Source: a virus
DNA length: 64,000 nucleotides
Direction: 5' to 3' (one strand)
IMG/VR virus record: IMGVR_UViG_3300031673_000027
Part shown: positions 1 through 64,000 of the stretch, piece by piece
How the letters are laid out: each line of letters opens with the position of its first letter
Numbering within the stretch: position 1 is the stretch's first letter
Notes under the pieces: model-generated
Database searches by the model: none
Seen by the model: only the letters and a program-made list of their open reading frames with translations
What the model was told of the DNA's origin: nothing
Position numbers and translations under genes: made by a program

Positions 1-390
1 TGTATTTCTCTGTTTCCACCACCGGCGTCTCCGGCGACATCTCCGGCTGGGTCCTGCCGGCCACCCTGGTGACTTTCTATGTTTCCACCACCGGCGTCTC
101 CGGCGACATCTCCGGCTGGGTCCTGCCGGCCACTCTGGTGACTTTCTATGTGAACAGCACATCAGTTTCCGGCGACATCTCCGGCTGGGTCCTGCCGGCC
201 ACTCTGGTGTATTTCTCTGTTTCCACCACCGGCGTCTCCGGCGACATCTCCGGCTGGGTCCTGCCGGCCACCCTGGTGACTTTCTATGTTTCCACCACCG
301 GCGTCTCCGGCGACATCTCCGGCTGGGTCCTGCCGGCCACTCTGAGGTATTTCTATGTTTCCACCACCTCAGTTTCATATAAGTCGCCGG
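1..390. repeat. 69-bp tandem repeat (23-aa unit), at least 5 copies, continuing upstream of the window
   Basis: Units begin at about -1, 69, 138, 207, 276 and 345. The unit ending at 68 is identical to the unit at 207-275. The units at 69 and 276 are nearly identical. Confidence 0.9.
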
Positions 391-755
391 GCGGGGCTTT
401 TACTAATGTCACCAATACCCTGACAAAGATTGATTTTGACAACTGTGCCCTCTCCAGCCAGCAAGTAGATAATGTCCTGGCCGATTTAGTGGCGAGTGGT
501 TCCATTGGCAATGAACTTGATTTAGCTGGCACAGGGGCAACTGCTAATAAGCCACCGACGATTGAAGGTCTGAAGAATAAAATCATATTAGTCAATCGCG
601 GGTGGACGGTGGTTATCACAGCGGGAAGGTCCGTATATGCCTCTCGCCCGATGTTCAGCCGCAAACGGCCCGAGCTATGGGCGGCAGCGACGGCGGCAGA
701 AGAGGAGCAATGGCTAACAACGATGGCAAGCGATGTATGCGTGACTATTGGGTGA
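1..755 (+). CDS. LRR-like repeat fibre/adhesin-like protein, C-terminal part (5' end lies outside the window)
   Basis: The frame is open from nt 3, so the GTG at 69 is internal. It has 23-aa repeats of the form VTFYVSTTGVSGDISGWVLPATL. The C-terminal module (QVDNVLADLV...NKIILVNRGWTV) is paralogous to the middle of the next protein. Confidence 0.6.
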   Translation, partial: YFSVSTTGVSGDISGWVLPATLVTFYVSTTGVSGDISGWVLPATLVTFYVNSTSVSGDISGWVLPATLVYFSVSTTGVSGDISGWVLPATLVTFYVSTTGVSGDISGWVLPATLRYFYVSTTSVSYKSPGGAFTNVTNTLTKIDFDNCALSSQQVDNVLADLVASGSIGNELDLAGTGATANKPPTIEGLKNKIILVNRGWTVVITAGRSVYASRPMFSRKRPELWAAATAAEEEQWLTTMASDVCVTIG

Positions 756-763
756 GCTGTTAA

Positions 764-3700
764 ATGGGTCTCCAAGAATATACATCCGGTGCGAATAACT
801 TCACGGCCCAGGTGACGGGCGACCATACCATTATCCTCATCGGCGGGGGTGGCGGCGGCGGTGGCGGCTCAACGGCTACGAATGGTGCTGGTGGTGGCGG
901 CGGCGGTGGCGGCGGTTGCTGCATCAAAGTCGTATCGCTTACAAAAGACCAGACGTATGCCTATGCTGTAGGTGCTGCTGGTGAAGGGGGCATACAGGGA
1001 GTACCTGGTACAGGTGGAGGTAATACTACCTTCGTTGTCGGTGCAACAACCTATACGGCGGGCGGAGGTGGCGGTGGTGCTGAGAACGCAGCCAAATCTA
1101 CCGGCGGAGCAGGCGGAACATCCACAAATGGTGACACGAACCGCACAGGGGGTGACGGCGGTACGGGAGCGACGGGTTCGGCAGGTGGCGGCTCTGGCGC
1201 TGGCACAACCGCTAACGGCAATGCAGGTGTCATTACGGCGGGCGGTGCAGCCGTCAGCCTCTACGGTGGCAAGGGTGGCGATGGCAAGATCGGCAACAAC
1301 CTAACAGGAGATGCAGGTGAATCACGTGGCGGTGGTGGCGGAGGTGGAACGGGCAAGACAGGCGATGGGAATGTAGGCTATGCCGGATATGTCCGCATTA
1401 CATGGGGGTCCGTTTATACCGAGACGGTTAATAATTCCATCGGGATCAGCGACAACAGAACGTTGCTTCGCAATGTCCATCGCACGATCTCCGATCCGTT
1501 GGGTCTAACCGATAGCAGAACAGTTATACCTACTATTATCACTTTTTATGGCACAACCGGCGTAACGGCCGTAACGCCATTATTTACATTTTCTTCTGGA
1601 ACAGTCAAGGTCTATGTTGAAGGTGAGTATGTCGAAGACCTGACCAGTGGAGTTGCTGGCAACATAGCTTTAACGGAGGATGAGAAACTTGAATATGTGA
1701 TTAGCGATTGGGATGCCATCACAAGGATTGACATCAATGGGGATAAAGTTTCCGGCAACGTCAGTGGGTGGGTAATACCAACCACTATAATATCACTGAA
1801 ATTAAATTCTACTTCTGTTTCTGGTGATATTTCTGGGTGGGTATTCCCCAATACTCTTGAGCAGTTGAATTTATCTGGTACTTCTGTTTCTGGTGATATT
1901 TCTGGGTGGGTATTCCCTGAAGGTGTAGTTACTGTCAATTTTTATTTACACTACACTTCCCTGACAGGCGACATTTCCGGGTGGACGTTACCATCTCTTT
2001 GTCAGGATTTGTATTTGCATCATACTTCTGTTTCGGGTGATATTTCCGGGTGGGTATTACCTACAGATTTTATGCTTCTTTATATAAATGATACGGCAAT
2101 AGATTATGATTCATCGGGTGGTGCACTTGCAGACTATCCGATGGACCTCTCTCAGATCAACTTTAGTAGTTGTTTGTTGACTCAATCTCAGGTCGATAAT
2201 GTTTTAGCTGATTGCGTGACCGGTGCTTCAACAAACAGAACACTTTGGATAGCGGGTACGAATGCCGAGCCTTCGGCCACTGGCCTGTCCAACAAAGCAA
2301 TTTTGGTATCGAGGGGATGGACTGTTGAGACTACAGGTGTTAACGAGTACATAAAAACAATCAACGATTCATTGGGCGTGACGGACGCAAGGACACTTAT
2401 CAGAAACGTCTTGTGCACGTTCGATGAGTCGATGGGGGTCGCGGATGACCGCAGCCCTGTCAATGCGACACTGCGCTTGGTGGCAGAGGCATTGGGTCTG
2501 ACGGATGCTACAATCAGCACAAAAGGGATTCTGCGAATAATGGAAGAATCGCTGGGCTTGACCGATGCCAATGCAAAAAACGAAGGCAAATCTCTGTTAG
2601 ACGGTCTGGGCATTGAAGATTCAATGTCACGCACTTACGTAGGTCTCAGAACGATAGCCGAATCGCTGGGCATAACGGACGATGCTGATTTTGCCGCTGT
2701 GTTTTTGCGAGCGTTATCTGAATCCATCGGCTTGACCGATTCACGCTCAATAGTCAAGGGCCTTAACCGTACCGTCGCCGATACTCTGGGGCTGGCAGAT
2801 GAGACGGTTCGTCTCTCTATCATGTTGAGAATCGTCTCTGAATCGCTTGGCATTACGGATGCTACATCGAGAGTTGTTGAGTCGAATAGGATGCTTGGCG
2901 ACACGCTGGGCTTGAGCGACAGTCCTATGGTCTATGAGACGCTCGTCGCCATAGCCGAATCTTTAGGTGTCCTTGATGCAACGGCAAAGGGCGAAGGCAA
3001 AACACTTGCTGACGCCCTGGGGATGGCTGACGAGACGACAAGGGTTTCCGTTGTTGTGAGAGTCCTCACTGAGTCTTTGGGGTTGACTGATAGCACGTCA
3101 AAAGTATGGGTGGCTCTCAGAGTCCTCGCTGACGATCTCGGCCTTACGGATATCATGTCCGAGGTCTTCGTCCCAGCAGGCGCCGAACAATTCGAGCGAA
3201 CGGTGAATGATGCGTTGGGACTTACGGACAGCAGCTCCAAAATTCACGTTGCGCTGCGGATACTGTCCGAGAGCCTCGGCCTGACGGATTCTATTGCCAG
3301 ACTCTTCATCGTCAGCCGGCTCATTAGTGACAGCGAAGGTCTGACCGACGGGCGGGTTCTCGGTAGAGTTGTGGCGATGACCGACAGCCTGGGTCTGACA
3401 GATAGCCTCACAAAAGTGATGGTCATTCTCCGCACGCAGAACGACCCCCTGGCGTTGAGCGATTCGCTGACTTCGCTGCTCTCGATTCTGAGGACGGCCA
3501 TGGATGCGATGGCCATATCAGATACAGTATCCAAGGGTGAAGGCAAAACTTTGGCTGATTCCATCGGGATTACTGATTCGGCGACCCATGTTTACGGATG
3601 CCTGAAAACGATAGCGGATTCTCTCGGCCTGGCTGACGACATTGGGCTGGTATGGGCAGTCATCAGGGAAGTCGCCGATGGATTAGGGCTCACAGACGCG

Positions 3701-5146
3701 ATCGAGACGGACGGCGTTGGTGTTTATTTCAGGGTTATAAATGATGCTCTCGGCCTGAGCGATATCACAACAAGAAATTTCGTCGTCCTGCGTATTCTGT
3801 CGGAAAGTTTATCTGTAAGCGATTCAGTAATAAGCCTGTTTGCGATCAGCAAACTCATAAGCGATAGCGAGGGAATTACGGACGGCCTTACCTTGCGTAG
3901 GGTTTTGTCTATCACGGACGCATTGGGGCTGACAGATGATTTCACGAAGCAATTGTCTATCGTCAAAACGCAGAGCGATGAGGTTGCCTTGACCGATGCT
4001 CTGGGTTCATTGCTTCTGATGCTTCGGACAGTACAAGAGAACATTGGAATTACAGATTCGACTTCTAAGGACGAACACAAATCGCTCTCAGAGTCAATCG
4101 GATTGACCGACTCAACTTCCCGCGTCTATGTCGCGTTGAGAACGATAGCCAATTCGCTCGGCATGACCGATGACATGACCCGCGTGTGGACAGTACTCAG
4201 GACTGTCAGTAACGCCCTGGGTATTACAGACCTGATGGATTACGAGGGCGTTGGCAACTTCGTCAAAACGATCAACAACACCGTGGGATTGACGGACGAT
4301 ACCTTGAAAGTCTGCGTTGTTCTCAGGGTGCTTTCTGAGACTCTCGGTCTGACTGACTCCATAGCCACGCTGTTTGCGATGAGCCGTTTCATCAGCGATA
4401 GCGAGGGTATCACGGACGGCACGATCTTGGCCAGAGCGTTGTCGATAACAGACAGTTTCGGCATGACGGACGAGTTCAGCAGATTGTTGACTGTCGTGAG
4501 AACCGAGAATAACGCCGTTGGCATGAGCGATTCCATGTCACGTTTTATTGGTATCGTTCGAGCCATTATTGACCTGATGGGGTCAACGGATTCAGCTACC
4601 AAACTCCACGCCATGATGCGGACAGTCTCGGACAGCATCGGCGTGGCTGATAGTTATTCGTCTGTTTGGTCAGTCCTGCGGACTATAGACGAGACAATGG
4701 GTCTTTCCGACCTTATGGACTATGACGCCGCAGGGATTATCGTTCGCATCATCAACGACGTTCTCGGCCTCACCGATGCCCGGTCAAAAGTCCATATCGC
4801 CCTCCGGGCGCTTACCGAATCGCTGAATATATCCGACTCCGTTGCTCGTCTGTTTGCCGTCAGCCGAATTGTCAGCGACTCGCAAGGGCTGACCGACAGC
4901 CTCGTTTTGGGCCGGCTCATCGCCGTGTCGGACACTCTCGGGATCACAGATTCCGTCGTGAAACTGATTGATTATCTGCGGACGCAGACCGATTCCATAG
5001 GAACGCTCGATGCCATGATTAGAGTAATTCAGGCACTTCGGACGATAGAGGATGGCATGGGTATCTCGGACGTAGAAACGCATCAGTTCGATGCTTTGAT
5101 TAAGGCGGCATGGGCTTTCATGGTCACGAGGCAAACGCATAGTTGA
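764..5146 (+). CDS. giant repeat-rich virion fibre-like protein (1460 aa): glycine-rich N-domain, LRR-like block, long LGLTD repeat array
   Basis: A single long ORF. It has poly-G runs (GGGGGGGGGS...GGGGGGGGGCC), SGDISGWV repeats, and about 45 units of roughly 19 aa (xLGLTDSxxxxxxxLRxxxES). Its position is in the structural region. Confidence 0.7.
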   Translation: MGLQEYTSGANNFTAQVTGDHTIILIGGGGGGGGGSTATNGAGGGGGGGGGCCIKVVSLTKDQTYAYAVGAAGEGGIQGVPGTGGGNTTFVVGATTYTAGGGGGGAENAAKSTGGAGGTSTNGDTNRTGGDGGTGATGSAGGGSGAGTTANGNAGVITAGGAAVSLYGGKGGDGKIGNNLTGDAGESRGGGGGGGTGKTGDGNVGYAGYVRITWGSVYTETVNNSIGISDNRTLLRNVHRTISDPLGLTDSRTVIPTIITFYGTTGVTAVTPLFTFSSGTVKVYVEGEYVEDLTSGVAGNIALTEDEKLEYVISDWDAITRIDINGDKVSGNVSGWVIPTTIISLKLNSTSVSGDISGWVFPNTLEQLNLSGTSVSGDISGWVFPEGVVTVNFYLHYTSLTGDISGWTLPSLCQDLYLHHTSVSGDISGWVLPTDFMLLYINDTAIDYDSSGGALADYPMDLSQINFSSCLLTQSQVDNVLADCVTGASTNRTLWIAGTNAEPSATGLSNKAILVSRGWTVETTGVNEYIKTINDSLGVTDARTLIRNVLCTFDESMGVADDRSPVNATLRLVAEALGLTDATISTKGILRIMEESLGLTDANAKNEGKSLLDGLGIEDSMSRTYVGLRTIAESLGITDDADFAAVFLRALSESIGLTDSRSIVKGLNRTVADTLGLADETVRLSIMLRIVSESLGITDATSRVVESNRMLGDTLGLSDSPMVYETLVAIAESLGVLDATAKGEGKTLADALGMADETTRVSVVVRVLTESLGLTDSTSKVWVALRVLADDLGLTDIMSEVFVPAGAEQFERTVNDALGLTDSSSKIHVALRILSESLGLTDSIARLFIVSRLISDSEGLTDGRVLGRVVAMTDSLGLTDSLTKVMVILRTQNDPLALSDSLTSLLSILRTAMDAMAISDTVSKGEGKTLADSIGITDSATHVYGCLKTIADSLGLADDIGLVWAVIREVADGLGLTDAIETDGVGVYFRVINDALGLSDITTRNFVVLRILSESLSVSDSVISLFAISKLISDSEGITDGLTLRRVLSITDALGLTDDFTKQLSIVKTQSDEVALTDALGSLLLMLRTVQENIGITDSTSKDEHKSLSESIGLTDSTSRVYVALRTIANSLGMTDDMTRVWTVLRTVSNALGITDLMDYEGVGNFVKTINNTVGLTDDTLKVCVVLRVLSETLGLTDSIATLFAMSRFISDSEGITDGTILARALSITDSFGMTDEFSRLLTVVRTENNAVGMSDSMSRFIGIVRAIIDLMGSTDSATKLHAMMRTVSDSIGVADSYSSVWSVLRTIDETMGLSDLMDYDAAGIIVRIINDVLGLTDARSKVHIALRALTESLNISDSVARLFAVSRIVSDSQGLTDSLVLGRLIAVSDTLGITDSVVKLIDYLRTQTDSIGTLDAMIRVIQALRTIEDGMGISDVETHQFDALIKAAWAFMVTRQTHS

Positions 5147-5149
5147 AAG

Positions 5150-5620
5150 ATGAAAATTAAGAAAACGAAACTATCGACCGGATATCACTATACCAGCAAT
5201 GATTGCTGGAAGAAGATTCAAGCGGAGGGCCTGCAACCCTATGAAATTCATAAGCAGGCGTTGGTCTCTCTTTTTAGAACACACTGCATTAGAGGCATCT
5301 GGCTTTGGGACATGAAAATTACCGGTCTGGCTCACAGGGGTTGCATACTCTATCAAATGGCCCACAAGAATACCGTCAATGCAGTTCTTTTGCGTGTGAG
5401 ATTTGACCGAAAAAAAACCTTGCGTGTACCGGGTCATCCCGACGATAGGGTTACTCTTCTTCACTCCGGCCATTTAGAGAACCTTAAATATCATACGGGA
5501 CAGGAAAAGGCTGTTATTGTATGCGAACCTATACCACCGTCACAGATCGAGTTGGTTGAGAAGTACTGTTTACTGGATATCTGGAAACAGAAAGGGAAAC
5601 GAAAGCGAAGGTCATTGTGA
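5150..5620 (+). CDS. hypothetical protein
   Basis: 156-aa ORF starting 4 nt after the giant gene, with a basic C-terminus. No motif recognised. Confidence 0.45.
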   Translation: MKIKKTKLSTGYHYTSNDCWKKIQAEGLQPYEIHKQALVSLFRTHCIRGIWLWDMKITGLAHRGCILYQMAHKNTVNAVLLRVRFDRKKTLRVPGHPDDRVTLLHSGHLENLKYHTGQEKAVIVCEPIPPSQIELVEKYCLLDIWKQKGKRKRRSL

Positions 5621-5701
5621 CCATTAACGACTAAGCCAAAAGAAGAGCAGGCACAAGCGGAGTAGCTACCGCCGAGTGCTGTAACCACGAAGCCTGTTAC
5701 A

Positions 5702-5744
5702 GGGGCTGCGAGGTCGAAAGACTTTGCAGCCCCTTTTTCTTTTG
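5702..5744 (+). terminator. rho-independent terminator
   Basis: Perfect 8-bp stem, GGGGCTGC (5702-5709) with GCAGCCCC (5726-5733), followed by TTTTTCTTTT. Confidence 0.8.
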
Positions 5745-5773
5745 GCAAAAAAAAAACTGAAAGGATTTATGCA

Positions 5774-6286
5774 ATGCAAGAACAAACAGTGAAAAAAGAT
5801 GGCGTGTGTTTGAGAGGCGAGGTCATTGCCGAGTTGAGGGGCAAAGACGGCAGGCTCAAGGAAAGACAGGTGTTTCACAACCTGGTGACGGACCAGGGCG
5901 ACATTTTCGCCAAGTCAGCGATCTATACAGCGGCTTACTCGACCTGGGGCATGAAGCTCGGCACAGCGACGACGGAAGCAGCCAAGAACGGGGCGGGTAG
6001 CTTTCAAGCTGTTGCCGACTATGTGGACGGCTCGGCCAAAGCATTGGATGACAGCACGCCGAAAGAGGGTGCCTCAGCTAACATTTGCCAGTTCCGCAGA
6101 CTATGGGCAGCGGGTGAAGGAACCTCCGCGACGATTAACCGCGTGTCCATTGTCGACAACACGACAAATGCCGGCGAAGCCGATGCAACTCACACCTATG
6201 CGATTGCCGTCTTCGCTGCACAGATCGCCAAAGGCGCCGATGATACTTTGACGGTCACATGGAACGTGACGTATCTCGGTGCGTGA
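5774..6286 (+). CDS. hypothetical virion-associated protein
   Basis: 170-aa ORF after the terminator, in the structural region. No family recognised. Confidence 0.5.
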   Translation: MQEQTVKKDGVCLRGEVIAELRGKDGRLKERQVFHNLVTDQGDIFAKSAIYTAAYSTWGMKLGTATTEAAKNGAGSFQAVADYVDGSAKALDDSTPKEGASANICQFRRLWAAGEGTSATINRVSIVDNTTNAGEADATHTYAIAVFAAQIAKGADDTLTVTWNVTYLGA

Positions 6287-6295
6287 TAAGCACTT

Positions 6296-6934
6296 ATGAA
6301 CTTTTGTGAATGTGGTTGCGGTGAGATGACAAAACCTGGCAACAGGTACGTGGCGCAACATCACCATAGAGGTAAGTCGCCTTCTCCAGAATCTAACGAG
6401 AAAAGACGGCAAACGCAGTTAGGCAGAAAGCGCTCTGAGAAACACAAGAAAACAAGGGCGGCCCATAAAGAGAATTGCCAATGTTTCTGCTGTAGGAATA
6501 AGAGAGGCGAACTCAAGGGTGACAATTGCCCCAATTATGGCCGACGACACACTGAAGATCACAAAAGAAAAGTAAGTAAAGTTCTCAGATCGAGAGGTGG
6601 GCACCGGTTTGATTGTCTGTGTCCATTCTGCAAAGCGAAGAAAGGCCAGCATCCTAATTGGCATGGTGGCATTTCGAGAGAAGGATACCCATGCAGATTC
6701 AATGAGAAATTGAAAGAGGATGTCAGAAAACGAGATGGGAATATCTGCCAGGTATGCAACAAGACTCGGGAAGAAAATGGAAGAAAGTTGGATGTTCATC
6801 ACATCGATTACGACAAAGAAAATGTTGCGATGAACAATCTCGTTTCTCTCTGTAGAAGCTGTAACGTCAAAGTGAACAAAGACAGGGAACACTGGTCGAA
6901 TTATTTTCTTCTGCGTTGGATATTGGTGGCGTAA
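6296..6934 (+). CDS. HNH homing endonuclease (free-standing)
   Basis: C-terminal HNH motif (VHHIDYDKENVAMNNLVSLCRSCNVKVN). Multiple Cys pairs and basic NUMOD-like stretches. Inserted between structural genes. Confidence 0.75.
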   Translation: MNFCECGCGEMTKPGNRYVAQHHHRGKSPSPESNEKRRQTQLGRKRSEKHKKTRAAHKENCQCFCCRNKRGELKGDNCPNYGRRHTEDHKRKVSKVLRSRGGHRFDCLCPFCKAKKGQHPNWHGGISREGYPCRFNEKLKEDVRKRDGNICQVCNKTREENGRKLDVHHIDYDKENVAMNNLVSLCRSCNVKVNKDREHWSNYFLLRWILVA

Positions 6935-6945
6935 AGGGGCATAAA

Positions 6946-7428
6946 ATGCAGGCTACCTACTCAGGACAGGCCAATGAAGTCGGCCTGCCGATAGTGGCTA
7001 AGGCCAGCGGCAATCCGATTACAGCGGGGACGATCAACTTCTATCTGCGAGACGTGGATACGGGCGATTGGTTTCAGGGCTCCGACCAGACCTGGCAATC
7101 GAGCGAGTCCATTGCTGGCGCCGGCGGTCATGTCGCGGATGGCCATTGGTCGGTGTCTCTACCGACAGAAGCATGGCTCGACGGGCATCGCTATCGTCTC
7201 TATGCAAAAGAATCCGGCGATCTGCATATCCCCGTGGCCGACAGCATCCTGTGTCTGTTTGCCAATTTACTGCGGATTTCTTCGGCCTGGCTGATGGGAA
7301 TATGGCGCGATAAACCTACCGACTCCACCGTCAAACAGTTGCTCGACCCCGTGGATGGCACGACGGTGATTCTGGAAATCGCACTCAGTGAGACGACGCC
7401 GTACAAGACGGTGACAGTGAAGATATGA
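6946..7428 (+). CDS. hypothetical virion protein
   Basis: ATG at 6946 follows AAAGGGG. The track start at 6916 is a TTG that overlaps the HNH gene. Confidence 0.5.
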   Translation: MQATYSGQANEVGLPIVAKASGNPITAGTINFYLRDVDTGDWFQGSDQTWQSSESIAGAGGHVADGHWSVSLPTEAWLDGHRYRLYAKESGDLHIPVADSILCLFANLLRISSAWLMGIWRDKPTDSTVKQLLDPVDGTTVILEIALSETTPYKTVTVKI

Positions 7429-7886
7429 GGATACAGGGCAATGACCTGATGGCGTTTTTCACCGGCGGCGTGCTGGAGTCGATTGATACGCCGACGGCGC
7501 CGACCGTGTCAGGGACGGCCACCGAGCTTGATACGGAGATGCTGGAGGCGGTCGATGAGATTATCGCCGAGCTCGGAAAGGTGTTAACCTTTTGGGTGTA
7601 TCCCACGGAGACCTACAACCCGGCCACAGGCAAGAAGACAACCTCTGACGCGACACAATACAACAAAAAGGCCATTCCGCCTTATGAGGTGTCTTTGAAG
7701 TACGTTGACGGGGACCTGGTCAAGGTCGGCGATTTGGCGACGGGCGTGCCAGCGAAGGACATCGAGTTTACTCCAGAGAAGGGCATGAAGGTCAGCATCG
7801 ACACAGCCATTTGGGTAATTACGCGAGTAGCGCCGATATACAGCGGCGAATGGATTTGTCTATATCTGTTGCAACTAAGGAGATAA
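7425..7886 (+). CDS. hypothetical head-tail joining protein
   Basis: ATGA start/stop overlap with the upstream gene. Lies just before the gp10-like and terminator genes. Confidence 0.5.
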   Translation: MRIQGNDLMAFFTGGVLESIDTPTAPTVSGTATELDTEMLEAVDEIIAELGKVLTFWVYPTETYNPATGKKTTSDATQYNKKAIPPYEVSLKYVDGDLVKVGDLATGVPAKDIEFTPEKGMKVSIDTAIWVITRVAPIYSGEWICLYLLQLRR

Positions 7887-7949
7887 CACAATGCCGTGCC
7901 ATAAGGAAAAAAGAAAAGGCGGCGGGAAAGGCAAGAAAGGCAAAGGCCG

Positions 7950-8348
7950 GTGACGGACAACCTCGCTCAATTCAATCGAGAGATCGACGCCTTTGCCCGC
8001 AAGGTGCCGGATAGGGCCGTCACGCTGCACAAGAAAGTCGCGTTCGAGGCCCTACGCCGGCTGGTTTCCAAAACTCCCGTCGATACCGGCAGGGCCCGCG
8101 GCGACTGGCAGGTGACCATTGGTGACCCGGCCACAGGACAGCTCGATGTGCTCGATGTCAGCGGAAGCCTGACGGTCGCCGCCGGTTTGGCGGCTCTTGC
8201 GGGTTTGCCGCCCTATCAAATCGTCTGGATCAGCAACAACGTCGATTATATCGAACGGCTGGAGCACGGGCACAGCAAGCAGGCGCCCGAGGGAATGCTG
8301 GCCGTGACTGTCGAAGAGTTGCGGGCGATGTTCAGGGAGGCGGCGTAA
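7950..8348 (+). CDS. HK97 gp10-like tail completion / head-tail joining protein
   Basis: Motif ISNNVDYIERLEHGHSKQAPEGM is typical of the HK97 gp10 family as I recall it. Synteny supports the call. Confidence 0.7.
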   Translation: MTDNLAQFNREIDAFARKVPDRAVTLHKKVAFEALRRLVSKTPVDTGRARGDWQVTIGDPATGQLDVLDVSGSLTVAAGLAALAGLPPYQIVWISNNVDYIERLEHGHSKQAPEGMLAVTVEELRAMFREAA

Positions 8349-8351
8349 CGC

Positions 8352-8759
8352 ATGACAAGCGAAGCCATAGCCAACGCGATCCGTAGCCGGTTCAAAAGCC
8401 AGGTGGCCGACGTGCTGGAGTTGCCGACGCACTACGACAATCACAAGTTCGACAACCCGGACAATGCCAAATGGTGCCGGTTGACGATCAAGACCGGCGA
8501 GACGTTTCAAATGTCGATCGGCAGTCCAGACGGGCAGCGAGAGCGGACCCACGGCGTGATGATTGCCCAGCTCTTCGGGCCTATTGGCGAAGGGGACGGC
8601 GAGTTGCGGGAAATCGCGGACGCCGTCCGAGCGGCCTTCCGTAGGGTGACAGATACCGGCGTGACGTTTCGGACGCCGTCGGCTCACGAGCAGGGACTGT
8701 TCAGCGATTCATGGCAGATCAATGTGGTCTGCCCATTCTATGCAGACGATATCGGGTAA
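8352..8759 (+). CDS. tail terminator-like protein (DUF4128/gpU-like)
   Basis: 135 aa, pattern THYDNHKFDNPDNAKWCRLTIKTGETFQMSIG, located directly upstream of the tail tube gene. Confidence 0.6.
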   Translation: MTSEAIANAIRSRFKSQVADVLELPTHYDNHKFDNPDNAKWCRLTIKTGETFQMSIGSPDGQRERTHGVMIAQLFGPIGEGDGELREIADAVRAAFRRVTDTGVTFRTPSAHEQGLFSDSWQINVVCPFYADDIG

Positions 8760-8780
8760 CGATTTTGAAGGGAATACAAA

Positions 8781-10322
8781 ATGACAATTAGTGACATCGC
8801 AAGAGAACAATGGGCGTTTGCTCAGGAGGACAGCTTCGGCGAGCAGATAGCGGGCCGGAACCTGCAAGTCGCACGGATCACCAGCGAATCGCTCAAGCAA
8901 ATGGCGGACATTACGAGTTCGAGGGAGATCCGGTCCGACCGGCAGACGGCGGGCGTCGTGCGCACGCGCGTGGCCGTGGCAGGCAATATGGACTTCGAGC
9001 TGAGCTATGCGAGCTTTGACGATCTTCTCGCGGCGGCCCTGATGTCGGCTAACGTGAAGGCCCAGGGGACGTTGACGATGGACACGCTGCCGGCTACCAG
9101 CAATACCGTGACCATCGGCACTACGGTCTATACCTTCAAGGATACGTTGGCGGTAGCAAACGACATCAAAATTACGAGTGGCGATCTGCCGGCTACGAAG
9201 GCGAGCTTTGTCGCAACCATCAACGGCACGGGCACTGCCGGAGTGGACTATTACGCCGGGACGACGACGCCCCACCCGTTAGTCGAGGCGGCAGCGTTCG
9301 TTGTCAATGCGTGCGTTTTGACGGCGAAAGCATACGGACTCACGGGCAACGCCATTGCCACGACTGAGACCTTTACTCCCGAGACGAATGTGTTTGACCA
9401 TGACCATCTCGGAACCACAAGGGCCGGGGCTGGATGGACGGCGCCCGTGACGGTGACGGCGATTACGATTAGCGCGTCAGATGCCGACAATTCGTTCAAC
9501 GACTCGGGGAGTGGCTTCGGGAGCATTGTTCCCGGTGAATGGATCAAAACTTCCGGCTTCACGGCGGCGGCAGACAACGGGTATTTCAAAGTGCTCTCAG
9601 CAACGGCCGCTAAAATCATTGTCGTGGGTGGGTTGCTCGTTACGGAGAGTGCGGGCCAGTCGCGCACGGTCAAGCAGGGCAGCTCCATTGTGAACGGAGT
9701 CACCAAAAACTCATTCAATCTGGAGCGAACCTACAGCGATTTGACGACGGAACTGGCGCTCTACGTGGGCTGCATGATTAACCAGCTCGACTTGACCGTG
9801 GGGACGAACGCTATAGTCACGGGGAGCTTGGGCGTCATGGGCAAGATCGAAACGTCCGAGACGGCCAGCGGCGGGGCCGGATACGATGCAGCCAACGGCA
9901 ACGAGATTCTCAACAGCATCGACCACGTGGTGGGGGTGTACGAAAATGCGTTGGCCATTGACATACTCGATTTCAATCTGAGCCTGGTCAACAATCTGCG
10001 CGAACGATTGAAAATCGGTACGCTCGGTGCCTTCGATATCGGCACGGGGCAGGTGCAAGTCACGGGGACGTTTACCGCCTACTATCAGAGCAAGACGTTA
10101 TACGACAAATTCCTGGATTTCGGCAATACGTCTCTGGCCAAAGTCTTCCAGGACACCGCGGGCAACGGGTACGTGATCGACCTTCCGGCGGTGAAAATAA
10201 CCGACGCTGCGCGTCACGCAGGAGCTGGCATGGGCGACGACTTCAAAGTGCCGTGCACTTGGCAGGCGTATCGTGAGTCAACCGAAGACATCACGATCCG
10301 CATTGTGCGCTTCGCGGCATAG
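8781..10322 (+). CDS. major tail tube protein with an inserted display module
   Basis: Lies between the terminator-like gene and the G/GT chaperones. The C-terminal half looks like a tail tube protein. An inserted module of about 105 aa (nt 9100-9420) is shared with the ORF at 63162. Confidence 0.65.
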   Translation: MTISDIAREQWAFAQEDSFGEQIAGRNLQVARITSESLKQMADITSSREIRSDRQTAGVVRTRVAVAGNMDFELSYASFDDLLAAALMSANVKAQGTLTMDTLPATSNTVTIGTTVYTFKDTLAVANDIKITSGDLPATKASFVATINGTGTAGVDYYAGTTTPHPLVEAAAFVVNACVLTAKAYGLTGNAIATTETFTPETNVFDHDHLGTTRAGAGWTAPVTVTAITISASDADNSFNDSGSGFGSIVPGEWIKTSGFTAAADNGYFKVLSATAAKIIVVGGLLVTESAGQSRTVKQGSSIVNGVTKNSFNLERTYSDLTTELALYVGCMINQLDLTVGTNAIVTGSLGVMGKIETSETASGGAGYDAANGNEILNSIDHVVGVYENALAIDILDFNLSLVNNLRERLKIGTLGAFDIGTGQVQVTGTFTAYYQSKTLYDKFLDFGNTSLAKVFQDTAGNGYVIDLPAVKITDAARHAGAGMGDDFKVPCTWQAYRESTEDITIRIVRFAA

Positions 10323-10374
10323 CGCCAACGGAAGCAATGTAGTTTGTAAACAAACACAACAGGAGAAAGAAACG

Positions 10375-10770
10375 ATGGCAGATATCAAACAACTCAGCCT
10401 GGACGCCGACAAGCAAAACAAAGGCGTCTGGGTGCCTTACGACCTCGACGTGGAGCTACTGATTGCAGGCACGGGGTCCCCGGAATTTCGCAAGGCGTGT
10501 GGCGAGCTGCTGGCTCCACACCGGCAGAGGATCAGAACCACGGGCCTGACGTTCGAGGAGCGAGTGGTCATTATCAAGCCCGCGATTGCGGAGCATCTTC
10601 TCAAGGGCTGGAAGAACCTGACCGAAAACGGCAAGTCTGTCCCGTTCAGTACAAAGAAGGCCATTGAGCTACTGGACGAAATCAAGGACTTGGCCACGTT
10701 CGTGCTGGCGTCCGCCGACGAGAAGGAGTGGTTTCGCAATGAACTCAAAAAGGACGCAGCAAAAAACTGA
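10375..10770 (+). CDS. tail assembly chaperone (gpG-like)
   Basis: ATG follows AGGAGAAAGAAACG. Acidic protein immediately upstream of the tape measure gene. It ends on the slippery heptamer A AAA AAC. Confidence 0.8.
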   Translation: MADIKQLSLDADKQNKGVWVPYDLDVELLIAGTGSPEFRKACGELLAPHRQRIRTTGLTFEERVVIIKPAIAEHLLKGWKNLTENGKSVPFSTKKAIELLDEIKDLATFVLASADEKEWFRNELKKDAAKN

Positions 10771-11090
10771 CAGAGTGCCTTCGATGGCACTTGGTCTGGG
10801 GTAAAGATGTTGAGTTTCTTCAAAAGCGAGCAGCCGCCGGCAAGCCGACGCCGGCCCTTGAAAACAGACCCTATGTTTACGAAGACCTCATCGATGTCTG
10901 GGACGTTTTTTGTCAACTTCAACGCTGCCGTCAATGTGCCTTCGGAATATCACCGCTGGGGTTCAGAGACATCATTGCGGCTATCGAATTTCATGAGTTG
11001 CCTGATAAATTGGACGCTATGGAGCTGATTGTGGCAATGGACCAGGAATGGCTGAAATGGGCCGACGAGCAAAACAGTACGGGCAAGTAG
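10375..11090 (+). CDS. tail assembly chaperone, -1 frameshift fusion (gpGT-like; join 10375..10767,10767..11090)
   Basis: The -1 frame is open from the slip site and runs directly into the 10791..11090 ORF (…KKLTECLRWHLVWGKDVEF…). Confidence 0.75.
10761..10767 (+). promoter_or_regulatory. programmed -1 ribosomal frameshift slippery heptamer A_AAA_AAC
   Basis: The heptamer is in X_XXY_YYZ phase with the zero frame, and the TGA stop follows at 10768. Confidence 0.8.
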
Positions 11091-13361
11091 ATGGCTGATG
11101 TAGCAACCTTACGACTGAAGATCGACTCCAGCGGCGCACAGGCCGGAGCGATGGGTTTTCAGGCCGCCAGCAGCAGGATACAGCAGGGCGCTCGGTTGGC
11201 TATGGTGGCCGTCAGCGCTTATGCCGGGATATCGGTCAAAGCGTTTGCCAGCTTTGAAGATCAAATGGCCAACGTCAGCACGATGCTGGACCTGCAGACG
11301 ATGAAGTATATGCCGGGGTACGGTCGGGCAGTCAAACGGATGGCTATCGACTTCGGCGAAGGCAGCGCCACGCTGAGTACAGGCTTGTATAACATTCTGT
11401 CGGCCAGCATTAAGGCCGAAGATGGGGTGGGGACATTAGAGTCCGCAGTCCGGGCGGCGAAAGCTGGGATTACTGACACGGCGACGGCGACTTACGCGAT
11501 AACAGGCATCTTAAACGCCTACGGCCTGTCCGCCGACAAAGCCGGCCGCGTCTCCGATATTCTGTTCTCGACCGTCAAGAAGGGTCAGACGACGTTCGGT
11601 CAGCTCGCGCCGGTCGTGGGACGAGTGACGGCGATTTCGTCCGGGGCGGGCATTGCGCTCGAAGAGGTCTCGGCGGCGCTATCCACGATCACGCGGGGCG
11701 GCATCAGCACAGATGAAGCCATCACTGGACTGCGGCAGGCTATTATCGCCCTGCAAGGTCAACAGGATCAGGCCATTAAGATCGCCAAGCAGCATGGCAT
11801 TGAATTGTCGAACGATGCGCTCGCGGCGGAGGGACTTACCGGGATGCTCAAGAAACTCAGCGGGCTATCGGAATCCGTTATCTCGGACATCTTCAAAGAA
11901 GTCCGGGCGCGAGTGTCCCTGAGCGTCTTGCTCAAAGACCAGGCCGGATACGTGAACGACTATCAAGCGGCGCTACACTCCGCCGGCCGGACGCAGGAAG
12001 CCTATGGCAAGATGACGGATACCCTTGGGCATACGTTCCGGCAACTCGGACAGGCCATGAAGATCGGAATGGTGGATCTGATAGAGCCTTTTTCGGGCCA
12101 GTTGAAAACTCTGACCGGGTTGATTTTGGAGCAGACCGCAGCATGGCGCAACTACTGGGAAGCGGCGACCGGCGGCGGCGAGCGGTCGCAAGTCAACAAA
12201 GGCTGGCGCAACCTCGGCTTTGCTTTTACAAGCGGCTTTATGCGCGGCGGCATGTCGGACCCTGCGACGAGGGCTCAGTGGGAGTTGGCAGAAAAGCAAT
12301 ATGAGAGAGAGCAAGGCAAATGGCAGCAGGTCGGTCCCGGTGGGATGTTCCGCGTGCCTTCCGATACGGAGCGGTTCGAGACGTTGTTTCAGCACTTCCA
12401 GTCAGGGGCGCTCACGAACCTACCAGAAGGAAAACTCAAGATTTCTCCAGAGATGGAGAAGAAACTTCTGGCAATGACTCAAATGCAGGGCGCCCAGACG
12501 CCGTTGAAAGGCAAAGTCGGCAACATCATTGATATGGAGGGGGCCGAGGTGGCTCTGGGTGGCGACTCTGACTTGGCGCATAAACGCGCCGATATTACCG
12601 CGCGCATGTACGAGGACATGCGCAAGTTAGGGACGGGTTACTACGAGGCCCAGAAGGGCTTAGTTGACCTCGAAATGACGGACTACAGCGAGTTCATCGA
12701 GGATAAGGTCTTGCTGAATGAATGGTACGTTAGCAAGGTTCAACTGTTGGCGGTAGAGTCTTCCGGCTTCTGGCTCGAAACCCGCAACGCCTTACAGGGG
12801 ACGCAGTCGGCGCTAAGCGACTTTATGATGGATTTTGCGAGTCTCGAAGGCTTGATTGACAGCATCGGGCAATCCTTCCAGCGGATGTTCGCTAACCTGG
12901 CCAGCCAGCTTGCGATGTCCGGCATTATGAATCTGCTCGTCGGCGGGCCCATGGCGGGAGCCTTGGGTTTTCAGAACCCGCTCGCCGGCGCCGGCAATGC
13001 GCAGATGGGTGGGTTGCTTGGTGAGATTCTGGGCAGCGCCTTCGGCAACGTGTTCCGCAATGGGCGGCTCGTTCCGATGGCCGGCGGGGCTGTCCTCAAT
13101 AGTCCCACTTATTTCCCGATGGCCGGCGGCAAGATCGGCATGGCGGGCGAAGCGGGCCCCGAGTTGGGCTTTGTTCCGTTGCGGCGGCACGGGGGACGAC
13201 TCGGCCTCGATACTCCGGCACAGCCGCCGATCACCGTGAATCCCACCCCGGTCAAGATCGTTATCGTAGCAGACCGCAAAGCAGCGGCGCTCGAAGCCAT
13301 GCGGAGCAGCGAAGGCCAGGCGCAGATCATCGGCACCCTGCGAGAGCACGGGATCATATAA
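11091..13361 (+). CDS. tail tape measure protein
   Basis: 756 aa, directly after G/GT. N-terminal region has a TP901-type TMP core-like sequence (FEDQMANVSTMLD...) and a Gly/Ala/Met-rich C-terminal region. Confidence 0.9.
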   Translation: MADVATLRLKIDSSGAQAGAMGFQAASSRIQQGARLAMVAVSAYAGISVKAFASFEDQMANVSTMLDLQTMKYMPGYGRAVKRMAIDFGEGSATLSTGLYNILSASIKAEDGVGTLESAVRAAKAGITDTATATYAITGILNAYGLSADKAGRVSDILFSTVKKGQTTFGQLAPVVGRVTAISSGAGIALEEVSAALSTITRGGISTDEAITGLRQAIIALQGQQDQAIKIAKQHGIELSNDALAAEGLTGMLKKLSGLSESVISDIFKEVRARVSLSVLLKDQAGYVNDYQAALHSAGRTQEAYGKMTDTLGHTFRQLGQAMKIGMVDLIEPFSGQLKTLTGLILEQTAAWRNYWEAATGGGERSQVNKGWRNLGFAFTSGFMRGGMSDPATRAQWELAEKQYEREQGKWQQVGPGGMFRVPSDTERFETLFQHFQSGALTNLPEGKLKISPEMEKKLLAMTQMQGAQTPLKGKVGNIIDMEGAEVALGGDSDLAHKRADITARMYEDMRKLGTGYYEAQKGLVDLEMTDYSEFIEDKVLLNEWYVSKVQLLAVESSGFWLETRNALQGTQSALSDFMMDFASLEGLIDSIGQSFQRMFANLASQLAMSGIMNLLVGGPMAGALGFQNPLAGAGNAQMGGLLGEILGSAFGNVFRNGRLVPMAGGAVLNSPTYFPMAGGKIGMAGEAGPELGFVPLRRHGGRLGLDTPAQPPITVNPTPVKIVIVADRKAAALEAMRSSEGQAQIIGTLREHGII

Positions 13362-13373
13362 AGGCGAGTCACT

Positions 13374-14654
13374 ATGGCATGGAAAACAGGCAAGGCACAG
13401 GGACATAAGGAATTGCTGCTGGCGCTCAAGGGATTTCTGACCAGCGACAAGAAGGCGTACAACTGCCAAGCAGGGGCCAACACGGGGACGGGTTACGTCT
13501 CGGCCGAACGGGCCTCCACGTCGCCGGTCGATGAGACCTGGACGTTGACCGCGACCAGCGCGACCAACTTTACCGTGACGGGTTCGGTGTCGGGCGCACA
13601 AGCGGCCGCCACAGTAGGCACGCCCTACGATAACGGCATTGTCGCCTTTACGATTGTCGCCGGTAGCACGGCGTTCGAGGCCGACGACGAGTTCACCTTC
13701 GACGTGGCGGACGGCTTAGGCGCGACCGAAGCTTATACTGCGACGCGATGGAACCCGGATTACGACGGCGCCGGCGGTTACGAGTTGATTCTTATGGGTC
13801 CGGGCACTGCTGGCGATGATGAGATTTATTCCGCCATACAAACCGTCGAATCGGTAGGCAATGATTACTACAACTGGCGCATAGCGGGCATGACGGGCTA
13901 CAGTGATGTGCAACTCCAGTACATGCCCGGATTGACACAGGGCAGAATGGCGAGGATGCTCTTGTGGCAGAATCAAATCAGCTATTGGTTTGCGGCCAAC
14001 GGCCGGCGCTATATCGTCGTGGCGAAAGTCTCTACGGTCTATGAAGCCTGCTATCTGGGCTTCGCGCTGCCCTATGGGCTACCGACGCAGTTTCCCTATC
14101 CGATGGTGGTCGGTGGGGCGGCATGTCCCGATACCACGGTGGCGTATAATCGCTACAGCTCCACGCAAATCCAGCACCGTGGCTTTCCGAACCCCTATGC
14201 CGATGCGGCGGCCGTGTGCACCGCGAGCGTCTTTGATACGGCGTCCGATTATTCGACGTTGAAGGTCTTGCGGGGGACATCGTGGATAAAGATCAGAAGC
14301 AAGTTCGGAACGGGGTCATCGATTGACAGGGTGAATCATACATGGCCTTACGTGGTGTCGGCATCCGATGAATCCCAGTCGCCTGGGGAATTGTGGAGCA
14401 TCTCTTCAAGTCCGGGCTATTACGGCATTATCAGAGAAAATCTCGATGGCTCCTATCCTGTCTTCCCCGTGACCGTGATGATTTCAAATCCCAGCAAGCA
14501 TATATTCGGGGAATTGCAGGGCGTCTTTGCGGTTCCCGGTTTTGGCGGCATAGCGGCCGAAGATACCTTTGCGAAGAACGGTGACACGTATGTCGGTTTC
14601 CCTATTATTCCCAACGCCGACGGGACGGACTTTTGGGCGCTGAAACTGGAGTAG
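13374..14654 (+). CDS. tail/baseplate structural protein
   Basis: 426-aa ORF with an RBS, between the tape measure and distal tail genes. No family recognised. Confidence 0.55.
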   Translation: MAWKTGKAQGHKELLLALKGFLTSDKKAYNCQAGANTGTGYVSAERASTSPVDETWTLTATSATNFTVTGSVSGAQAAATVGTPYDNGIVAFTIVAGSTAFEADDEFTFDVADGLGATEAYTATRWNPDYDGAGGYELILMGPGTAGDDEIYSAIQTVESVGNDYYNWRIAGMTGYSDVQLQYMPGLTQGRMARMLLWQNQISYWFAANGRRYIVVAKVSTVYEACYLGFALPYGLPTQFPYPMVVGGAACPDTTVAYNRYSSTQIQHRGFPNPYADAAAVCTASVFDTASDYSTLKVLRGTSWIKIRSKFGTGSSIDRVNHTWPYVVSASDESQSPGELWSISSSPGYYGIIRENLDGSYPVFPVTVMISNPSKHIFGELQGVFAVPGFGGIAAEDTFAKNGDTYVGFPIIPNADGTDFWALKLE

Positions 14655-14657
14655 ATT

Positions 14658-15686
14658 ATGTCTTACGAAACGGGCACAAGTACTGGGGCAAATGACCTCA
14701 TCGACAAACTCAGGGTCTTCCTGCTGGCCGATAGCTGGACGGTGAATCTCTGGGCCGATGATGGGACGGGCAAACGCCTGCATGTGCAAAAGACGGCCGG
14801 GGACTCGACCGTTATGTACTTCAATTTTCGCTCGGCAGTCAACGAGAAAGGCTCTACGATAACGGGTGATAACGTCAATTCGGAGGGCTATGGCAACGTA
14901 ACGGGCATTTTGGTCAATGGCTCAACGGGCTACGACGTGGGCGAATCCTGGGACAAACAGCCCGGATACGGTCAAAACGCCGCGAGTCAATCTTACGCCT
15001 GCGCGATCTCGCCGGTGTCCCTGACCGCCATTCCGTCCTATTACTTCTTTAGCGTCAATGACACAGTGAGCATTGTCGTTGAAATCACATCGGGCAAATT
15101 CCAGTTTATGTCCTTCGGATTGCTGGAGAAGCAGGGGACGTTTACGGGCGGGCAATTCTTTACGGCCTCGATGAGCAGCGGCGAGCCGGCCAAAGATTGG
15201 ACGGGGTATGACTATAAGAATCAATACGTACCGAGATACTTGTCATTGAGCGGATACGCGGGGTATGATTTGGTGCAGGGGGCGGTTTATGTAAACGCCG
15301 ACAGCGTGGCAAGCTGGAGGCGGTGCAGTGAAACCGCCGAATATCCGATTGCGTTTTCCTGCGTGTCGGGTCAACGCGCAACGCCGAACACATCCTTCGG
15401 CACCTATAGCAAACGGGCGTTTTGCTCGATGTTTTATGCCAAGTCGCCCAGTGCGTACAATGCGATGGCAGCGATGGCGCCGGCCTATGTATTTTTGAAG
15501 CGAACCGATTTGAACTATTCGCTCATCGGCTGGCCGTCCGGCGTGCGGTGCTTGAACGTCACGCAATACGACCCCGGGCAAGAGCTGACTTACGGCGACG
15601 AAACATGGCTTGTGTTTCACAACAACGGAATCAATGACACGCCGGTGAATCTATACGCCGGATTTGCGTTTAAGAAGGTCGTGTGA
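14658..15686 (+). CDS. tail/baseplate structural protein
   Basis: 342-aa ORF tightly packed after 13374..14654. Its N-terminal organisation is similar to that protein. Confidence 0.55.
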   Translation: MSYETGTSTGANDLIDKLRVFLLADSWTVNLWADDGTGKRLHVQKTAGDSTVMYFNFRSAVNEKGSTITGDNVNSEGYGNVTGILVNGSTGYDVGESWDKQPGYGQNAASQSYACAISPVSLTAIPSYYFFSVNDTVSIVVEITSGKFQFMSFGLLEKQGTFTGGQFFTASMSSGEPAKDWTGYDYKNQYVPRYLSLSGYAGYDLVQGAVYVNADSVASWRRCSETAEYPIAFSCVSGQRATPNTSFGTYSKRAFCSMFYAKSPSAYNAMAAMAPAYVFLKRTDLNYSLIGWPSGVRCLNVTQYDPGQELTYGDETWLVFHNNGINDTPVNLYAGFAFKKVV

Positions 15687-17365
15687 TGACGGCTTATAAC
15701 TGTATCCTTCAGCCCAGCATGTTTGTCGAAGATACGCTTCGCTGCTCGGCGACGATTGCCGACAATACCGAGGTCAGTCCCGTCGATATCTGCGCCTTAG
15801 AATCCGTCCTTCCTCTCGGCGAGAGCGAGTGGGACAATCAACTTCCCATAGCACGAATCGAATACGGGTATGTGGGTATCAAGGTACTTACGTTCGTTGA
15901 CGATTACTACTATCGCATTCACGTGGACCCCATGCGATTGAATTTCGGCGCCATTATCTCTCCGCTCCAGGAAGAGCTCTTAGTCTGGAACGCCTATTTC
16001 GTCCCGAAGACCTGTGCGGAGATCATCGAGTTTAACGGCGACGAGTGGGAGCTGAGCGGCGAGACGCCGCCTTTTGAGCTGGCTCCGCTCGGCCATACGA
16101 TCTTCACGCTGGACTTACCGCTCCAGGGCAGCGCGACGTTCGAGGGCAGTATCACCTTCAATTTTGCCGACGCCAACGAGCCCGTCGTCGTGATCTCGGG
16201 CACGCGGCTGATTCTGTTCGCGTGGCGTCCGCAATCGCCGTTGACCGAACACCTAAAATGGCTGACGAATACTCTGCCGAGCAAGGACGGCTCATTGCAG
16301 CGTATATGTCTGCGTCAAGCGCCGCGACAACAATTCAAATTCCCGTTGCTCATCGAGACCGACCAGGAGCAGGCGGCTCTGGACGCCGCGCTGTTCTCCT
16401 GGCAGAAGCGGGCATGGGGATTACCGATATGGTCCGAAATGGTCGTGCATACGGCGACGATCACGGCAGAGGATACCGTGATTAGCGTCGATACGACCAA
16501 TGCCGATTTTAGGGATGGGGGTCTGGCCGTCATTTGGCAGTCGTCAACACTGGCCGAAGTGGTACAGGTCGAGACAGTCGCCGCCGATAGTCTTACGCTG
16601 TCCTCGCCGGTGCAAAACACTTTCACGGGCCGCAAGGTTATCATGCCCTGCAGAACAGCGCAGATGCACGCGCCTGTAACGCGGCAGATTCACAGCAGCG
16701 GCCCGGCTATGATCGAGGCGTTCTTCGCCGTCAAGGATAACATCGAACTGACCGGCTATACGCCGGCCGTCACCTATAAGGGGCTGGCCGTCCTTACTGA
16801 GGGTATCCCGGTCGATCCCACACAGCAGAAAAGCTCCGATGGGGACATGGAAGTTACCGACTATGAGACGGGGGACTTCGAGTATTTCAGCGACAGCGAA
16901 TTCAATATCCGGCTCCAGTCCCACCTGTTCTACAACGACACGAAGGCGGCGTGCTGGCAGTTCCGGTTGTTCCTGCACTCACTCTATGGCCGGCAGGGGA
17001 CGGTCTATATTCCTACGTACAAGAACGATCTGAGCCTCGCCGAGGGCTTCGGTGCATCCGATACCAGCTTCAACATCGTCAATATCGGGCTTGCGGACAA
17101 TATGGGTGTCAACGATCTTCGGACGGACTTGGCGTTTATCTTTCCCGATGGCACGCAGCTCTACCGTGAGATTACTGGCATTGTCGATTCGGGCAGTGAA
17201 GAGATTGTCTCGATTGACGCCGATCTCGATGTGGCCGTCGAGCCCGGCGACTGCGTGATCTGCTTCCTCGACAAGGTCTGTCTGGCCGCTGACGACGTAG
17301 AGTTGGTCTGGACAGCGGCACATGAGAACCGCTGTCAATTAGACTGGCAGGCGGTGAAAGCATGA
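15683..17365 (+). CDS. distal tail protein (possibly GTA g12/DUF2460-like)
   Basis: 560 aa, start overlaps the upstream stop, and it precedes the DUF2163-like gene as in GTA-type tail modules. The family assignment is uncertain. Confidence 0.5.
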   Translation: MMTAYNCILQPSMFVEDTLRCSATIADNTEVSPVDICALESVLPLGESEWDNQLPIARIEYGYVGIKVLTFVDDYYYRIHVDPMRLNFGAIISPLQEELLVWNAYFVPKTCAEIIEFNGDEWELSGETPPFELAPLGHTIFTLDLPLQGSATFEGSITFNFADANEPVVVISGTRLILFAWRPQSPLTEHLKWLTNTLPSKDGSLQRICLRQAPRQQFKFPLLIETDQEQAALDAALFSWQKRAWGLPIWSEMVVHTATITAEDTVISVDTTNADFRDGGLAVIWQSSTLAEVVQVETVAADSLTLSSPVQNTFTGRKVIMPCRTAQMHAPVTRQIHSSGPAMIEAFFAVKDNIELTGYTPAVTYKGLAVLTEGIPVDPTQQKSSDGDMEVTDYETGDFEYFSDSEFNIRLQSHLFYNDTKAACWQFRLFLHSLYGRQGTVYIPTYKNDLSLAEGFGASDTSFNIVNIGLADNMGVNDLRTDLAFIFPDGTQLYREITGIVDSGSEEIVSIDADLDVAVEPGDCVICFLDKVCLAADDVELVWTAAHENRCQLDWQAVKA

Positions 17366-17499
17366 AGCGAATACTCAATCTGAGCTTGATACTGGCGGGG
17401 CTCTTCGGGTGGACCATAGCCTTGACGTGGGTGCTTATGATCAGGACGTTCGAAGTCATTGACGAGACGCTGTACAAATTGCGAGGGCCGCGGCAATGA
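17362..17499 (+). CDS. small membrane protein (45 aa, below the ORF-track cutoff)
   Basis: ATGA overlaps at both ends (17362 and 17496). One hydrophobic helix, MKRILNLSLILAGLFGWTIALTWVLMI. Confidence 0.45.
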   Translation: MKRILNLSLILAGLFGWTIALTWVLMIRTFEVIDETLYKLRGPRQ

Positions 17500-18296
17500 G
17501 CTACCTGACGAGCGAACAAAGTGTGGCGTCCGGCAGGCCGGTGGAGTTGTACCACTTGGCCGACGATCTGGGGACGCACTGCAGGATCACGTCCGGCGGG
17601 CTGGCCGTGACCTATGGCAGTTATGTTTACACACTGGAACCCTGTAAGCGGTCGGAATTGCGGATCACGGACAATCACAAGAAAAACGATATGACGTTCC
17701 AGCTCTCACGCGATAACGCCTTTGCGGCCCGGCTCGTCCCTGGACCGATTGAGGGCCGGACATGGGTAACGATCTATCGCGGGCACGAGCCGGATTTTGT
17801 CACGTGGTGGTATGGCGAGTTCACTTCCGTCAAGTTCGATAAGGACGGCGTGCCGACGCTGGTGGCCACGCCGCGGACATCGAGCATATCTCGGGTAGGG
17901 CGGCGGCGACAGTGCCAGCGGCTCTGCGACCATGCCCTCTACGATGCGTGGTGCGGACTTAACTCCACATCATACATGGTCGCAGGCACAGTCGATTCCG
18001 TCGTCGGCCTGGTCGTTACCAGTACGACGTTCGGGACGAAAACACCCGGATGGTTCAAGGCTGGCAAATTCGTCGGCGGCGGAGCCAAACGGATGATTAC
18101 GGCGCATACCGGCAACGACGTGACGCTGACGCGGACGATTCCAGGACTGACCGCAGGCGACAGCTTTACCGCCTACGCGGGATGCGATCATACACCGGCT
18201 ACGTGCGTGAGCATCAAATTCGCCAATAAAGTCAACTATGGCGGCGACGAGTTCCTGCCGACGAAGAACCCATTTACGGGCAGCCCCCTTATATAG
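17496..18296 (+). CDS. tail hub protein, DUF2163 / phage BR0599-like
   Basis: The C-terminal motif GCDHTPATCVSIKFANKVNYGGDEFLP matches the BR0599 C-terminal signature as I recall it. Confidence 0.7.
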   Translation: MSYLTSEQSVASGRPVELYHLADDLGTHCRITSGGLAVTYGSYVYTLEPCKRSELRITDNHKKNDMTFQLSRDNAFAARLVPGPIEGRTWVTIYRGHEPDFVTWWYGEFTSVKFDKDGVPTLVATPRTSSISRVGRRRQCQRLCDHALYDAWCGLNSTSYMVAGTVDSVVGLVVTSTTFGTKTPGWFKAGKFVGGGAKRMITAHTGNDVTLTRTIPGLTAGDSFTAYAGCDHTPATCVSIKFANKVNYGGDEFLPTKNPFTGSPLI

Positions 18297-18302
18297 GTTG
18301 TT

Positions 18303-20882
18303 ATGGATGCTATTTTAGCCTATCTGTTCTGGACGATCGTGACGGCGACGGTGAGCTTTGCCTTGGCCGAGGCGATGAAGAAAAAGCCGAAGATTCCCAA
18401 TGCCAAACCATCGAACCTTGAGTGGCCTGAAATCGAGGAAGGCCGGCCATACGGGGTGATCTTCGGGACGCCGAAGTTCGTGTCGAATCCGACCGTTGCG
18501 TGGTGGGGGGATATTTCGACCCGAGCGATTCGCAAGAAAGTCGGGGAAAAGTTCGACTGGAAATGGGGCATGGGTGGGCACAAGGGCTCGCATAACCCGA
18601 TTTATCAGACGGTCGGCTATCATTATTCGGCAGGGGTGGAATTTAAGCTCTGCCACGGCCCTATAGATGGCGTCAAACAGATTCGCGCGGCCGACAAGGT
18701 CGCATGGCCGAACCCGGATGATCCGACCGAGTTGGCCGACGATGGCGAGACTTCAATCACTATCGACCTGCCGAACCTGTTCGGTGGCGAGGACGGCGAG
18801 GGCGGGATCGTCGGCAGTATTGATATCGAATACGGCGCTTCAAGCCAAGCCGTCAACGCTTATCTGGCGTCCAAGCTGGGAGCAGACATTAGCGCCGGCC
18901 GCGGGCTGGTCAGGGCGATTCTCAAGCAGGTCAATATCGGCACGTCCAAATACCCGAAACCGTGGAGCTTTCTGCTGAAGCGCACGGATATCCTCGATGA
19001 CGGCTCGCCGCAATGGTACAAAGACAAAGCGGACATCAGCGGGGACCTGAATGCGGCCCACGTTTTACGCGAGTGCTATACAAACACCAGGTGGGGCTTA
19101 GGGTATTCGGACAGTCTCATCGACAGTACATCATGGCTGGCGGCGGCCGATACGCTGCACACGGAAGGCTTCGGCGTGAGTCGCCATTGGTACGATGCAA
19201 ACGAGAGCATCGAGGATTTGATTCGGGACGTGCTGACGACGATCAACGGTCGAATCTATCAAGACCCCGAAACCGGGCTCTTCGTGTTCAGACTGGCCAG
19301 AGAGGTCGTGGGAGAGCTTGAAAGTTTCGATGAGTCCGACATCGACGCCGTCGAGAATTTCGGCCGCGAGTGTTACGGCGAGATCCCCGACGTTGTGAAC
19401 GTGCGCATAACGGACGTGCTCAATAACACGGTCACGGCGATTCCCGATCACGACATTGCGGTCATGGACATCCAGGGCGGCAAGTCGATTCCGCTGGAGC
19501 GGGACTTCTTCGCCGTCACAAAGCCCGTTCTCGGCGGGCAACTTGCAGCCAGGGAGCGGCAACTTGTAACCTCGATGCTGGCGACGATGACAATCAAAGG
19601 CAAACGGACCATGGCGCACCTGCGGCCCTTCGATGTGATCAAAATCAGTTCCGCAGCCCACCGCATCGTCCAGCTTGTCGTGCGCGTTATCGACACTAAT
19701 TTTGGCACGCTCGAAGACGGCAAGGTCACGTTGCATTGCGTCGAGGATGTTTTTAGGACACATGATGCTATTTTCTCGGCCCCGCCGGGTACGGGCTGGA
19801 CGGACCCGGTTTCGGAACCGGCGGTGGCCCCGAATCGCTTATTGGTCGAGGCGCCGTTCTGGAGCTTGGTGGTCGAGATAGGCCTGCCAGATCCCGAGAT
19901 TATCGACGGCGACCAGGGCTGGCTCATGGTGGCCGCTCAAAAACCGAGCAGCGACGCCCTGGACTACGAAGCGTTCATTCGCCCGTCCGGGTCCGATCCC
20001 TTCGTGAGCGACGGGCGCGGAACCTTCACGCCAACGGCCACGCTGGCCGAGACTATGCCGTTGAATGCGGTGGACCAGATAGTTGACCTAGCCAACATTG
20101 TGAACCTGGATCAAGTGGCCGTGAATACCTATGCGATGGTGGGGAGTGAGATCGTCAAGGTGACGGCCGTCGATACGGCCAACAGCCGCGTGACCTTGGC
20201 ACGAGGGGTTCTCGATACAGTGCCAACCGCGCACTCAATAACCGATCGCATCTGGTTCCTTGGCTCGGCCAATTACATCGGGGCTGAACAGTACGAGGCA
20301 ACCGACACGCCGGGCGTCAAGGTCTGCCCGCGCACGGGCAAGGGCCAGCTCGCCGAAGCCTCGGCGCCGATCGACAACGCGACGGCCTTCAACAGCCGGG
20401 CCATCCGGCCCTATCCGCCGGGCAACCTGAAAATCAACACAGTCAGCTATCCTTCGACTTTCACGGGCCAGCCTACGCTGACCTGGACTCACCGCGACCG
20501 CACACAGCAGATTACCGAGCTGGTCGAGCATGACGCCGCCGGCATCGGGCCGGAATCCGGCGTCACCTATACGCTGAAAATCTACGCCGCGGACAATATC
20601 CGGGTTCACACAGAGACGGGGATCACGGGGACAACTTACGAATACACAGAGGCCCACGAGCTGTCCGACTTTGGCGGGTTGCAAACTCAGCTCCGCTTCG
20701 TGCTCTATGCTGTCCGTGCCGGATATGATTCCTGGCAGCAGTACGACCTTACGGTTCCCCGTGCGTTTGTCATAAACGATTCGGTCGGCCTTACTGATGC
20801 AAGAACAGTCGTCAGAAATGTCTTCTGCACGTTCAACGATTCGGTCGGCCTTACTGATGAGGCAACGCCGGTTGAAGGCTGA
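18303..20882 (+). CDS. host-specificity / central tail tip protein (gpJ or GTA g15-like)
   Basis: 859 aa and the last large tail gene. The central region resembles the Phage-tail_3 family. The C-terminus carries two LGLTD units shared with the giant protein. Confidence 0.75.
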   Translation: MDAILAYLFWTIVTATVSFALAEAMKKKPKIPNAKPSNLEWPEIEEGRPYGVIFGTPKFVSNPTVAWWGDISTRAIRKKVGEKFDWKWGMGGHKGSHNPIYQTVGYHYSAGVEFKLCHGPIDGVKQIRAADKVAWPNPDDPTELADDGETSITIDLPNLFGGEDGEGGIVGSIDIEYGASSQAVNAYLASKLGADISAGRGLVRAILKQVNIGTSKYPKPWSFLLKRTDILDDGSPQWYKDKADISGDLNAAHVLRECYTNTRWGLGYSDSLIDSTSWLAAADTLHTEGFGVSRHWYDANESIEDLIRDVLTTINGRIYQDPETGLFVFRLAREVVGELESFDESDIDAVENFGRECYGEIPDVVNVRITDVLNNTVTAIPDHDIAVMDIQGGKSIPLERDFFAVTKPVLGGQLAARERQLVTSMLATMTIKGKRTMAHLRPFDVIKISSAAHRIVQLVVRVIDTNFGTLEDGKVTLHCVEDVFRTHDAIFSAPPGTGWTDPVSEPAVAPNRLLVEAPFWSLVVEIGLPDPEIIDGDQGWLMVAAQKPSSDALDYEAFIRPSGSDPFVSDGRGTFTPTATLAETMPLNAVDQIVDLANIVNLDQVAVNTYAMVGSEIVKVTAVDTANSRVTLARGVLDTVPTAHSITDRIWFLGSANYIGAEQYEATDTPGVKVCPRTGKGQLAEASAPIDNATAFNSRAIRPYPPGNLKINTVSYPSTFTGQPTLTWTHRDRTQQITELVEHDAAGIGPESGVTYTLKIYAADNIRVHTETGITGTTYEYTEAHELSDFGGLQTQLRFVLYAVRAGYDSWQQYDLTVPRAFVINDSVGLTDARTVVRNVFCTFNDSVGLTDEATPVEG

Positions 20883-20952
20883 CCATTATTCTGCTGTTCG
20901 ACATCTTCATCGTTTCTTTCCCATGTGGCAAGGGCGGGAACTGAGGCCCCCC

Positions 20953-20978
20953 GCCCTCTGCCCTCTGCCCTCTGCCCT
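20953..20978. repeat. heptamer tandem repeat (GCCCTCT) x about 3.7
   Basis: Read directly in the sequence downstream of the tail tip gene. Confidence 0.8.
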
Positions 20979-21106
20979 AATCACAAATCGAGCGTCGCCC
21001 CAAAACGACGCCATTTTACGCATAGAAAATCTTTCCTGAAAATCCACGTTTTTAGCTCAATACGCGACATTTTCAATTATTTCTGCAAAATCTCAGAAAA
21101 AACATA

Positions 21107-21135
21107 TTGACAAACTATCGTACAGGCTATACACT
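21107..21135 (+). promoter_or_regulatory. putative sigma70-type promoter (TTGACA-17 nt-TACACT)
   Basis: Consensus -35 with a 17-nt spacer, in AT-rich DNA upstream of the small-ORF cluster. Confidence 0.4.
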
Positions 21136-21196
21136 TGACGATATAGTAGATAACCGATTTATGGTCGCCCGCGAGGGCACAATGAAAGGGTAGAAA

Positions 21197-21337
21197 ATGG
21201 AAACGAAACAACAAACCGAGACAACAAATAATATATGTCGCCGTTGCGAACGAGCCTATCAACGATTATGCACTGCTCGGACGACAAAATCAGCCTGTGA
21301 CTGCTTCGTCCGACACCTTCGACCAAAAATTGCATGA
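21197..21337 (+). CDS. small Cys-rich protein (46 aa, below the ORF-track cutoff)
   Basis: Preceded by the conserved leader GAAAGGGTAGAAAATG. Contains CxxC...C...CxC. Confidence 0.5.
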   Translation: METKQQTETTNNICRRCERAYQRLCTARTTKSACDCFVRHLRPKIA

Positions 21338-21377
21338 CGTAAACTGTAAATCAAAACTCTAAAGAAAGGGTAGGAAA

Positions 21378-21569
21378 ATGATTAAGGCAGCCGCAGAAAT
21401 CACGATGGAAGAATACAAAGATGGTATTTTTATCCTCGAAGATGATGAGCAAATGGTAACGGGCTATTGGCTAATCCCTGATGATTGGTACATCGGCAAC
21501 CGTATGACAGCATATGCCCGCTGGTATGCCAGCCGCGAGGGCGCGGAAGAACAGGCACTCGATGACTGA
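21378..21569 (+). CDS. hypothetical small protein
   Basis: Has the conserved GAAAGGGTAGGAAAATG leader and is followed by a GC-rich hairpin. Confidence 0.6.
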   Translation: MIKAAAEITMEEYKDGIFILEDDEQMVTGYWLIPDDWYIGNRMTAYARWYASREGAEEQALDD

Positions 21570-21578
21570 GCATTTTCT

Positions 21579-21614
21579 ACCCGCCCGGTTGGCCGTTGCG
21601 CCGCCGGGCCGGGT
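21579..21614 (+). terminator. GC-rich hairpin (terminator-like), copy 1 of a repeated element
   Basis: ACCCGCCCGG...CCGGGCCGGGT. About 38 bp is shared with the hairpin at 21844. Confidence 0.45.
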
Positions 21615-21648
21615 GTTATGAAACCAGTGAGAAAGAAAGGGTAGGAAA

Positions 21649-21837
21649 ATGAACGAGTACGAAAAACGACAACAAACCCGATACGAAATCCAACAAGACA
21701 ATGCCGGGCATTGGCGGGTTATTCGCACTGGCCCTGATGGTGTTCGCCGGGCATGGGACAATCCTCCATGCAAAACGAGGCATGAGGCTCGGTTGCTAAT
21801 CGCACAATCCAAAATGGAAGATGCAACCCTACAATAG
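21649..21837 (+). CDS. hypothetical small protein
   Basis: Has the conserved GAAAGGGTAGGAAAATG leader and is followed by a terminator. Confidence 0.6.
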   Translation: MNEYEKRQQTRYEIQQDNAGHWRVIRTGPDGVRRAWDNPPCKTRHEARLLIAQSKMEDATLQ

Positions 21838-21843
21838 ATTTTT

Positions 21844-21887
21844 AACCCCGCCCGGTGTGCCGTTGCGCCGCCGGGCCGGGGTTTTTG
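21844..21887 (+). terminator. rho-independent terminator (copy 2 of the repeated hairpin)
   Basis: AACCCCGCCCGG...CCGGGCCGGGGTTTTT. Confidence 0.65.
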
Positions 21888-21895
21888 GAGCAAGC

Positions 21896-22096
21896 ATGAC
21901 AAAGATTGATTTTCGCAAGACGATTCGAACAGCCCTCGACGCCCGCAAGATGAGCGTCCCCAAGCTCGCCGCCCAGGTCGGTTGCGGACAGGTGGCAATC
22001 TACAACTTTCTGTCTGGCCGCACCGAGATGAAGGCTGACTTACTGGCCAGAATTCTGGCCGCTCTAAGCATCGATTTGGCCCGGAAACCATCCTGA
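21896..22096 (+). CDS. XRE/Cro-CI family helix-turn-helix regulator
   Basis: The sequence MSVPKLAAQVGCGQVAIYNFLSGRTEMKADLLARILAAL is a typical HTH_XRE pattern. GGAG RBS. Confidence 0.7.
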   Translation: MTKIDFRKTIRTALDARKMSVPKLAAQVGCGQVAIYNFLSGRTEMKADLLARILAALSIDLARKPS

Positions 22097-22369
22097 CCAT
22101 TTTCTCCCTATCCCGAATGGCGTTTGGCCAGCCCTGCCCAAGCCAGGGGCCTACGATTTGAAGCTGGCGCGTGGCTAAGACAAACGGTGAACCGCTCATA
22201 GAACAGGTCCGCTTATTTGCAGTCCGTCTAACACAATCACAAACGTTGCCCCTGCCGTCAGATAGCCAAAAAATAATGGGTTTTTGGGCAAAATACTGGC
22301 GTTCATAACCCTTGATTTTACAAAGACTTAGGGTCGGAAAGCACTTATTTTATAGATATTTCATAGAAT

Positions 22370-22402
22370 CTTATGGACAAACCATAAGATATAGTCGATA
22401 AT
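22370..22402 (+). promoter_or_regulatory. putative promoter (TGGACA-17 nt-GATAAT) overlapped by the palindrome CTTATGG-N5-CCATAAG
   Basis: -35 at 22374-22379 and -10 at 22397-22402. A perfect 7-bp inverted repeat at 22370-22388 covers the -35. Confidence 0.4.
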
Positions 22403-22409
22403 ACATACA

Positions 22410-22770
22410 GAATAAATGATCAATTGAAAAGTTAATAAGACACGGGGCCAAAAGGAAGCAAAGAGGTCAGGTCCGAGTTACGGGTGCCGGTAGGGCAAAC
22501 GCCATAGCAAAACACGCTCTGGTGAACCCGAGAAGCGAAACAAATCGCAAGCCTCGAATTCTGAGATGCACGCCACGACGAGCCGAGACCTCGGCTCACG
22601 GCGCTGTCATACGGGTCGGCCACGCTTGAGCCGGCGGACGTTTGATAGCGGGACCGGGACGGCATCGCGGTAAGTGAAAAACAAAACGCATCGCTCTGCC
22701 GGGAGCTGCTCGACGTTTGAGCGGCTTGCGGGTTCGACTCCCGCTCAGAGCATTGAGCGATAATGCTCAA
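22410..22770 (+). ncRNA. candidate long structured RNA / 5' leader ending in a tRNA-like element
   Basis: About 350 nt of GC-rich DNA with no credible ORF. It has several perfect hairpins (for example GAGCCGA-GACC-TCGGCTC), an internal GACGTTTGA duplication and a T-arm/acceptor-like 3' end. Confidence 0.4.
22693..22752 (+). ncRNA. D-arm-less tRNA-like element
   Basis: Acceptor GCTCTGC pairs with TCAGAGC (6 bp). There is a 7-bp hairpin (GCTGCTC-GACGTTT-GAGCGGC), a canonical T-arm (GCGGG-TTCGACT-CCCGC) and discriminator A. At 60 nt it is not a standard tRNA. Confidence 0.4.
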
Positions 22771-22787
22771 ATCGAAAGGGTAGCAAA

Positions 22788-23045
22788 ATGAAAGCTAATC
22801 GAAATGAACGTATGGTAATGTCCGCCACGCCCACCGGGACTATTCTGATCACCTGTACGCAGGTCAACGCGGTGATGGGCGACTTGGCCGACGATGAGAT
22901 TTGCCGCATTTCCCGCGCTTGCAGCGACGCTGCGACAGAAGTCCTGCCATTCACCGAGGAAGCATTTAGCGACTTTTGCTCGCGCCATCCCACTGGTCGC
23001 CCTGTGCATCCCACTCTGCGGGCATATCCGTATCCGCGTGAGTGA
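22788..23045 (+). CDS. hypothetical protein (moron)
   Basis: Has the conserved GAAAGGGTAGCAAAATG leader. 85 aa. Flanked by two tRNA-like elements. Confidence 0.55.
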   Translation: MKANRNERMVMSATPTGTILITCTQVNAVMGDLADDEICRISRACSDAATEVLPFTEEAFSDFCSRHPTGRPVHPTLRAYPYPRE

Positions 23046-23059
23046 CTAAGCATTTGCCA

Positions 23060-23098
23060 GCCCCGTCCGGCTCGCCGGTTCGACTCCGGCCCGGGGCC
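23060..23098 (+). ncRNA. tRNA-like minihelix (acceptor stem plus T-arm only)
   Basis: GCCCCG pairs with CGGGGC around GCCGG-TTCGACT-CCGGC. The T-loop is the same as in the element at 22693. Confidence 0.4.
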
Positions 23099-23178
23099 TT
23101 GTGTGACATCACAACCACATTACGCCCTCGGCATGGCCGAGAGGCAAATTCCGGCATGGCCGGAGAAAGAGGTGTATC

Positions 23179-24180
23179 ATGTACGTAAAAGTCAATGTAT
23201 CAGCAGCCGACGCAATCCGCCGCAACTCGACTACTCACGGACCGCAGGATTTGGAGCTAACCCAAGAGTGGCTCGAATCCCTCACGGAGCAGGAGCGAGC
23301 GGTACTCGCGGATGAGCTGCCCGGTGTGGACGGCCGGGCCCGTTATTTCGCGGGCGGTCACGGCAGTTCGCTCTATGTACCGACGGCGGACCTGGAGGCG
23401 GTACGGGCAGTCATCCAGGCCACCCTGGCGAAGCGGGCGGAGCAGAAGGTCGATGCTGCAGCATACAGGCAGAAGCAGACAGAGCGAGCCGTGACCGGTC
23501 TGCGCGAGCGGCGCGTGAGGAAGGGGCAGCAGTATGTGCAAGCCGTAGGTGGATACGTCAATAATCTGGTCAATCCAGACATGGACGTGGCATATCTGCC
23601 GGAGGAGTGCGCCGCCGAATATGCGGCGTGGACGGCCGAGCTCGAGGCCCAGAATCAGGCTACGATCCAGGCGGTTATCGACCAGCATGCCGAGCGCGAG
23701 CGGAAACGAGCCGAGGAGGAGGCTGCCAAAAAGGAAAGTGAGCGGCTCTACGCTGAGGCGTGTGAGGCGCTGGTGCGAGAGATCGGCACGGAGTCCCAGC
23801 TCGGACGGCTGGAGCTGGGACGGTTGCCGGCGGCCGAAATCAACACCATCGTCCACGATCACGTATTCGCGGCGATGGGCGATCAGGCCCGCTGGCCTCG
23901 CTATGACCGACTCCAGGCCCAGGACATCGACCACGATGAGGATTGTTGCGACCATCGGTCTGTATTCGAGGCCGAATATTGCGACGAGTGGACGGCGGCG
24001 GATTATGCCGCTGTGTCGCGCGCGGAAAAATTGATGCCAGATGCCCAAATCGCAGTGCGGGTGCACAAAGGCCAGTGCGAGGAGTGTGACGCCCAAATCG
24101 AGCGCAAGAGCCTGCAAGTCACGCAGGCGTGGCACGGACGTAATCTGACGCGCGAGTATGCGTGTCGCGTAAGTGAATAG
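23179..24180 (+). CDS. hypothetical protein (coiled-coil centre, Cys/His-rich C-terminus)
   Basis: 333-aa ORF with RBS GGAGAAAGAGG. No family recognised. Confidence 0.6.
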   Translation: MYVKVNVSAADAIRRNSTTHGPQDLELTQEWLESLTEQERAVLADELPGVDGRARYFAGGHGSSLYVPTADLEAVRAVIQATLAKRAEQKVDAAAYRQKQTERAVTGLRERRVRKGQQYVQAVGGYVNNLVNPDMDVAYLPEECAAEYAAWTAELEAQNQATIQAVIDQHAERERKRAEEEAAKKESERLYAEACEALVREIGTESQLGRLELGRLPAAEINTIVHDHVFAAMGDQARWPRYDRLQAQDIDHDEDCCDHRSVFEAEYCDEWTAADYAAVSRAEKLMPDAQIAVRVHKGQCEECDAQIERKSLQVTQAWHGRNLTREYACRVSE

Positions 24181-24191
24181 GCTTTCTACCG

Positions 24192-24230
24192 GCCCCGCCC
24201 CCTTGGCGCGTCCCGGGGGCCGGGGCTTTT
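24192..24230 (+). terminator. rho-independent terminator
   Basis: GGCCCCGCCCCC...GGGGGCCGGGGC followed by TTTT. Confidence 0.65.
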
Positions 24231-24264
24231 AACCGCTTCACCAAAGCGATAAGGAGTTGGTACA

Positions 24265-24534
24265 ATGAAACCCATGCGAACCATTATAGCTAAGCTCAGA
24301 AAACAGTGGAACCTCTGGCGTCGGAGGCGAGCGATTGAGCGAATACGACGCAACCTGGTCTTTTGGGGTGTGGACACAATGAATTACTCAGACTCCGACA
24401 TCGAGAATATGACCGTCAACTTCTCCCGTCTGCTTGGCCAATGCGGTATCACCTGCGATCAAGCTACAGAAGCCCTTCACTCTTTGGTCAAGAATGTCAG
24501 CACCGTCAGCACCGCCGGGACCATCAACCCGTAA
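24265..24534 (+). CDS. hypothetical protein
   Basis: AAGGAG RBS 7 nt upstream. 89 aa. Its 3' end overlaps the convergent minus-strand gene by about 58 nt. Confidence 0.5.
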   Translation: MKPMRTIIAKLRKQWNLWRRRRAIERIRRNLVFWGVDTMNYSDSDIENMTVNFSRLLGQCGITCDQATEALHSLVKNVSTVSTAGTINP

Positions 24535-24716
24535 GGGCCGAGAATCTTGACGGCCGGAATGATAGACAGAATCGCCACGACCATCAGCAAGCTCCGGCCC
24601 GCCGACGCCAGCCGCTTGCTGCGAATCGCCCTGGCGGTAGGGCGTCCGCAATGAGGGCAGACCGTCGCCTTATCACTGACTTGGCCGTCGCAATCTAAAC
24701 ATTTCTGTAGGGCCAT
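24477..24716 (-). CDS. zinc-ribbon membrane protein
   Basis: CxxC...CxxC (CLDCDG...CPHCG) followed by a transmembrane segment. RBS GGGAGTGAGG. Last gene of the minus-strand integrase operon. Confidence 0.5.
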   Translation of the reverse strand: MALQKCLDCDGQVSDKATVCPHCGRPTARAIRSKRLASAGRSLLMVVAILSIIPAVKILGPYGLMVPAVLTVLTFLTKE

Positions 24717-24719
24717 AAA

Positions 24720-25169
24720 TTACCTCACTCCCGGACCTGCCTGAGTCTGACCGCCAGACTTCAGCCTGAGCTTGACGTACACATCTTCAATCGTCCACAT
24801 GGCGCCTGTCGCCGGGTCCACCACCAGCCAGCCGATCACCCAGCCCGGAACCATCCACACGCCATTGCCGACAAAGTACCAGCCCGTCTCGAAGCCCTGG
24901 GCTATGGGGCGCTCGGCCGTCTCATAGCCCTCTTTCTCCAGACGGATGGTGTAATCGCCGGCCTGGAAGTAGCCTCTGCCCCGCTTGAGGGTGACGTTGG
25001 CCGGTGTTCGACCGGCTTCGATAACCCTCCCGCCTGGCGTGGCGATCTCGAAGTCGGCACCCTGGGGGTCGCTGCTGATGTTCACGGTCTTATGGTCCCC
25101 GCAAAAGATGGACGCGCAGCCTGAGCAGCACGCCAGCAGGAGACACGCGACAATTATTGTTCTGTACAT
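24720..25169 (-). CDS. PEGA-domain lipoprotein (possible superinfection-exclusion or moron function)
   Basis: Signal peptide with a Cys cluster (IVACLLLACCSGCAS) and a PEGA-like segment (VNISSDPQGADFEI...GRTPANVTL). ATG at 25169 follows an AGGAAAGG RBS. Confidence 0.6.
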   Translation of the reverse strand: MYRTIIVACLLLACCSGCASIFCGDHKTVNISSDPQGADFEIATPGGRVIEAGRTPANVTLKRGRGYFQAGDYTIRLEKEGYETAERPIAQGFETGWYFVGNGVWMVPGWVIGWLVVDPATGAMWTIEDVYVKLRLKSGGQTQAGPGVR

Positions 25170-25192
25170 AGTAAACACCTTTCCTCTCTAAT

Positions 25193-26206
25193 CTAAAGGG
25201 ATTCAAGCCACTGCGCGACGGGCAATCGCTCAACGGCGGGTGCCAGCAGTGGGTCTGCGTTCGTATAGGTCTTCGCCGTGAGCGCCGGCGAGCTGTGTTC
25301 GAGCAGAGTCTGGACGACGGACAGCGGCACGTCTCGCGCCTGCAGGGCGGTCGAGAACACGGAGCGCAAGTCGTGGAACCTCAGATCCGGCAGTCCCGCC
25401 CGCTGCCGGATTGCCTTCCATTTCTTGTGCGTATTCGAGTCGCCGGCCAGCAGCCCGACCTGGCCGGCTGGAAACTCGGCCACATAGCGGGCCAGCACCG
25501 GGACAATGAAGGAGTGCAGCGGCCGGGCCGCCATCGCCTTGCGGGTTTTCTTCGACCGCGTAAGGACGGCGTGGTTCTCGAAGTCGATGTCCTGGACGCT
25601 GAGGCGGTCGATGTCCTTGCTTCGAAGCCCGGTGGTTAGGGCCAAGAGGACCCTCACGTACCAGCAGTCGCTGCGGTTCCGGGCGGCAATCAGCAGGTTT
25701 CGCACCTGGGCGTCCGTCAGGCTCATTACCAGCCGGGGCGTGGCCTTGACCTTCTCGACTTCCAAATCGCCGCCGACATACCGGCGTTTCTTGGCCCACC
25801 GGAGAAAGGCCCGAAGGTTCGCAATCTCTTTATTTAGCGTCCATTCACCCACGGCCTCCATACGGGCCAACAGGAAAGCATCAATTATACCCTGCCTAAT
25901 CTTTTGAGAGCTCACAGGGCCAACCAGGCTTGCAAAATGCCTCAACGTGAGAGTTCCCTCATATTTGGCCGCGGGCGTCAGTCGCCGGACATCGTAGGTC
26001 CGGGCGTACTCCGCAACGAGATCCGGCCAAGCCATGTCGATGACGGAGCGAAAGACGCCGCTGTTCAGCTCCGCGTATTTCACCTGGGCGTAATGGTCGG
26101 CGAGCTTCTTGTTCGGGAAGCTTCTTTTGTGTTCCTTGCCGTCCTCTCGCCAACTGACGTGCCAGCCCGGACGATCCGGCCTCTTATAGATGCGTATTCG
26201 TTTCAT
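25193..26206 (-). CDS. int: tyrosine recombinase (phage integrase)
   Basis: C-terminal HDLRSVFST...LLEHSSPALTAKTYT (HxxR...LLGH...Y pattern). The likely start is MKRIRIYKRP at 26206. The longer track start would run into an attP arm repeat. Confidence 0.9.
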   Translation of the reverse strand: MKRIRIYKRPDRPGWHVSWREDGKEHKRSFPNKKLADHYAQVKYAELNSGVFRSVIDMAWPDLVAEYARTYDVRRLTPAAKYEGTLTLRHFASLVGPVSSQKIRQGIIDAFLLARMEAVGEWTLNKEIANLRAFLRWAKKRRYVGGDLEVEKVKATPRLVMSLTDAQVRNLLIAARNRSDCWYVRVLLALTTGLRSKDIDRLSVQDIDFENHAVLTRSKKTRKAMAARPLHSFIVPVLARYVAEFPAGQVGLLAGDSNTHKKWKAIRQRAGLPDLRFHDLRSVFSTALQARDVPLSVVQTLLEHSSPALTAKTYTNADPLLAPAVERLPVAQWLESL

Positions 26207-26224
26207 TCCAAAGTGCCTCCAAAA

Positions 26225-26242
26225 GCGCCCCAAACGCGACCC
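26225..26242. repeat. 18-bp direct repeat GCGCCCCAAACGCGACCC (putative integrase arm-type site, copy 1)
   Basis: Identical copy at 26418-26435. The two copies bracket the tRNA fragment. Confidence 0.6.
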
Positions 26243-26288
26243 ATGTTTTACTAAGTCTTTCAACTGCAACTACTTAAAGCCTCAAAAT

Positions 26289-26332
26289 TCGGTTTAGGAA
26301 ACCGACGCTCTATCCTACTGAGCTACGGGCGT
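26289..26332 (-). pseudogene. tRNA-Arg(CCU) 5' fragment (positions about 2-43), likely the attP core
   Basis: The minus strand reads (A)CGCCCG-TA-GCTC-AGTAGGATA-GAGC-G-TCGGT-TTCCTAA-ACCGA. No T-arm or 3' acceptor follows. Confidence 0.65.
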
Positions 26333-26417
26333 AAGCGTAAAAACGCGGTTTTGAGCCAGAATCGCCACTCAGGGTAGCCGGCCAAAGTTGCATACGTCGC
26401 ATACGTGGACTGCAAAC

Positions 26418-26435
26418 GCGCCCCAAACGCGACCC
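26418..26435. repeat. 18-bp direct repeat GCGCCCCAAACGCGACCC (copy 2)
   Basis: Perfect match to 26225-26242. Confidence 0.6.
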
Positions 26436-26668
26436 GCATGTCACGACCTTCGAAGAGGCGGTTGCTCTCAAGAATAATTTGCCACCATCACCATTACATT
26501 TTCCATGTCTGTTGGTACATTCATCAAATAGGAGGGCTGGACTACCCAGATAGGAGCCTAGAATGAAAAGTTTTCGCAGTGATCGTTCGGGTCCAGCCAC
26601 GATTCTACTTTCAGCGACCAGAATCAAAACTATGCGGCGCCTGACGGCATTATTGGCCGAGGACGAGA

Positions 26669-27037
26669 CTACCTACCTCGTTGCTTTGACGCGGGCCGTT
26701 GAGCGGCGGCATAGAATTCGGCGAGCTTTGCACTTTCCGGCAAGTGCGCCAGCAGATTTCCCACAATGACTTCATCGACTAACGCCAACAGGTCGGCGGT
26801 GGCCTGGTCCTGCAAGTCGAAGTCCGCGTCGATACTGCTGAAATAGAGTTGATTCTGCTTTTCTTCCGGCAACGCCAGCCAGAGATAGGCCAGTTTTCGG
26901 GCTATCGTCTGGTTCAACATGCCGCGGTCGCGGCACGGCTCTAAGCGTTCCTGAACATCCCTGGGGACCGGACCCCCGAAGTAGTATTCGTTTTTGGGCT
27001 GGCCCGGCTTTTTTTCTTTTTCAGCCATAAAATTCAT
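26669..27037 (-). CDS. hypothetical protein, divergent from the early operon
   Basis: About 122-aa ORF with RBS GGAAGGTGAAAGGG. It sits where a lysogeny regulator would be expected, but no HTH was recognised. Confidence 0.5.
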   Translation of the reverse strand: MNFMAEKEKKPGQPKNEYYFGGPVPRDVQERLEPCRDRGMLNQTIARKLAYLWLALPEEKQNQLYFSSIDADFDLQDQATADLLALVDEVIVGNLLAHLPESAKLAEFYAAAQRPASKQRGR

Positions 27038-27110
27038 CTTACATAACCCTTTCACCTTCCGCCACTTATGATAGTCCCAAAAAATTCTCTGAAAATTTCA
27101 TAAAATCCCC

Positions 27111-27139
27111 TTGACACAATGGCCGATACACTTTATGAT
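27111..27139 (+). promoter_or_regulatory. sigma70-type early promoter (TTGACA-17 nt-TATGAT)
   Basis: Consensus -35 with an exact 17-nt spacer. It lies 40 nt upstream of the RHH gene start. Confidence 0.6.
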
Positions 27140-27179
27140 GCGGTCATAAAACTTTATAATTTCACTATAGGAGGCCATC

Positions 27180-27392
27180 ATGGCCAAGAAACGACCCAAA
27201 AGACCAAAGTTGCAATTGCTGCAAACCACGCTGAAACCCGATCTTCTGCAACGGCTGTATGCGAGCCCCGAGTACCAGCTCCATGGGAATTTTAGTGCGG
27301 CCCTCCGTGCCATTCTCGACAAGTATCTACCACCCAGACAGAGAAGTCAAGAAGAAAATGCGGCAGAGAGCCTACATTCAGTTGCCGGCTGA
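27180..27392 (+). CDS. ribbon-helix-helix (Arc/CopG-like) DNA-binding protein
   Basis: Basic N-terminal strand then two helices (LQTTLKPDLLQRLY...NFSAALRAILDKYL). RBS AGGAGG. Confidence 0.55.
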   Translation: MAKKRPKRPKLQLLQTTLKPDLLQRLYASPEYQLHGNFSAALRAILDKYLPPRQRSQEENAAESLHSVAG

Positions 27393-27579
27393 GATGAACC
27401 CCGGGGGCCTGATTACGGTCAGCAAAGCCGCCCAGGTCACAGGGATTCCGAAAACCACCATTTACGGCTGGCGGCGGCAGCCCGGCAACGGCATCCGGTT
27501 CTACAGGCTCGGGCACAAACTGTTTCTCAAATGTGACGAATTGCTGGGGTGGATCAATGCAAATTTGGAAACGGCGTGA
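27358..27579 (+). CDS. xis: excisionase-family / MerR-like HTH DNA-binding protein
   Basis: LITVSKAAQVTGIPKTTIYGWRR...FYRLGHKLFLKCDELLGWI matches the excisionase-type winged helix pattern. Confidence 0.65.
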   Translation: MRQRAYIQLPAEMNPGGLITVSKAAQVTGIPKTTIYGWRRQPGNGIRFYRLGHKLFLKCDELLGWINANLETA

Positions 27580-27600
27580 GAGGCAGCCGATACCATTGCT

Positions 27601-27672
27601 CGCGGGTTACAATTCTGGTGAATTGGGCGGTCTCATAAGCCGATTAGGTCGGTTCGATCCCGGCACCCGCCA
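27601..27672 (+). tRNA. tRNA-Met-like (anticodon CAU), non-canonical C1:C72
   Basis: The manual cloverleaf has these parts:
- Acceptor 5' strand: CGCGGGT.
- D-arm: CAAT/ATTG with loop TCTGGTGA.
- Anticodon loop: CTCATAA.
- T-arm: GTCGG-TTCGATC-CCGGC.
- Acceptor 3' strand: ACCCGCC, followed by discriminator A.
Position 14 is T rather than A. No CCA is encoded. Confidence 0.6.
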
Positions 27673-27759
27673 TATCATCAGCTTTTCATCACCTCCTCCG
27701 CAGTGGGGTCATGGATGACCAAAAGTCTGTGGCCCCACATATTTGAAAGGAAAACGAGA

Positions 27760-27969
27760 ATGGATAAATCAATGTACCAATGGGGATATATTTTAGAGGC
27801 AACTGAAAAGGCGTACGCGCAGTTCGGCATACTCATCGGTAGTCCTGCGATTTGTCTGGGCACAGTTGGGCCAGAGACAGTACGTGTCTTGCGTAAAGAA
27901 CAACGAACGCCTCTGACCTACCACTATACATTCTGGTCGTCAACGAATCGGAAAATTCGGCTTCTTTGA
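27760..27969 (+). CDS. hypothetical protein
   Basis: ATG follows AAGGAAA. 69 aa. Confidence 0.4.
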   Translation: MDKSMYQWGYILEATEKAYAQFGILIGSPAICLGTVGPETVRVLRKEQRTPLTYHYTFWSSTNRKIRLL

Positions 27970-27995
27970 CAACCTCATTACGAAAGGGACAGAAC

Positions 27996-28259
27996 ATGAT
28001 TATTCACAAATGCGACAAATGTGGAAAGTTGGCAGAACAGAAGGCAGGTCAATCCTCGAATGTGCCCACAGGTTGGGTTCCTCTCACTGTGAACGCAGAC
28101 GCCTATTCTAGCGCACACTTGTATTACGAAATCTGTCGTGAGTGCGCAGATGCTCTGAAAATCCCACAAGAATACCGAGATCGCGTACCTGACATTGGTG
28201 CGCGTCTCATCGAGATTCTCTCTGAGGTCGTGGCCGAGCAAATACCGCAACAATCTTGA
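27996..28259 (+). CDS. zinc-ribbon protein
   Basis: CDKCGK...CRECAD. RBS GAAAGGGA. Confidence 0.55.
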   Translation: MIIHKCDKCGKLAEQKAGQSSNVPTGWVPLTVNADAYSSAHLYYEICRECADALKIPQEYRDRVPDIGARLIEILSEVVAEQIPQQS

Positions 28260-28401
28260 TGTTCAGTCCCGGCCCTTGCGCCTCGGCATGGGGGTCTGGG
28301 CTTTTGAAAAGTAAATAGCCGGGCACGTGACACGGACGAACAGCCGCCTCGAACAGGCTGGCGGGGATGGAGCCCCACGCCCGGCTTTTGAAAGGACGAA
28401 A

Positions 28402-28563
28402 ATGAACCTTACCCAACGAGAAAAAGACTTAATAACTACGGCTTTGTATCTCTTAGAAATCGCGTGTGTCTCAACGGACTTGGATTATGAATTAGCAGAC
28501 GATCTCGGTGGAATACCAGAGCAGCAAGAAGTCAGAGAATTGATGGACAAATTGGAACAATGA
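28402..28563 (+). CDS. hypothetical small acidic protein
   Basis: GAAAGGA RBS. 53 aa. Confidence 0.5.
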   Translation: MNLTQREKDLITTALYLLEIACVSTDLDYELADDLGGIPEQQEVRELMDKLEQ

Positions 28564-28604
28564 GCACGGAGCCCCAGCCCGGCCTTTAGAAAAGGAGAAA
28601 CGAT

Positions 28605-28790
28605 ATGGCAATGAGAGACCTTGAACGAGCGATCCTTCAGGAAGCAAGAACGGTAACGGGTAATAAGAAACTTCGGATGAAAGACATCCTGGAATGGAGT
28701 ACCAGTACGGTCAAGATTGCAGAAGATGAGACAGTCTATAATCTCCCTGAACTCAACGTGAACATAGCGATATTGTCAGCAAAGAAATAG
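28605..28790 (+). CDS. hypothetical protein
   Basis: AAAGGAGAAACGAT-ATG RBS. Confidence 0.55.
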   Translation: MAMRDLERAILQEARTVTGNKKLRMKDILEWSTSTVKIAEDETVYNLPELNVNIAILSAKK

Positions 28791-28816
28791 ACCGGGCCAT
28801 AGAAAGGAGAAACGAA

Positions 28817-29053
28817 ATGGAGCACAACCACAAAGTCGGCGACACACCCTTCTATTCCGATTGCCCGGCCTGTCGCCTGGAACAAGCCGCCCCGGCCCTG
28901 CTCGACGACTGCAAGGCGGTCCGACAATGTTTAGAACTAATCGACAATGGCGATGGTCGAATCACAAGCGGCTGTGTTTATCAAAAACTGGTCGCCGATA
29001 TCGACCTGGCCGAGGCGAAGAAGCTGGGAGTAAACCCATGGGGGACATTATGA
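28817..29053 (+). CDS. hypothetical protein
   Basis: GAAAGGAGAAACGAA-ATG RBS. Confidence 0.55.
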   Translation: MEHNHKVGDTPFYSDCPACRLEQAAPALLDDCKAVRQCLELIDNGDGRITSGCVYQKLVADIDLAEAKKLGVNPWGTL

Positions 29054-29139
29054 AACTACTAAAGACAATTTTGGTGATGCTGGCGGCTTTCTTCATGCCA
29101 CTGGCGTTCGACGGCGACGGAAGGGAGATTGAACCATGA
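29050..29139 (+). CDS. small membrane peptide (29 aa)
   Basis: ATGA overlaps at both ends. Hydrophobic core LKTILVMLAAFFMPLAF. Confidence 0.35.
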   Translation: MKLLKTILVMLAAFFMPLAFDGDGREIEP

Positions 29140-29456
29140 ACAGCGAACTGAATCATCATACATGTGACACGTGCGTTCACGAAGGCGACTCGGGTAGTGA
29201 GTATTGTGGTTCATGTGATCTCATAGATAACTGGTCCGAATCCGCTTCCGCGATCGAGGAACGCATCGGCAAGAGACAAAGAGAGTTGGAAGCCCTCTGC
29301 CGCCAACTGGTCAATCGGGCAGAGTATCTCGCTGGCATAGCCGAAAGTATCGGTGTATCCGATACCCAGACTATGCGCGATAAATTAGCAAGGGCGATTG
29401 GAGGAGTTAACGCCGCCATCGCTCTGGCCAAGAAAGGGCTGGGAGTAAACCCATGA
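29136..29456 (+). CDS. hypothetical protein (N-terminal Cys cluster)
   Basis: Translationally coupled ORF of 106 aa. Confidence 0.55.
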   Translation: MNSELNHHTCDTCVHEGDSGSEYCGSCDLIDNWSESASAIEERIGKRQRELEALCRQLVNRAEYLAGIAESIGVSDTQTMRDKLARAIGGVNAAIALAKKGLGVNP

Positions 29457-29501
29457 CCGAACCATATCTGCAAGTAAAGATTGCGAGGAGCAGGTGATGC
29501 C

Positions 29502-29831
29502 ATGACTGAAATGGGCGACGCATTCCGAGAACACCGCGAATACGTTAGACGGCAGAAAGACCGCAGGCGTCAAATCTCCACCGACACGTTTGAGGAAGCC
29601 TCGGACTTGGCCTTCGAGAACGATATGGAACTGACTGAGAAGGTCGCGCAGACGCACTATCAACTGACCGTCTATCAAAGTCACGAACCCTTGCGCTTCT
29701 GGCTCTACAATCTCTACCCGATCACGCGGCGCATTTACAGCGATCCTCACCATAAGGGACCGTTTCTGAAAGTCCGAAGATGGACGTTCGTTGACATTGT
29801 TAAGGCGGCGATAGAGGCGAAGAAACCATGA
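29502..29831 (+). CDS. hypothetical protein
   Basis: GAGGAG RBS before the ATG at 29502. Confidence 0.5.
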   Translation: MTEMGDAFREHREYVRRQKDRRRQISTDTFEEASDLAFENDMELTEKVAQTHYQLTVYQSHEPLRFWLYNLYPITRRIYSDPHHKGPFLKVRRWTFVDIVKAAIEAKKP

Positions 29832-29896
29832 AACGAGAACTCAAGGAACTGTTGATCGGGCTGCTTAGCGTCACGGTGTGGCTCTGGACGGTCTGA
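29828..29896 (+). CDS. small membrane peptide (22 aa)
   Basis: ATGA overlap with the upstream gene. Fills the gap before the strong RBS at 29897. Confidence 0.3.
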   Translation: MKRELKELLIGLLSVTVWLWTV

Positions 29897-29910
29897 GAAA
29901 GGAGAACACT

Positions 29911-31854
29911 ATGGACACACTAACATTACTCAATCTGACGTTGGAAAACTTCAAGGGACTCCGGCGCTTTGAAGTCTCATTGGATGGGCAGAACGCCCGG
30001 ATTCACGCCGAGAACGGAATCGGAAAGACAACGCTCTATGATGGCTGGCTCTGGCCGTTATTTGGTAAAGACTCTACTTGGCGCAAGGACTTCGAGGTCA
30101 GGCCGCTCGATGAGCACAACCATGCGATCAAGGGCCTGGTCGTTATGTCCGAAGCGACGATTGCCGCCAACGGTCAGACGCACACGCTCCGCAAAGAGCA
30201 GCACGAGAAGGTCGTCAAAGACCAGTTCAAGGGCTACGAGACGCTATGCTGGGTCAATGAGGTCCCCATGACGGTCGGCAAATACCAAGCATTCATCGAC
30301 TCGCTGATTCCCGAGGAGACGTTCAAGATGCTGGCCGACCTGTCGTACTTCAACTCCAAGCTCCACCACACCGAACGGCGAAGGACGCTGCTGACCTTCG
30401 CCGGCACGGTGGCCAAGCCCCAGGGCTTCGAGAGCCTGCTGGTTTCGGTCAATGGCCGGTCCTACAATGACTACGGGAAGGTTCTGCACGATCGGAAGGT
30501 GCGGCATACCAAAGAGCGGGACGAAATCAACCCGCGCATCGACGAGATCCGCCGTGCCATGAACGGCTACGCCGAGCAGGAGACCTCAAAACTCCAAGTT
30601 AAACGCCAGAATATCACGCAAACATTTCAGAGTCTCAATAGTGACCGAAACATTCTTCTTGGTCAAGAAAAAGACCGGCAGGCGAGAATGGAGGCCGAGA
30701 ACCACCTGACTGTTCAGCGCCTTCACCGCGAGAGCATCGTAAGGGCCGAGCAGGACCCGACGCAGCCCCTCCGTGACGAGAAGGCCAGAATCAATGATGA
30801 GCTTGCCGCCAAAGAAGAGGGGATTAACGCCCTGCATCGGCAGATTAAGTCGATAGAGGCCAGTATCGAAACGGCTCAGCATGAGTTGAATCAGGTTCAG
30901 CAGAACCTTGAACGGACTCGGGGCGAAATTGACGCCATCGATAAGGTCAACATCGCCTCGGTCTGCTACGCCTGCGGCCAGAAGCTCCCGAAGGCCAAGC
31001 TCGAAGACAACAAAGCCGAACAACAGGCTAAACACGACCAACTCGAAGAGGCTGCTAACAGGTTGAAAGAGACTGTCGAACACCGCTCTGCCGAGATTGA
31101 CGGTTTCCAATTACAAAAACGGCAACTCTCGACCAAAGCCGCCGAACTGTACAAGCAATTCCAGGCCGCGTGCGATGCCGGCAGGAAGCGTGTCGCCGAA
31201 ATTGACGCAGCGATTCTGAATCGGCCCGAGCCGGATATGACGCAGGATGCCGAGTGGTGCAAACTGACCGAGCAGATCGAGAAGGCTAAAGCCGAAATCG
31301 GCGCCCCCGTCACCGAACAACTGGATGCTATCGAGAGCCGGAAGAATGAAGCCCAGCGAGAACTCGATAAGGTCAATACAGCTCTCGCCCAAGCCGACCG
31401 CGCCAAGGCCGACAAGACCCGTATTGCCGAGTTGGAGGCCAAAGAAAAAGACCTTGCACAGAAGATCGCCGACATTGACCGGGAGTTGGCCGAGATCGAC
31501 CAGTACAAGGCCGCCGAGAGCCGCCTGATCGAAGAGGCCGTCAACAGCAGGTTCACGCACGTGCAGTTCAAGCTGTTCAACTACAACCTCAACGGCAGTA
31601 TCGAGGATACGTGCGAGGCGATGCTCAACGGCGTGCCCTATATGGATATGTCAACGGGCCAGCAGATCCTCGCGGGCGTCGATGTCATCAATGCCCTGTC
31701 GGAGCATTACGGTATCAGCGTACCTTTATGGATTGACCACGCCGAATCGCTGACCCTGCCGTTAGAGGCCCGGTCACAGGTGATCGAATTGTACGCCGAG
31801 AAGGGCATGAGCGAATTGACAATCGAAGTCGCAGAGAAGGTGGTAGCAGCATGA
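29911..31854 (+). CDS. SbcC/Rad50-like SMC-type ATPase
   Basis: Walker A (AENGIGKTT), a long coiled coil with a central CxxC (VCYACGQKL, hook-like), and C-terminal signature/Walker B-like sequence (STGQQILAG...LWIDHAESL). Confidence 0.7.
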   Translation: MDTLTLLNLTLENFKGLRRFEVSLDGQNARIHAENGIGKTTLYDGWLWPLFGKDSTWRKDFEVRPLDEHNHAIKGLVVMSEATIAANGQTHTLRKEQHEKVVKDQFKGYETLCWVNEVPMTVGKYQAFIDSLIPEETFKMLADLSYFNSKLHHTERRRTLLTFAGTVAKPQGFESLLVSVNGRSYNDYGKVLHDRKVRHTKERDEINPRIDEIRRAMNGYAEQETSKLQVKRQNITQTFQSLNSDRNILLGQEKDRQARMEAENHLTVQRLHRESIVRAEQDPTQPLRDEKARINDELAAKEEGINALHRQIKSIEASIETAQHELNQVQQNLERTRGEIDAIDKVNIASVCYACGQKLPKAKLEDNKAEQQAKHDQLEEAANRLKETVEHRSAEIDGFQLQKRQLSTKAAELYKQFQAACDAGRKRVAEIDAAILNRPEPDMTQDAEWCKLTEQIEKAKAEIGAPVTEQLDAIESRKNEAQRELDKVNTALAQADRAKADKTRIAELEAKEKDLAQKIADIDRELAEIDQYKAAESRLIEEAVNSRFTHVQFKLFNYNLNGSIEDTCEAMLNGVPYMDMSTGQQILAGVDVINALSEHYGISVPLWIDHAESLTLPLEARSQVIELYAEKGMSELTIEVAEKVVAA

Positions 31855-32126
31855 AAGCAACGCGGGCCACGCTGAAGAAAAGACGCGACCGATTGAATTC
31901 GTTGTTAGATGATATTCTGCAATTGCATCTGAAAACCAGTCAGATGTGCAGAAATGCACCGCAATATAGTGCTGAATTCAAAAAATACGATTTCGAGAAG
32001 AACTTTGAGTACAAGACTACCCTTGAAATTCTCAAGGCGGCAAGTTGGGTTTTTTGGCTGCTCGCAAGAGCAAGAATAAAAGAATACGAAAGGAAGGAAA
32101 ACCATGACACAGACAGAGACAGGTGA
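31851..32126 (+). CDS. hypothetical protein
   Basis: ATGA-coupled ORF of 91 aa. Confidence 0.45.
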   Translation: MKATRATLKKRRDRLNSLLDDILQLHLKTSQMCRNAPQYSAEFKKYDFEKNFEYKTTLEILKAASWVFWLLARARIKEYERKENHDTDRDR

Positions 32127-33189
32127 AATTCAGAAACGACCGGCAGGACCGTTGGGAATTATGAAGGGTTATTTGTCCGACGAGTCGATCAAAAAGCGAT
32201 TCGAGGACGTATTGGGCAAGCGGTCCGGGGCGTTCATCAATTCCATTATCAACGTCGTCGGCAGCAGCAAACAACTACTGGAGGTTGCCCGACAGAATCC
32301 AGGCAGCGTCTGCCGGGCGGCGATGCGTGCAGCGACCGTGAATTTAGCCATTGACCCGGCCCTGGGCCATGCGGCGATTGTCCCCTATGGCCAGGAAGCG
32401 GTCTTTCAAATCATGTATCGCGGGGTCATTCAACTGTGCATACGCTCGGGCCAGTATCAAACCATCCATTGCTCGGAAATCTACCGCGACGAACTCAAGA
32501 GCCACAACCCGATCACCGGTGTTGTGACGTTCAATGACCCGGACACGTTCAAACTACGGTACAGCGACAAGCGCACGGACGGAGATGTCGTCGGACACTA
32601 CGTGTATTTCAAACTGATTACCGGGTTTGAGAAATCCGACTACATGACTCATGCCGAAGTCATGGCCCACGCCCGGCGGTACAGCAAAGCCTATCAGTAC
32701 GACGTGAGTGCGGGCAAGAAAGCCTCACCGTGGTCCACGGACCCGATCCCGATGGGCAACAAGACCGTGCTGCTGCGATGCCTGAAGCGCTATGGCGTCA
32801 TGTCGATTGAAATGCAGGAGATGATCACCGCCGACCGCGATACGTTTGACGAGGCTTCGACGGACGCCTCCGCGTTCATCGCCGCCGACCTGGGCAGCGA
32901 CCCGGTCGATGCTAACTTCGAGAACGGTAAATCTCTGCCGCCAGCAGCGGAAGATAAGAAGCGAACCAGAGGCAAAGGCAAGAAGACGACTACCACTGAG
33001 TCGCCAACGACTGAAATCCCCAAGTTCAAGTATCTCTGTCGAAACGCCGGGTGCGGACTGACATTCAATGATCCGGCGATGACGGGGCCGAATAACAGCG
33101 TAGCGAAATGCCCAGGCTGTGGCACGCTCCAAATCTGCCTGAATCCAGAGGCTAACGGCGACCAGAACGAGGCCGGGGACTACCGATGA
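32104..33189 (+). CDS. recT: RecT-family single-strand annealing protein with a C-terminal zinc ribbon
   Basis: RecT core pattern (SVCRAAMRAATVNLAIDPALGHAAIVPYG...IMYRGVIQLCIRSGQY). C-terminal CRNAGCG...CPGCG. Confidence 0.8.
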   Translation: MTQTETGEIQKRPAGPLGIMKGYLSDESIKKRFEDVLGKRSGAFINSIINVVGSSKQLLEVARQNPGSVCRAAMRAATVNLAIDPALGHAAIVPYGQEAVFQIMYRGVIQLCIRSGQYQTIHCSEIYRDELKSHNPITGVVTFNDPDTFKLRYSDKRTDGDVVGHYVYFKLITGFEKSDYMTHAEVMAHARRYSKAYQYDVSAGKKASPWSTDPIPMGNKTVLLRCLKRYGVMSIEMQEMITADRDTFDEASTDASAFIAADLGSDPVDANFENGKSLPPAAEDKKRTRGKGKKTTTTESPTTEIPKFKYLCRNAGCGLTFNDPAMTGPNNSVAKCPGCGTLQICLNPEANGDQNEAGDYR

Positions 33190-33905
33190 CGTTTGAGACC
33201 TTCTACTCATCGAGCTCGGGCAACTTTTACACCGTCACCGCGGCCAACGGGAGGCGGTTGCTCATTGAGTGCGGCGTGACGTGGAAGAAACTCCAGAAGG
33301 CCCTCAAGTACGATCTGACGGCTATCGACGGTTGCTTGGTCACACACGAACACAAGGACCACAGCCAGGGCGTTGAGAATATCCTAAAGGCTGGGATTGA
33401 TGTCTATGCGAGCGAAGGCACATTCCTGGGGATTGAAGAGTCGCTGCACCTGCATCGACGGACGCACACCATCCGAGACGGGGAACGATTTGCCATCAGC
33501 GAGACGTTCGAGGTATTCCCCTTCGCGGTCCACCACGATGCGAAGGAGCCGTTGGGGTTCATCGTCCACGAAAATGCCGGGGATGAGAACCTTTTTTTCG
33601 TCACCGACACCTCGCACATCACGCAGCGATTCGGTATCGCGTTCGATATCATTGCCATCTCGGCCAGCTACGACAAAGACGTATTGGCCGGACGCGTGGA
33701 GCGACAGGAGATCAACGAGACGCTGGCCGAGCGACTGCTCGTCTCTCATACCGAATGGCGTGTGGCGAAACGGTACGTGAAGGAGTTTTGTAACCTGAGC
33801 CAATGCCGGGAGATCCACCTACTGCATTGTTCGTCCGACAACATGGACAAGAAGATGGTGCGCAAGGACATTGAGGAATCGCTGTTTATCAAGACGTTTT
33901 TGTAA
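33186..33905 (+). CDS. metallo-beta-lactamase-fold nuclease (recombination partner)
   Basis: HEHKDH (HxHxDH) motif. ATGA-coupled to recT. Confidence 0.7.
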   Translation: MTFETFYSSSSGNFYTVTAANGRRLLIECGVTWKKLQKALKYDLTAIDGCLVTHEHKDHSQGVENILKAGIDVYASEGTFLGIEESLHLHRRTHTIRDGERFAISETFEVFPFAVHHDAKEPLGFIVHENAGDENLFFVTDTSHITQRFGIAFDIIAISASYDKDVLAGRVERQEINETLAERLLVSHTEWRVAKRYVKEFCNLSQCREIHLLHCSSDNMDKKMVRKDIEESLFIKTFL

Positions 33906-33913
33906 GGCCGTGA

Positions 33914-33969
33914 CAGGGCCGGGGCTTGATTACTTCGGCAAAAAGGGTCAACCCGGCCCTGATTTTTCT
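33914..33969 (+). terminator. terminator-like hairpin
   Basis: Perfect 10-bp stem, CAGGGCCGGG with CCCGGCCCTG, then ATTTTTCT. Confidence 0.55.
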
Positions 33970-33984
33970 GACACGTGAATACGA

Positions 33985-34046
33985 CCGGCAGCGAAGAAGT
34001 GCGCTGGCCGATACGCGGGGTAGCGACCCGCGCTGCCGGCTTTTTT
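33985..34046 (+). terminator. rho-independent terminator (second of a tandem pair)
   Basis: CCGGCAGCG...CGCTGCCGG followed by CTTTTTT. It has an inner hairpin GCGGG-gtagcga-CCCGC. Confidence 0.6.
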
Positions 34047-34209
34047 GAAAGAAAGGAAAACGCGGACGATGGCCTTGAAAAGTTGAGACTGTTATCTCCA
34101 CATAGCCCCAGCCGGCAAGTGGGCGGAAAACTCCGGCCTTGAGGTTTTCATAACTCCTTAAACCCGGCGCCGCAGCGGGTGATCTGCGGCAACCTTTGAA
34201 AGGAGTCAA

Positions 34210-34686
34210 ATGGCACTAAAAAACTACACCAGTCAGGTATCGGCCAGTCGGTCGATAAGCTGGATTGAGGACAAACTGGCGCGTCATGGGGCCAGGCAAA
34301 TCCTCAAGGAATACACAGCCGACGGCAGGGTGGCGTCGATTGCCTTTATCATTCACAGCAACGGAATCGAATTGCCGTTTCACCTTCCTGCCCGGATTGC
34401 GGCTGCCGAGAAGGTGCTGCGGGCTGAGGTACGCAGACCGCGCAAGGACACCTACAAACACATTACTCAGCAGGCGGAGCGCACGGCGTGGAAGATTCTG
34501 GCGGATTGGGTCGATGCGCAGATGGCAATGGTGGAACTTGCCCAGGTTGACGTTCTGGAAGTCTTTTTGCCCTACCTGTTCGACCGTGCGCACAAGCAGA
34601 CATTCTATGAGAGTTTGCAGGCTCGGGGCTTCCAGAAAGCCCTGCCCGGCTTCTGTAGTGCGACAGAAGAGAAAGGCGGTGACTGA
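34210..34686 (+). CDS. hypothetical protein
   Basis: GAAAGGAG RBS. 158 aa. Confidence 0.6.
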   Translation: MALKNYTSQVSASRSISWIEDKLARHGARQILKEYTADGRVASIAFIIHSNGIELPFHLPARIAAAEKVLRAEVRRPRKDTYKHITQQAERTAWKILADWVDAQMAMVELAQVDVLEVFLPYLFDRAHKQTFYESLQARGFQKALPGFCSATEEKGGD

Positions 34687-34883
34687 TGGCGAAGGCTCAA
34701 TACAAATGCCCTGACTGCGGGGATACTTGTGGTTTTTACACAGTTATTAAAACAACTGACCACCAAATCTATAATTGGGAAGGAGAGGGTGTAGATTCCA
34801 TTGCGATTAGTACCAAGGAAGGGAAAAAGCAAAAATGTGTAAACTGCGGGAAAACCGTCAAAATCTCCCTGAAAATTTCATAG
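34686..34883 (+). CDS. zinc-ribbon protein
   Basis: CPDCGDTCG...CVNCGK. The start sits in the conserved TGATG junction. Confidence 0.55.
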   Translation: MAKAQYKCPDCGDTCGFYTVIKTTDHQIYNWEGEGVDSIAISTKEGKKQKCVNCGKTVKISLKIS

Positions 34884-34892
34884 GTGACTGAT

Positions 34893-35087
34893 ATGGAAAC
34901 ACCATTCAAAAAAGCACACGACGAGTTTTTTCAGAGTGAACAAGGCCAGTTTTTGTGCAAGGCCAACACCCTCAACTCGAAGCCCTTAGAGGCCAATGAC
35001 ATCTACCTCAAGAATCGGCTTGAGAGGACCTTCGCCGCCGGTTGGATCGCTTGCGAAGAAAATACCCAGCGGAAGGACGGTGACTGA
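34893..35087 (+). CDS. hypothetical protein
   Basis: ATG at 34893. Ends in the conserved RKDGD-stop junction. Confidence 0.5.
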   Translation: METPFKKAHDEFFQSEQGQFLCKANTLNSKPLEANDIYLKNRLERTFAAGWIACEENTQRKDGD

Positions 35088-35089
35088 TC

Positions 35090-35269
35090 ATGCCGGGTGA
35101 GGGCAAAATCATGACGGAACATACGGCTTGGTGTTCTCGCTGCGCGTTCTGGTTCCAGTGGAGCGAGCCGACGAAGAAATTGTTCGTCCAGATTCTGCGA
35201 CACGATGGCTGGCGAAAAATCAAAGGCAAATGGGTATGTCCCGATTGTTCGAGAAAGGACGGTGACTGA
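35090..35269 (+). CDS. zinc-ribbon protein (59 aa, below the ORF-track cutoff)
   Basis: MPGEGKIMTEHTAWCSRCAF...WVCPDCSRKDGD. It starts and ends in conserved junction cassettes. Confidence 0.5.
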   Translation: MPGEGKIMTEHTAWCSRCAFWFQWSEPTKKLFVQILRHDGWRKIKGKWVCPDCSRKDGD

Positions 35270-35469
35270 TGGCGCGTGAACGAGCGAAACATATCAAACG
35301 ATTTTCCTATGCTAAATGGGCCAAAGGGGTCGCCTCTCAAATACTGGAGTCTGATTTGTCTTGTGGTTTTGCAGTGGCCGACGAAACGCCTGACAGAGAA
35401 AAGGCCATTGAGGCCGTTGTTCATCTAATATGCCAACTGCGCGATGCAAGCGAGAAAGGCGGTGACTGA
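35269..35469 (+). CDS. hypothetical protein
   Basis: Bounded by two conserved junction cassettes. Confidence 0.5.
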   Translation: MARERAKHIKRFSYAKWAKGVASQILESDLSCGFAVADETPDREKAIEAVVHLICQLRDASEKGGD

Positions 35470-36110
35470 TGGCACGCGAACTGGGATTGAATACTTGTGA
35501 GGCAATGGCTCAGGCGTTTCTCGATAACCGAAAGACGCAGACGCGGCGATTAATTAAACCACAACCGAATTGGGAAGAGCGCAATGGCTTAAAAGCCGCA
35601 GGCTGGTCCTGGCGAACCAAAAAAGTGCAACTTAATTCATGCACGGCAGAATTTTTGTCCAAAGAAATTGGCAAAGAATCCCGCTATCGGGTCGGGGACC
35701 ACCTCTATGCTAAAGAGACTTGGGCGGCAGACCGTCAATATGATTCCGTACCGCCACGGGCTATTCCTGTCGGCATCAATATCTGGTTCCCCGACCACTT
35801 AGGTTGGAAACGCGACAAGCACATGGGCAGGGTACGTACCGGCCGTTTCATGCCGAAAAAGTTTGCTCGCATTTGGCGGGAAGTCACTGGCGTCCGAGTC
35901 GAACGCGTGCAGGACATCAGCATCATTGACGCAAGAGCAGAGGGTATCGCTGAGTATAAAGATGGCGATCATGAATATGCGAACCGGACTTCAATAGAGA
36001 ATTTCGCTATGCTCTGGGACCGCCTTCATCCGAAGCCCGGCGAGCGATGGGGAGACAACCCCTGGGTGCTGGCTCTCGTCCTTGAGCCTATCGAGAAGCA
36101 TGAACATTAG
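35469..36110 (+). CDS. ASCH/PUA-like domain protein
   Basis: N-terminal FLDNRKTQTRRLIKPQP pattern, typical of phage ASCH-like proteins. Confidence 0.45.
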   Translation: MARELGLNTCEAMAQAFLDNRKTQTRRLIKPQPNWEERNGLKAAGWSWRTKKVQLNSCTAEFLSKEIGKESRYRVGDHLYAKETWAADRQYDSVPPRAIPVGINIWFPDHLGWKRDKHMGRVRTGRFMPKKFARIWREVTGVRVERVQDISIIDARAEGIAEYKDGDHEYANRTSIENFAMLWDRLHPKPGERWGDNPWVLALVLEPIEKHEH

Positions 36111-36139
36111 CCGCTCACCTATTTTTTTTGGAGATGAAC

Positions 36140-36613
36140 ATGAAGGAGATTAAACTTACACGGGGTAAAGCAACCATCGTTGACGATGCTGACTATGACT
36201 GGCTGAGTCGGTGGAAGTGGCGTGCGTGCAAATCGCATCATACCTGGTATGCCGTGCGAACCACGTCCCGCAAAAAAGGCAAGCGGACACTGATCGCTAT
36301 GCACCGGGAAATCTTGCAGCCCCCGTCCGGCTTTGAGACCGACCACAAAGACGGCGATGGTCTGAACAACCGGCGAAATAATCTCCGTTGCGCGACCACG
36401 GCACAAAATCACCAGAACGGAAGGCCACGAAAAGGAACGTCAAAATTCAAAGGCGTGTCATGGCATTGGGGTGCTGCTAAATGGCGAGCCCGAATCAAGA
36501 TGAAAGGACGAGAAACCCTTCTCGGCTACTTCGATTCCGAGACCGAAGCGGCCCAAGCATACGACGCCGCGGCGAAAGAATACTTCGGCGAATTTGCACA
36601 TACAAACTTTTGA
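36140..36613 (+). CDS. HNH endonuclease with AP2 DNA-binding domain (free-standing homing endonuclease)
   Basis: ETDHKDGDGLNNRRNNLRCATTAQNHQN (HNH_3-like), then FKGVSWHWGAAKWRARI...GYFDSETEAAQAYDAAA (AP2-like). Confidence 0.8.
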   Translation: MKEIKLTRGKATIVDDADYDWLSRWKWRACKSHHTWYAVRTTSRKKGKRTLIAMHREILQPPSGFETDHKDGDGLNNRRNNLRCATTAQNHQNGRPRKGTSKFKGVSWHWGAAKWRARIKMKGRETLLGYFDSETEAAQAYDAAAKEYFGEFAHTNF

Positions 36614-36630
36614 GGCGACTGATTCCAACT

Positions 36631-36870
36631 ATGCGCGACTCAATAAAACAGCTTAATAACCTGGGTGCTGCCCTACGTACTCAAGCGAATCGAGAAAGGA
36701 AACTGATGGCTACCGGAATTCCTTACACCAATGAACTGCAAGAAATTTCAGAAGGGCTGGAACTATTGTACGAACAGGCGTCAGAGACAGCACCGCCCGA
36801 AATCTATGGGGCCATTTTTGGATGGCATGAGCGTCTGAACAGATTGATTGAGCAAATGAATCTGGAATAA
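36631..36870 (+). CDS. hypothetical protein
   Basis: 79-aa ORF from the internal ATG at 36631. Confidence 0.45.
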   Translation: MRDSIKQLNNLGAALRTQANRERKLMATGIPYTNELQEISEGLELLYEQASETAPPEIYGAIFGWHERLNRLIEQMNLE

Positions 36871-36893
36871 GTGAGGATTCAGGAGAAAAAGCA

Positions 36894-37367
36894 ATGAAAA
36901 CGAAAAACAAAGAGAATCGAAAGTGCGGTGACTGCTGGCAACATGGAGACGACCATTGTTCTTCGTGCAATCGGTTCTACTGCTACTGGTTTGCAGAAAC
37001 CAAGCAAGAGACAGCGGCGTCACATTGTAAAGCCTTCAACCCGCGAAACTCCGAAGACCGCAAACATCGGGACGACAACGCTGAGAAACTCGTGGTAGCC
37101 GAAGGCGTATGGAAATTCTTGCGCGAGGAACTAAAATTGAGCCGCCGCAAAGCATGGGTTATTTTTTATCATTTGCAAGAGCACGCCAACCTCATCACAG
37201 ATGAGATCGAACTGTGCGACGCTTGCGGCAAATTGTTTCTGAGTGACCGCGAAGGCGTTATTTGTGCCGCTGAGTCGGGGACTGATTGGCCGGAATTACC
37301 GCGCTACTGGCGCCATAAAATACTGTGCGGAGCGTGTCTGAGCGAAAAGAGTTCCTATGCTTATTAA
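36894..37367 (+). CDS. Cys-rich hypothetical protein
   Basis: CAGGAG RBS and several CxxC pairs. Confidence 0.55.
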   Translation: MKTKNKENRKCGDCWQHGDDHCSSCNRFYCYWFAETKQETAASHCKAFNPRNSEDRKHRDDNAEKLVVAEGVWKFLREELKLSRRKAWVIFYHLQEHANLITDEIELCDACGKLFLSDREGVICAAESGTDWPELPRYWRHKILCGACLSEKSSYAY

Positions 37368-37623
37368 GGAGCAAGCCGAAATGAAACTGGAGTACGAACA
37401 CGTCGAGTTCAAGGATGAGGAACTTTACGACAATGAGACGGCGTATCTCGCTTACGCTCAGGAACAGATTGAGGAGCAGTTTTTGGGCCGGGTTCAGTTT
37501 AACAAGAAGCGCAAACTATGGGAATTTTCGGGACGAAGAATCTACGAAGGATTGGATGCCGGACAGTGCCATGACATCGCCGATTTTCTCGACCGGCTCA
37601 ACGCCGAGGGCAAGCCGAAATGA
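37357..37623 (+). CDS. hypothetical protein
   Basis: 88 aa. Ends in the EGKPK-stop junction. Confidence 0.5.
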   Translation: MLIKEQAEMKLEYEHVEFKDEELYDNETAYLAYAQEQIEEQFLGRVQFNKKRKLWEFSGRRIYEGLDAGQCHDIADFLDRLNAEGKPK

Positions 37624-37856
37624 GCAAAACGGATTATACAATCAAAACCCGGTTAAACGATGAAGTGATCGGCGTTGCGAGTTTGCGGTACGGGTCCCAA
37701 CTTTGGACTCTCGCCAAGCTGCGCCGGCGCAAAGGCGAGCCATGTGTATTGTGCGGGACAAAGGTTAAGAGGTATGCCTTCCGGCCGATAACGAATAAAG
37801 GCAATCGTGGGCGAAGGATATGCCAAAGCTGTGGCGCCGGGGGCAAGCCGAAATGA
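37620..37856 (+). CDS. zinc-binding hypothetical protein
   Basis: CVLCG...CQSCG. Ends in the GGKPK-stop junction. Confidence 0.5.
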   Translation: MSKTDYTIKTRLNDEVIGVASLRYGSQLWTLAKLRRRKGEPCVLCGTKVKRYAFRPITNKGNRGRRICQSCGAGGKPK

Positions 37857-38176
37857 ACCCCTTCCCCCGCAAAAAAACGCGTTCCCAAGGCCCCGCCGAC
37901 TATCAAGGAGCTCGCAAAGGCCGCGCAGACGGAGCGCGAGCGCCGAAAGGAACAGGCCGTGCCGCTGAGCGCCTGGGACCGACACGCATTGGCAGATGGT
38001 TTGACGAGGGCAAGATGAGCAAACGAGATAGAAGACGAAAGCCTACAAGATGTAATTTCTGCCATAAACACCGCAAGCTGCGGAGAGTTACTTGTTATCC
38101 GACATACTACGACGACCGTGAGGGGCATTATGTTTATGTGTGCTCCGAGTGTGAAGCTAAAATTCCAGAGGTTTGA
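37853..38176 (+). CDS. basic zinc-ribbon protein
   Basis: ATGA-coupled. CNFCHK...CSECEAK. Confidence 0.45.
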   Translation: MNPFPRKKTRSQGPADYQGARKGRADGARAPKGTGRAAERLGPTRIGRWFDEGKMSKRDRRRKPTRCNFCHKHRKLRRVTCYPTYYDDREGHYVYVCSECEAKIPEV

Positions 38177-38229
38177 CGAGGCGACGATGAATAAGACGAA
38201 GTGCCTACAGTGCGGAGAGAAAGTCACGG

Positions 38230-39711
38230 ATGACGCCGGAAGAATTTGAAAACGAGTTCGTCAACAAGATCATCTGTGGGGATTGGGTCGAGACGCTCAA
38301 GACCCTGCCATCGGATAGATTCCACTGCTGTATCACGTCTCCTCCCTACTGGGGTCAGCGCAATTACGGGGTCGAAGGCCAGCTTGGCCTTGAGAGGACG
38401 CCCGAGGAGCACATCGAAAAGCTCGTGGTCGGCTTCCGCGAGGTCCGGCGCGTCCTGCGGCCCGACGGCGTGCTGTGGCTGAATTACGGGGACAAGCTAT
38501 GGGGCGGCAAAGGTCGAAGTGCTCACGGTGGTTCGGAAAAACAGAAGGCCCGCTTTGAAAGAAACGAAAGTATCAGCAAGCCCCATCAGGAAATCGGTAA
38601 ACCCGGCTGGACAGCCCCTGATGACGCTCGGCATGAAATCTTCAAAGCGAAAGACCTTCTCGGCTTGCCCTGGCGGGTGGCGTTTGCCTTGCAGGCCGAT
38701 GGCTGGTGGTTGCGCTCGGATGTCATTTGGGCCAAGGCCCTGTCATTCTGCGAGAAGTACAGCGGCTCGACCATGCCCGAAAGCGTCAACGGCTGGCGGT
38801 GGGAGCGGTGCAGGGTGAAAGTGAAGAAAAGACCATCACGCGACAAACCTAATGGGGCGGGCGATAATATGATTCGTGTCCCAGGTTGTGAAAATGGCAG
38901 CACAAGACTTGATATGTCTCTTAAAGCCGAGTGGCAAGACTGTCCCGGCTGTCCAAAGTGCGAGCCGAACGGCGGCTACGTGCTGCGCAAAGGCTCGTGG
39001 CGCTGCACCAAGGCGCACGAGTACCTGTTCATGCTGACCAAAAGCCCCCATTATTTCTGCGACATGGAGGCGGTGAAAGAAGAACAAGTCAAGGGAGCGG
39101 CCGGAAGTCGTTTTGATACAGGAAAAACGGCCGGACACGAAGAGAATCGCGCACAAGAAGGCTATCGAGAAAACAGCGGCCGCAACCTCCGCGACGTATG
39201 GGTTATCAATCCCCAGGCATACAAGGGCAGCCATTACGCTACCTTCCCGGAGGCCCTGGTCGAACCCTGCATCAAGGTCTCTACTTCCCAGAAGGGCTGC
39301 TGCCCGAGCTGCGGCGCGCCGTGGGCGAGAATCATTAGCAAAGGCGAATTGCGGGAACATCCAGCAAGAGCGAATCGAAATGTGCGTAACAAGGCTGATT
39401 ATGACGGCACAGATTACGCCAGACGCGAAAATACACTTGGATTAGTCGCTGACACCAAGACCCTCGGCTGGCGGCCCACCTGCAACTGTAACGCGGGCGA
39501 TCCCGTCCCGGCCTTAGTGCTGGACCCGTTCTTTGGCTCAGGGACGGTGGGTATGGTCGCGGCAAGGCTCGGGCGCAACTACACCGGCATTGAGATCAAC
39601 GGCAACTACATCACCGAGCAGGCCCAATGGCGAGTGCTGCAAGGCGAAACGGGAATGACGGCAGACGAGGCCCGGCAGGGCCAGCAGGCTTTGTTTGGAG
39701 CAACAAAATGA
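38230..39711 (+). CDS. DNA N6-adenine/N4-cytosine methyltransferase (beta-class order)
   Basis: Motif IV ITSPPYWGQRNYG is near the N-terminus. Motif I VLDPFFGSGTVG is near the C-terminus. Confidence 0.85.
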   Translation: MTPEEFENEFVNKIICGDWVETLKTLPSDRFHCCITSPPYWGQRNYGVEGQLGLERTPEEHIEKLVVGFREVRRVLRPDGVLWLNYGDKLWGGKGRSAHGGSEKQKARFERNESISKPHQEIGKPGWTAPDDARHEIFKAKDLLGLPWRVAFALQADGWWLRSDVIWAKALSFCEKYSGSTMPESVNGWRWERCRVKVKKRPSRDKPNGAGDNMIRVPGCENGSTRLDMSLKAEWQDCPGCPKCEPNGGYVLRKGSWRCTKAHEYLFMLTKSPHYFCDMEAVKEEQVKGAAGSRFDTGKTAGHEENRAQEGYRENSGRNLRDVWVINPQAYKGSHYATFPEALVEPCIKVSTSQKGCCPSCGAPWARIISKGELREHPARANRNVRNKADYDGTDYARRENTLGLVADTKTLGWRPTCNCNAGDPVPALVLDPFFGSGTVGMVAARLGRNYTGIEINGNYITEQAQWRVLQGETGMTADEARQGQQALFGATK

Positions 39712-40070
39712 AAGCTATATCACTTTGGCAGCCCTGGGCTAGCATGATCGCATCGGGTAAAAAAACAATTGAGACGCGGTCATGGCCGACATCCTATCGT
39801 GGCGATTTATTGATTTGCAGCACGAAGAAGCCGCGGGTGGGTAATTTGGCATGTGGCAAGGCCCTCTGCATTGTCACGGTGCGAGCGTGCGTGAAAATGA
39901 GCACAATCCACGAGGAACGCGCATGCTGTGAGGTTTACCCTGGAGCCTGGGCATGGATTCTCAGCAATGTTCGGCGAATAGATGCTTTCCCCGTCAAGGG
40001 TTCGCAGGGATTCTTTGATGTTGACTTTCCTGTAGAGGCCCGGCAGGGCCAGAAAGCGTTATGGGAATGA
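39708..40070 (+). CDS. ASCH domain protein
   Basis: MKAISLWQPWASMIASGKKTIETRSW is the classic ASCH N-terminal pattern. Confidence 0.7.
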   Translation: MKAISLWQPWASMIASGKKTIETRSWPTSYRGDLLICSTKKPRVGNLACGKALCIVTVRACVKMSTIHEERACCEVYPGAWAWILSNVRRIDAFPVKGSQGFFDVDFPVEARQGQKALWE

Positions 40071-40855
40071 ACCAGATACTTTTCGGCAAATCGCTGGAAC
40101 AGATTGCCATTGAGCGTTTGCACATGTTTGAGGAATCTGCCTTGAACATGGCTGACGACGGATATTACGTTGCCTATTCTGGGGGGAAAGACTCCGATGT
40201 CATTCTTGACCTTGTCCGGCGTTCTGGGGTGAAATACACAGCCCATCATGCGTTGACAACGGCAGACCCACCGGAGGTTGTACGGCATGTCAAAGAGCAG
40301 CCTGATGTGGAGATTCACCGGCCCAAGCATACGATGTGGCAACTCATAAAACGAAAGCAGTGCCCACCACGACGCAACTTGCGATACTGTTGTGAGACTC
40401 AAAAAGAATCTGGCGGGCGTGACCATTTGGTTATTACCGGCATCCGATGGGCCGAAAGTTCGGCACGGTCGGCACGGGGCATGGTCGAATCCTGTTACAA
40501 GGATATCAGCAAGCGATACCTCAATCTCATCATTGATTGGTCAACCGATGATGTCTGGTCATATATCCGGGGCCATGAAATAAAAGTCTGCTCGTTGTAC
40601 GCAGAGGGGTTTACCCGACTTGGGTGTGTGCTTTGCCCGATGGTCCGCGACGTTGAAAAGCACATACAACGCTGGCCTCAGATAGCAAGGGCCTGGGAAC
40701 GGGCGATTAAAGCAACCTATAACCCGGCGAAAGATGTTTACGGTTCCGCTGAGGCATATTGGCAATGGTGGCTGAACAGGGATGCTGTAACCACGAACGA
40801 GACGGGCGTTCCGGTGAAGGAGGCCCGGCAGGGCCAGAAAGGGTTATGGGAATGA
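40061..40855 (+). CDS. PAPS reductase / DndC-like ATP pyrophosphatase-fold protein
   Basis: PP-loop YVAYSGGKDSDVILDL and later Cys pairs (RYCC, LGCVLCP). Confidence 0.7.
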   Translation: MGMNQILFGKSLEQIAIERLHMFEESALNMADDGYYVAYSGGKDSDVILDLVRRSGVKYTAHHALTTADPPEVVRHVKEQPDVEIHRPKHTMWQLIKRKQCPPRRNLRYCCETQKESGGRDHLVITGIRWAESSARSARGMVESCYKDISKRYLNLIIDWSTDDVWSYIRGHEIKVCSLYAEGFTRLGCVLCPMVRDVEKHIQRWPQIARAWERAIKATYNPAKDVYGSAEAYWQWWLNRDAVTTNETGVPVKEARQGQKGLWE

Positions 40856-41415
40856 ACCAAGACAAAATCATCCTTGATTTGTGTGGCGGAACCGGGGCCT
40901 GGTCGAAGCCGTACAGGGACGCGGGATATGATGTAAGGCTTATCACATTGCCGGAGCACGATGTCAGGCTCTACATCCCACCGAAGAATGTGCATGGGAT
41001 TCTGGCCGCTCCGCCGTGTGACCACTTTGCCAGAGTAGGCGCGCGATGGTGGAAAAATAAAGGCCCAAGTGCGCTACTGGATGGTCTGAGTATAGTCGAT
41101 GCCTGCCTGAGAATTATTCATAGATGTAAACCTGCATGGTGGGCTATCGAGAACCCTACTGGGCGACTCAAGGACTATCTGGGAGAGCCTTGCTATAAAT
41201 TCGATCCCTGGTGGTTTGGGGACGCCTGGACGAAACGTACCTGGTTATGGGGGAGCTTCACATCACCGCAGTCGGTTGGCATTGCCCACCGTCCCGTTCT
41301 TCTCGGTACACCCGGCAAGCGGGACCGAACAGCGAAGATGTCGAGTAGTTGGAAACTTCAACGCTCGATTACCCCGCCCGGTTTCGCACGGGCTTTTTTC
41401 GAAAGCAATCCATGA
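40846..41415 (+). CDS. short DNA cytosine-5 methyltransferase-like protein
   Basis: Motif I-like DLCGGTG, motif IV-like APPCDHFA and ENP (motif VI-like). The start MGMNQ is in the conserved junction. Confidence 0.6.
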   Translation: MGMNQDKIILDLCGGTGAWSKPYRDAGYDVRLITLPEHDVRLYIPPKNVHGILAAPPCDHFARVGARWWKNKGPSALLDGLSIVDACLRIIHRCKPAWWAIENPTGRLKDYLGEPCYKFDPWWFGDAWTKRTWLWGSFTSPQSVGIAHRPVLLGTPGKRDRTAKMSSSWKLQRSITPPGFARAFFESNP

Positions 41416-41630
41416 TTGAACTCATCGGCACTATCTCGACCATCCTCGCCATTACAGGGGTGATCCTGAACAACAGGCGGCTCAGGGTGTGTTTTTTAGT
41501 GTGGCTGGTATCAAACAGCCTAACTTTAGTGATCCACGCCCAGACGGGCATCTGGAGCCTCGTGGCGCGTGACGCCATATTCCTGATTCTGGCCGTCGAA
41601 GGATGGTTCAAATGGAGGGCAAAGCCGTGA
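41412..41630 (+). CDS. small membrane protein (PnuC-like fragment?)
   Basis: Two or three hydrophobic helices. ATGA-coupled. Confidence 0.45.
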   Translation: MIELIGTISTILAITGVILNNRRLRVCFLVWLVSNSLTLVIHAQTGIWSLVARDAIFLILAVEGWFKWRAKP

Positions 41631-43024
41631 ACGAACAAAACGCCATGCAAGCTTTTACACTACGCCCCTATCAGGAAGCGGCTGTCAGTGCCGGTCTCGA
41701 CGCATTGAATACCCGCAAAAACGGCATCCTCGTACTGCCGACGGGCAGCGGCAAATCCCTCATCATCAGCGAGATAGCGCAGCGGGCCGGCGGTCGCTCA
41801 GTCATTCTCCAGCCCACCAAAGAAATCCTCGAACAGAACCTCGCTAAGATGAAGTGCTATGGCGTCCGGGACATCGGCATCTATTCCGCGTCCATGAACA
41901 AAAAGACCATAGGCCAAGTGACCTTCGCCACTATCGGGACGATCATCAAACGCAAGCACGCCTTCGAAGCCTTCGACCGGGTGATTGTGGACGAGTGCCA
42001 CCGCGTCAACTCCAAAGGCGGGCAGTACGAAGAGTTTATCTCACACCTGGGCCTGCCGACGATTGGCCTGACGGCTACTCCATACAGGCTTAGAAGCTAC
42101 CGCGACCAGATGGGTGAGCCGGTGGCCGAGAGCCGTATCCTCACGCGAACGAGGCCGCGAATCTTCTCGCGTATTGCCCACGTGACGCAACTACCAGAAC
42201 TCTTCGAGGCTGGCTATTTAAGCACCATCCATTACTCGCTTTGTGCCGACTACGATTCGCGTGAAATCCGGTCGAATAGTACGGGGCAGGGATACGATGA
42301 CGCTTCCCTGGAGCGATACAACCAGCAGAAGAGCATCCCCGACAAGATCGTCGCGGAAGTCGTGAAAGAGTCCTCGAAGCACATTCTCGCGTTCACGCCG
42401 TTTGTGAGCGAGTCGCAAGCGGTGGTCGAGAAGTTGAAATCGCGGGGCGTGTCTTGCCGGACCGTGACTGCTACGACCAGCAAAGACGACCGGGAGACTG
42501 TTATCTGGCGATTCCGCAGCGGCGAGATCCGATGTGTGGTCAACGTGGGTATATTTGTTCTCGGATTCGATTATCCCGAGCTCGACTGCATCATTCTGGG
42601 CAGGGTCACGAAGTCGGTAGGGCTTTACTATCAGATGGTCGGCCGCGGGATCCGCCCATATCCCGGAAAGAAGAACTGCAAGCTAATTGACCTGACCGAC
42701 AATGTGTCACGGTTTGGCCGGATAGAGACGTTTGTATTCTATGACCGCAACGGCAACGGCATGTGGCGGCTCAAGTCGAATGTGGGCCCGTTGACGGGCG
42801 TGGACGTGACGACTGGTACGGAACTTGAAAGCGTCAAAGCCAGACCGATTCCCAGCAACGATGAGACCTTAGTGATCCCCTTCGGCAAACACAAAGATCA
42901 GCCCATCAGCGAGGTCCCCACCGGCTATCTGCGGTGGGCGGTCGAGAACTTCGACAACAGCCAGTGGAAGTCAGCTTTCAGATTGGAAATTCAGAAGCGG
43001 CAGCAGGAAAAAGCAACAGTATAA
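41627..43024 (+). CDS. SF2 DEAD/DEAH-box helicase with a C-terminal DUF3820-like tail
   Basis: LRPYQ, Walker A LPTGSGKS, DECH, and C-terminal IPFGKHKDQPISEVPTGYLRW. The start is uncertain (41603, 41627 or 41645). Confidence 0.8.
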   Translation: MNEQNAMQAFTLRPYQEAAVSAGLDALNTRKNGILVLPTGSGKSLIISEIAQRAGGRSVILQPTKEILEQNLAKMKCYGVRDIGIYSASMNKKTIGQVTFATIGTIIKRKHAFEAFDRVIVDECHRVNSKGGQYEEFISHLGLPTIGLTATPYRLRSYRDQMGEPVAESRILTRTRPRIFSRIAHVTQLPELFEAGYLSTIHYSLCADYDSREIRSNSTGQGYDDASLERYNQQKSIPDKIVAEVVKESSKHILAFTPFVSESQAVVEKLKSRGVSCRTVTATTSKDDRETVIWRFRSGEIRCVVNVGIFVLGFDYPELDCIILGRVTKSVGLYYQMVGRGIRPYPGKKNCKLIDLTDNVSRFGRIETFVFYDRNGNGMWRLKSNVGPLTGVDVTTGTELESVKARPIPSNDETLVIPFGKHKDQPISEVPTGYLRWAVENFDNSQWKSAFRLEIQKRQQEKATV

Positions 43025-43043
43025 AACAGTGGAGCAAGGACGC

Positions 43044-44039
43044 ATGTACGTCATCACGGAATGGTTAGAGCGCTACGAAGTCAACGAGAAAGGCCAGCCC
43101 GCCAAACCCGGCGACAAGTTGCGCAACAGGCCCTTGGAATACATCCGCTCTAAGGTTCACGGACGCTCCCAGGGAGCCGGCTTCCTGGCCATGCAAATGC
43201 TGGCCGGCGACAGAGACTATGAGGTCTTTGGACTCTTCCAAAAATTCCTCGAAATCGCCGCTTGCGAAAAGGGGGAAAAGCGAGGTGCATTGCTCAATCA
43301 TCGGGGCCGTCCGGCCACTGTCGAAGAGGTCGCAACGATCTGCCGAAAGCCACTCGATAGGGTCCAATTTGCCATTGAGATTCTCACAAATCCAACAGTC
43401 GGCTGGATGGAAGAAGTCCCATTCCAGAAATTCCTGGAAATTCTGGAGAGCGGTAAGATAGATAAAGAAAGTGCAACCAATAACACAGGTGCTGGATTAC
43501 CGAAATTAACAAACGGCGATATTGATACCGAAAACAGGGTAAAACTCCAGAAAAATCTGGAGAGTGTGAATATGGGTAATAAAAATGACCATTCTCCAGA
43601 AAATTCTGGAGTGTTATATAAGGCTCCAGGACGCTTATATAACGAGAACGAAACGAAACGAGAACGAAACGAAACGGAACTAAACGAAACTACGCGTGCG
43701 CGCGCGCGCGCGCGCGAGGGACAAACCTCCGACGACCCACCTGCCGACGCAACGTCTGATTCGGCAATTGCTCGCGCGTCATCGTCCTCGGCCTCGTCTC
43801 GTCTCGGTTTCGGAAACAAGCTTCGAGAACTCTTGGGCCCCAAGACGAAGGAAGACCTGACCGCCCTGTGGAACCTCCAGCATTGGGCGGACCAACAGGG
43901 TGAGACCAGCAGTGCCGCTATTCTACAAATCGCCGAGGAGTCCAAGACTGGCCGCAAGCCGCTGGCGGTGTTTTTCTCCCGAGTGAAAGAGGAGCTGGGT
44001 TATCGACCACGAGCAGAAAGGGATAAGCAACATGCCTAA
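43044..44039 (+). CDS. putative replication initiator / replisome organiser (contains an ori-like region)
   Basis: Lies next to the helicase. Iterons, an AT-rich tract and simple repeats are embedded in its low-complexity middle, as in lambda O. No family was recognised directly. Confidence 0.45.
   Translation: MYVITEWLERYEVNEKGQPAKPGDKLRNRPLEYIRSKVHGRSQGAGFLAMQMLAGDRDYEVFGLFQKFLEIAACEKGEKRGALLNHRGRPATVEEVATICRKPLDRVQFAIEILTNPTVGWMEEVPFQKFLEILESGKIDKESATNNTGAGLPKLTNGDIDTENRVKLQKNLESVNMGNKNDHSPENSGVLYKAPGRLYNENETKRERNETELNETTRARARAREGQTSDDPPADATSDSAIARASSSSASSRLGFGNKLRELLGPKTKEDLTALWNLQHWADQQGETSSAAILQIAEESKTGRKPLAVFFSRVKEELGYRPRAERDKQHA
43421..43717. other. candidate origin of replication
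   Basis: Palindromic iterons CTCCAGAAAAATCTGGAG (43545-43562) and CTCCAGAAAATTCTGGAG (43594-43611), plus a composite copy at 43421-43450. These are followed by an AT-rich stretch, then about 10 AAC-phased units (43641-43692), then an alternating CG tract (43692-43717). Confidence 0.45.
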
Positions 44040-44454
44040 ACCGGAGAAGATTGCGAAAGAGATATTTCTGGCCTATGAGATCAGTCGCTCGCTCAGCCAC
44101 CGAGGGGTGAAGTGGTTCTGCCGGGCGCCAAGCTGGGAAAAAATCGATCGGGAGGCGATAGAGACTGAGGCCGGCCGGGTCAGGGACCGCTACGACGTAG
44201 GCTACGGCGATGGGCATATCATCATCCGACACTGGAATGAGCCAGCCGTGCGGGAGCGGTATATAGGCACTCGGCAGGAGTCGATGAGATTGCGGGATCT
44301 GGCGTTCGATGAGATTTTGGAGGGACCGGACAATAAGACCCGGAAGTTCCTTGACTTGTATCTCTCACGCAAGACAACAATGACACCTAAGTCGCACACA
44401 AACCAAGAGCCTGTACATATTGGGCAAGCAGCATCAGAGAGCTTGCCGTTTTAA
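44032..44454 (+). CDS. hypothetical protein
   Basis: 140-aa ORF overlapping the upstream stop by 8 nt. Confidence 0.5.
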   Translation: MPKPEKIAKEIFLAYEISRSLSHRGVKWFCRAPSWEKIDREAIETEAGRVRDRYDVGYGDGHIIIRHWNEPAVRERYIGTRQESMRLRDLAFDEILEGPDNKTRKFLDLYLSRKTTMTPKSHTNQEPVHIGQAASESLPF

Positions 44455-44489
44455 GATTTTCAAGAAGCTAATAAAAAAGGGAACCAAAT

Positions 44490-45419
44490 ATGAACCAGGA
44501 ACTGATAGACAAAGCGATTAATCTTAATGAGGCTAAGGCCGTTGTTCGTATGGGCAAAAAAGCATACGAGGCCCTTAGAGCGGTAGAACAAACTCCAACA
44601 GGGGCCGAGCAATTACTGTTTGAGGCATGTCATTTTTTAGAAAAGGCCCTTTCCCTGCTCGAATCCGCGAAGGCCGAGCCGGAGCCGAGCAACTTTCGTG
44701 CGGAGTGTGCGGAAATTCGAGAGATTTACCTAAACGAGCCAGCCAAAACACTGGAAGCGGGGCATTGGCTTGTTAGAAGATTGGCAGGGCAATTAGCTAA
44801 AGGTTGTGACGAGATCGACCGCCTGACCGCCGAACTTGCCAAGGCACAAGAACCTGCGTCAGCATCGCAACGGCTTTACAAAAAAATGGCGACTGAATTA
44901 GCGAAGGAGAACAAGGCCCAGGCCGAGCGGATAGCCGCATTGGAAGAGGCTGTCGTCTCCGGTTGTTGCTCCCATAGCGTACAAACAAAGGTGGACGAAG
45001 ATGGCTGCTGCATAAGTTGCGGCGAGAACTTGAATTGTTGGTTTGAGCTGGTCGCTCGCAATGACCAATTAGAGGCCGCGAACAAGATTCTCAAAGCTGA
45101 AGCAGAAGGGGCGGGTTCGCTTTTACTGGATGTGCAACAAGAATGTATTCGCCTGACCGCCGTGAACAAGCGATTGCGCGATCAAACGGATTGCGAAACC
45201 GAGAGCGGCGGGATTCGTTGTATCGAGCAAGAGGATAAGATTCTGGCCCAGGCCGAGCGGATAGCGGAGTTGGAGCGGGAACTGCTCGAACGCGGTAGTC
45301 ACGCAATTGGTTGTCAAGTCGAATGGCTTACGGAAGATGAACACCCAGAGTGTAACTGCGGTTGGGACGCCCGCAAGAAGGAACTTGAGCAGGCCCTGGG
45401 AGGGCAGACGACATCATGA
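44490..45419 (+). CDS. coiled-coil protein with Cys clusters
   Basis: 309 aa with repeated AQAERIAALEE / AQAERIAELER segments. Confidence 0.55.
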   Translation: MNQELIDKAINLNEAKAVVRMGKKAYEALRAVEQTPTGAEQLLFEACHFLEKALSLLESAKAEPEPSNFRAECAEIREIYLNEPAKTLEAGHWLVRRLAGQLAKGCDEIDRLTAELAKAQEPASASQRLYKKMATELAKENKAQAERIAALEEAVVSGCCSHSVQTKVDEDGCCISCGENLNCWFELVARNDQLEAANKILKAEAEGAGSLLLDVQQECIRLTAVNKRLRDQTDCETESGGIRCIEQEDKILAQAERIAELERELLERGSHAIGCQVEWLTEDEHPECNCGWDARKKELEQALGGQTTS

Positions 45420-45616
45420 GGCTCTGTTATTGGGATTCGATTTACGGCATTCACCCACCAGAACTGGCGTATCGGCCCGACGATGAGGTCGGCACTATCG
45501 ACTCTGATGGTAACTGGATTTGCGACAGGTGCAAGGCTAAGTACGAGAAGGCCAAAGCGCAAGCCTTAGCAGACAGTAGGGCGGCGCGGGCCAGGACCAG
45601 AAAGGGGCAAACGTGA
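45416..45616 (+). CDS. hypothetical protein
   Basis: ATGA-coupled. 66 aa. Confidence 0.45.
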   Translation: MRLCYWDSIYGIHPPELAYRPDDEVGTIDSDGNWICDRCKAKYEKAKAQALADSRAARARTRKGQT

Positions 45617-46197
45617 GACTTGAATTTTTCATCCCCGGAATGGCTCGCTCTGCCGGCAGTAAGAGTGCCTTCAAGAACGCCAATACGGGCAAGATCATCG
45701 TGACGCACGCGAATCCGAAAACAAAGGAGTGGATGAACAGTGTCAAGTGGTTTGCGATGAAGGAGACGAACCGGATGGTGCCAGTGACTGAGGCGGTTCG
45801 TCTATCCCTGGCGTTTGTCAAGCCCAGACCGAAGAATCACTACGGGAGCGGCCGCAATGAAGGCGTGCTCAAATCATCGGCGCCACAGCACGCGACGACG
45901 GTGCCCGACCTGACCAAACTGACCCGAGCCGTCGAGGACGCCCTGACGGGGATCGTCTGGCGCGACGATTCCCAAGTGGTGCAGCAAGTCACAGAAAAAC
46001 GTTACTGCCGAGGCGAGGAAAAGCCCGGCGTATATGTCACTATCGAAACGATGGAAGAAAGAAAGGATCTGTACTATGACAAGGACGAAAGAGCAAGACG
46101 CAATCAAAACGACACACGAAACACGAACGCTCAAGTGCCAGTTGACGGACCAGGAAATCCGGGAAGCCTCGGATTGTTTGGCGCGGAGTCTCGATGA
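45613..46197 (+). CDS. rusA: RusA-family Holliday junction resolvase
   Basis: PDLTKLTRAVEDALTGIVWRDDSQVV matches the RusA catalytic region. The last 40 or so codons overlap the next gene. Confidence 0.75.
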   Translation: MRLEFFIPGMARSAGSKSAFKNANTGKIIVTHANPKTKEWMNSVKWFAMKETNRMVPVTEAVRLSLAFVKPRPKNHYGSGRNEGVLKSSAPQHATTVPDLTKLTRAVEDALTGIVWRDDSQVVQQVTEKRYCRGEEKPGVYVTIETMEERKDLYYDKDERARRNQNDTRNTNAQVPVDGPGNPGSLGLFGAESR

Positions 46198-46465
46198 AAT
46201 CGAAATGCTGGAAGACGAGCAGCAGAAAATAAAGTCGGACTTCAAGGCCCAGATCGAAGCAAAAGAAGCGGCGACTCGCGTACAAAAGAACCTGGTGCGT
46301 GACAAGTATGCCTTCCGGTCTGTGCGGTGCAGTCTTACGCAAAACTATTCTACCTTGAAAGTCACAGTGACGCGAGAAGACACCGGGGAAGTAATTAGCG
46401 AACGTCCGATGAGCGAGGAAGAGAAGCAACTGAAAATGCCGTTCGATGGTGAGGAAGAATCGTAA
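46076..46465 (+). CDS. hypothetical coiled-coil protein with an acidic C-terminus
   Basis: ATG at 46076. 129 aa. Ends ...KMPFDGEEES. Confidence 0.5.
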   Translation: MTRTKEQDAIKTTHETRTLKCQLTDQEIREASDCLARSLDEIEMLEDEQQKIKSDFKAQIEAKEAATRVQKNLVRDKYAFRSVRCSLTQNYSTLKVTVTREDTGEVISERPMSEEEKQLKMPFDGEEES

Positions 46466-46538
46466 ACGGGCCGGGCGATAAGAAAGGCGGCGGATAGGAC
46501 AATAGACTTTGGGTGATGGCTTGAAAGAAACAGGCTAT

Positions 46539-46623
46539 GTTACGTTGCGTTTCGTTTCGTTCAGTTATGTTGTGTTTTGTTGAGTTCAGTTGCGTTCGGT
46601 TATGTTGCGTTAAGTTAAGTCTT
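46539..46623 (+). repeat. (GTTNN)17 phased pentanucleotide array 1A
   Basis: G at 46539 and then every 5 nt without a phase slip. 16 GTT units plus a terminal GTC. Confidence 0.95.
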
Positions 46624-46652
46624 TTGAACCGAGGGCGAACGAAACAAAATGG

Positions 46653-46742
46653 GTTGAGGTCCGTTGAGTTTGGTTTTGTTCCGTTAGGTTGAGTTCTGTT
46701 GAGTTGGGTTTTGTTTAGTTGCGTTAAGTTAAGTTCAGTTTT
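46653..46742 (+). repeat. (GTTNN)18 phased pentanucleotide array 1B
   Basis: 17 GTT units plus one GGT, with no phase slip. It ends 23 nt before the ATG at 46766. Confidence 0.95.
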
Positions 46743-46765
46743 TGACAATCGAAAGGAGTACCAAA

Positions 46766-47371
46766 ATGGCTAAAGAAAAAGTAGAAACGATGACGCCGGT
46801 AGTGCTGTGTTGTGACCTTGTCTCCGCAGGGCCGCTGCTGTACGGCAAGCGGATTATGAGCGCCGACATGGAGGGCGAATCCCCGGAAGCAAAGGAAGAA
46901 CGCGCCTGGAGAGAGCGGATGCACGTCGATGACCAGGGCTGTCTGTTCATTCCGAACATTGCCCTCAAAAAAACGCTGGCGAATACCGCGAAGTATTTGA
47001 GCGAGAAGGTTCCGGGCAAGGGGCAGGCGACATACAGCAAACACTTCGCCTCCGGAATCATGGTGATCGAACCCTTGCAGCTCGGTATCAAGGCAAAGGA
47101 CATCCAGGGGACGCCCATGTTGGTGCCAGCCCAGCCGAGCAAGCCCAAAGGGGCACAAGTGACGCGAATCTTTCCCATCATCGCACAGTGGAAAGCGAAA
47201 GCCGAGATTATCGTACTGGACCCCGTCCTCTTGAGTCACATGGATAAGGTCGAACAGTACGTGGTGTTTAGCGGGAAGTTCATCGGCCTGCTCGGCATGC
47301 GCGTGGGCAATGGCGGGCAATTCGGCAGGTACAGCGCCGAGAACTTCCGCGTCAAGACGATGCTGGAGTGA
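46766..47371 (+). CDS. hypothetical protein flanked by GTTNN arrays
   Basis: GAAAGGAG RBS. 201 aa. No family recognised. Confidence 0.65.
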   Translation: MAKEKVETMTPVVLCCDLVSAGPLLYGKRIMSADMEGESPEAKEERAWRERMHVDDQGCLFIPNIALKKTLANTAKYLSEKVPGKGQATYSKHFASGIMVIEPLQLGIKAKDIQGTPMLVPAQPSKPKGAQVTRIFPIIAQWKAKAEIIVLDPVLLSHMDKVEQYVVFSGKFIGLLGMRVGNGGQFGRYSAENFRVKTMLE

Positions 47372-47388
47372 TAGAGTGACATGCGTAA

Positions 47389-47463
47389 GTTGTGTTTGGT
47401 TGAGTTCGGTTACGTTCTGTTTAGTTGGGTTCTGTTACGTTAGGTTGCGTTGAGTTTCGTCTT
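47389..47463 (+). repeat. (GTTNN)15 phased pentanucleotide array 2A
   Basis: 14 GTT units plus a terminal GTC, with no phase slip. Confidence 0.95.
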
Positions 47464-47487
47464 TCGAGGGCGAACGAAACAAAATGC

Positions 47488-47572
47488 GTTGGGTTTCGTT
47501 TCGTTTTGTTCAGTTATGTTGAGTTCTGTTGAGTTCAGTTGCGTTCGGTTACGTTGCGTTAAGTTAAGTCTT
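47488..47572 (+). repeat. (GTTNN)17 phased pentanucleotide array 2B (homologous to 1A)
   Basis: 16 GTT units plus a terminal GTC. The spacer dinucleotides largely match array 1A. It ends 20 nt before the ATG at 47593. Confidence 0.95.
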
Positions 47573-47592
47573 TTTTTGAAAGGAGCCTTATC

Positions 47593-48129
47593 ATGGCAGA
47601 GAAACAAAAAACAGAGGCGAAGCGGCGGGGGCCGTTTGAGCTATCGAGTGACGCGAGGATTCTCTACAACGTCCTGGAGACAGCGCTCATCAAAGAAGGC
47701 AATGAGCTGGCCAGCTACCAGCAGCTTTCGGCGGCCATTGGCCGGGACGTTCAAAAGGACGCCAGGGGACTGTTAGCAACGGCTCGCCGTCTCGTCCAGA
47801 ACGAGCACAAAATTCTCTTAGAGGCGGTGCAGAATACGGGCATCAAACGCAGCGACGATTATGAGGGCGCTGCCGATAAGACGCGCGAGCACGTGCGTCG
47901 AACCATCAAACGCAGGGCCAAAGAGATCGGGCAAGCCATAAACGGCAAAGACGTCACACCCATACTGGCGGCCAAGCTCAGTATCATGAACGTGATAATG
48001 CTCTTCAGCCAGACGAAGGCGCCGCAGCGCCTTATCGAGACGATTCAGCAGCGCAAACTTAAGGAGCTATCGACGGCCGATACCTTGCGATTGTTCCAGC
48101 CTGAATCAAAAGCAAATCAAGACAAATAG
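47593..48129 (+). CDS. hypothetical protein, possibly winged-helix DNA-binding
   Basis: GAAAGGAG RBS. The segment ASYQQLSAAIGRDVQKDARGLLATARRLV looks like helix-turn-helix, but the assignment is weak. Confidence 0.55.
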   Translation: MAEKQKTEAKRRGPFELSSDARILYNVLETALIKEGNELASYQQLSAAIGRDVQKDARGLLATARRLVQNEHKILLEAVQNTGIKRSDDYEGAADKTREHVRRTIKRRAKEIGQAINGKDVTPILAAKLSIMNVIMLFSQTKAPQRLIETIQQRKLKELSTADTLRLFQPESKANQDK

Positions 48130-48181
48130 CCGAAGAATGAGCAAACAGACACAAACGTTTATCAGAAAGGAGCACAGATTT

Positions 48182-48727
48182 ATGGACACAACACTAACCC
48201 AAAACATTGAAGGCGTGACAATCACCTACGCGATGATGGTTCTGACGATAGGCGTAGCCCTGTTCGTGGAGCTGGCTAAGGTGATTCTCACTGGCTTCGC
48301 CTGGTTCACCGACGATCTGAGAAAGCCGCTGCTGCCGCTGCTCAGTATCGCCGTGACGATGGCCGTGTTTCGCGCTACGGGCCAGTCGAGTTGGCTCTTA
48401 GGCGGCGTCATTCTCGGCTGGTCGGCCTCGGGCGGCTATAGTTGGGTGGCCGGCATATTGGAGACAGTCGGCCTGAAGAGCAGACCCTTCCTGCCGATCA
48501 TCCTGGTCCTTTGCGGGCTGTTCGTCGCCGGCTGTGCCGACAAGATTCTCAGTCCTGCCGAGCAGCTTGAGTTCCAAATGTTCAACGTGCGCGTGCAGGA
48601 CTGGAACGAGCAGTGCATCGCGGACCCCAACCAGTGCGCTCAGGGACTGGCGAATATGGCGGCCGAAATGCAAACGTGGATGGGCGTCATCGTCGCTGAG
48701 CCCAATAGCCTGGGGGTGACGCCATGA
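48182..48727 (+). CDS. multi-pass membrane protein with an internal lipobox-like motif
   Basis: AAAGGAG RBS before the ATG at 48182. 3-4 hydrophobic helices, then LFVAGCADK. Confidence 0.5.
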   Translation: MDTTLTQNIEGVTITYAMMVLTIGVALFVELAKVILTGFAWFTDDLRKPLLPLLSIAVTMAVFRATGQSSWLLGGVILGWSASGGYSWVAGILETVGLKSRPFLPIILVLCGLFVAGCADKILSPAEQLEFQMFNVRVQDWNEQCIADPNQCAQGLANMAAEMQTWMGVIVAEPNSLGVTP

Positions 48728-49062
48728 CCCGGGCTTATTACTGGCTAAAAATAGTTTGGCTAAGTTTCAAGTGGATGTTCAGAATTAACCTCGGTGACAA
48801 AGTTACATTGAAGACTGATACCTGGCCGCACACTTACTATGTTGCCAATGGTGTGTGTCCGGGTTCATGGAAGATTCGTTCTTGCGATTCTGAAGGAAGG
48901 ACGATTGAAGCGGCTCCGCGAAAAGACTGCAAGAAGGTCTGGACCGTTCAGAATTGTCTTCACAGTTTCAAGTTTCGTTACGGGTTTTACATGGGTTACT
49001 GGTTTGATATCTGGTGCAGGAACGGGATCGAACCGTGGATGAAAAAATGTAACATTTGGTAA
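48724..49062 (+). CDS. hypothetical Trp/Cys-rich protein
   Basis: ATGA-coupled. 112 aa. Confidence 0.5.
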   Translation: MTRAYYWLKIVWLSFKWMFRINLGDKVTLKTDTWPHTYYVANGVCPGSWKIRSCDSEGRTIEAAPRKDCKKVWTVQNCLHSFKFRYGFYMGYWFDIWCRNGIEPWMKKCNIW

Positions 49063-49079
49063 CCAAGTAAGGAGAATAC

Positions 49080-49400
49080 ATGACGACGAAACAATTCATT
49101 GCAGACTTACCCTTCGGCCAGCAAGACTTGGCCCGCCTCTATCTGCCGGTGCTGATGCGATGGGTCAACGAGTCGAACTGGGACATCGTGAGAAGCGCCC
49201 TATACGCACAGTCGCAAGTCTCATGGTACCGGGCGGTGCGCAAACGCATGACTACAAGCGAGCGGCTGGCCGACGATAAGCGGGCCCGAGAGTGGCTCAG
49301 GGCCATGAGCAAGAGTAGGGCCGAGCGGGTTCGCGTCGAGCGCAAGGCCGTCCAGGCTGTCATTACGAAGTTGCTCACAGTACTGCTGACGAAGTTGTGA
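49080..49400 (+). CDS. hypothetical protein
   Basis: AAGGAG RBS. 106 aa. Confidence 0.55.
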   Translation: MTTKQFIADLPFGQQDLARLYLPVLMRWVNESNWDIVRSALYAQSQVSWYRAVRKRMTTSERLADDKRAREWLRAMSKSRAERVRVERKAVQAVITKLLTVLLTKL

Positions 49401-49415
49401 GAAGGTCACTTACGC

Positions 49416-49616
49416 ATGGCATCGAGCTTGATCTGGACCGGAGTACGCTTCATTGCGACATGGAGGTTGCGAGTCAATACCTATCGCGCGGATGTGGATA
49501 TCGCCAAAGAGCCGCGGGTACTAGCCGAGCGTATCGCCTACGAGGAACGCCGGCACGACGGACTGCCGAGACAATGGGAACCCATATTTGTTATGGACGG
49601 CGAAGATGACTCATAG
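49416..49616 (+). CDS. hypothetical protein
   Basis: 66-aa ORF. An alternative overlapping frame exists at 49397..49609. Confidence 0.35.
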   Translation: MASSLIWTGVRFIATWRLRVNTYRADVDIAKEPRVLAERIAYEERRHDGLPRQWEPIFVMDGEDDS

Positions 49617-49694
49617 TGTTTCTCTTTTTGAAAGCTCCCGCCTGGTCAAGCCCAGGGCTGGGCTGGAGCGACTTTGTTCGGAGACAGATAAACG

Positions 49695-50048
49695 ATGAAA
49701 ATATCGAAAGCCTATTTCAATCGCTTCAAGAAGGAGTTTCTGCGGTGGCAGCATCTGCTCGGCCTGACGCAATACTCTATTGCCTTCTTCCATGAATATT
49801 TTGATAACGAGTATGCCCACATTGTCATCAGGGAAGATGGCAAAATGGCAGACGTGTTTCTGACTACGAAACTGATTGGCAGGTCACTTCAGGCCGATAC
49901 CGGCCCCGAGTCCCACGCCAAGCATGAGGCCATACACCTCTTGCTGCACCGGTTGCACTGGTTGGGAGCATCGCGTTATATTGAAACGACGGACTTAAAT
50001 GAGGAGTGGGAAGCGATTGTTGTACGTTTGGAAAAGGTGCTAAAATGA
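49695..50048 (+). CDS. hypothetical protein with an HExxH motif (possible metallopeptidase)
   Basis: HEAIH within KHEAIHLLLHRL. Otherwise unassigned. Confidence 0.45.
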   Translation: MKISKAYFNRFKKEFLRWQHLLGLTQYSIAFFHEYFDNEYAHIVIREDGKMADVFLTTKLIGRSLQADTGPESHAKHEAIHLLLHRLHWLGASRYIETTDLNEEWEAIVVRLEKVLK

Positions 50049-50638
50049 AAAACGAAATCAAAATTGCCTGTAAGGGTTCACGCCTCGAGTTGCTGTCAAA
50101 GCTCGAAATCATTCAGGGCGACTTGAAGGACCTGTCCCCTGAGAACTTCGCCAAGCTGCGAAAGCGCATTGAGACCAAAGGCTTCGACGCCCCGTTCTTT
50201 GTCTGGCAGAATAAGATTCTGGATGGCACACAGCGCAAGCGCGTTCTCGACGCCATGCTGGCTGATGGCTGGAGTTTGCCGCGCGGCAAGGTTCCTGTCT
50301 GTGATATCGAGGCCGAGAATCTTGACCAGGCCAAAGACAGGCTACTCGGCTACGTGTCACAGTACGGCAAGGTCACAGACATCGGTTTCGACGCTTTTGT
50401 AGCTTCGATAGAATGGCCGGATTTGAGTACGATTGAAATTCCGGTGGAAGTCACTGAGCGATTGGACGATATGACCACAGAGGGTCGAGAGCTTGATTAT
50501 AAGCAATGGGACCTCAAGCCTTACAAAAAAACCCATGTGCTCTTGAGTTTTCCGCCGGAATTATTTGCACGTATCGAAGAGCATCTTGAGAAAATTATTG
50601 CCATAGAGGGCATCGAGTATGAACAAGGCAGCAACTAA
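50045..50638 (+). CDS. ParB-like nuclease domain protein
   Basis: ATGA-coupled. ILDGTQRKRVL resembles the ParB N-terminal DGxxR motif. Confidence 0.55.
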   Translation: MKNEIKIACKGSRLELLSKLEIIQGDLKDLSPENFAKLRKRIETKGFDAPFFVWQNKILDGTQRKRVLDAMLADGWSLPRGKVPVCDIEAENLDQAKDRLLGYVSQYGKVTDIGFDAFVASIEWPDLSTIEIPVEVTERLDDMTTEGRELDYKQWDLKPYKKTHVLLSFPPELFARIEEHLEKIIAIEGIEYEQGSN

Positions 50639-51185
50639 AACCGACAACAGCTATTTAGAAATGAAGGTCCGGCTCCGCATGGATAATCTGCCGGAGGGCT
50701 CTGAGCTTGATGTTCTGGATTGCTTCTCTGGTGACGGTTTGATATGGCGCGAAGTTCAGAGGCAGGCAAGAGACAAACGTCTGCACGTACTCTCGTTAGA
50801 CCGCAAGCCGAGTTTAGGCAAACTGCATTTGGTCGGTGACAACAGAAAGTTTCTGTCCAGCATGGACCTCCGCAAGTTTGATGTGATTGACTTGGATGCC
50901 TACGGAACCGACTTGGGTGCAATGAAGCTGGTTCTGCTCAAACCACGAAGGCCCGGCGCTGTTGTGTTTGGCACTTTTATTCAATCCGTTATGGGTTGCT
51001 TGACCTACGCGATGCTGACCGAATTGGGTTACACGCGGACTATGGTTCAGAAGATACCTACGCTCTTCTATCGCAACGGGCGGGCCAAATTGCTGGCTTG
51101 GCTGGCCGATAATCGCATAAAACAGGTCAAAATGTACTCTACCGCGGATGGGCGAAAGAACTATTTCAGTTTTGTGTTGCCGTAA
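50619..51185 (+). CDS. SAM-dependent methyltransferase (Trm1-like fold)
   Basis: VLDCFSGDG (motif I-like) and FDVIDLDAYGT (resembles the DxDPFG motif). Confidence 0.5.
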   Translation: MNKAATKTDNSYLEMKVRLRMDNLPEGSELDVLDCFSGDGLIWREVQRQARDKRLHVLSLDRKPSLGKLHLVGDNRKFLSSMDLRKFDVIDLDAYGTDLGAMKLVLLKPRRPGAVVFGTFIQSVMGCLTYAMLTELGYTRTMVQKIPTLFYRNGRAKLLAWLADNRIKQVKMYSTADGRKNYFSFVLP

Positions 51186-51237
51186 AGATTGTTCCTATGC
51201 AGGTTTATAAAAAAAGCATAAAAGCAGCAGTTTTTCC

Positions 51238-51266
51238 TCGACAAAAGTACTCTAAGTCGTTATGAT
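51238..51266 (+). promoter_or_regulatory. putative promoter (TCGACA-17 nt-TATGAT)
   Basis: Same -10 hexamer and spacer length as the promoter at 27111. Lies in an AT-rich gap before 51315. Confidence 0.45.
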
Positions 51267-51314
51267 ATAGGTAGTTATGAACGATTTACTAGCTACTTTT
51301 GGAAGGAAAGAAAC

Positions 51315-51956
51315 ATGAACGCATTGTACGAGACCTATCGACCGAAACGCTGGGCAGATGTCAAGGGACAGATGGCCGTGGTCAATCAGATCAGGCAACT
51401 CAAGAAAAAAGGGATCGGCGGGCGGGCCTTCTGGATATGCGGCCATTCAGGGACAGGCAAAACAACGATTGGCCGGTTATTGGCGGCAGAGATCGCCGAC
51501 GACTGGTTCGTTGAGGAGTACGATAGCGGCGAGGCATTTACTCTTGAGGTCTTTGAGAATATCGAGCGCAACATGCACTTGTATGGCGGTGGCAAGGGCG
51601 GGCGCGCTTATATCATCAACGAGGCCCACGGCCTTCGAGTATGGATGATTCGCCGTTTGCTCGGGCTGCTCGAACGTCTTCCGAATCATGTCGTTTTTGT
51701 TTTCACCACGACGAAGGCCGGTCAAACTGGTTTGTTTGAGCAACAACTCGATGCAGGGCCGCTGTTGAGTCGGTGCGTTTATTTGTCGCTGGCCAATAAC
51801 TCACATGTGACGCGGGCCTTTGCCCGGCGAGCAAGAGAGATTGCCAAGGCAGAAGGGCTGGATGGCCAGTCGATGCAGGCATATCTTCATCTTGCGGCTG
51901 AATGCAAAAACAATATGCGTCAGATGTTGCAGAAAATCGAAGTTGGGAATATCTGA
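51315..51956 (+). CDS. AAA+ ATPase, clamp-loader (DnaX/RFC)-like
   Basis: YRPKRWADVKGQ...ICGHSGTGKTTIGRLLA and Walker B-like YIINEAH. Confidence 0.65.
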   Translation: MNALYETYRPKRWADVKGQMAVVNQIRQLKKKGIGGRAFWICGHSGTGKTTIGRLLAAEIADDWFVEEYDSGEAFTLEVFENIERNMHLYGGGKGGRAYIINEAHGLRVWMIRRLLGLLERLPNHVVFVFTTTKAGQTGLFEQQLDAGPLLSRCVYLSLANNSHVTRAFARRAREIAKAEGLDGQSMQAYLHLAAECKNNMRQMLQKIEVGNI

Positions 51957-51970
51957 AAGGAGTTGATTCT

Positions 51971-52726
51971 ATGTCGGTGATCTACGAACCAAAAGGCCGG
52001 GCCCTGGAGTATTCCTGGCTGGCCTGTAATCTCTTCAGCGGGTGCGTTCACGGGTGTGCTTACTGCTACGTCCCGAATGCACTCCACAAGACTACAAAGG
52101 AATTTCACGCTAACGCTACGCCCCGGCGTGCAATTTTGGAAGAGCTACGAAAAGACTGCATCAAATTTGCGGGGACGAAGAAACGGCTACTTCTCTGCTT
52201 TACCTGTGACCCATATCCACCGCGAGACATGGAAATGGGTATCACGCGGGAGGCCCTACTGATTCTGCGAGAGCATAAAATTCCCTTCCAGATCCTGACG
52301 AAAGCTGGCACGCGGGCCTTGCGAGACTTTGACCTCTACGGACCCAATGACGCTTTCGCTACGACGTTGACCTATCTTCAGGACGACGGCAAGTCTCTTG
52401 AGATTGAACCCGGCGCCGCCTTGCCTTCGGACAGAATCCGGGCGATACGAGCGGCGAAGAAACAGGGGCTTACGACATGGGTTTCTCTCGAACCAGTGCT
52501 GGACCCCGATGAATCTCTGATGTGCATCGAAGAGACTCACAAGATAGTGGACCTCTACAAAATCGGCAAGCTCAATCATCGAAGCAGTGATACCGATTGG
52601 CGGCAATTTGGAACGGATGCCATCAGGCTTTGCGAAAGCTACGGTGTCCCCTACTATGTGAAGACCGATTTGGCCGAATACCTCAAGGGCGTCAAATTCA
52701 AGAACACGGAGAGCCGATCAATATGA
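51971..52726 (+). CDS. radical SAM protein
   Basis: CxxxCxxC cluster (SGCVHGCAYCY) near the N-terminus. GGAG RBS. Confidence 0.7.
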   Translation: MSVIYEPKGRALEYSWLACNLFSGCVHGCAYCYVPNALHKTTKEFHANATPRRAILEELRKDCIKFAGTKKRLLLCFTCDPYPPRDMEMGITREALLILREHKIPFQILTKAGTRALRDFDLYGPNDAFATTLTYLQDDGKSLEIEPGAALPSDRIRAIRAAKKQGLTTWVSLEPVLDPDESLMCIEETHKIVDLYKIGKLNHRSSDTDWRQFGTDAIRLCESYGVPYYVKTDLAEYLKGVKFKNTESRSI

Positions 52727-53103
52727 CAGTTATCGTTGATGACAGACGTGAACGCATTTCCCTCTGTGGCATGGAGCCTCCCGTGTTCCTCCAGCTTACG
52801 GCGATTATCCGGCTGGCGACACGGCATCGCAATCCGCAGGTTCGGGCCGTGGCGATGGAGTTGCATCTAAGCTCGCACTGGATTCTGGACACCACGCGGC
52901 CGGGCCTGCCGTCGATAACGCTGGCCGATCTGAATTGGGAAGAGCTGTTTACACTAACGGCGGTCATTACCGAGTTGCTGACGGCGACGGGGCCGTGCAG
53001 GATGCGGCCGCTGATCGAGGAAATTCTGCGAGGGCTGGACGCCGCGGTCGAAAGCTCGTTGCGCAGAGATACTGGTCTTGCAAGTGGACGATTTCACAGA
53101 TAA
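52723..53103 (+). CDS. hypothetical protein
   Basis: ATGA-coupled to the radical SAM gene. Confidence 0.45.
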   Translation: MTVIVDDRRERISLCGMEPPVFLQLTAIIRLATRHRNPQVRAVAMELHLSSHWILDTTRPGLPSITLADLNWEELFTLTAVITELLTATGPCRMRPLIEEILRGLDAAVESSLRRDTGLASGRFHR

Positions 53104-53127
53104 GCTAACGCTTTGGTGGAACCGAGT

Positions 53128-53478
53128 ATGGCCAAGATAAAAGCAGGGATGCTGGACCCGCAACTCAAAGACGCCGTCACGTCGGCGTACAAGCTCGGGA
53201 TGATGGACGGCGAGAAGAAGCACTGCAAAGAGTGCCGCAACAAGCTCATTAGCGCCATGACGACGACGAACGCTAATCTCTGGGAGATCCTCAATGACCT
53301 CGACAAGACAGAACCCATCGAGGGGCTTGTGTTATCGTTCAAGGACGCCGAGGATATAATCGCCGCGTTGCGCAGCGGCAAGCGAAAGACGAAGCTCGCC
53401 AATATCCTGCGGCGGCGAGTCAGAGAATCGAGCCAGGGGCTGCGTTTATTCCTGGCAGAGGTACAGCAATCGGAGTAG
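53128..53478 (+). CDS. hypothetical protein
   Basis: 116-aa ORF. Confidence 0.45.
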   Translation: MAKIKAGMLDPQLKDAVTSAYKLGMMDGEKKHCKECRNKLISAMTTTNANLWEILNDLDKTEPIEGLVLSFKDAEDIIAALRSGKRKTKLANILRRRVRESSQGLRLFLAEVQQSE

Positions 53479-53517
53479 AATCACGAACAAAGAATAGACT
53501 ACTGAAAGGGTTGAATT

Positions 53518-54009
53518 ATGAGCAGAGATATTACCTGGGGCGAATTGAAAAAGGCAGCGGAAGAGCAGGGCGTTGAAGATAGCAGGGTCTTCATTCATAG
53601 CGAGGACGAAGATCCGTTTGTCTTTCCCCCCTATCCGGCGTACCTTTGCCATTCCGTTTCACTGGAAAACAACTCAAACGACGCCGTCAGACTTCTCAGG
53701 CGAGTAGTCGCAGCCCTCGACCATAAAGACAGCATACACCCAGAATCCGTATGCCATGAAATACTAAGGACCAGACTGTCTGCGATTGATGCATCCGAAT
53801 CAACCGAGCGGCTCGAATCTGCCGAGTGCGATCCCTTCATCATCAAGAGAATCCACGAGGCACAGAAAGAGCTCAACGCTGCTCTGCTGGAAGCGGCCCT
53901 GCACGGTATCGAAGCGACGGGGATACAGCCTTACGAGATTCAGATGGTCGATGCACCAACAACCGTTCGCTCTTTCAGGCTTATCCTCAAGCCGTCCAAG
54001 GTGCTATAG
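53518..54009 (+). CDS. hypothetical protein
   Basis: AAAGGG RBS. 163 aa. Confidence 0.5.
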   Translation: MSRDITWGELKKAAEEQGVEDSRVFIHSEDEDPFVFPPYPAYLCHSVSLENNSNDAVRLLRRVVAALDHKDSIHPESVCHEILRTRLSAIDASESTERLESAECDPFIIKRIHEAQKELNAALLEAALHGIEATGIQPYEIQMVDAPTTVRSFRLILKPSKVL

Positions 54010-54054
54010 CTATGAAACAATCGGGGTAGGATATGGGGCGAAAGGAGCAACGAT

Positions 54055-54288
54055 ATGGTTTTTATCTTTGAGATTGATCTGACGCGCCGCAATGGTTCCC
54101 GATTTCCTTGGAAGCCAACCCTGTTCAAGACATGGTGGACACAGGCAAAAAAATCTTGGCGGATAGGTTGGGGGATTTTTGCACTAAGTTACTATCCCAA
54201 TTCGGGTCTGAGAGATTTCGGCGAGTCTCTGAAAACCAAATCATGGCAAAGTGTCCAATGTCACAGAACGGACTTACCCTCGAAGTAG
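54055..54288 (+). CDS. hypothetical Trp-rich protein
   Basis: Strong GAAAGGAG RBS 7 nt upstream. The competing frame at 54108..54299 lacks an RBS. Confidence 0.4.
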   Translation: MVFIFEIDLTRRNGSRFPWKPTLFKTWWTQAKKSWRIGWGIFALSYYPNSGLRDFGESLKTKSWQSVQCHRTDLPSK

Positions 54289-54377
54289 TGAGGAAGTAAC
54301 GCACAAACCCTTCCCACATACGCCCTATAGCCACTCTCAACTCAAGCATTTCCCCCCTTTCTGCCGTAAAACTGGTC

Positions 54378-54578
54378 ATGGCCAGTGACGGCGACAATCC
54401 GAACGTCAATATGTTCCCGCTGGAGTCGGCGGAGAACAGCATCAATGAGACTATGCGCAACCTCTTGAGCATCGAACCGACCGACGATACCCAGGCCGAA
54501 CTCAAGAATATGTGCATCGCCGACCTCAAGGAATTTCAGGATGGGAACCTGTTCGCCTTGCGGAGGGCGATTGAATGA
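54378..54578 (+). CDS. hypothetical acidic protein
   Basis: Coupled by ATGA to the small terminase gene. Confidence 0.4.
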   Translation: MASDGDNPNVNMFPLESAENSINETMRNLLSIEPTDDTQAELKNMCIADLKEFQDGNLFALRRAIE

Positions 54579-55132
54579 GTGGGCGCCGGGCGAGCAAATA
54601 CGGGACGCACATCGAGCCGAACCTCGATGTGATCATGGGCTGGATGCGCAGCGGCATGACGGAGAAGAGCATCGCTAAGAGCCTCGGCGTGGGCGTTTCG
54701 ACGTGGGAGCATTACAAGGCGACCAAGCCGGAGTTTCGTGAGCATATCCGCAAGGCCCAACAGGACATCGGCGCGCTGGCTGTCAACAACCTACTCAAAC
54801 GCGCCAACGGGTACGACTACGACGAAATCACAACCGAGATCACAGATGGGAGCAACCAGCGTCAACAGGCACAGACCGGCAACCAGCGTCGCGTGATCAA
54901 AAAAGTCACCAAGCACATGCCCCCGGACGTTGGGGCCAACTGCGTGATCCTCTTCAATCGCATGGCCAAATACTGGCAGAACACTCAGCACATTCAACAC
55001 AGCGGCGAGATCAAGGGATCGGGCGTCCTATGCACAGCGCCGCCGATGGACAAGGAAGCATGGCTACAGTTTTACAAAGACCGAGTCGCCAACGGCAACG
55101 GCGAGGCGAAAGAGCAGACGGACCCAGCGTAG
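54575..55132 (+). CDS. terS: terminase small subunit
   Basis: N-terminal HTH-like segment (MTEKSIAKSLGVGVSTWEHYK). Lies directly upstream of terL. Confidence 0.7.
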   Translation: MSGRRASKYGTHIEPNLDVIMGWMRSGMTEKSIAKSLGVGVSTWEHYKATKPEFREHIRKAQQDIGALAVNNLLKRANGYDYDEITTEITDGSNQRQQAQTGNQRRVIKKVTKHMPPDVGANCVILFNRMAKYWQNTQHIQHSGEIKGSGVLCTAPPMDKEAWLQFYKDRVANGNGEAKEQTDPA

Positions 55133-56490
55133 TCTGGGCGCCCCAGCCCGGCAGCCAGCAGGCGTTTGGGGCCTGTCCGATTTTCGAGTGCCTCTACGAG
55201 GGGACACGCGGGCCCGGCAAGAGCGATGCTCTGCTGATGGACTTCGCGCAGTTTGTTGGGAGAGATTACGGGGAGGATTGGAAGGGTATTATATTCCGCA
55301 GGCAATATCCCGACTTGGAAGAATTGATTGTCAAATCGAAGAAATGGTTTAGGCGTATTTTTCCAGGGGCAGAGTACAACAAAGGAGACCACCGCTGGGT
55401 ATGGCCGGACGGCGAAATGCTGTTGTTCCGCTACGGCAAGAACATGGACGACTACTGGAATTACCACGGTCACGAATATCCCTGGATCGGCTTTGATGAG
55501 TTGACGCTATGGCCCAATGACGAATTCTATATTGCGATGCGAACGGTCTGTCGGTCCACGAATCCCAATATTCCGCGTCACTTTCGGGCGACATGCAATC
55601 CATACGGAACTGGCCACAACTGGGTAAAGATGCGATTCATCGACCCAGCGCCGCGGGGAATAGTTGTGCGGGACGATGAGGGCATCGAACGGGTTGCGGT
55701 TCACGGGTCTATCTCGGAGAATCTGATTGTCCTGCAGAACGATCCGGCCTATGTCAAGATGCTCAAATCACAAACTGGCGTCCGCCGCAAGGCATGGCTC
55801 GAAGGCGACTGGAACATCGTTGCTGGCGGCATGTTCGATGACGTGTGGGACCCCGATGTTCACGTGGTGCAACCCTTCGAGATCCCGGAAACTTGGTATA
55901 TCGACCGCTCTTTCGACTGGGGCAGCTCGAAGCCCTATGCCGTCGGCTTCTGGGCCGAGTCGGACGGCAGCGATGTGAGATTGCCGGGCGGCACCATACG
56001 CAGCACGCAGCGCGGCGATCTGTTCCGCATCGCTGAGTTGTACGGCTGGACGGGCAAGCCGGACGAAGGGACAAAAGAGTTGGCCGTCGAGGTGGCGCGA
56101 AAGATCGTCAATTTCGAGAAGGTGCTGGGCCGGCGCATTCACCCGGGCTCGGCCGATTCCTCGATCTTCTCTACGCAAAACGGCATGTGCATTGCCGAGG
56201 ACATGGCGAAGCTCGGCGTTCGATGGAACCCCTCCGACAAGAAAGCCGGCAGCCGCACAAACGGATGGGAACTCATGCGCAAGCGATTCAAGAACTGCGT
56301 TGTCGGGGAAGGGCCGGGCCTCTATGTGTTCGATACCTGCCGGCAATTCATCCGAACGGTGCCGGCGCTTCCGCGTGACAGCCGCAACACGGACGACGTA
56401 GATACAGAGACCGAGGACCATGTTGCGGACGAAACGCGCTACCGCGTACTGACAAAACGCTACACGTTGAATGTACGACAAGCAGGTTAA
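55030..56490 (+). CDS. terL: terminase large subunit
   Basis: Walker A YEGTRGPGKSD and the nuclease-region pattern ATCNPYGTGHNWVK. The start is uncertain (55030 or 55060) and overlaps terS. Confidence 0.9.
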   Translation: MHSAADGQGSMATVLQRPSRQRQRRGERADGPSVVWAPQPGSQQAFGACPIFECLYEGTRGPGKSDALLMDFAQFVGRDYGEDWKGIIFRRQYPDLEELIVKSKKWFRRIFPGAEYNKGDHRWVWPDGEMLLFRYGKNMDDYWNYHGHEYPWIGFDELTLWPNDEFYIAMRTVCRSTNPNIPRHFRATCNPYGTGHNWVKMRFIDPAPRGIVVRDDEGIERVAVHGSISENLIVLQNDPAYVKMLKSQTGVRRKAWLEGDWNIVAGGMFDDVWDPDVHVVQPFEIPETWYIDRSFDWGSSKPYAVGFWAESDGSDVRLPGGTIRSTQRGDLFRIAELYGWTGKPDEGTKELAVEVARKIVNFEKVLGRRIHPGSADSSIFSTQNGMCIAEDMAKLGVRWNPSDKKAGSRTNGWELMRKRFKNCVVGEGPGLYVFDTCRQFIRTVPALPRDSRNTDDVDTETEDHVADETRYRVLTKRYTLNVRQAG

Positions 56491-56510
56491 ATAGAAAGAC
56501 TACCACGAAG

Positions 56511-56798
56511 ATGAAAACAAATGGCGGACTGAAATGGACCTTGGGCATTATTGCGGTCATCGGTTTGTTGCTGACACTGGCCGCTACGGTGTGGAACGCA
56601 TCCCAGATTGCTGGCGCGGTCGAAGCAAACTGCAAAGACGACGCCAAATACCACCTTATGGCCGAGACCAATAAAGATGCGATTATCGGTATGAACAAAG
56701 ATATTGAAAGTATTCAGAGGGACATCGCTACGCAGACCATCATCCAGCAGAAGATCCTGACGAGTCAGGAAGCGATGCTCAAAGTGATCCGGCAATAA
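56511..56798 (+). CDS. membrane-anchored coiled-coil protein
   Basis: One N-terminal transmembrane helix followed by a helical region. Confidence 0.45.
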   Translation: MKTNGGLKWTLGIIAVIGLLLTLAATVWNASQIAGAVEANCKDDAKYHLMAETNKDAIIGMNKDIESIQRDIATQTIIQQKILTSQEAMLKVIRQ

Positions 56799-56816
56799 GG
56801 TTTTCAGGGAGCCGCT

Positions 56817-56990
56817 ATGGGCTGCAAGAAAGTCGAACGAACATCCGCCTTAGAGCAGGCGCAACGCCGGCAGGATGTCCAGGACGTGATCGTGAGTGAC
56901 ATCGAAGAGGCGCGTCTGAGCGTATTGGTCCGCGAGGGCGTCATCGTGGAGGCGCGAACCCAACAAGAGATCGAAAGTGCAAAGGTGTAA
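56817..56990 (+). CDS. hypothetical protein (57 aa, below the ORF-track cutoff)
   Basis: AGGGAG RBS. Fills the gap before the portal gene. Confidence 0.35.
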   Translation: MGCKKVERTSALEQAQRRQDVQDVIVSDIEEARLSVLVREGVIVEARTQQEIESAKV

Positions 56991-56996
56991 AAGACA

Positions 56997-58424
56997 ATGG
57001 CAAACACACAAGAAGCAAAAGTGGATACACCGTGCGGGGCCTATAATGCGATGAGGTGTCAATGGAGCTTGATTGATGATCTGCTGGCCGGTTCCGAAGC
57101 CATGCGAGCCAGGGCGGCGACCTATCTGCCCAAGTTTCCGAAAGAGGACATCAACCACTACCAAATTCGCGTGACCAATTCCAGTCTGTTCGGCGCCTAC
57201 TCCGATACGTTCAAGTCCATTTGCAGCAAGCCGTTCAGCAGGCCGGTAACAATCCAGGGAGAACTGACCGAGCCGCTGGATAGCATTGCCGACGACGTGG
57301 ACGGGCAGGGCAATGCGTTGGGCGCGTTGGCAAAAGACTGCTTTGCGGACTTGGTCAATCGCGGCGTGACACACGTACTCATCGACTATCCCATTACTGT
57401 CAGCGAGGACGGCAGTAAGCCCAATTTGCAGCAAGAGAGAACGGCGGGCTACCGGCCACGGCTGATTCACGTCAGGCCCGACCAGCTCATCGGCTGGCGG
57501 ACGCAAGAGGACGCCTCGGGCAAGCCCGTGCTGACACAAATACGAATCGCTGAGACCAAAACCGAACCCGATGGGGAATGGGGCGAAAAGCAAGTCCACT
57601 ACGTGCGGGTCATCGAGCCCGAACAATGGAGGCTTTATTCCAAACAGGGCGACGACAAGGAGTACGTCGTCGTGAAAGACGGGAAGAACAGCTTGGGCAA
57701 AGTGCCCCTGGTAACGGCCTACAGCAATCAGACCGGATTCTTGACCGGCGAGCCGCCGCTCAAAGAGCTGGCCGAACGCAACCGCAAACACTTTCAGAGC
57801 GAGAGCGACCAAACTAATTGCCTGCACGTCGCGCGGACGGCGACGTTGTTCGTCAAAGGCTTCGATGAAGAGCAGACCAAGGGCATTGCCTTGGGTCCGA
57901 ATCAACTTATTTCTACGCTGAATCCCAACGCGGACGTGAAATTTGTTGAGCATAGCGGGGCTGCGATTGAAGCCGGCGCCAAGGATCTCGCCGATCTGAA
58001 AGAAGAGATGGTTATGCTGGGGCTGCAACCATTTACCCGTGTGACGGGGACACAGACGGCGACCGGCCAGAGCATTGACGAGTCCCGGGCCAATTCCGAT
58101 ATCCAAGCCTGGGTCATAACGCTTGAGGGTCTGCTGTACCGGGCCTACAAGCTGGCAGCGGAGTGGGTCAAGGTCGAATTGCCCGAGGACTTCAAGGCGG
58201 ATGTGTTCAATGACTTTGCACTCTGGCTGCGAGCAGCGGAGGACATTGCCAACCTCATCAAAATGCGGCAGGCCAGCGACTTGTCACGTCTGACGTTCCT
58301 GCGCGAGGTCAAGCGGCGAGGGATACTCTCAGAGACGGTCAATGTCGAGACTGAGATTAGTGATATCGAGGCCGAAGGGCCGGCATTGGGCATGGTGGGA
58401 GTTGGCACAGAACTGGAGGACTAA
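56997..58424 (+). CDS. portal protein (DUF4055-like)
   Basis: 475 aa. Lies after the terminase genes. The N-terminal pattern ATYLPKFPKEDINHYQIRVTNSSLFGAY fits. Confidence 0.8.
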   Translation: MANTQEAKVDTPCGAYNAMRCQWSLIDDLLAGSEAMRARAATYLPKFPKEDINHYQIRVTNSSLFGAYSDTFKSICSKPFSRPVTIQGELTEPLDSIADDVDGQGNALGALAKDCFADLVNRGVTHVLIDYPITVSEDGSKPNLQQERTAGYRPRLIHVRPDQLIGWRTQEDASGKPVLTQIRIAETKTEPDGEWGEKQVHYVRVIEPEQWRLYSKQGDDKEYVVVKDGKNSLGKVPLVTAYSNQTGFLTGEPPLKELAERNRKHFQSESDQTNCLHVARTATLFVKGFDEEQTKGIALGPNQLISTLNPNADVKFVEHSGAAIEAGAKDLADLKEEMVMLGLQPFTRVTGTQTATGQSIDESRANSDIQAWVITLEGLLYRAYKLAAEWVKVELPEDFKADVFNDFALWLRAAEDIANLIKMRQASDLSRLTFLREVKRRGILSETVNVETEISDIEAEGPALGMVGVGTELED

Positions 58425-60608
58425 ATGCCCATCGGCGCTGACAAACTGAGCGAGCTTCCGCAGACCGTCAATGAGATGGTCGCCGACCGAGCGATTCGTC
58501 ACGCCCTGTATCTGGAGCGGTACAAGACGCAGTTGGTCGAGCAGGTCATGGCCCAATTCAACAGGGAAATGCAGCCCGAGCTGCTGGCCAAGATCGAGAG
58601 CAGTTTGCAGCGCGTCGCCGGAACGTCTAAGCAACTCCAGACGCTGTTCAAACACAATGGCGAGCTCATACGCGAACACTACAAGGCAATGGAAGCCAAA
58701 CTCTACGAGCAGCTCCGCGACTTCACCAACGTCGAATCGTCGTGGCTCATCAAGACCCTGGAGCAGGTCAGTCCGATAGCGTGGGACTTCGTAGCGCCGA
58801 GCAGTGCCATACTCAAATCCCTCATCACGCAGCAGCCGATGGAAGGCGCGCTCGTCAAGGAATGGTTTGGCAAGCTCTCGAAGGACACCGCGTTTGCGAT
58901 TAACCGGCAGATTCAGATGGGTATGATTGAAGGCGAGGGGATTGAGAAAATTGTGCGGCGGATCAAGGGGACGCGGGCGGCTCAATACTCGGACGGCATT
59001 CTCAACGCGAGCCGGCACAGTCTCCGCGCCGTGGTGCGGACGAGCGTGAGCAACGTGGCGCACCTGGCCCGCGAGGAAACCTACAAGGCCAACGACGACG
59101 TCGTCAAGGGCGTGCAGATTCAGGCCACGCTGGACACGCGGACCTGCCCCCGTTGTATGAATTGGGACGGAGAAACTTATGAGATAGGCGAAGGCCCGAG
59201 GCCCCCCGCGCATTATTCGTGCTTACCTGGTGACAGCTTTGTATTGTCCCGTCAGAGGGTCATGGCTGTTAGTAAAAGGTGGTTCGATGGAGAAATAATC
59301 ATCCTGCAAAGTGCCTCCCGTCGAAAACTCTCCTGCACCCCAAATCACCCGATATTGACAGACGGCGGGTGGGTTCCTGCAAATCTCTTGAATGTAGGTA
59401 CCTACATAGTCTGCGACGGCGGGCGTGAGTGGAAACCTCTTGCCAACATGGATGGCAAGGATGTTCCAACCAGAATTGAGGATATATCGAAATCGTTTTT
59501 GAACTCTGTCGAGATGCAGACCAGTCCAGTGCCAGTTTCCCCCGAAGATTTCCACGGCGACGGGGTAGGCAGCAAGGTCGCAATTATAGCGTCCAATCGC
59601 TTTCTGAGAAATGGTTGGGATGCCTCTCGCAATCAGCATTGTGGCCATAGTGATTTCGTAGTCGCTAACAAACTTCCGGGGCTTATTCCGTTCCAGACTG
59701 ATTGCGATTTTGTGTCTATGCTCCTCCGTATGCGTGCTACCTACGGACGCCTCATGCGCAGCCTTTGTCAGATTTGCAATGACCGATGGAGAAGCCTTAT
59801 CCATTCTCGCCTGTTGTTGGTCACTCCGATTTCGCAATCTAATACCTCGTTTTTTGAGAATCCTGAGAATTGGCTGCCGCGAGCATCTGAACTTGTCTGC
59901 AATCCCCTGAGCACCGATTCCCTTGCGGTAAAGATTTACGACCTCATATTCGGGCAGCAAGGTCATTCGGGACTCGGGTGGACGAAAAGAGACATTGGAC
60001 TGGCTCAAAATCCGAGAAATGACTTTATCGGTCACGTCATGCGTTTGTGCGATAGTCTTTATCGCTTTGCCTGCAAGATACGATTGGCAGATTTCATCAT
60101 CAGGCAGATATCGCTTGTTGCCCCTGATGCTGACGCCATTCCGTTTAAGGGCGGTCGTAATAGTCTGCACGGAGACCTTGTATCGGCCGCCGATATTTTG
60201 GGCGGAAAGACCGGACCTGTATTTTTTGATGATATTGTCGATGTCAGACGGACTAAGTTTAGTGGCCATGTTTATAACCTCGAAACTCAAAATGGGTTCT
60301 ATTCAGCTCAAGGTATTATAACACATAACTGCCGCTGCACAAGTGTTCCTGTCTTAAAATCCTGGAAGGAGTTGGGCATCGACGCCAAAGAGGCACCGGC
60401 CAGCACGCGGGCGTCGATGAATGGACAGGTCGCCGATACGACGACGTACCCGGAATGGCTCAAAAAGCAAACGGCAGAGGTGCAGGACGATGCGCTGGGC
60501 GTGTCTCGCGGCAGGATGTTCCGCTCCGGTCAACTCAAGTTAAATGACTTCATCGACCGATTGAATAAGCCGTTGACGCTCAAGGAGCTTGAAAGAATGG
60601 TTGGTTGA
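58425..60608 (+). CDS. head morphogenesis protein (SPP1 gp7 / Mu F-like) interrupted by an intein
   Basis: MuF-like region up to ...RPPAHYS. The family HxxCRC-type motif is split by a Hint-domain insertion, and the sequence resumes CRCTSVPVLKSW. Confidence 0.8.
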   Translation: MPIGADKLSELPQTVNEMVADRAIRHALYLERYKTQLVEQVMAQFNREMQPELLAKIESSLQRVAGTSKQLQTLFKHNGELIREHYKAMEAKLYEQLRDFTNVESSWLIKTLEQVSPIAWDFVAPSSAILKSLITQQPMEGALVKEWFGKLSKDTAFAINRQIQMGMIEGEGIEKIVRRIKGTRAAQYSDGILNASRHSLRAVVRTSVSNVAHLAREETYKANDDVVKGVQIQATLDTRTCPRCMNWDGETYEIGEGPRPPAHYSCLPGDSFVLSRQRVMAVSKRWFDGEIIILQSASRRKLSCTPNHPILTDGGWVPANLLNVGTYIVCDGGREWKPLANMDGKDVPTRIEDISKSFLNSVEMQTSPVPVSPEDFHGDGVGSKVAIIASNRFLRNGWDASRNQHCGHSDFVVANKLPGLIPFQTDCDFVSMLLRMRATYGRLMRSLCQICNDRWRSLIHSRLLLVTPISQSNTSFFENPENWLPRASELVCNPLSTDSLAVKIYDLIFGQQGHSGLGWTKRDIGLAQNPRNDFIGHVMRLCDSLYRFACKIRLADFIIRQISLVAPDADAIPFKGGRNSLHGDLVSAADILGGKTGPVFFDDIVDVRRTKFSGHVYNLETQNGFYSAQGIITHNCRCTSVPVLKSWKELGIDAKEAPASTRASMNGQVADTTTYPEWLKKQTAEVQDDALGVSRGRMFRSGQLKLNDFIDRLNKPLTLKELERMVG
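59220..60329 (+). mobile_element. intein (370 aa)
   Basis: Block A CLPGDSFVL, block B SCTPNHPILTDGGWVPANLL, blocks F/G VYNLETQNGFYSAQGIITHN, followed by a +1 Cys. Confidence 0.8.
59223..60269 (-). CDS. putative homing endonuclease encoded antisense within the intein (3 HTH modules, NUMOD3-like, Vsr/PD-(D/E)xK-like domain)
   Basis: 348 aa from the ATG with a GAGG RBS; an alternative TTG start is at 60290. Three tandem HTH-like modules of about 45 aa, then GSTHTEEHRHKIAISL, then YNCDLAAYPVAVEIFGGNWHW...GWNILAIHV. Its stop codon is the complement of intein codon 2. Confidence 0.55.
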   Translation of the reverse strand: MATKLSPSDIDNIIKKYRSGLSAQNIGGRYKVSVQTITTALKRNGVSIRGNKRYLPDDEICQSYLAGKAIKTIAQTHDVTDKVISRILSQSNVSFRPPESRMTLLPEYEVVNLYRKGIGAQGIADKFRCSRQPILRILKKRGIRLRNRSDQQQARMDKASPSVIANLTKAAHEASVGSTHTEEHRHKIAISLERNKPRKFVSDYEITMATMLIARGIPTISQKAIGRYNCDLAAYPVAVEIFGGNWHWTGLHLDRVQKRFRYILNSGWNILAIHVGKRFPLTPAVADYVGTYIQEICRNPPAVCQYRVIWGAGEFSTGGTLQDDYFSIEPPFTNSHDPLTGQYKAVTR

Positions 60609-60696
60609 GAAAAAACGATGAATCGGAAATAACAACTTAAATGTGCGGGTTCCTGCAGCGGCCGGCCAGTCGCCGCAGGACGCAAGAATAGATTGA

Positions 60697-60735
60697 CGGC
60701 AGTTAGGTGCCTAACCACCTTGCTGCCGTTTTTTT
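60697..60735 (+). terminator. rho-independent terminator
   Basis: CGGCAG...CTGCCG with an inner GTTAGG/CCTAAC hairpin, followed by TTTTTTT. Confidence 0.7.
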
Positions 60736-60854
60736 ATTGCCCGCACGAAGTGAATCAAGCGGGCGCGTGACCCGCGGTAGATACAGTAATCAGGGCGTGA
60801 TGCCCGATGAGCGTGAGGCTCATTAAAAGGCGTGAAGCCGAGGAGTTTTGTGTT

Positions 60855-61613
60855 ATGGCACTGAAAGCAATCCTGGACAATCTGGACGGGTTGGCGGCGG
60901 ATATCGCCAAGGAATACAAGAAGCGCGACGATGATAAGTACGTCCTGGACGTGACGTCCGTGGATGGACTGGAACTGGCCGAAGTGACGAAGTTGCAATC
61001 CGCTCTATCGAAGGAGCGCGAAAACAACCGCAAGTCAGCAGACCAGCTCAAGGCGTTCGACAATCTCGATCCGGCCAAGGCGCGTGAGGCGCTCAAGAAG
61101 GTCGAAGAGATGGCGACGTGGACGCCCGAGCAAAAGGTCAAAGAGCAAATCGAAGCCGTGAAGGCTTCCATCATCGAAGCTCACGGCAAGGAAAAAGCCA
61201 AACTGGAAGAAAAGCTGACCAAATTAACGAAGTCGCTGGAGGAAGCGATGATTGTCTCGGTGGCGTCACAGTCGCTCGCCGAGCAGAAGGGCTCGGTAAG
61301 ATTGCTCATGCCGCACATCCGGCAACAAACCCGTCTCCGTGAAGCCGATGGAAAATTCCTGGTCGAAGTACTCGGGGTTGACGGGAATCCCAGACTCATG
61401 GGTTCGGACGGACACCCGATGAGCATCGGGGAGTTGGTGGCCGAGATGAAAACACAAAGCGATTTTGCTTCGGCCTTTGAAGGTACTGGCGCGACGGGAA
61501 GTGGCGCTGTGGGATCAAGTACGCCAAAGGGCCGAGTCTCCTTTGATGAACTCGGAAAACTTTCTCCCGCTGAACGACTCAAGAAAGCGCGAGAATTGGG
61601 AATCAAATCGTAG
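60855..61613 (+). CDS. scaffolding protein
   Basis: GAGGAG RBS. Charged coiled-coil protein directly upstream of the capsid gene. Confidence 0.6.
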   Translation: MALKAILDNLDGLAADIAKEYKKRDDDKYVLDVTSVDGLELAEVTKLQSALSKERENNRKSADQLKAFDNLDPAKAREALKKVEEMATWTPEQKVKEQIEAVKASIIEAHGKEKAKLEEKLTKLTKSLEEAMIVSVASQSLAEQKGSVRLLMPHIRQQTRLREADGKFLVEVLGVDGNPRLMGSDGHPMSIGELVAEMKTQSDFASAFEGTGATGSGAVGSSTPKGRVSFDELGKLSPAERLKKARELGIKS

Positions 61614-61639
61614 AAGAACAATCTTGAAAGGATATTTTT

Positions 61640-62578
61640 ATGAGTTTGACACTGATCGAAGCTTCAAAACTTATGCTGAGTCGAGGAGAGGTGCAGCGTT
61701 CGGCCGTAGTCGAAACGTATGCCATGGCCTCGGATATTCTGAGGGTTCTGTCCTTCAGAGATATCCCCGGCAACGCTTATGCGTACAATCAGGAAAAGAC
61801 CTTGCCCGGTATCGGTTTCCGGGGAATCAACGCTGGATATACACCCAGCACAGGGATTATCAATCCCCAGGTAGAGCCACTTGTCATTGCTGGCGGTGAC
61901 CTGTCGGTCGATCCATTCATAATCAAGACAGGTGGCGAAGGAGTACGCGAGCGCCACCAGATTATGAAGATGAAAGCACTGGCTCATGCCTGGACGCTGG
62001 CTTTCATCAAGGGCAGTTCTGTGACCACACCGGCAAGTCTGGACGGTTTGCAGGTTCGTCTGACGGGCGATCAGTTGACCCCAAATGGAACTACCAGTCT
62101 CGGGGACGCATTGTCACTGACGAACCTGGACACGCTGATCGACTCGGTCGATGACCCCACGCATTTGATCATGAACAAGAAGATGCGAAGGCGCCTGAGT
62201 GTGGCTGCAAGAACGGCTGCGGTCGGCGGAAACATCGTCTGGACAAAAGACGAGTTTGGCCGGCAGATTATGATATACAACGATCTCCCGATTGTTATTG
62301 CCGACAAAGACCATACCGGCTCCGATATTCTGGGGTTCGCCGAGGCATCCAACAACGCGACTCCTGGTGCGGTCGCCACTTCGATCTATTGCATTTCGGT
62401 CGGGGATGGAATGCTTGAGGGCATTCAAAACGGAAGCATCGATGTTCGCTTCGTAGGCGAGCAGGCCACGACAGTGACCGAGTTGACCCGCGTCGAATGG
62501 TACAACGGAATCTGCATCGAACATCCGCGGGCTGCTGCAAGACTGTGGTCCATCTCTGACGCCACTGTTGTGGCGTAA
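61640..62578 (+). CDS. major capsid protein
   Basis: 312 aa with a strong GAAAGGA RBS, after the scaffold gene. The call rests mainly on synteny and size. Confidence 0.75.
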   Translation: MSLTLIEASKLMLSRGEVQRSAVVETYAMASDILRVLSFRDIPGNAYAYNQEKTLPGIGFRGINAGYTPSTGIINPQVEPLVIAGGDLSVDPFIIKTGGEGVRERHQIMKMKALAHAWTLAFIKGSSVTTPASLDGLQVRLTGDQLTPNGTTSLGDALSLTNLDTLIDSVDDPTHLIMNKKMRRRLSVAARTAAVGGNIVWTKDEFGRQIMIYNDLPIVIADKDHTGSDILGFAEASNNATPGAVATSIYCISVGDGMLEGIQNGSIDVRFVGEQATTVTELTRVEWYNGICIEHPRAAARLWSISDATVVA

Positions 62579-62648
62579 GCGATGAAATTTTGTCACTGAA
62601 TCTGTTCACAATGCAGGAAATATGAACAACTTTTGAAAGGTGTTTGAT

Positions 62649-63071
62649 ATGCTCAGAAATTGGACTAAAGATGACGCCCTGTTGGACGTTAAAGCGTCCG
62701 CGGCAGTCGTTGCTTCTGCTGCTGGTACGGTCATCGTTGATTTCGGCGATGGCCTCGTCGAAGGCAATATAATCATCGACGTGACTGTCATCGATGTGGC
62801 AACAACCGACGAGCTTTACACGATTATCCTCCAGCTTTCGCCCGACGCCCTGTTTGGAACGGCCGCCAATATCATGGACAGTTACGCCATTACCCTTGGT
62901 GCCGCTGCTGCAAGACTGACAGATTGCGACAAGGGGAGTGTGGTGGGTCGATATGTCCTGCCCTTCACAAACGAGGTCTGCGGAACGATCTATCGGTATG
63001 GCAGAATTTACACTCTGCTGAACACGACAGGTGAAAGCATTACCTACGCCGCGAGAATGGTCAGAAGGTAG
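62649..63071 (+). CDS. capsid-proximal structural protein (possible decoration protein)
   Basis: GAAAGG RBS. Its N-terminal segment is paralogous to the start of the next ORF. Confidence 0.55.
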   Translation: MLRNWTKDDALLDVKASAAVVASAAGTVIVDFGDGLVEGNIIIDVTVIDVATTDELYTIILQLSPDALFGTAANIMDSYAITLGAAAARLTDCDKGSVVGRYVLPFTNEVCGTIYRYGRIYTLLNTTGESITYAARMVRR

Positions 63072-63096
63072 TCTCTGCCGAAGCGAATGAGGACTA

Positions 63097-63130
63097 TGCT
63101 TGCCGGTTTATTGCCGGCAAGCATTTACTC
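63097..63130 (+). terminator. hairpin / partial terminator after the capsid genes
   Basis: 10-bp stem, TGCTTGCCGG with CCGGCAAGCA, followed by a weak T-tract. Confidence 0.5.
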
Positions 63131-63161
63131 TAAACACTAACAATCGAGAGAAAGGTCTGGT

Positions 63162-64000
63162 ATGAGACACAACTACACTTATGAGGGCGATCTTGTACTT
63201 AAGGATGCAGGTGCTATTGCAGCATCAGCCGCTGCACAGGTAGCCTCAGTTAACAAAATTCTCGACGTCGGGCTTGCAATAATCGACGCCGAGCTTCTTC
63301 TTGATATTGCGAGCATTGACGTTGACGGTTCGGCGGCACAGGGAACTTTGACAGTCGCCGTAAATCCGACAGGCGGCAATTCATCGCAGGGACTGCTCTC
63401 GTTTGAGGTCAATCCGGTCGATGCTAACAATGACACCATAACGTTCGGCACAACTGCTTATCGGTTTAAGAGCACTATGGCCCTTGCCGGCGATATCAAG
63501 ATCGGGGCTACCATCGCCGCTACTCAGGCGAGTCTGCTTGCAACAATCAATGGCACGGGGACGGTGGGCGTGGATTACTTTGCCGCAACCGTTTCCCCGC
63601 ATCCGCTGGTACGGATGGGGACTTTTGCTTCGGACGATTCGATTGTTACGGCGATTGCCACTGGTACGGCAGGCGATGCTATACAAACAACTGAATCTTT
63701 CACTCACGTAGATAATCATTTCGATCAAGGCACGCTTGGCTTAGTTGGTGCCGGGGCCGATGGCGACACAATGACAATCGACACGAAGGTCTATTACTTC
63801 GATGTCAATGGTGCGCTCGATAACATCGACGGCCACATCGAGGTCGGCACTCTGGTTGCTGATACTCAGGCCAGCATAGAAGAGGCGATTACCCTTGGCG
63901 GGACGCCGGGGACTGGATATGCCGCCCTGATGACCTTGCATCCAACCGTGACGATTGGAGCTTTCGCTTCTGATGACGCCATACTTACAGCCAAGACTCC
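63162..64000 (+). CDS. capsid-proximal structural protein with repeated display modules (3' end outside the window)
   Basis: AGAAAGG RBS. The frame is open to the window end. At least two copies of the module are shared with the tail tube protein. Confidence 0.6.
   Translation, partial: MRHNYTYEGDLVLKDAGAIAASAAAQVASVNKILDVGLAIIDAELLLDIASIDVDGSAAQGTLTVAVNPTGGNSSQGLLSFEVNPVDANNDTITFGTTAYRFKSTMALAGDIKIGATIAATQASLLATINGTGTVGVDYFAATVSPHPLVRMGTFASDDSIVTAIATGTAGDAIQTTESFTHVDNHFDQGTLGLVGAGADGDTMTIDTKVYYFDVNGALDNIDGHIEVGTLVADTQASIEEAITLGGTPGTGYAALMTLHPTVTIGAFASDDAILTAKT

Follow-up and report, generated by a model that had tools for sequence, protein, structure and literature searches.

The 64,000-nucleotide stretch of viral DNA analysed here (IMG/VR record IMGVR_UViG_3300031673_000027, hereafter the window) very probably carries, at positions 46466-48129, a VIPR locus of a tailed phage in which phased (GTTNN)n arrays are the genes for guide RNAs (vrRNAs) of a GUU type. 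VIPR (Viral Interference Programmable Repeat) is a CRISPR-like system of RNA-guided gene silencing (10.64898/2026.04.26.720920; 10.64898/2026.04.26.720927). The first-pass annotation, made from the sequence alone, could match the arrays to no described element, but the VIPR systems described in 2026 preprints (bioRxiv 10.64898/2026.04.26.720920 and.720927) do match, and the locus is most likely a known kind of system in variant form, with GUU where the published systems have GGY. The published Vipr is a small (~20 kDa) RAMP protein with a single RRM, a glycine-rich loop and a thumb, and its arrays give rise to ~100-nt RNAs that co-purify with it (10.64898/2026.04.26.720920; 10.64898/2026.04.26.720927). 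In cryo-EM structures, Vipr polymerises with one protomer per pentanucleotide repeat (10.64898/2026.04.26.720927); the constant triplet is buried, while the two variable bases pair with target DNA, every third base of which is skipped (10.64898/2026.04.26.720920; 10.64898/2026.04.26.720927). For the phiSUSP1 system it was shown experimentally that the two variable bases (NN) form a reprogrammable guide (10.64898/2026.04.26.720920). VIPR systems are mostly encoded by viruses or proviruses, and their targets are competing mobile elements (10.64898/2026.04.26.720920; 10.64898/2026.04.26.720927).

Arrays, tails and leader

Four (GTTNN)n arrays had been reported in the first-pass annotation, and we found them at exactly the same coordinates, on the plus strand, which is also that of the genes, as had been proposed. 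Array 1A (46539-46623) has 17 units, 1B (46653-46742) has 18, 2A (47389-47463) has 15 and 2B (47488-47572) has 17, each being the predicted repeat tract of the vrRNA of the same name. GTT occupies 63 of the 67 units; the other four are the final GTCTT of 1A, 2A and 2B and a GGTCC at unit 2 of 1B, and there is not one phase slip within any array, so that both the composition and the strict phasing originally claimed hold. Across the 67 units the five columns carry 2.0 (G), 1.78 (T), 1.74 (T), 0.02 (N) and 0.05 (N) bits of information. The arrays are far beyond chance and non-random: (GTTNN)3GTT with at most one mismatch occurs 60 times in the 64-kb window, against 0.21 expected from 100 dinucleotide-preserving shuffles (shuffle maximum 2). 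Arrays 1A and 2B, earlier called homologous, are indeed related copies (paralogues), identical at 27 of 34 NN positions.

Each array is followed by a tail of ~20-30 nt. The 3′ tail of predicted vrRNA 1A (46624..46652, plus strand) holds a conserved element, CGAGGGCGAACGAAACAAAATG, which recurs in both modules as the spacer noticed previously: a 22-mer of this tail is identical after array 2A, where the predicted vrRNA ends in its own 3′ tail (47464..47487, plus strand; TCGAGGGCGAACGAAACAAAATGC). The tail core GAGGGCG is kept in three related loci (L206-L208), and CGAGGG in a fourth (L209). The tails of 1B (46743..46765) and 2B (47573..47592), both on the plus strand, overlap the ribosome-binding sites of vipr (TGACAATCGAAAGGAGTACCAAA) and of the downstream vap-like gene (TTTTTGAAAGGAGCCTTATC), respectively; a related tail, CGAAAGGAG, stands at the position of the 1B tail in L206, the relative discussed below, and the 2B tail is nearly identical there. 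As the annotation had it, 23 nt separate the end of the first module from the ATG at 46766, and 20 nt that of the second from the ATG at 47593. Array 1A is preceded by a conserved leader (46466..46538, plus strand), a candidate for a promoter or for 5′ processing; its identity to the corresponding stretch of L206 is 82%, as compared with only 49% for the gene region upstream of it. A plus-strand scan for promoters and terminators recognised none, and no sigma-70-type promoter in the leader, and the predicted stability of RNA folds of the four array-plus-tail units was not different from that of shuffles (z from -0.8 to +1.0), in keeping with the VIPR reading. As part of the VIPR reading, and with the same high confidence, we take the four arrays with their tails to be four predicted vrRNA genes that flank vipr in pairs.

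The short inverted array that had been placed near 43641-43692 exists, on the minus strand, and is the sole other run in the window (6 units at 43661-43690). The (GTTNN)-like tract there (43641..43690) consists of a tandemly repeated 16-mer with +1 slips and lies within an ORF (43029-44039); its NN diversity is low and it is followed by no GAGGG-type tail. It is not counted as a vrRNA.

The Vipr-like protein, its neighbours and a proposed mechanism

The gene between the two modules (46766..47371, plus strand), which we call vipr, encodes a 201-aa, single-domain RAMP protein of the Cas7/Csm3-like kind. When its AF2 model (pLDDT 90.8) was compared with the PDB by Foldseek, the best matches were to Csm3 or to effector complexes of type VII and of type III-A (Csm), the lowest E being 7e-8 (8z4j_J, E 7e-8; 6ifl_F; 6xn3_F), and a BFVD match is named 'Cas system-associated RAMP superfamily protein'. 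The family alignment (A1) displays a C-terminal glycine-rich loop, GKFIGLGxFRPRNGGxYGRF, and a putative thumb is suggested by beta-hairpins in the model. The phiSUSP1 Vipr was located through its GGYNN arrays (L205, 28474-29061, minus strand), and profile comparison by hhalign aligned A1 with it nearly end to end, G-loop included (probability 97.1%, E 5.5e-11, 167 columns), at ~19% sequence identity between the two proteins. By its sequence profile the 46766-47371 product is homologous to the experimentally studied phiSUSP1 Vipr. Conventional searches gave nothing comparable: there was no match in GenBank phages by tblastn with the RAMP protein or by blastn with the 7.5-kb region, nothing usable from Pfam, PHROGs, NCBIfam and PDB sequence searches with the RAMP and vap-like proteins, and no Rfam match at E <= 1 in 43000-49000.

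Downstream lies a vap1-like accessory gene (47593..48129, plus strand), which with vipr makes up the minimal two-gene locus of a VIPR system. Its product of 178 aa has the topology of a winged helix in the N-terminal part and is helical towards the C terminus. In the AF2 model of this protein (pLDDT 88) the secondary-structure elements follow one another as H-E-H-H-E-E; Foldseek returned no significant match (E >= 0.05), most of the weak ones being winged-helix repressors, and hhalign gave a modest match between its family alignment (A2) and phiSUSP1 vap1 (probability 92%, E 6.4e-7). The family adjoins vipr in ~70 of 83 loci, mostly directly downstream, and its product is probably a DNA-binding accessory protein. 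The viral nature of the locus is evident from genes in the window for the large terminase subunit and for a probable portal protein (DUF4055) and from the occurrence of relatives on IMG/VR contigs; RusA (45613-46197) and a helicase (41603-43024) are also encoded. A Pfam scan of 20 neighbouring ORFs (41603-58424) gave no match to partition families (ParA, ParM, TubZ-type) or to cas families, and for one of these ORFs, at 51315-51956, only generic, sub-threshold AAA/P-loop matches. A tandem-repeat scan of the window found no CRISPR-like repeats.

By homology to phiSUSP1 we infer a course of events that covers RNA expression and processing, filament assembly, 1-nt-skip decoding, silencing and the identity of the targets. 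Each array would be expressed as an RNA of ~100-115 nt, on which Vipr protomers would polymerise, one per 5-nt repeat, and would keep G-U-U buried in pockets to which the glycine-rich loop, the thumb and the RRM contribute. The exposed NN of each repeat would then pair with double-stranded target DNA, with one target base skipped per repeat, and the bound filament would keep a competing phage, prophage or satellite from being transcribed. The first-pass annotation had suggested that a fixed triplet with a 2-nt spacer is the recognition logic of ring- or filament-forming nucleic-acid binders, and the second of these anticipated what was found: the adjacent RAMP protein is a homologue of Vipr, for which polymerisation is seen by cryo-EM.

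Searches for targets returned background throughout. The window guides have no self-target with a skip of 0-2 nt (the best in-window match, 22 of 36 NN, is background), as would be expected of a VIPR system, and gave only background-level matches to the window plus all fetched loci at skips of 0-3; nothing above background was found for 112 guides of related loci against 1.8 Mb (skips 0, 1, 2 and 4) or for sister-phage guides against the window. IMG/VR and one metagenome were scanned, under the 1-nt skip rule, with exact seeds of 9-10 units only; in IMG/VR these seeds (1A/2B, 2A x2, 1B x2, 2B) yielded no natural target beyond seed-level chance matches, and the metagenome gave 45 seed-only matches, the best at 27 of 34 NN, again at the level of seed chance.

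Related viral loci and the constant triplet

Relatives of the RAMP protein are encoded on 205 IMG/VR contigs, from which 80 loci were kept for counting arrays; a scan of genomes produced only 6 MAG contigs (Planctomycetota, Dehalococcoidales, archaea and others). An initial IMG/VR scan for (GTTNN)10 had mostly returned trivial perfect 5-mer microsatellites, and for this reason a filter on NN entropy was applied. At least 59 of the 80 loci have, beside vipr and on the gene strand, arrays of period 5 in which three positions are fixed and two are free. A close relative is L206, whose Vipr is 93% identical to that of the window; the vipr genes are 91.6% identical at the nucleotide level and 79% identical at 4-fold degenerate sites. 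L206 retains the leader, the tails and every GTT of its arrays, but its NN bases agree with those of the window arrays at no more than 46-61% of positions (best ungapped alignments), the unit counts are 9 and 27 as against 17 and 18, and the arrays number 2+4 instead of 2+2. GTT is constant in these arrays, and NN is replaced far more quickly than 4-fold synonymous positions are. Since NN, units and arrays all change at a rate above that of synonymous sites and the triplets and tails are kept, the arrays appear to hold a diversifying information content and not neutral spacers. The two spacer bases had been described as essentially free; on the VIPR reading they are the information itself, for in VIPR they form the guide.

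The constant triplet itself differs between related loci (GGC, GAC, CAC, GTT and others), with at least ten different triplets among ~60 loci of the same architecture, and it covaries with the glycine-rich loop. All 24 GGC loci have FIG[IML]GRF, whereas the Arg of this motif is missing in 9 of the 10 GAC loci. The variant FIGLL.. is present in 10 of the 11 GTT and ATT loci, which are spread over four separate groups (50%-distance clustering), and in none of the 52 other loci. The covarying positions align with G176, D177 and W178 of phiSUSP1, where D177 and W178 contact G1 and G2 in the cryo-EM structure (10.64898/2026.04.26.720927). A tentative interpretation, which we rate at somewhat below an even chance, is that the triplet serves as a 'handle code' that switches rapidly and is recognised by the G-loop of Vipr, instead of being a fixed GGY hallmark, possibly with an altered decoding geometry. 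The Gly-to-Leu change (FIGLL..) may re-specify the handle to GUU, in the window phage as in three or more groups besides, and further G-loop variants may accompany GAC, CAC, CGC and other triplets. Judging from residue numbers, the family seems to be without part of the region in which phiSUSP1 has contacts of the helical bundle close to the skipped base of the target, so that it could decode at a geometry other than the 1-nt skip. If the handle code is real, distinct handles could stop co-resident or competing VIPR systems from loading one another's guides.

VIPR has been proposed to be older than CRISPR (10.64898/2026.04.26.720920; 10.64898/2026.04.26.720927), and the systems characterised so far are of the GGY type and from two clades only. 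What is new here is that the same architecture runs on at least ten constant triplets, in the window locus and in ~60 related viral loci, and that a few residues of the glycine-rich loop emerge as candidate determinants of the guide scaffold that Vipr accepts. If this is true, mutually orthogonal Vipr-guide pairs could be had for multiplexed programmable repression, and the guide scaffold itself would be seen to evolve quickly in phage-against-phage conflict. It also supplies a rule for annotation: where strictly phased XYZNN arrays adjoin an ORF of ~200 aa containing GxGxFRPR..G.YGRF, the locus can be labelled as VIPR.

Alternative readings and comparison with known systems

Might the arrays instead be binding sites of the RAMP protein on its own mRNA, by which vipr and the downstream gene are autoregulated in the manner of TRAP, with no guide involved? 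The last array of each module does lie 20-23 nt 5′ of a start codon with its tail across the Shine-Dalgarno sequence, there is no visible room for a terminator or promoter between the vipr stop and array 2A (which makes it probable that the operon transcript includes the arrays), and the local, IMG/VR and metagenome searches found no target. Pure autoregulation would, however, leave unexplained why NN and the numbers of units and arrays outpace 4-fold synonymous sites while triplets and tails are kept, and NN is by experiment the reprogrammable guide of the homologous phiSUSP1 system. We therefore consider it quite unlikely, although the arrays may have an extra cis-regulatory effect beside their role as guides. 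Readings in which the arrays act as DNA, whether as iterons, centromere, operator or a dense set of primase (GTT) sites at an origin, could draw on the helicase and RusA genes that the locus adjoins, on the short inverted GTT tract 2.9 kb upstream and on the winged-helix topology of the downstream protein. Yet arrays are tied to a Cas7-like RAMP in at least 59 loci regardless of the neighbours, which vary (terminase in L121 and L209; AAA_24 and DUF669 in L120); their orientation relative to the genes is constant; the triplet (GGC, GAC, CAC and others) tracks the RAMP G-loop and no primase or initiator; and a primase explanation accounts neither for the hypervariable NN nor for the RAMP linkage. 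The operator or centromere reading offered in the first-pass annotation fares no better, given that the flanking genes encode a RAMP and a winged-helix-type protein and that the 20 ORFs at 41603-58424 include no partition-type family. Taken together, a DNA element is in our estimate very improbable.

Finally, a minus-strand ORF of 117 aa (46395-46748) spans module 1 and another of 55 aa spans array 2B, as would be expected if the arrays encoded an LNxTQ-type pentapeptide-repeat protein. The constraint, however, is a 5-nt period on one strand with two information-free positions and no codon constraint, and the triplets of related loci would encode quite different peptides. The annotation had held the arrays to be probably non-coding, with which we agree, and had named a coding frame shared by homologous phages as the observation that would count against this. 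The 117-aa ORF has no intact counterpart in L206, where the lengths and numbers of arrays and the numbers of units differ and these ORFs are not conserved; for this lack of conservation the pentapeptide-repeat ORF was dropped, and its chance of being real is close to nil.

With the repeats of R1 parC/ParR and the omega heptads, the window arrays have in common that contiguous short direct repeats flank gene starts. Those repeats are longer and conserved over the whole unit, and RHH dimers bind them in duplex form, whereas the window repeats are conserved at only three of five positions and linked to a predicted RNA-binding RAMP. The trp leader RNA bound by TRAP (11 (G/U)AG triplets, 2-3 nt apart) is closer in form, having a triplet, a 2-nt spacer and one subunit per repeat. 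It is an analogy only: TRAP has an unrelated fold and forms a closed ring, while the linked binder in the window has the RAMP fold, a type that would be expected to build an open helical filament. In TRAP sites the spacers carry no information and in the window they are hypervariable, TRAP acts on its own operon and not on foreign DNA, and the triplets are GUU here and others in other phages.

Class 1 CRISPR-Cas systems (Cas7/Csm3 on crRNA; types I, III and VII) share the protein fold with the window RAMP and, by homology, the principle that each short stretch of RNA is taken up by a single RAMP protomer, with base flipping induced by the thumb. Their period is 6 nt without sequence specificity, as opposed to 5 nt with a sequence-specific triplet; the window guide is non-contiguous and its system phage-encoded, and of the features by which class 1 systems are known, neither a repeat-spacer array (tandem-repeat scan) nor a cas gene set of Cas5, Cas6, large subunit and adaptation genes was found (20 ORFs against Pfam).

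The nearest relative is the type II VIPR of Escherichia phage phiSUSP1 (Vipr, vap1 and GGY/NN vrRNAs), which is likewise phage-borne. Both have a small RAMP of a single domain, homologous by profile along its whole length, and an adjacent vap1-like gene. In both, pentanucleotide arrays fill the intergenic regions to either side of vipr, three bases of each unit being constant and two hypervariable, and a conserved tail follows each array; a self-target is lacking in both. The differences concern both protein and RNA. The G-loop reads GLLGMR in the window and GVGDWR in phiSUSP1; the window family has Phe in place of the G2-contacting R138 and is missing ~15 residues after strand 1, so that geometry and decoding could differ; and its strongly conserved WRERxH motif is not found in phiSUSP1. 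The tails are unrelated in sequence to those of phiSUSP1, whose clade has an invariant 3′ tail with a pseudoknot after the repeat tract (10.64898/2026.04.26.720920; 10.64898/2026.04.26.720927), and arrays are longer, at 15-18 units in the window and up to 27-34 in relatives against 9-16 in published VIPR. The published motifs are GGY (YNNGG repeats) with the alternatives NNNGG, YNNNG and NNNNG (10.64898/2026.04.26.720920), and neither GUU nor GTT occurs in the accessible text of the two VIPR preprints. The constant triplet is GGY in phiSUSP1 and GUU in the window (63 of 67 units), where the arrays do not conform to the published GGY motif. In a shifted register the GUU arrays also satisfy YNNNG, and so may belong to a published class; if instead the registers are homologous, G1 and Y3 of the phiSUSP1 triplet would be kept in the window arrays and G2 replaced by U.

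Four phased arrays around a RAMP gene

The element at 46539-47572 is very probably part of a VIPR locus (46466-48129), made up of four predicted guide-RNA genes, a vipr gene and a vap1-like gene. The first-pass annotation held that it matched no described element, but systems of exactly this kind are the subject of two 2026 preprints (bioRxiv 10.64898/2026.04.26.720920 and 10.64898/2026.04.26.720927). VIPR comprises a phage-encoded minimal RAMP protein (Vipr), an accessory gene (vap) and guide RNAs (vrRNAs), whose genes lie in intergenic regions around vipr and which carry 9-16 GGY/NN pentanucleotide repeats and an invariant 3' tail (10.64898/2026.04.26.720920). Cryo-EM places one Vipr protomer on each repeat, with GGY sequestered and NN presented by the filament (10.64898/2026.04.26.720927); pairing of NN with DNA skips every third target base and results in silenced transcription (10.64898/2026.04.26.720920, 10.64898/2026.04.26.720927). 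By homology, the window vrRNAs would likewise be expressed, processed and assembled into filaments.

Parsing 46300-48300 in 5-nt steps returned arrays 1A (46539-46623, 17 units) and 1B (46653-46742, 18 units) before the 201-aa gene, and 2A (47389-47463, 15 units) and 2B (47488-47572, 17 units) after it. The original description of these arrays was borne out: 63 of the 67 units begin with GTT (the others being three terminal GTC and one GGT), internal phase slips are absent, and so is any reading frame conserved across the arrays. Both modules share identical copies of the 22-nt spacer CGAGGGCGAACGAAACAAAATG and stop 23 and 20 nt ahead of the ATGs at 46766 and 47593, while 1A and 2B are related copies with 27 of 34 NN positions in common. 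Allowing at most one mismatch, (GTTNN)3GTT occurs 60 times against 0.21 expected from shuffles. No stable RNA structure was predicted for the arrays, and no self-target for their guides was found within the window. Occasional off-consensus units (e.g. GTTAA, TGTCT) also occur inside the experimentally characterised GGYNN tracts of phiSUSP1 (27500-28030 of its GenBank record), so that single units such as GGTCC in the window are normal for vrRNAs.

The 201-aa ORF between the modules (46766-47371) belongs to a family that is well conserved and has no Pfam domain. Its AlphaFold model (pLDDT 90.8) finds its best PDB matches in type VII and type III-A Csm effector complex entries or Csm3 (E to 7e-8, TM ~0.55-0.6), and in a viral structure library it matches a 'Cas system-associated RAMP superfamily protein'. 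The C-terminal glycine-rich loop (G-loop) typical of RAMP proteins is visible in the family alignment. We located the phiSUSP1 locus within its GenBank record through its GGYNN arrays and compared both proteins with the window families; the RAMP family aligned with phiSUSP1 Vipr over 167 columns including the G-loop (probability 97.1%, E 5.5e-11). Structural modelling and profile comparison thus identify the protein as a Cas7-like RAMP and Vipr homologue. The neighbouring 178-aa protein (47593-48129) matches phiSUSP1 vap1 at the family level (probability 92%, E 6.4e-7), and its family adjoins vipr in ~70 of 83 loci. In its model the secondary-structure elements come in winged-helix order, with helices after them; its fold matches are not significant, and the majority are winged-helix repressors.

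Turnover, spread and genome context

The closest relative (L206-L208) encodes a Vipr with 93% protein identity to that of the window (91.6% nucleotide identity, 79% at 4-fold degenerate sites), whereas its vap-like gene is only 69% identical in nucleotides. On this comparison the accessory gene is by far the faster-evolving of the two. It has kept the leader, the first 20 nt downstream of vipr, tails of the GAGGGCG type and each GTT, but NN identity reaches at most 46-61% in the best registers without gaps; its arrays have 9 and 27 units where those of the window have 17 and 18, and four arrays rather than two lie downstream of vipr. The spacer bases had been called essentially free. Across the five columns of the unit the information is 2.0, 1.78, 1.74, 0.02 and 0.05 bits. 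The spacer positions, alignable no better than this while triplet, leader and tails are retained, are the fastest-evolving of the locus beside a frozen triplet. Such hypervariability is the pattern reported for vrRNAs, and information-free spacers are hard to reconcile with it.

The virome scan proposed earlier was run on IMG/VR with ten GTTNN units. Most matches were perfect microsatellites and were set apart; ~27 contigs carried high-entropy arrays, often several per locus. Homologues of the 201-aa ORF sit between or beside these arrays, in 13 of the 27 contigs once profile searches were added. Two other relatives keep the period of 5 with another triplet: (GTCNN)n ahead of three consecutive genes in L120, and (GACNN)25 between the vipr homologue and the following gene in L121. 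Judged by this recurrence, the arrays are part of a recurrent phage module. L120 (5920-7346) has three such arrays, one ahead of each gene; the tails before the first two genes are nearly alike, AAC[A/G]CAAGGGAAGTTTTTTTTAAGGAG, and reach as far as the Shine-Dalgarno sequence, which suggests that in several systems the tail also serves as the ribosome-binding region. The window vipr-vap pair follows RusA in a replication/recombination region, and in L121 and L209 the pair lies two genes ahead of the large terminase subunit (GpA, lambda type). From gene order, the module moves from one genome neighbourhood to another. Metagenome-assembled genomes with relatives bear the labels Planctomycetota, Dehalococcoidales and others.

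The shorter inverted array noted earlier is present as six minus-strand units at 43661-43690, the sole further GTTNN run in 64 kb, but it is part of a tandem repeat of 16 nt that reads (GTTTCGTTTCGTTCTC)x3 on the minus strand and produces a short GTTNN-like tract interrupted by +1 slips. The repeat lies inside an ORF (43029-44039, 336 aa, no family match), and a (CG)12 run (43693-43716) follows it immediately. The 9-mer GAACGAAAC is common to this tract and both vrRNA tails. Possible readings of the tract are an origin, low-complexity coding sequence, a decayed vrRNA or a decoy. Elsewhere, a 69-nt tandem repeat at 1-376 (5.3 copies, 89% matches) overlaps the coding ORF 69-755 and probably encodes a repeat-containing structural protein, and the adjacent genes 51315-51956 (sub-threshold generic AAA/P-loop matches) and 51902-52726 (radical-SAM domain) may form a module for nucleotide or DNA modification.

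Handle diversity and the G-loop

At least 59 of 80 IMG/VR loci encoding relatives of the window protein carry arrays next to vipr, on the same strand as the genes. The constant triplets, or handles, number at least 10 across phages: GGC (24 loci), GAC (10), CAC and GTT (8 each), CGC (4), GTC and CTC (2 each), and further CGA, ATT and AGC. With one exception the third position is a pyrimidine, which fits the Y3 pocket, described structurally as excluding purines (10.64898/2026.04.26.720927). On a Vipr similarity tree the triplet does not behave as monophyletic: one triplet can turn up in separate clades, and GTT and ATT loci form four separate groups. The triplet covaries with three G-loop residues (window 47266-47341) aligned to G176, D177 and W178 of phiSUSP1 Vipr, the latter two being the reported contacts of G1 and G2 (10.64898/2026.04.26.720927). 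FIG[IML]GRF is found in 24/24 GGC loci, the Arg of that motif is absent in 9 of 10 GAC loci, and FIGLL[GSRA][MFW]R occurs in 10 of 11 GTT/ATT loci against 0 of 52 others (Fisher p = 9e-11 and 2e-7 for the covariation, values that assume more independence than these related loci have).

Comparison with published VIPR systems

Natural VIPR targets are described as competing phages, prophages and satellites (10.64898/2026.04.26.720920). For the window guides, local mismatch-tolerant searches gave none beyond background, and exact-seed IMG/VR scans and a metagenome scan gave background, zero or seed-only matches. The window differs from the published systems in its constant triplet, GUU rather than GGY; GUU/GTT was not found in the searched text of either preprint, the first of which does mention a 'related consensus' and the alternative patterns NNNGG, YNNNG and NNNNG (10.64898/2026.04.26.720920). 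The arrays are also longer, with 15-18 units in the window, 27 in L206 and 34 in L147 against the published 9-16. Compared with phiSUSP1 Vipr, the window family is without ~15 residues located there after strand 1 and has Phe at the position equivalent to R138. It also strongly conserves a WRERxH motif absent from phiSUSP1 Vipr, within E-x-R-x-W-R-E-R-x-H at residues 44-53 (46895-46924), where W48, R51 and H53 are invariant in 33 family members. The interest of the locus is as a GUU-handle variant, and it led to the view of wide handle diversity, with handle and G-loop covarying, among environmental phages.

Follow-up and report, generated by a model that had tools for sequence, protein, structure and literature searches.

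An intein in a phage head morphogenesis gene carries a conserved homing-endonuclease-like gene on its opposite strand, in exact codon register

In a 64,000-nucleotide stretch of viral DNA (IMG/VR record IMGVR_UViG_3300031673_000027; hereafter the window), a head gene contains a 370-codon insertion that is open on both strands, which raises the question of which strand is maintained as protein, and for what. The host gene (58425..60608, + strand) encodes a 727-aa precursor of the MuF/SPP1 gp7 type. Its product matched the PHROG family 'head morphogenesis' (phrog_241, E 3e-118) and Pfam Phage_Mu_F (E 7e-10), and the gene is placed between portal and scaffold genes, with portal (phrog_145), scaffold (phrog_206) and major head (phrog_212) as PHROG-assigned neighbours. 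The phage has ∼54–59% GC and Pseudomonas-type relatives. An initial annotation, made from the sequence by eye, had described the insert as more AT-rich than its flanks. Its composition is foreign to its exteins: GC content is 0.486 in the intein versus 0.591 and 0.558 in the exteins, and host-frame GC3 is 0.34–0.53 versus 0.70–0.78. A Megablast query with the complete MuF gene returned no match among phage records, and the same search found no near-identical copy of the intein in divergent exteins.

The plus frame of the insert (59220..60329, + strand) is a Hint-fold intein, as judged from sequence motifs and structural models. It sits inside the H-x-x-C-R-C motif of MuF, as initially proposed, with the junctions PPAHYS|C...THN|CRCTS and with Cys+1 at 60330; the junction pattern PP.H..|C...HN|C is common to ∼90 loci. 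All residues of a class-1 intein are present, namely C1, the T-x-x-H of block B (TPNH at aa 40–43) and THN|C. The N-terminal splicing region (59220..59429, + strand) comprises block A CLPGD, block B TPNHPILT and then GGWVPANLLNVG, is covered by the profile match and is modelled by AlphaFold2 at pLDDT > 90; the C-terminal region (60180..60329, + strand), with block F GHVYNLET and block G GIITHN, reaches pLDDT 89–97. Foldseek matched the model to the Ssp DnaB, Mtu RecA and Npu DnaB inteins (probability 1.0, E ∼2e-3), with TM scores against these mini-inteins kept low by the long interior, and an intein-family profile recognized the Mtu RecA intein sequence at E 6e-6, its alignment reaching ∼aa 95. 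Pfam Intein_splicing (PF14890) matched at E 4e-7 and 30.4 bits, below its gathering cut-off of 35.8, because the model has to span the long insertion. Given that this head gene is essential and that ∼165 loci keep its frame open, the precursor is expected to undergo protein splicing.

Between the splicing blocks, the host frame looks like a linker. From ∼aa 145 to 312 (59652..60155, + strand) it is open and apparently unstructured, with pLDDT values of 30–47 (< 50 throughout) and predicted disorder; no Pfam domain was found in this interior, related loci share less identity in the host frame than in the antisense frame, and the wobble position is the first base of the host codon. The missing Pfam domain and the disordered model rule out an endonuclease encoded in frame. 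Likewise, a fractured or split-intein arrangement is ruled out in the window by the continuous 727-aa host ORF, which the initial annotation had also pointed out.

The minus strand of the insert encodes what is, to judge from domain matches, fold and conservation, a real protein that combines helix–turn–helix (HTH) modules with a Vsr-like nuclease. Its ORF (59223..60269, − strand; 348 aa) begins with an ATG at 60269, in block F, and ends with a TAA stop at 59225–59223, at codon 2 of the intein; blocks A, B and F all lie in the overlap. A 355-aa form (59223–60290) would begin with a TTG at 60290, which is the less likely start. The three HTH modules that had been noticed by eye are matched by Pfam HTH_38 / HTH_23 (aa 11–51; 60138..60260, − strand), HTH_58 (aa 51–104; 59979..60140, − strand) and HTH_7 (aa 116–147, E 2e-9; 59850..59945, − strand), all four over their gathering scores. 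No Pfam match at E ≤ 1 was obtained for the NUMOD3-like segment suggested earlier, so this assignment is unconfirmed.

The Vsr-like block that had also been proposed is borne out by fold and family comparisons. The domain (59304..59672, − strand), similar to Vsr, DUF559 and EDxHD nucleases and with the landmarks QKAIGRYNCDL..PVAVEIFGGNWHW...RFRYILNSGW ... YRVIWGAGE, belongs to a protein modelled by AlphaFold2 at pLDDT 87.9. The first three Foldseek matches of this model were 3r3p (I-Bth0305I), 1cw0 and 1vsr (Vsr), all at probability 1.0, with target-normalized TM scores of 0.51–0.62 and E values of 6e-3 to 9e-3. A phmmer search against PDB sequences gave nothing meaningful, so that profile and fold searches were needed: the profile of the antisense family matched 3hrl (deposited as 'endonuclease-like protein', which we take to be DUF559-type) at E 0.0014. 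PF18741 (REase_MTES_1575, DUF559/Vsr clan) matched the window protein at E 0.011 and 16.3 bits, under the cut-off of 38.2, and 23 of 32 family members at E ≤ 0.01 (best 4e-7); this relation, read from sequence profiles, is one of superfamily level. The invariant columns of the family (E, Q, Y, D, E, G, H and R) are all kept in the window protein and include E205, D231, E240 and H247 (348-aa numbering), while an invariant final Asp of an E-D-x-H-D motif was not found in the family alignment. As a homing endonuclease, the antisense protein would cleave DNA site-specifically.

The two reading frames share their triplets exactly. The lower coordinates of the two ORFs lie 59223 − 58425 = 798 = 3 × 266 nucleotides apart, and since 798 is divisible by three, the frames are in exact antiparallel register, as had been recognized at the outset; the triplet 59223..59225 is Leu codon 2 of the intein (TTA) on the plus strand and the antisense stop (TAA) on the minus strand. 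The same register was found in every related locus examined. Both frames were open in it in 21/21, ∼92/98 and 68/68 loci of three batches, and the six exceptions in the second batch were four contig ends, one unrecognized N-junction and one nonsense variant. Thus, among ∼165 related loci, register and open frames are conserved wherever checkable, bar one nonsense variant; the relative L035 carries a single nonsense codon that would give the fractured state.

Could the antisense ORF be a non-functional by-product of an ORF-prone −1 antiparallel register, with plus-strand conservation simply mirrored? Codon structure favours antiparallel register-0 ORFs, and the window alone provides weak evidence against such an origin: the antisense ORF contains no TTA, CTA or TCA codon, as the initial annotation had implied, but only 2.3 stop-complement codons are expected (P ∼0.1). 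However, AT-rich relatives each avoid 15–17 expected stop-complement codons, and over 39 non-redundant homologous loci, treated as independent although they are related, the summed log10 P values for a frame staying open are ∼−111 (host) and ∼−146 (antisense). The Pfam HTH matches, the confident prediction of a Vsr-type fold and the existence of a free-standing homologue speak against a by-product as well, and the substitution pattern described below already refutes it; we regard this explanation as extremely improbable.

To see which frame selection acts on, we classified single-nucleotide codon changes in five pairs of loci, all more distant than the closest protein relative (P0001, 80% identity), which was left out. 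Changes in the exteins were host-synonymous in 77% and antisense-synonymous in 11% of cases. The corresponding values were 54% versus 41% in intein codons 1–60, 21% versus 73% in codons 61–130, 18% versus 72% in codons 131–320, and 71% versus 18% in codons 321–370. Codon-position entropies showed the same frame switch, with codons 61–320 wobbling on the antisense third position. Hence, selection acts on the host frame in the exteins and at the intein ends, and on the antisense frame in intein codons 61–320; in this central part, the antisense ORF is evidently under purifying selection as a protein. Dual coding opposite the N-terminal Hint blocks, which had been postulated from the overlap alone, is supported by the mixed pattern in codons 1–60, where both frames are constrained, together with C-terminal β-strands of the nuclease that AlphaFold2 predicts confidently and that lie opposite block B.

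The overlap extends to the sequences that might drive antisense expression. The GAGG Shine–Dalgarno sequence noticed initially (60278..60281, − strand) precedes the ATG by 8 nt and is complementary to the block F codons AAC CTC (Asn-Leu). It was present in 22 of 34 loci, whereas 4.6 were expected under synonymous resampling (2000 resamples, none above 11). An extended −10-like element, TGtTATAAT (60315..60323, − strand), is complementary to the Ile-Ile-Thr codons ATT ATA ACA of block G; at this fixed position, a perfect TATAAT occurred in 16/39 loci (1.7 expected, resampling maximum 6) and a match of at least 5/6 in 27/39 (10.7 expected, maximum 18). Leu2 was encoded by TTA or CTA, creating the antisense stop, in 26/30 loci (5.6 expected, maximum 12). 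All three codon-choice tests lay beyond each of 2000 resamples, again with related loci treated as independent. The antisense start at the His codon of block F is also conserved (ATG 28/32, GTG 4/32). By these comparisons, the stop, start, ribosome-binding site and putative −10 box of the antisense gene are built from conserved splicing-block codons, so that they would travel with the intein.

With these signals, the antisense gene would be transcribed and translated. The cassette appears not to be entirely self-contained, because the weak −35 region (TTGTGC) lies in the extein. A generic σ70 scan upstream of the antisense start found no full promoter and did not call the TATAAT element; its one promoter-like site, inside the ORF at 59610–59583, was no more than shuffles give, and a terminator scan found none. 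Being located in a late structural operon, the antisense gene would meet head-on transcription.

One segment of the plus-strand interior does not fit the earlier description of this region as filler, which otherwise stood up, in that the interior has no known domain and is predicted to be disordered. Intein codons 110–115 (59547..59564, + strand) encode a D-F-H-G-D-G motif opposite the nuclease strand PVAVEI with its invariant Glu. Within FHGDG, none of the 39 loci departs from H, G and D, and 36/39 keep the other G; antisense residues opposite the motif vary in these loci only through host-synonymous changes. Loci that differ in insertion site and host retain the motif, and in a free-standing homologue of the antisense gene the corresponding strand reads VALE, not VAVE. 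Moreover, the AlphaFold2 model of the host frame is confident to ∼aa 105 and has an extra strand at 120–126, and the Mtu RecA profile alignment noted above extends to ∼aa 95. It is therefore conceivable that plus-frame residues ∼70–126, including D-F-H-G-D-G, are a functional part of the intein, in which case the nuclease core and a structured intein part would be truly dual-coded. Several points weigh against this: the motif itself has a pLDDT < 50, we know of no canonical intein block that matches it, the depth of the AlphaFold2 alignment includes conservation imposed by the antisense gene, and the free-standing comparison involves a single homologue. On balance we consider a functional segment a reasonable but minority view; it would add to, without excluding, the explanation as a mobile intein.

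Relatives of the element are numerous and scattered. At least 556 relatives were found in IMG/VR among the 600 pattern matches listed, others occurred in 65 species genomes from many phyla, and the family as a whole comprises hundreds of phages and prophages from > 10 bacterial phyla. The antisense-Vsr intein layout is therefore widespread. Among phage records, 113 carried the element and 1115 had an intein-less match, defined as a contiguous match to at least 80% of spliced MuF. Related loci use several insertion sites and several hosts, and the free-standing homologue adjoins an intein-less MuF gene, hinting at an origin by 'collaborative homing'. This wide but sporadic distribution fits a mobile element.

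We think it probable that the locus is a mobile intein in which one set of codons specifies splicing on one strand and homing on the other. The MuF precursor would be translated straight through the 370-aa insert; ∼aa 1–70 (possibly to ∼126) and aa 320–370 would form a Hint domain that releases the insert and ligates its flanks to give ...PPAHYS-CRCTS..., while the residues in between would be no more than a tolerated, mostly disordered linker. The minus strand would supply an endonuclease composed of three HTH DNA-binding modules, linker helices and a Vsr/EDxHD-like catalytic domain, which in a mixed infection may cut MuF alleles that lack the intein, close to their H-x-x-C-R-C codons; repair by recombination would then copy the intein together with the nuclease gene into the cut allele. 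Alternatively, the antisense protein may be conserved but no longer act as a homing nuclease in this lineage, where the intein would be inherited vertically; it might serve, for instance, as a regulator that binds DNA, or be a domesticated nuclease. HTH modules dominate the protein, the last Asp of EDxHD is not invariant, the window intein lacks a near-identical copy in divergent exteins, and several Vsr-like cases look vertically inherited (Gosselin, Arsenault & Gogarten, bioRxiv 10.1101/2025.01.02.630785, version 2025-10-20). Yet the window protein keeps every family-invariant residue of the nuclease core, and the sporadic occurrence among MuF alleles, the several insertion sites and hosts and the foreign composition weigh against this alternative, which we hold to be unlikely. 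We lean slightly towards regarding the intein and the endonuclease gene as an obligately co-evolving sense/antisense pair rather than a nuclease merely dropped backwards into a loop. Folded parts of both proteins would then share codons (at block B, and at FHGDG versus the catalytic strand), and the number of HTH modules would set intein length classes of ∼270, 320 and 370 aa.

Inteins with antisense endonucleases are a known kind, of which the window is a Gram-negative-type member in a large family. The layout is rare, and for Vsr-like nucleases it was first described in the preprint cited above (bioRxiv 10.1101/2025.01.02.630785), which covers actinophage inteins of the same architecture, with phylogenetic evidence of transfer. 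Shared features are a full, not split, intein with its endonuclease on the antisense strand, a Vsr-like nuclease with 3R3P (EDxHD) as best match, an in-frame interior without recognizable structure, and a long helical region before the nuclease core. The preprint lists minor capsid (MuF-type) proteins as hosts of non-canonical endonucleases, in text that does not tie the Vsr-like type to this host. The MuF genes of Gordonia phages have homologous antisense ORFs, whose products are 33% identical to the window protein (E 1e-22 to 3e-24); Fosterous, Vivi2 and related phages may be among those listed in the preprint. Unlike those actinophages, the window phage has Pseudomonas-type relatives and the GC content given above. 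In a text search of the preprint, promoters did not come up and the only codons named were stop codons; nor did we find in it the strict register, the embedded expression signals, the invariant FHGDG or a free-standing relative.

Antisense LAGLIDADG endonucleases in inteins, such as those of Synechocystis DnaX and a Chloroflexus SpoVR-like protein, have been known since 1998 (Gorbalenya 1998; Gogarten 2002; both as cited in bioRxiv 10.1101/2025.01.02.630785). As they are summarized there, they too place the endonuclease ORF opposite a continuous intein ORF, but the window differs in its Vsr-like nuclease and its host gene. The proposed likeness to I-Bth0305I and fractured genes held in part. 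I-Bth0305I is the best structural match and shares a C-terminal Vsr-like fold, N-terminal modular DNA-binding motifs and a phage setting; however, it resides on the sense strand of a group I intron of recA, not in an intein (Taylor et al. 2011, PMC3239194), identity over the catalytic domain is ∼13%, and the full E-D-x-H-D motif is only putative in the window protein. Fractured genes combine split inteins with free-standing Vsr-like or GIY-YIG genes (Dassa et al. 2009, PMC2677866). They likewise have a Vsr-like gene with its own expression signals within an intein-coding region, but their host is broken into two ORFs, whereas in the window it is continuous and the nuclease antisense. The ShiLan insertion in phage methylase genes contains an out-of-frame 'hidden' HNH endonuclease (Arsenault et al. 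2025, PMC11855218). There, too, an insertion that is open in the host frame shares its sequence with the ORF of a homing-type nuclease, which starts and stops just inside it; in contrast to the window, both ORFs lie on one strand in different frames, the nuclease is HNH and there is no splicing domain.

The locus offers a long stretch of naturally occurring antiparallel dual coding in which the substitution pattern reveals the selected strand, and, with expression signals placed within catalytic-motif codons, a good test bed for the evolution of overlapping genes. It supports the view that mobile inteins assemble by 'splicing domain first, endonuclease invades later', and indicates that a Hint domain tolerates a linker of ∼170–250 residues dictated by another gene. 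The family is also a source of many natural Vsr-type endonucleases with variable HTH arrays and a conserved target. Gene callers choose either the MuF gene or the antisense gene at these loci, never both, which leaves this locus wrongly or incompletely annotated in hundreds of phage genomes.

The left ends of the MuF-containing ORF (58425-60608, + strand, 727 aa) and of the antisense ORF (59223-60290, - strand; 355 aa from a TTG, or 348 aa from the ATG at 60269) lie 798 nt apart. As this offset is a multiple of three, both ORFs read identical triplets in opposite directions, and the antisense stop codon, TAA, is the complement of TTA, the second (Leu) codon of the insert. The host gene encodes a head morphogenesis protein of the MuF/SPP1 gp7 type (phrog_241, E = 3e-118; Pfam Phage_Mu_F, E = 7e-10) and has a portal gene on one side and scaffold and major head genes on the other. 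An insert running from a Cys at 59220 to a His-Asn at 60329 (+ strand), then Cys, interrupts the sequence PPAHYS/CRCTS. At a GC content of 0.486, the insert is richer in AT than the sequence on either side (0.591 and 0.558), and the GC3 bias of the host is absent from it. The intein in the HxxCRC motif of MuF, the exact antiparallel codon register and the AT-richness described in the initial annotation were all confirmed; the observation is real, and its interpretation was essentially right.

In the + frame, the proposed Hint-type intein was recovered by profile and structure searches. Pfam Intein_splicing was matched with E = 4e-7, which is under the curated cut-off, and a profile of 62 homologous precursors found the Mtu RecA intein sequence, aligning with it at block B and the strands that follow (E = 6e-6). 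AlphaFold2 was confident at intein residues 1 to ~105 and 320-370, and Foldseek matched the model to the mini-inteins Ssp DnaB, Mtu RecA and Npu DnaB with probability 1.0.

The antisense protein contains three HTH modules exceeding Pfam gathering scores and has 77 relatives in the database (best E = 1e-186), some of which carry the source name 'very-short-patch-repair endonuclease'. Its AlphaFold2 model, computed from a 32-sequence alignment, reached a mean pLDDT of 87.9, and the top three PDB matches were 3r3p (the I-Bth0305I catalytic domain), 1cw0 and 1vsr (both E. coli Vsr), with probability 1.0 each, as expected of the HTH- and Vsr-like protein claimed at the outset. PF18741 was matched by 23 of 32 relatives, and the window protein retains all family-invariant columns. 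The core of the family profile, Q.AIG.YN.D...VAVE.FGG.WH...R..Y.L..GW, aligned to 3hrl (E = 0.0014), which was deposited under the title 'endonuclease-like protein' and is of the DUF559 type. Two beta-strands of the confident nuclease model (YRVIWG and GEFSTGG) are encoded opposite TPNHPILT of block B.

The antisense protein matched 113 phage records by tblastn (Salmonella Jersey-like phages, E. coli Kagunavirus, Gordonia, Vibrio, Aaphi23/S1249, Pseudomonas and Klebsiella); in each inspected record the match ran opposite a MuF-like or head gene, except for one free-standing Acinetobacter case. Homologues of the spliced MuF protein occurred in 1323 phage records, with 1115 contiguous (intein-less) matches versus the 113 records with nuclease. 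At least 556 relatives were present among the 600 IMG/VR pattern matches listed, others in 65 species genomes of Pseudomonadota, Gemmatimonadota, Planctomycetota, Chloroflexota, Actinomycetota, Bacteroidota, Cyanobacteria and candidate phyla, and the + frame had 583 relatives in the protein database. Both frames were open in the same exact antiparallel register in all checkable loci apart from one nonsense variant (L035, a metagenomic locus); interruptions of the antisense ORF in homologous inteins were looked for, and this frame was open in all checkable loci. The insertion site was, almost without exception, PP.H.. / C...HN / C(R/E/D)(C/S), and intein length classes of ~270, 320 and 370 aa corresponded to one, two and three antisense HTH modules.

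An antisense frame could also stay open as a reflection of the + frame. The antisense genes of AT-rich relatives would be expected to contain 15-17 stop-complement codons each, and they contain none; with 39 non-redundant loci treated as independent, the summed log10 P was ~-111 for the open host frame and ~-146 for the open antisense frame. Codon-position entropy, determined from a codon alignment of 39 loci, peaked at host position 3 in the exteins. Across intein codons 61-320 the peak fell at host position 1, i.e. antisense position 3, and host identity was lower than antisense identity; codons 1-60 and 321-370 again displayed the host-type pattern, with lower overall variation. Single-nucleotide codon changes counted in five moderately diverged pairs were 77% host-synonymous and 11% antisense-synonymous in the exteins, 21% and 73% in codons 61-130, 18% and 72% in codons 131-320, and 71% and 18% in codons 321-370. 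This split excludes the antisense ORF as a passive mirror of the + frame. In codons 1-60, host-synonymous and antisense-synonymous changes made up 54% and 41% respectively, which shows that dual constraint is real at the N-terminal end of the intein, where dual coding opposite the Hint blocks had been claimed.

The intein interior had been regarded as filler, which is true in part: a Pfam search of the + frame interior found no domain, and AlphaFold2 pLDDT was <50 across residues ~145-312, but the supposed filler includes a D-F-H-G-D-G motif (59547-59564, + strand, codons 110-115) whose H, G and D do not vary in any of 39 loci. This motif lies opposite PVAVEI, the catalytic strand of the nuclease. 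The antisense residues opposite it vary solely by host-synonymous substitutions (V/M, V/I, P/S/T/G), and it is kept in relatives with other insertion sites or hosts. AlphaFold2 puts the motif in a low-confidence loop.

Codon choice further suggests that putative expression signals of the antisense gene are written into the splicing-block codons. The His codon of block F (GHVYNLET) supplies, on the opposite strand, the conserved antisense start (CAT in 28 loci, giving ATG; CAC in 4, giving GTG), and a GAGG 8 nt 5′ of this start reads AAC CTC (Asn-Leu) on the + strand. The antisense stop falls opposite Leu2, encoded by TTA or CTA in 26/30 loci. A TATAAT −10-like box preceded by TG (60323-60315, - strand) is the complement of Ile-Ile (ATT ATA) in block G, the TG being contributed by Thr (ACA). 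When synonymous codons were resampled 2000 times from the extein usage of each locus, perfect TATAAT was observed 16 times versus 1.7 expected, Leu2 as TTA/CTA 26 versus 5.6, and GAGG 22 versus 4.6; each observed value was reached in 0/2000 resamples. A weak −35-like TTGTGC is situated in the extein, and a generic promoter scan did not call the −10-like site. Many relatives have an antisense frame that stays open further upstream, as far as an ATG opposite the penultimate His of block G (V-M-C-Y-N...), which gene callers take as the start. In the window, a TAA (complement of 60297-60299) shuts this upstream extension (60290-60329, - strand), so that the block F ATG is the conserved start. A sigma-70-like site also lies inside the antisense ORF (59583-59610, - strand; TTCTCA, 16 nt spacer, TATAAT; 10/12 matches); the count of such sites was not above that in shuffled sequence.

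Antisense-strand LAGLIDADG and Vsr-like endonucleases were previously described in full actinobacteriophage inteins by Gosselin, Arsenault and Gogarten (bioRxiv 10.1101/2025.01.02.630785), who found inteins with non-canonical endonucleases in four host types, minor capsid protein among them, matched the Vsr-like type to 3R3P by HHpred, and cite antisense LAGLIDADG cases of 1998 and 2002. As the window antisense protein has homologues among the ORFs that run antisense to MuF genes of Gordonia phages, this kind of arrangement was already known; the window is a member from a phage group other than their actinophages, and the novelty of the finding is moderate. A search of the preprint text found no mention of promoter, and codons mentioned solely as stop codons. 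As far as compared, the strict register, the co-extensive ORF, the embedded signals, the FHGDG motif and the breadth of distribution go beyond that work. By the mechanism that these sequence comparisons support well, the intein would splice in cis and the antisense-encoded Vsr-like nuclease would drive homing. I-Bth0305I, in contrast, is intron-borne and encoded on the sense strand (PMC3239194), while the window nuclease is intein-borne and antisense; fractured genes involve a broken host gene (PMC2677866), whereas the MuF ORF is unbroken; and the ShiLan insertion carries an out-of-frame HNH (PMC11855218). All three systems are related to the present one but distinct.

Several relatives depart from the common arrangement. 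In Acinetobacter phage vB_AbaM_IME285 (L099; MH853786, 413-2118) the nuclease homologue is free-standing (29.6% identity, E = 8e-9) and convergent with the MuF gene, overlapping its 3′ end by 7 nt; this MuF gene is intein-less, with the motif LPMCKCRA intact (Phage_Mu_F, E = 7e-12). Such an arrangement may represent a precursor state resembling 'collaborative homing'. Elsewhere, intein and antisense nuclease occupy the first MuF Cys motif (RTCAF / C... / CWSMH; loci L130 and L136), other MuF subfamilies (DHPNGR / C... / CTMIP in L126, L120, L137 and L157; HPN / C... / CRHSY in L121, L125 and L128), a portal-like 1122-aa ORF (FHDDVW / C... / CCLAV; L160) and portal-MuF fusions (L138 and L143), which suggests that the unit has switched insertion site and host. 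The nonsense variant L035 (IMGVR_UViG_3300020036_001384) is 99.5% identical to locus L033 over 6.2 kb and has one nonsense codon in the intein host frame ~6 codons before block F (VISL*RTRFSGHVFNLET); this is a sequencing error or, alternatively, an incipient split-intein/'fractured' MuF gene.

Automatic gene callers often keep the antisense ORF and omit the MuF gene, or vice versa (e.g. loci L005, L007 and L009), and in some records of Salmonella phages the MuF gene goes under the name 'NAD+--asparagine ADP-ribosyltransferase'; in the Salmonella phage PK1 record (L100), both strands are annotated. In L007, the adjoining gene (7535-8753, - strand), apparently encoding the large terminase subunit (1067-aa product), contains a LAGLIDADG_3 domain, which would give this phage a second intein, of the conventional kind.
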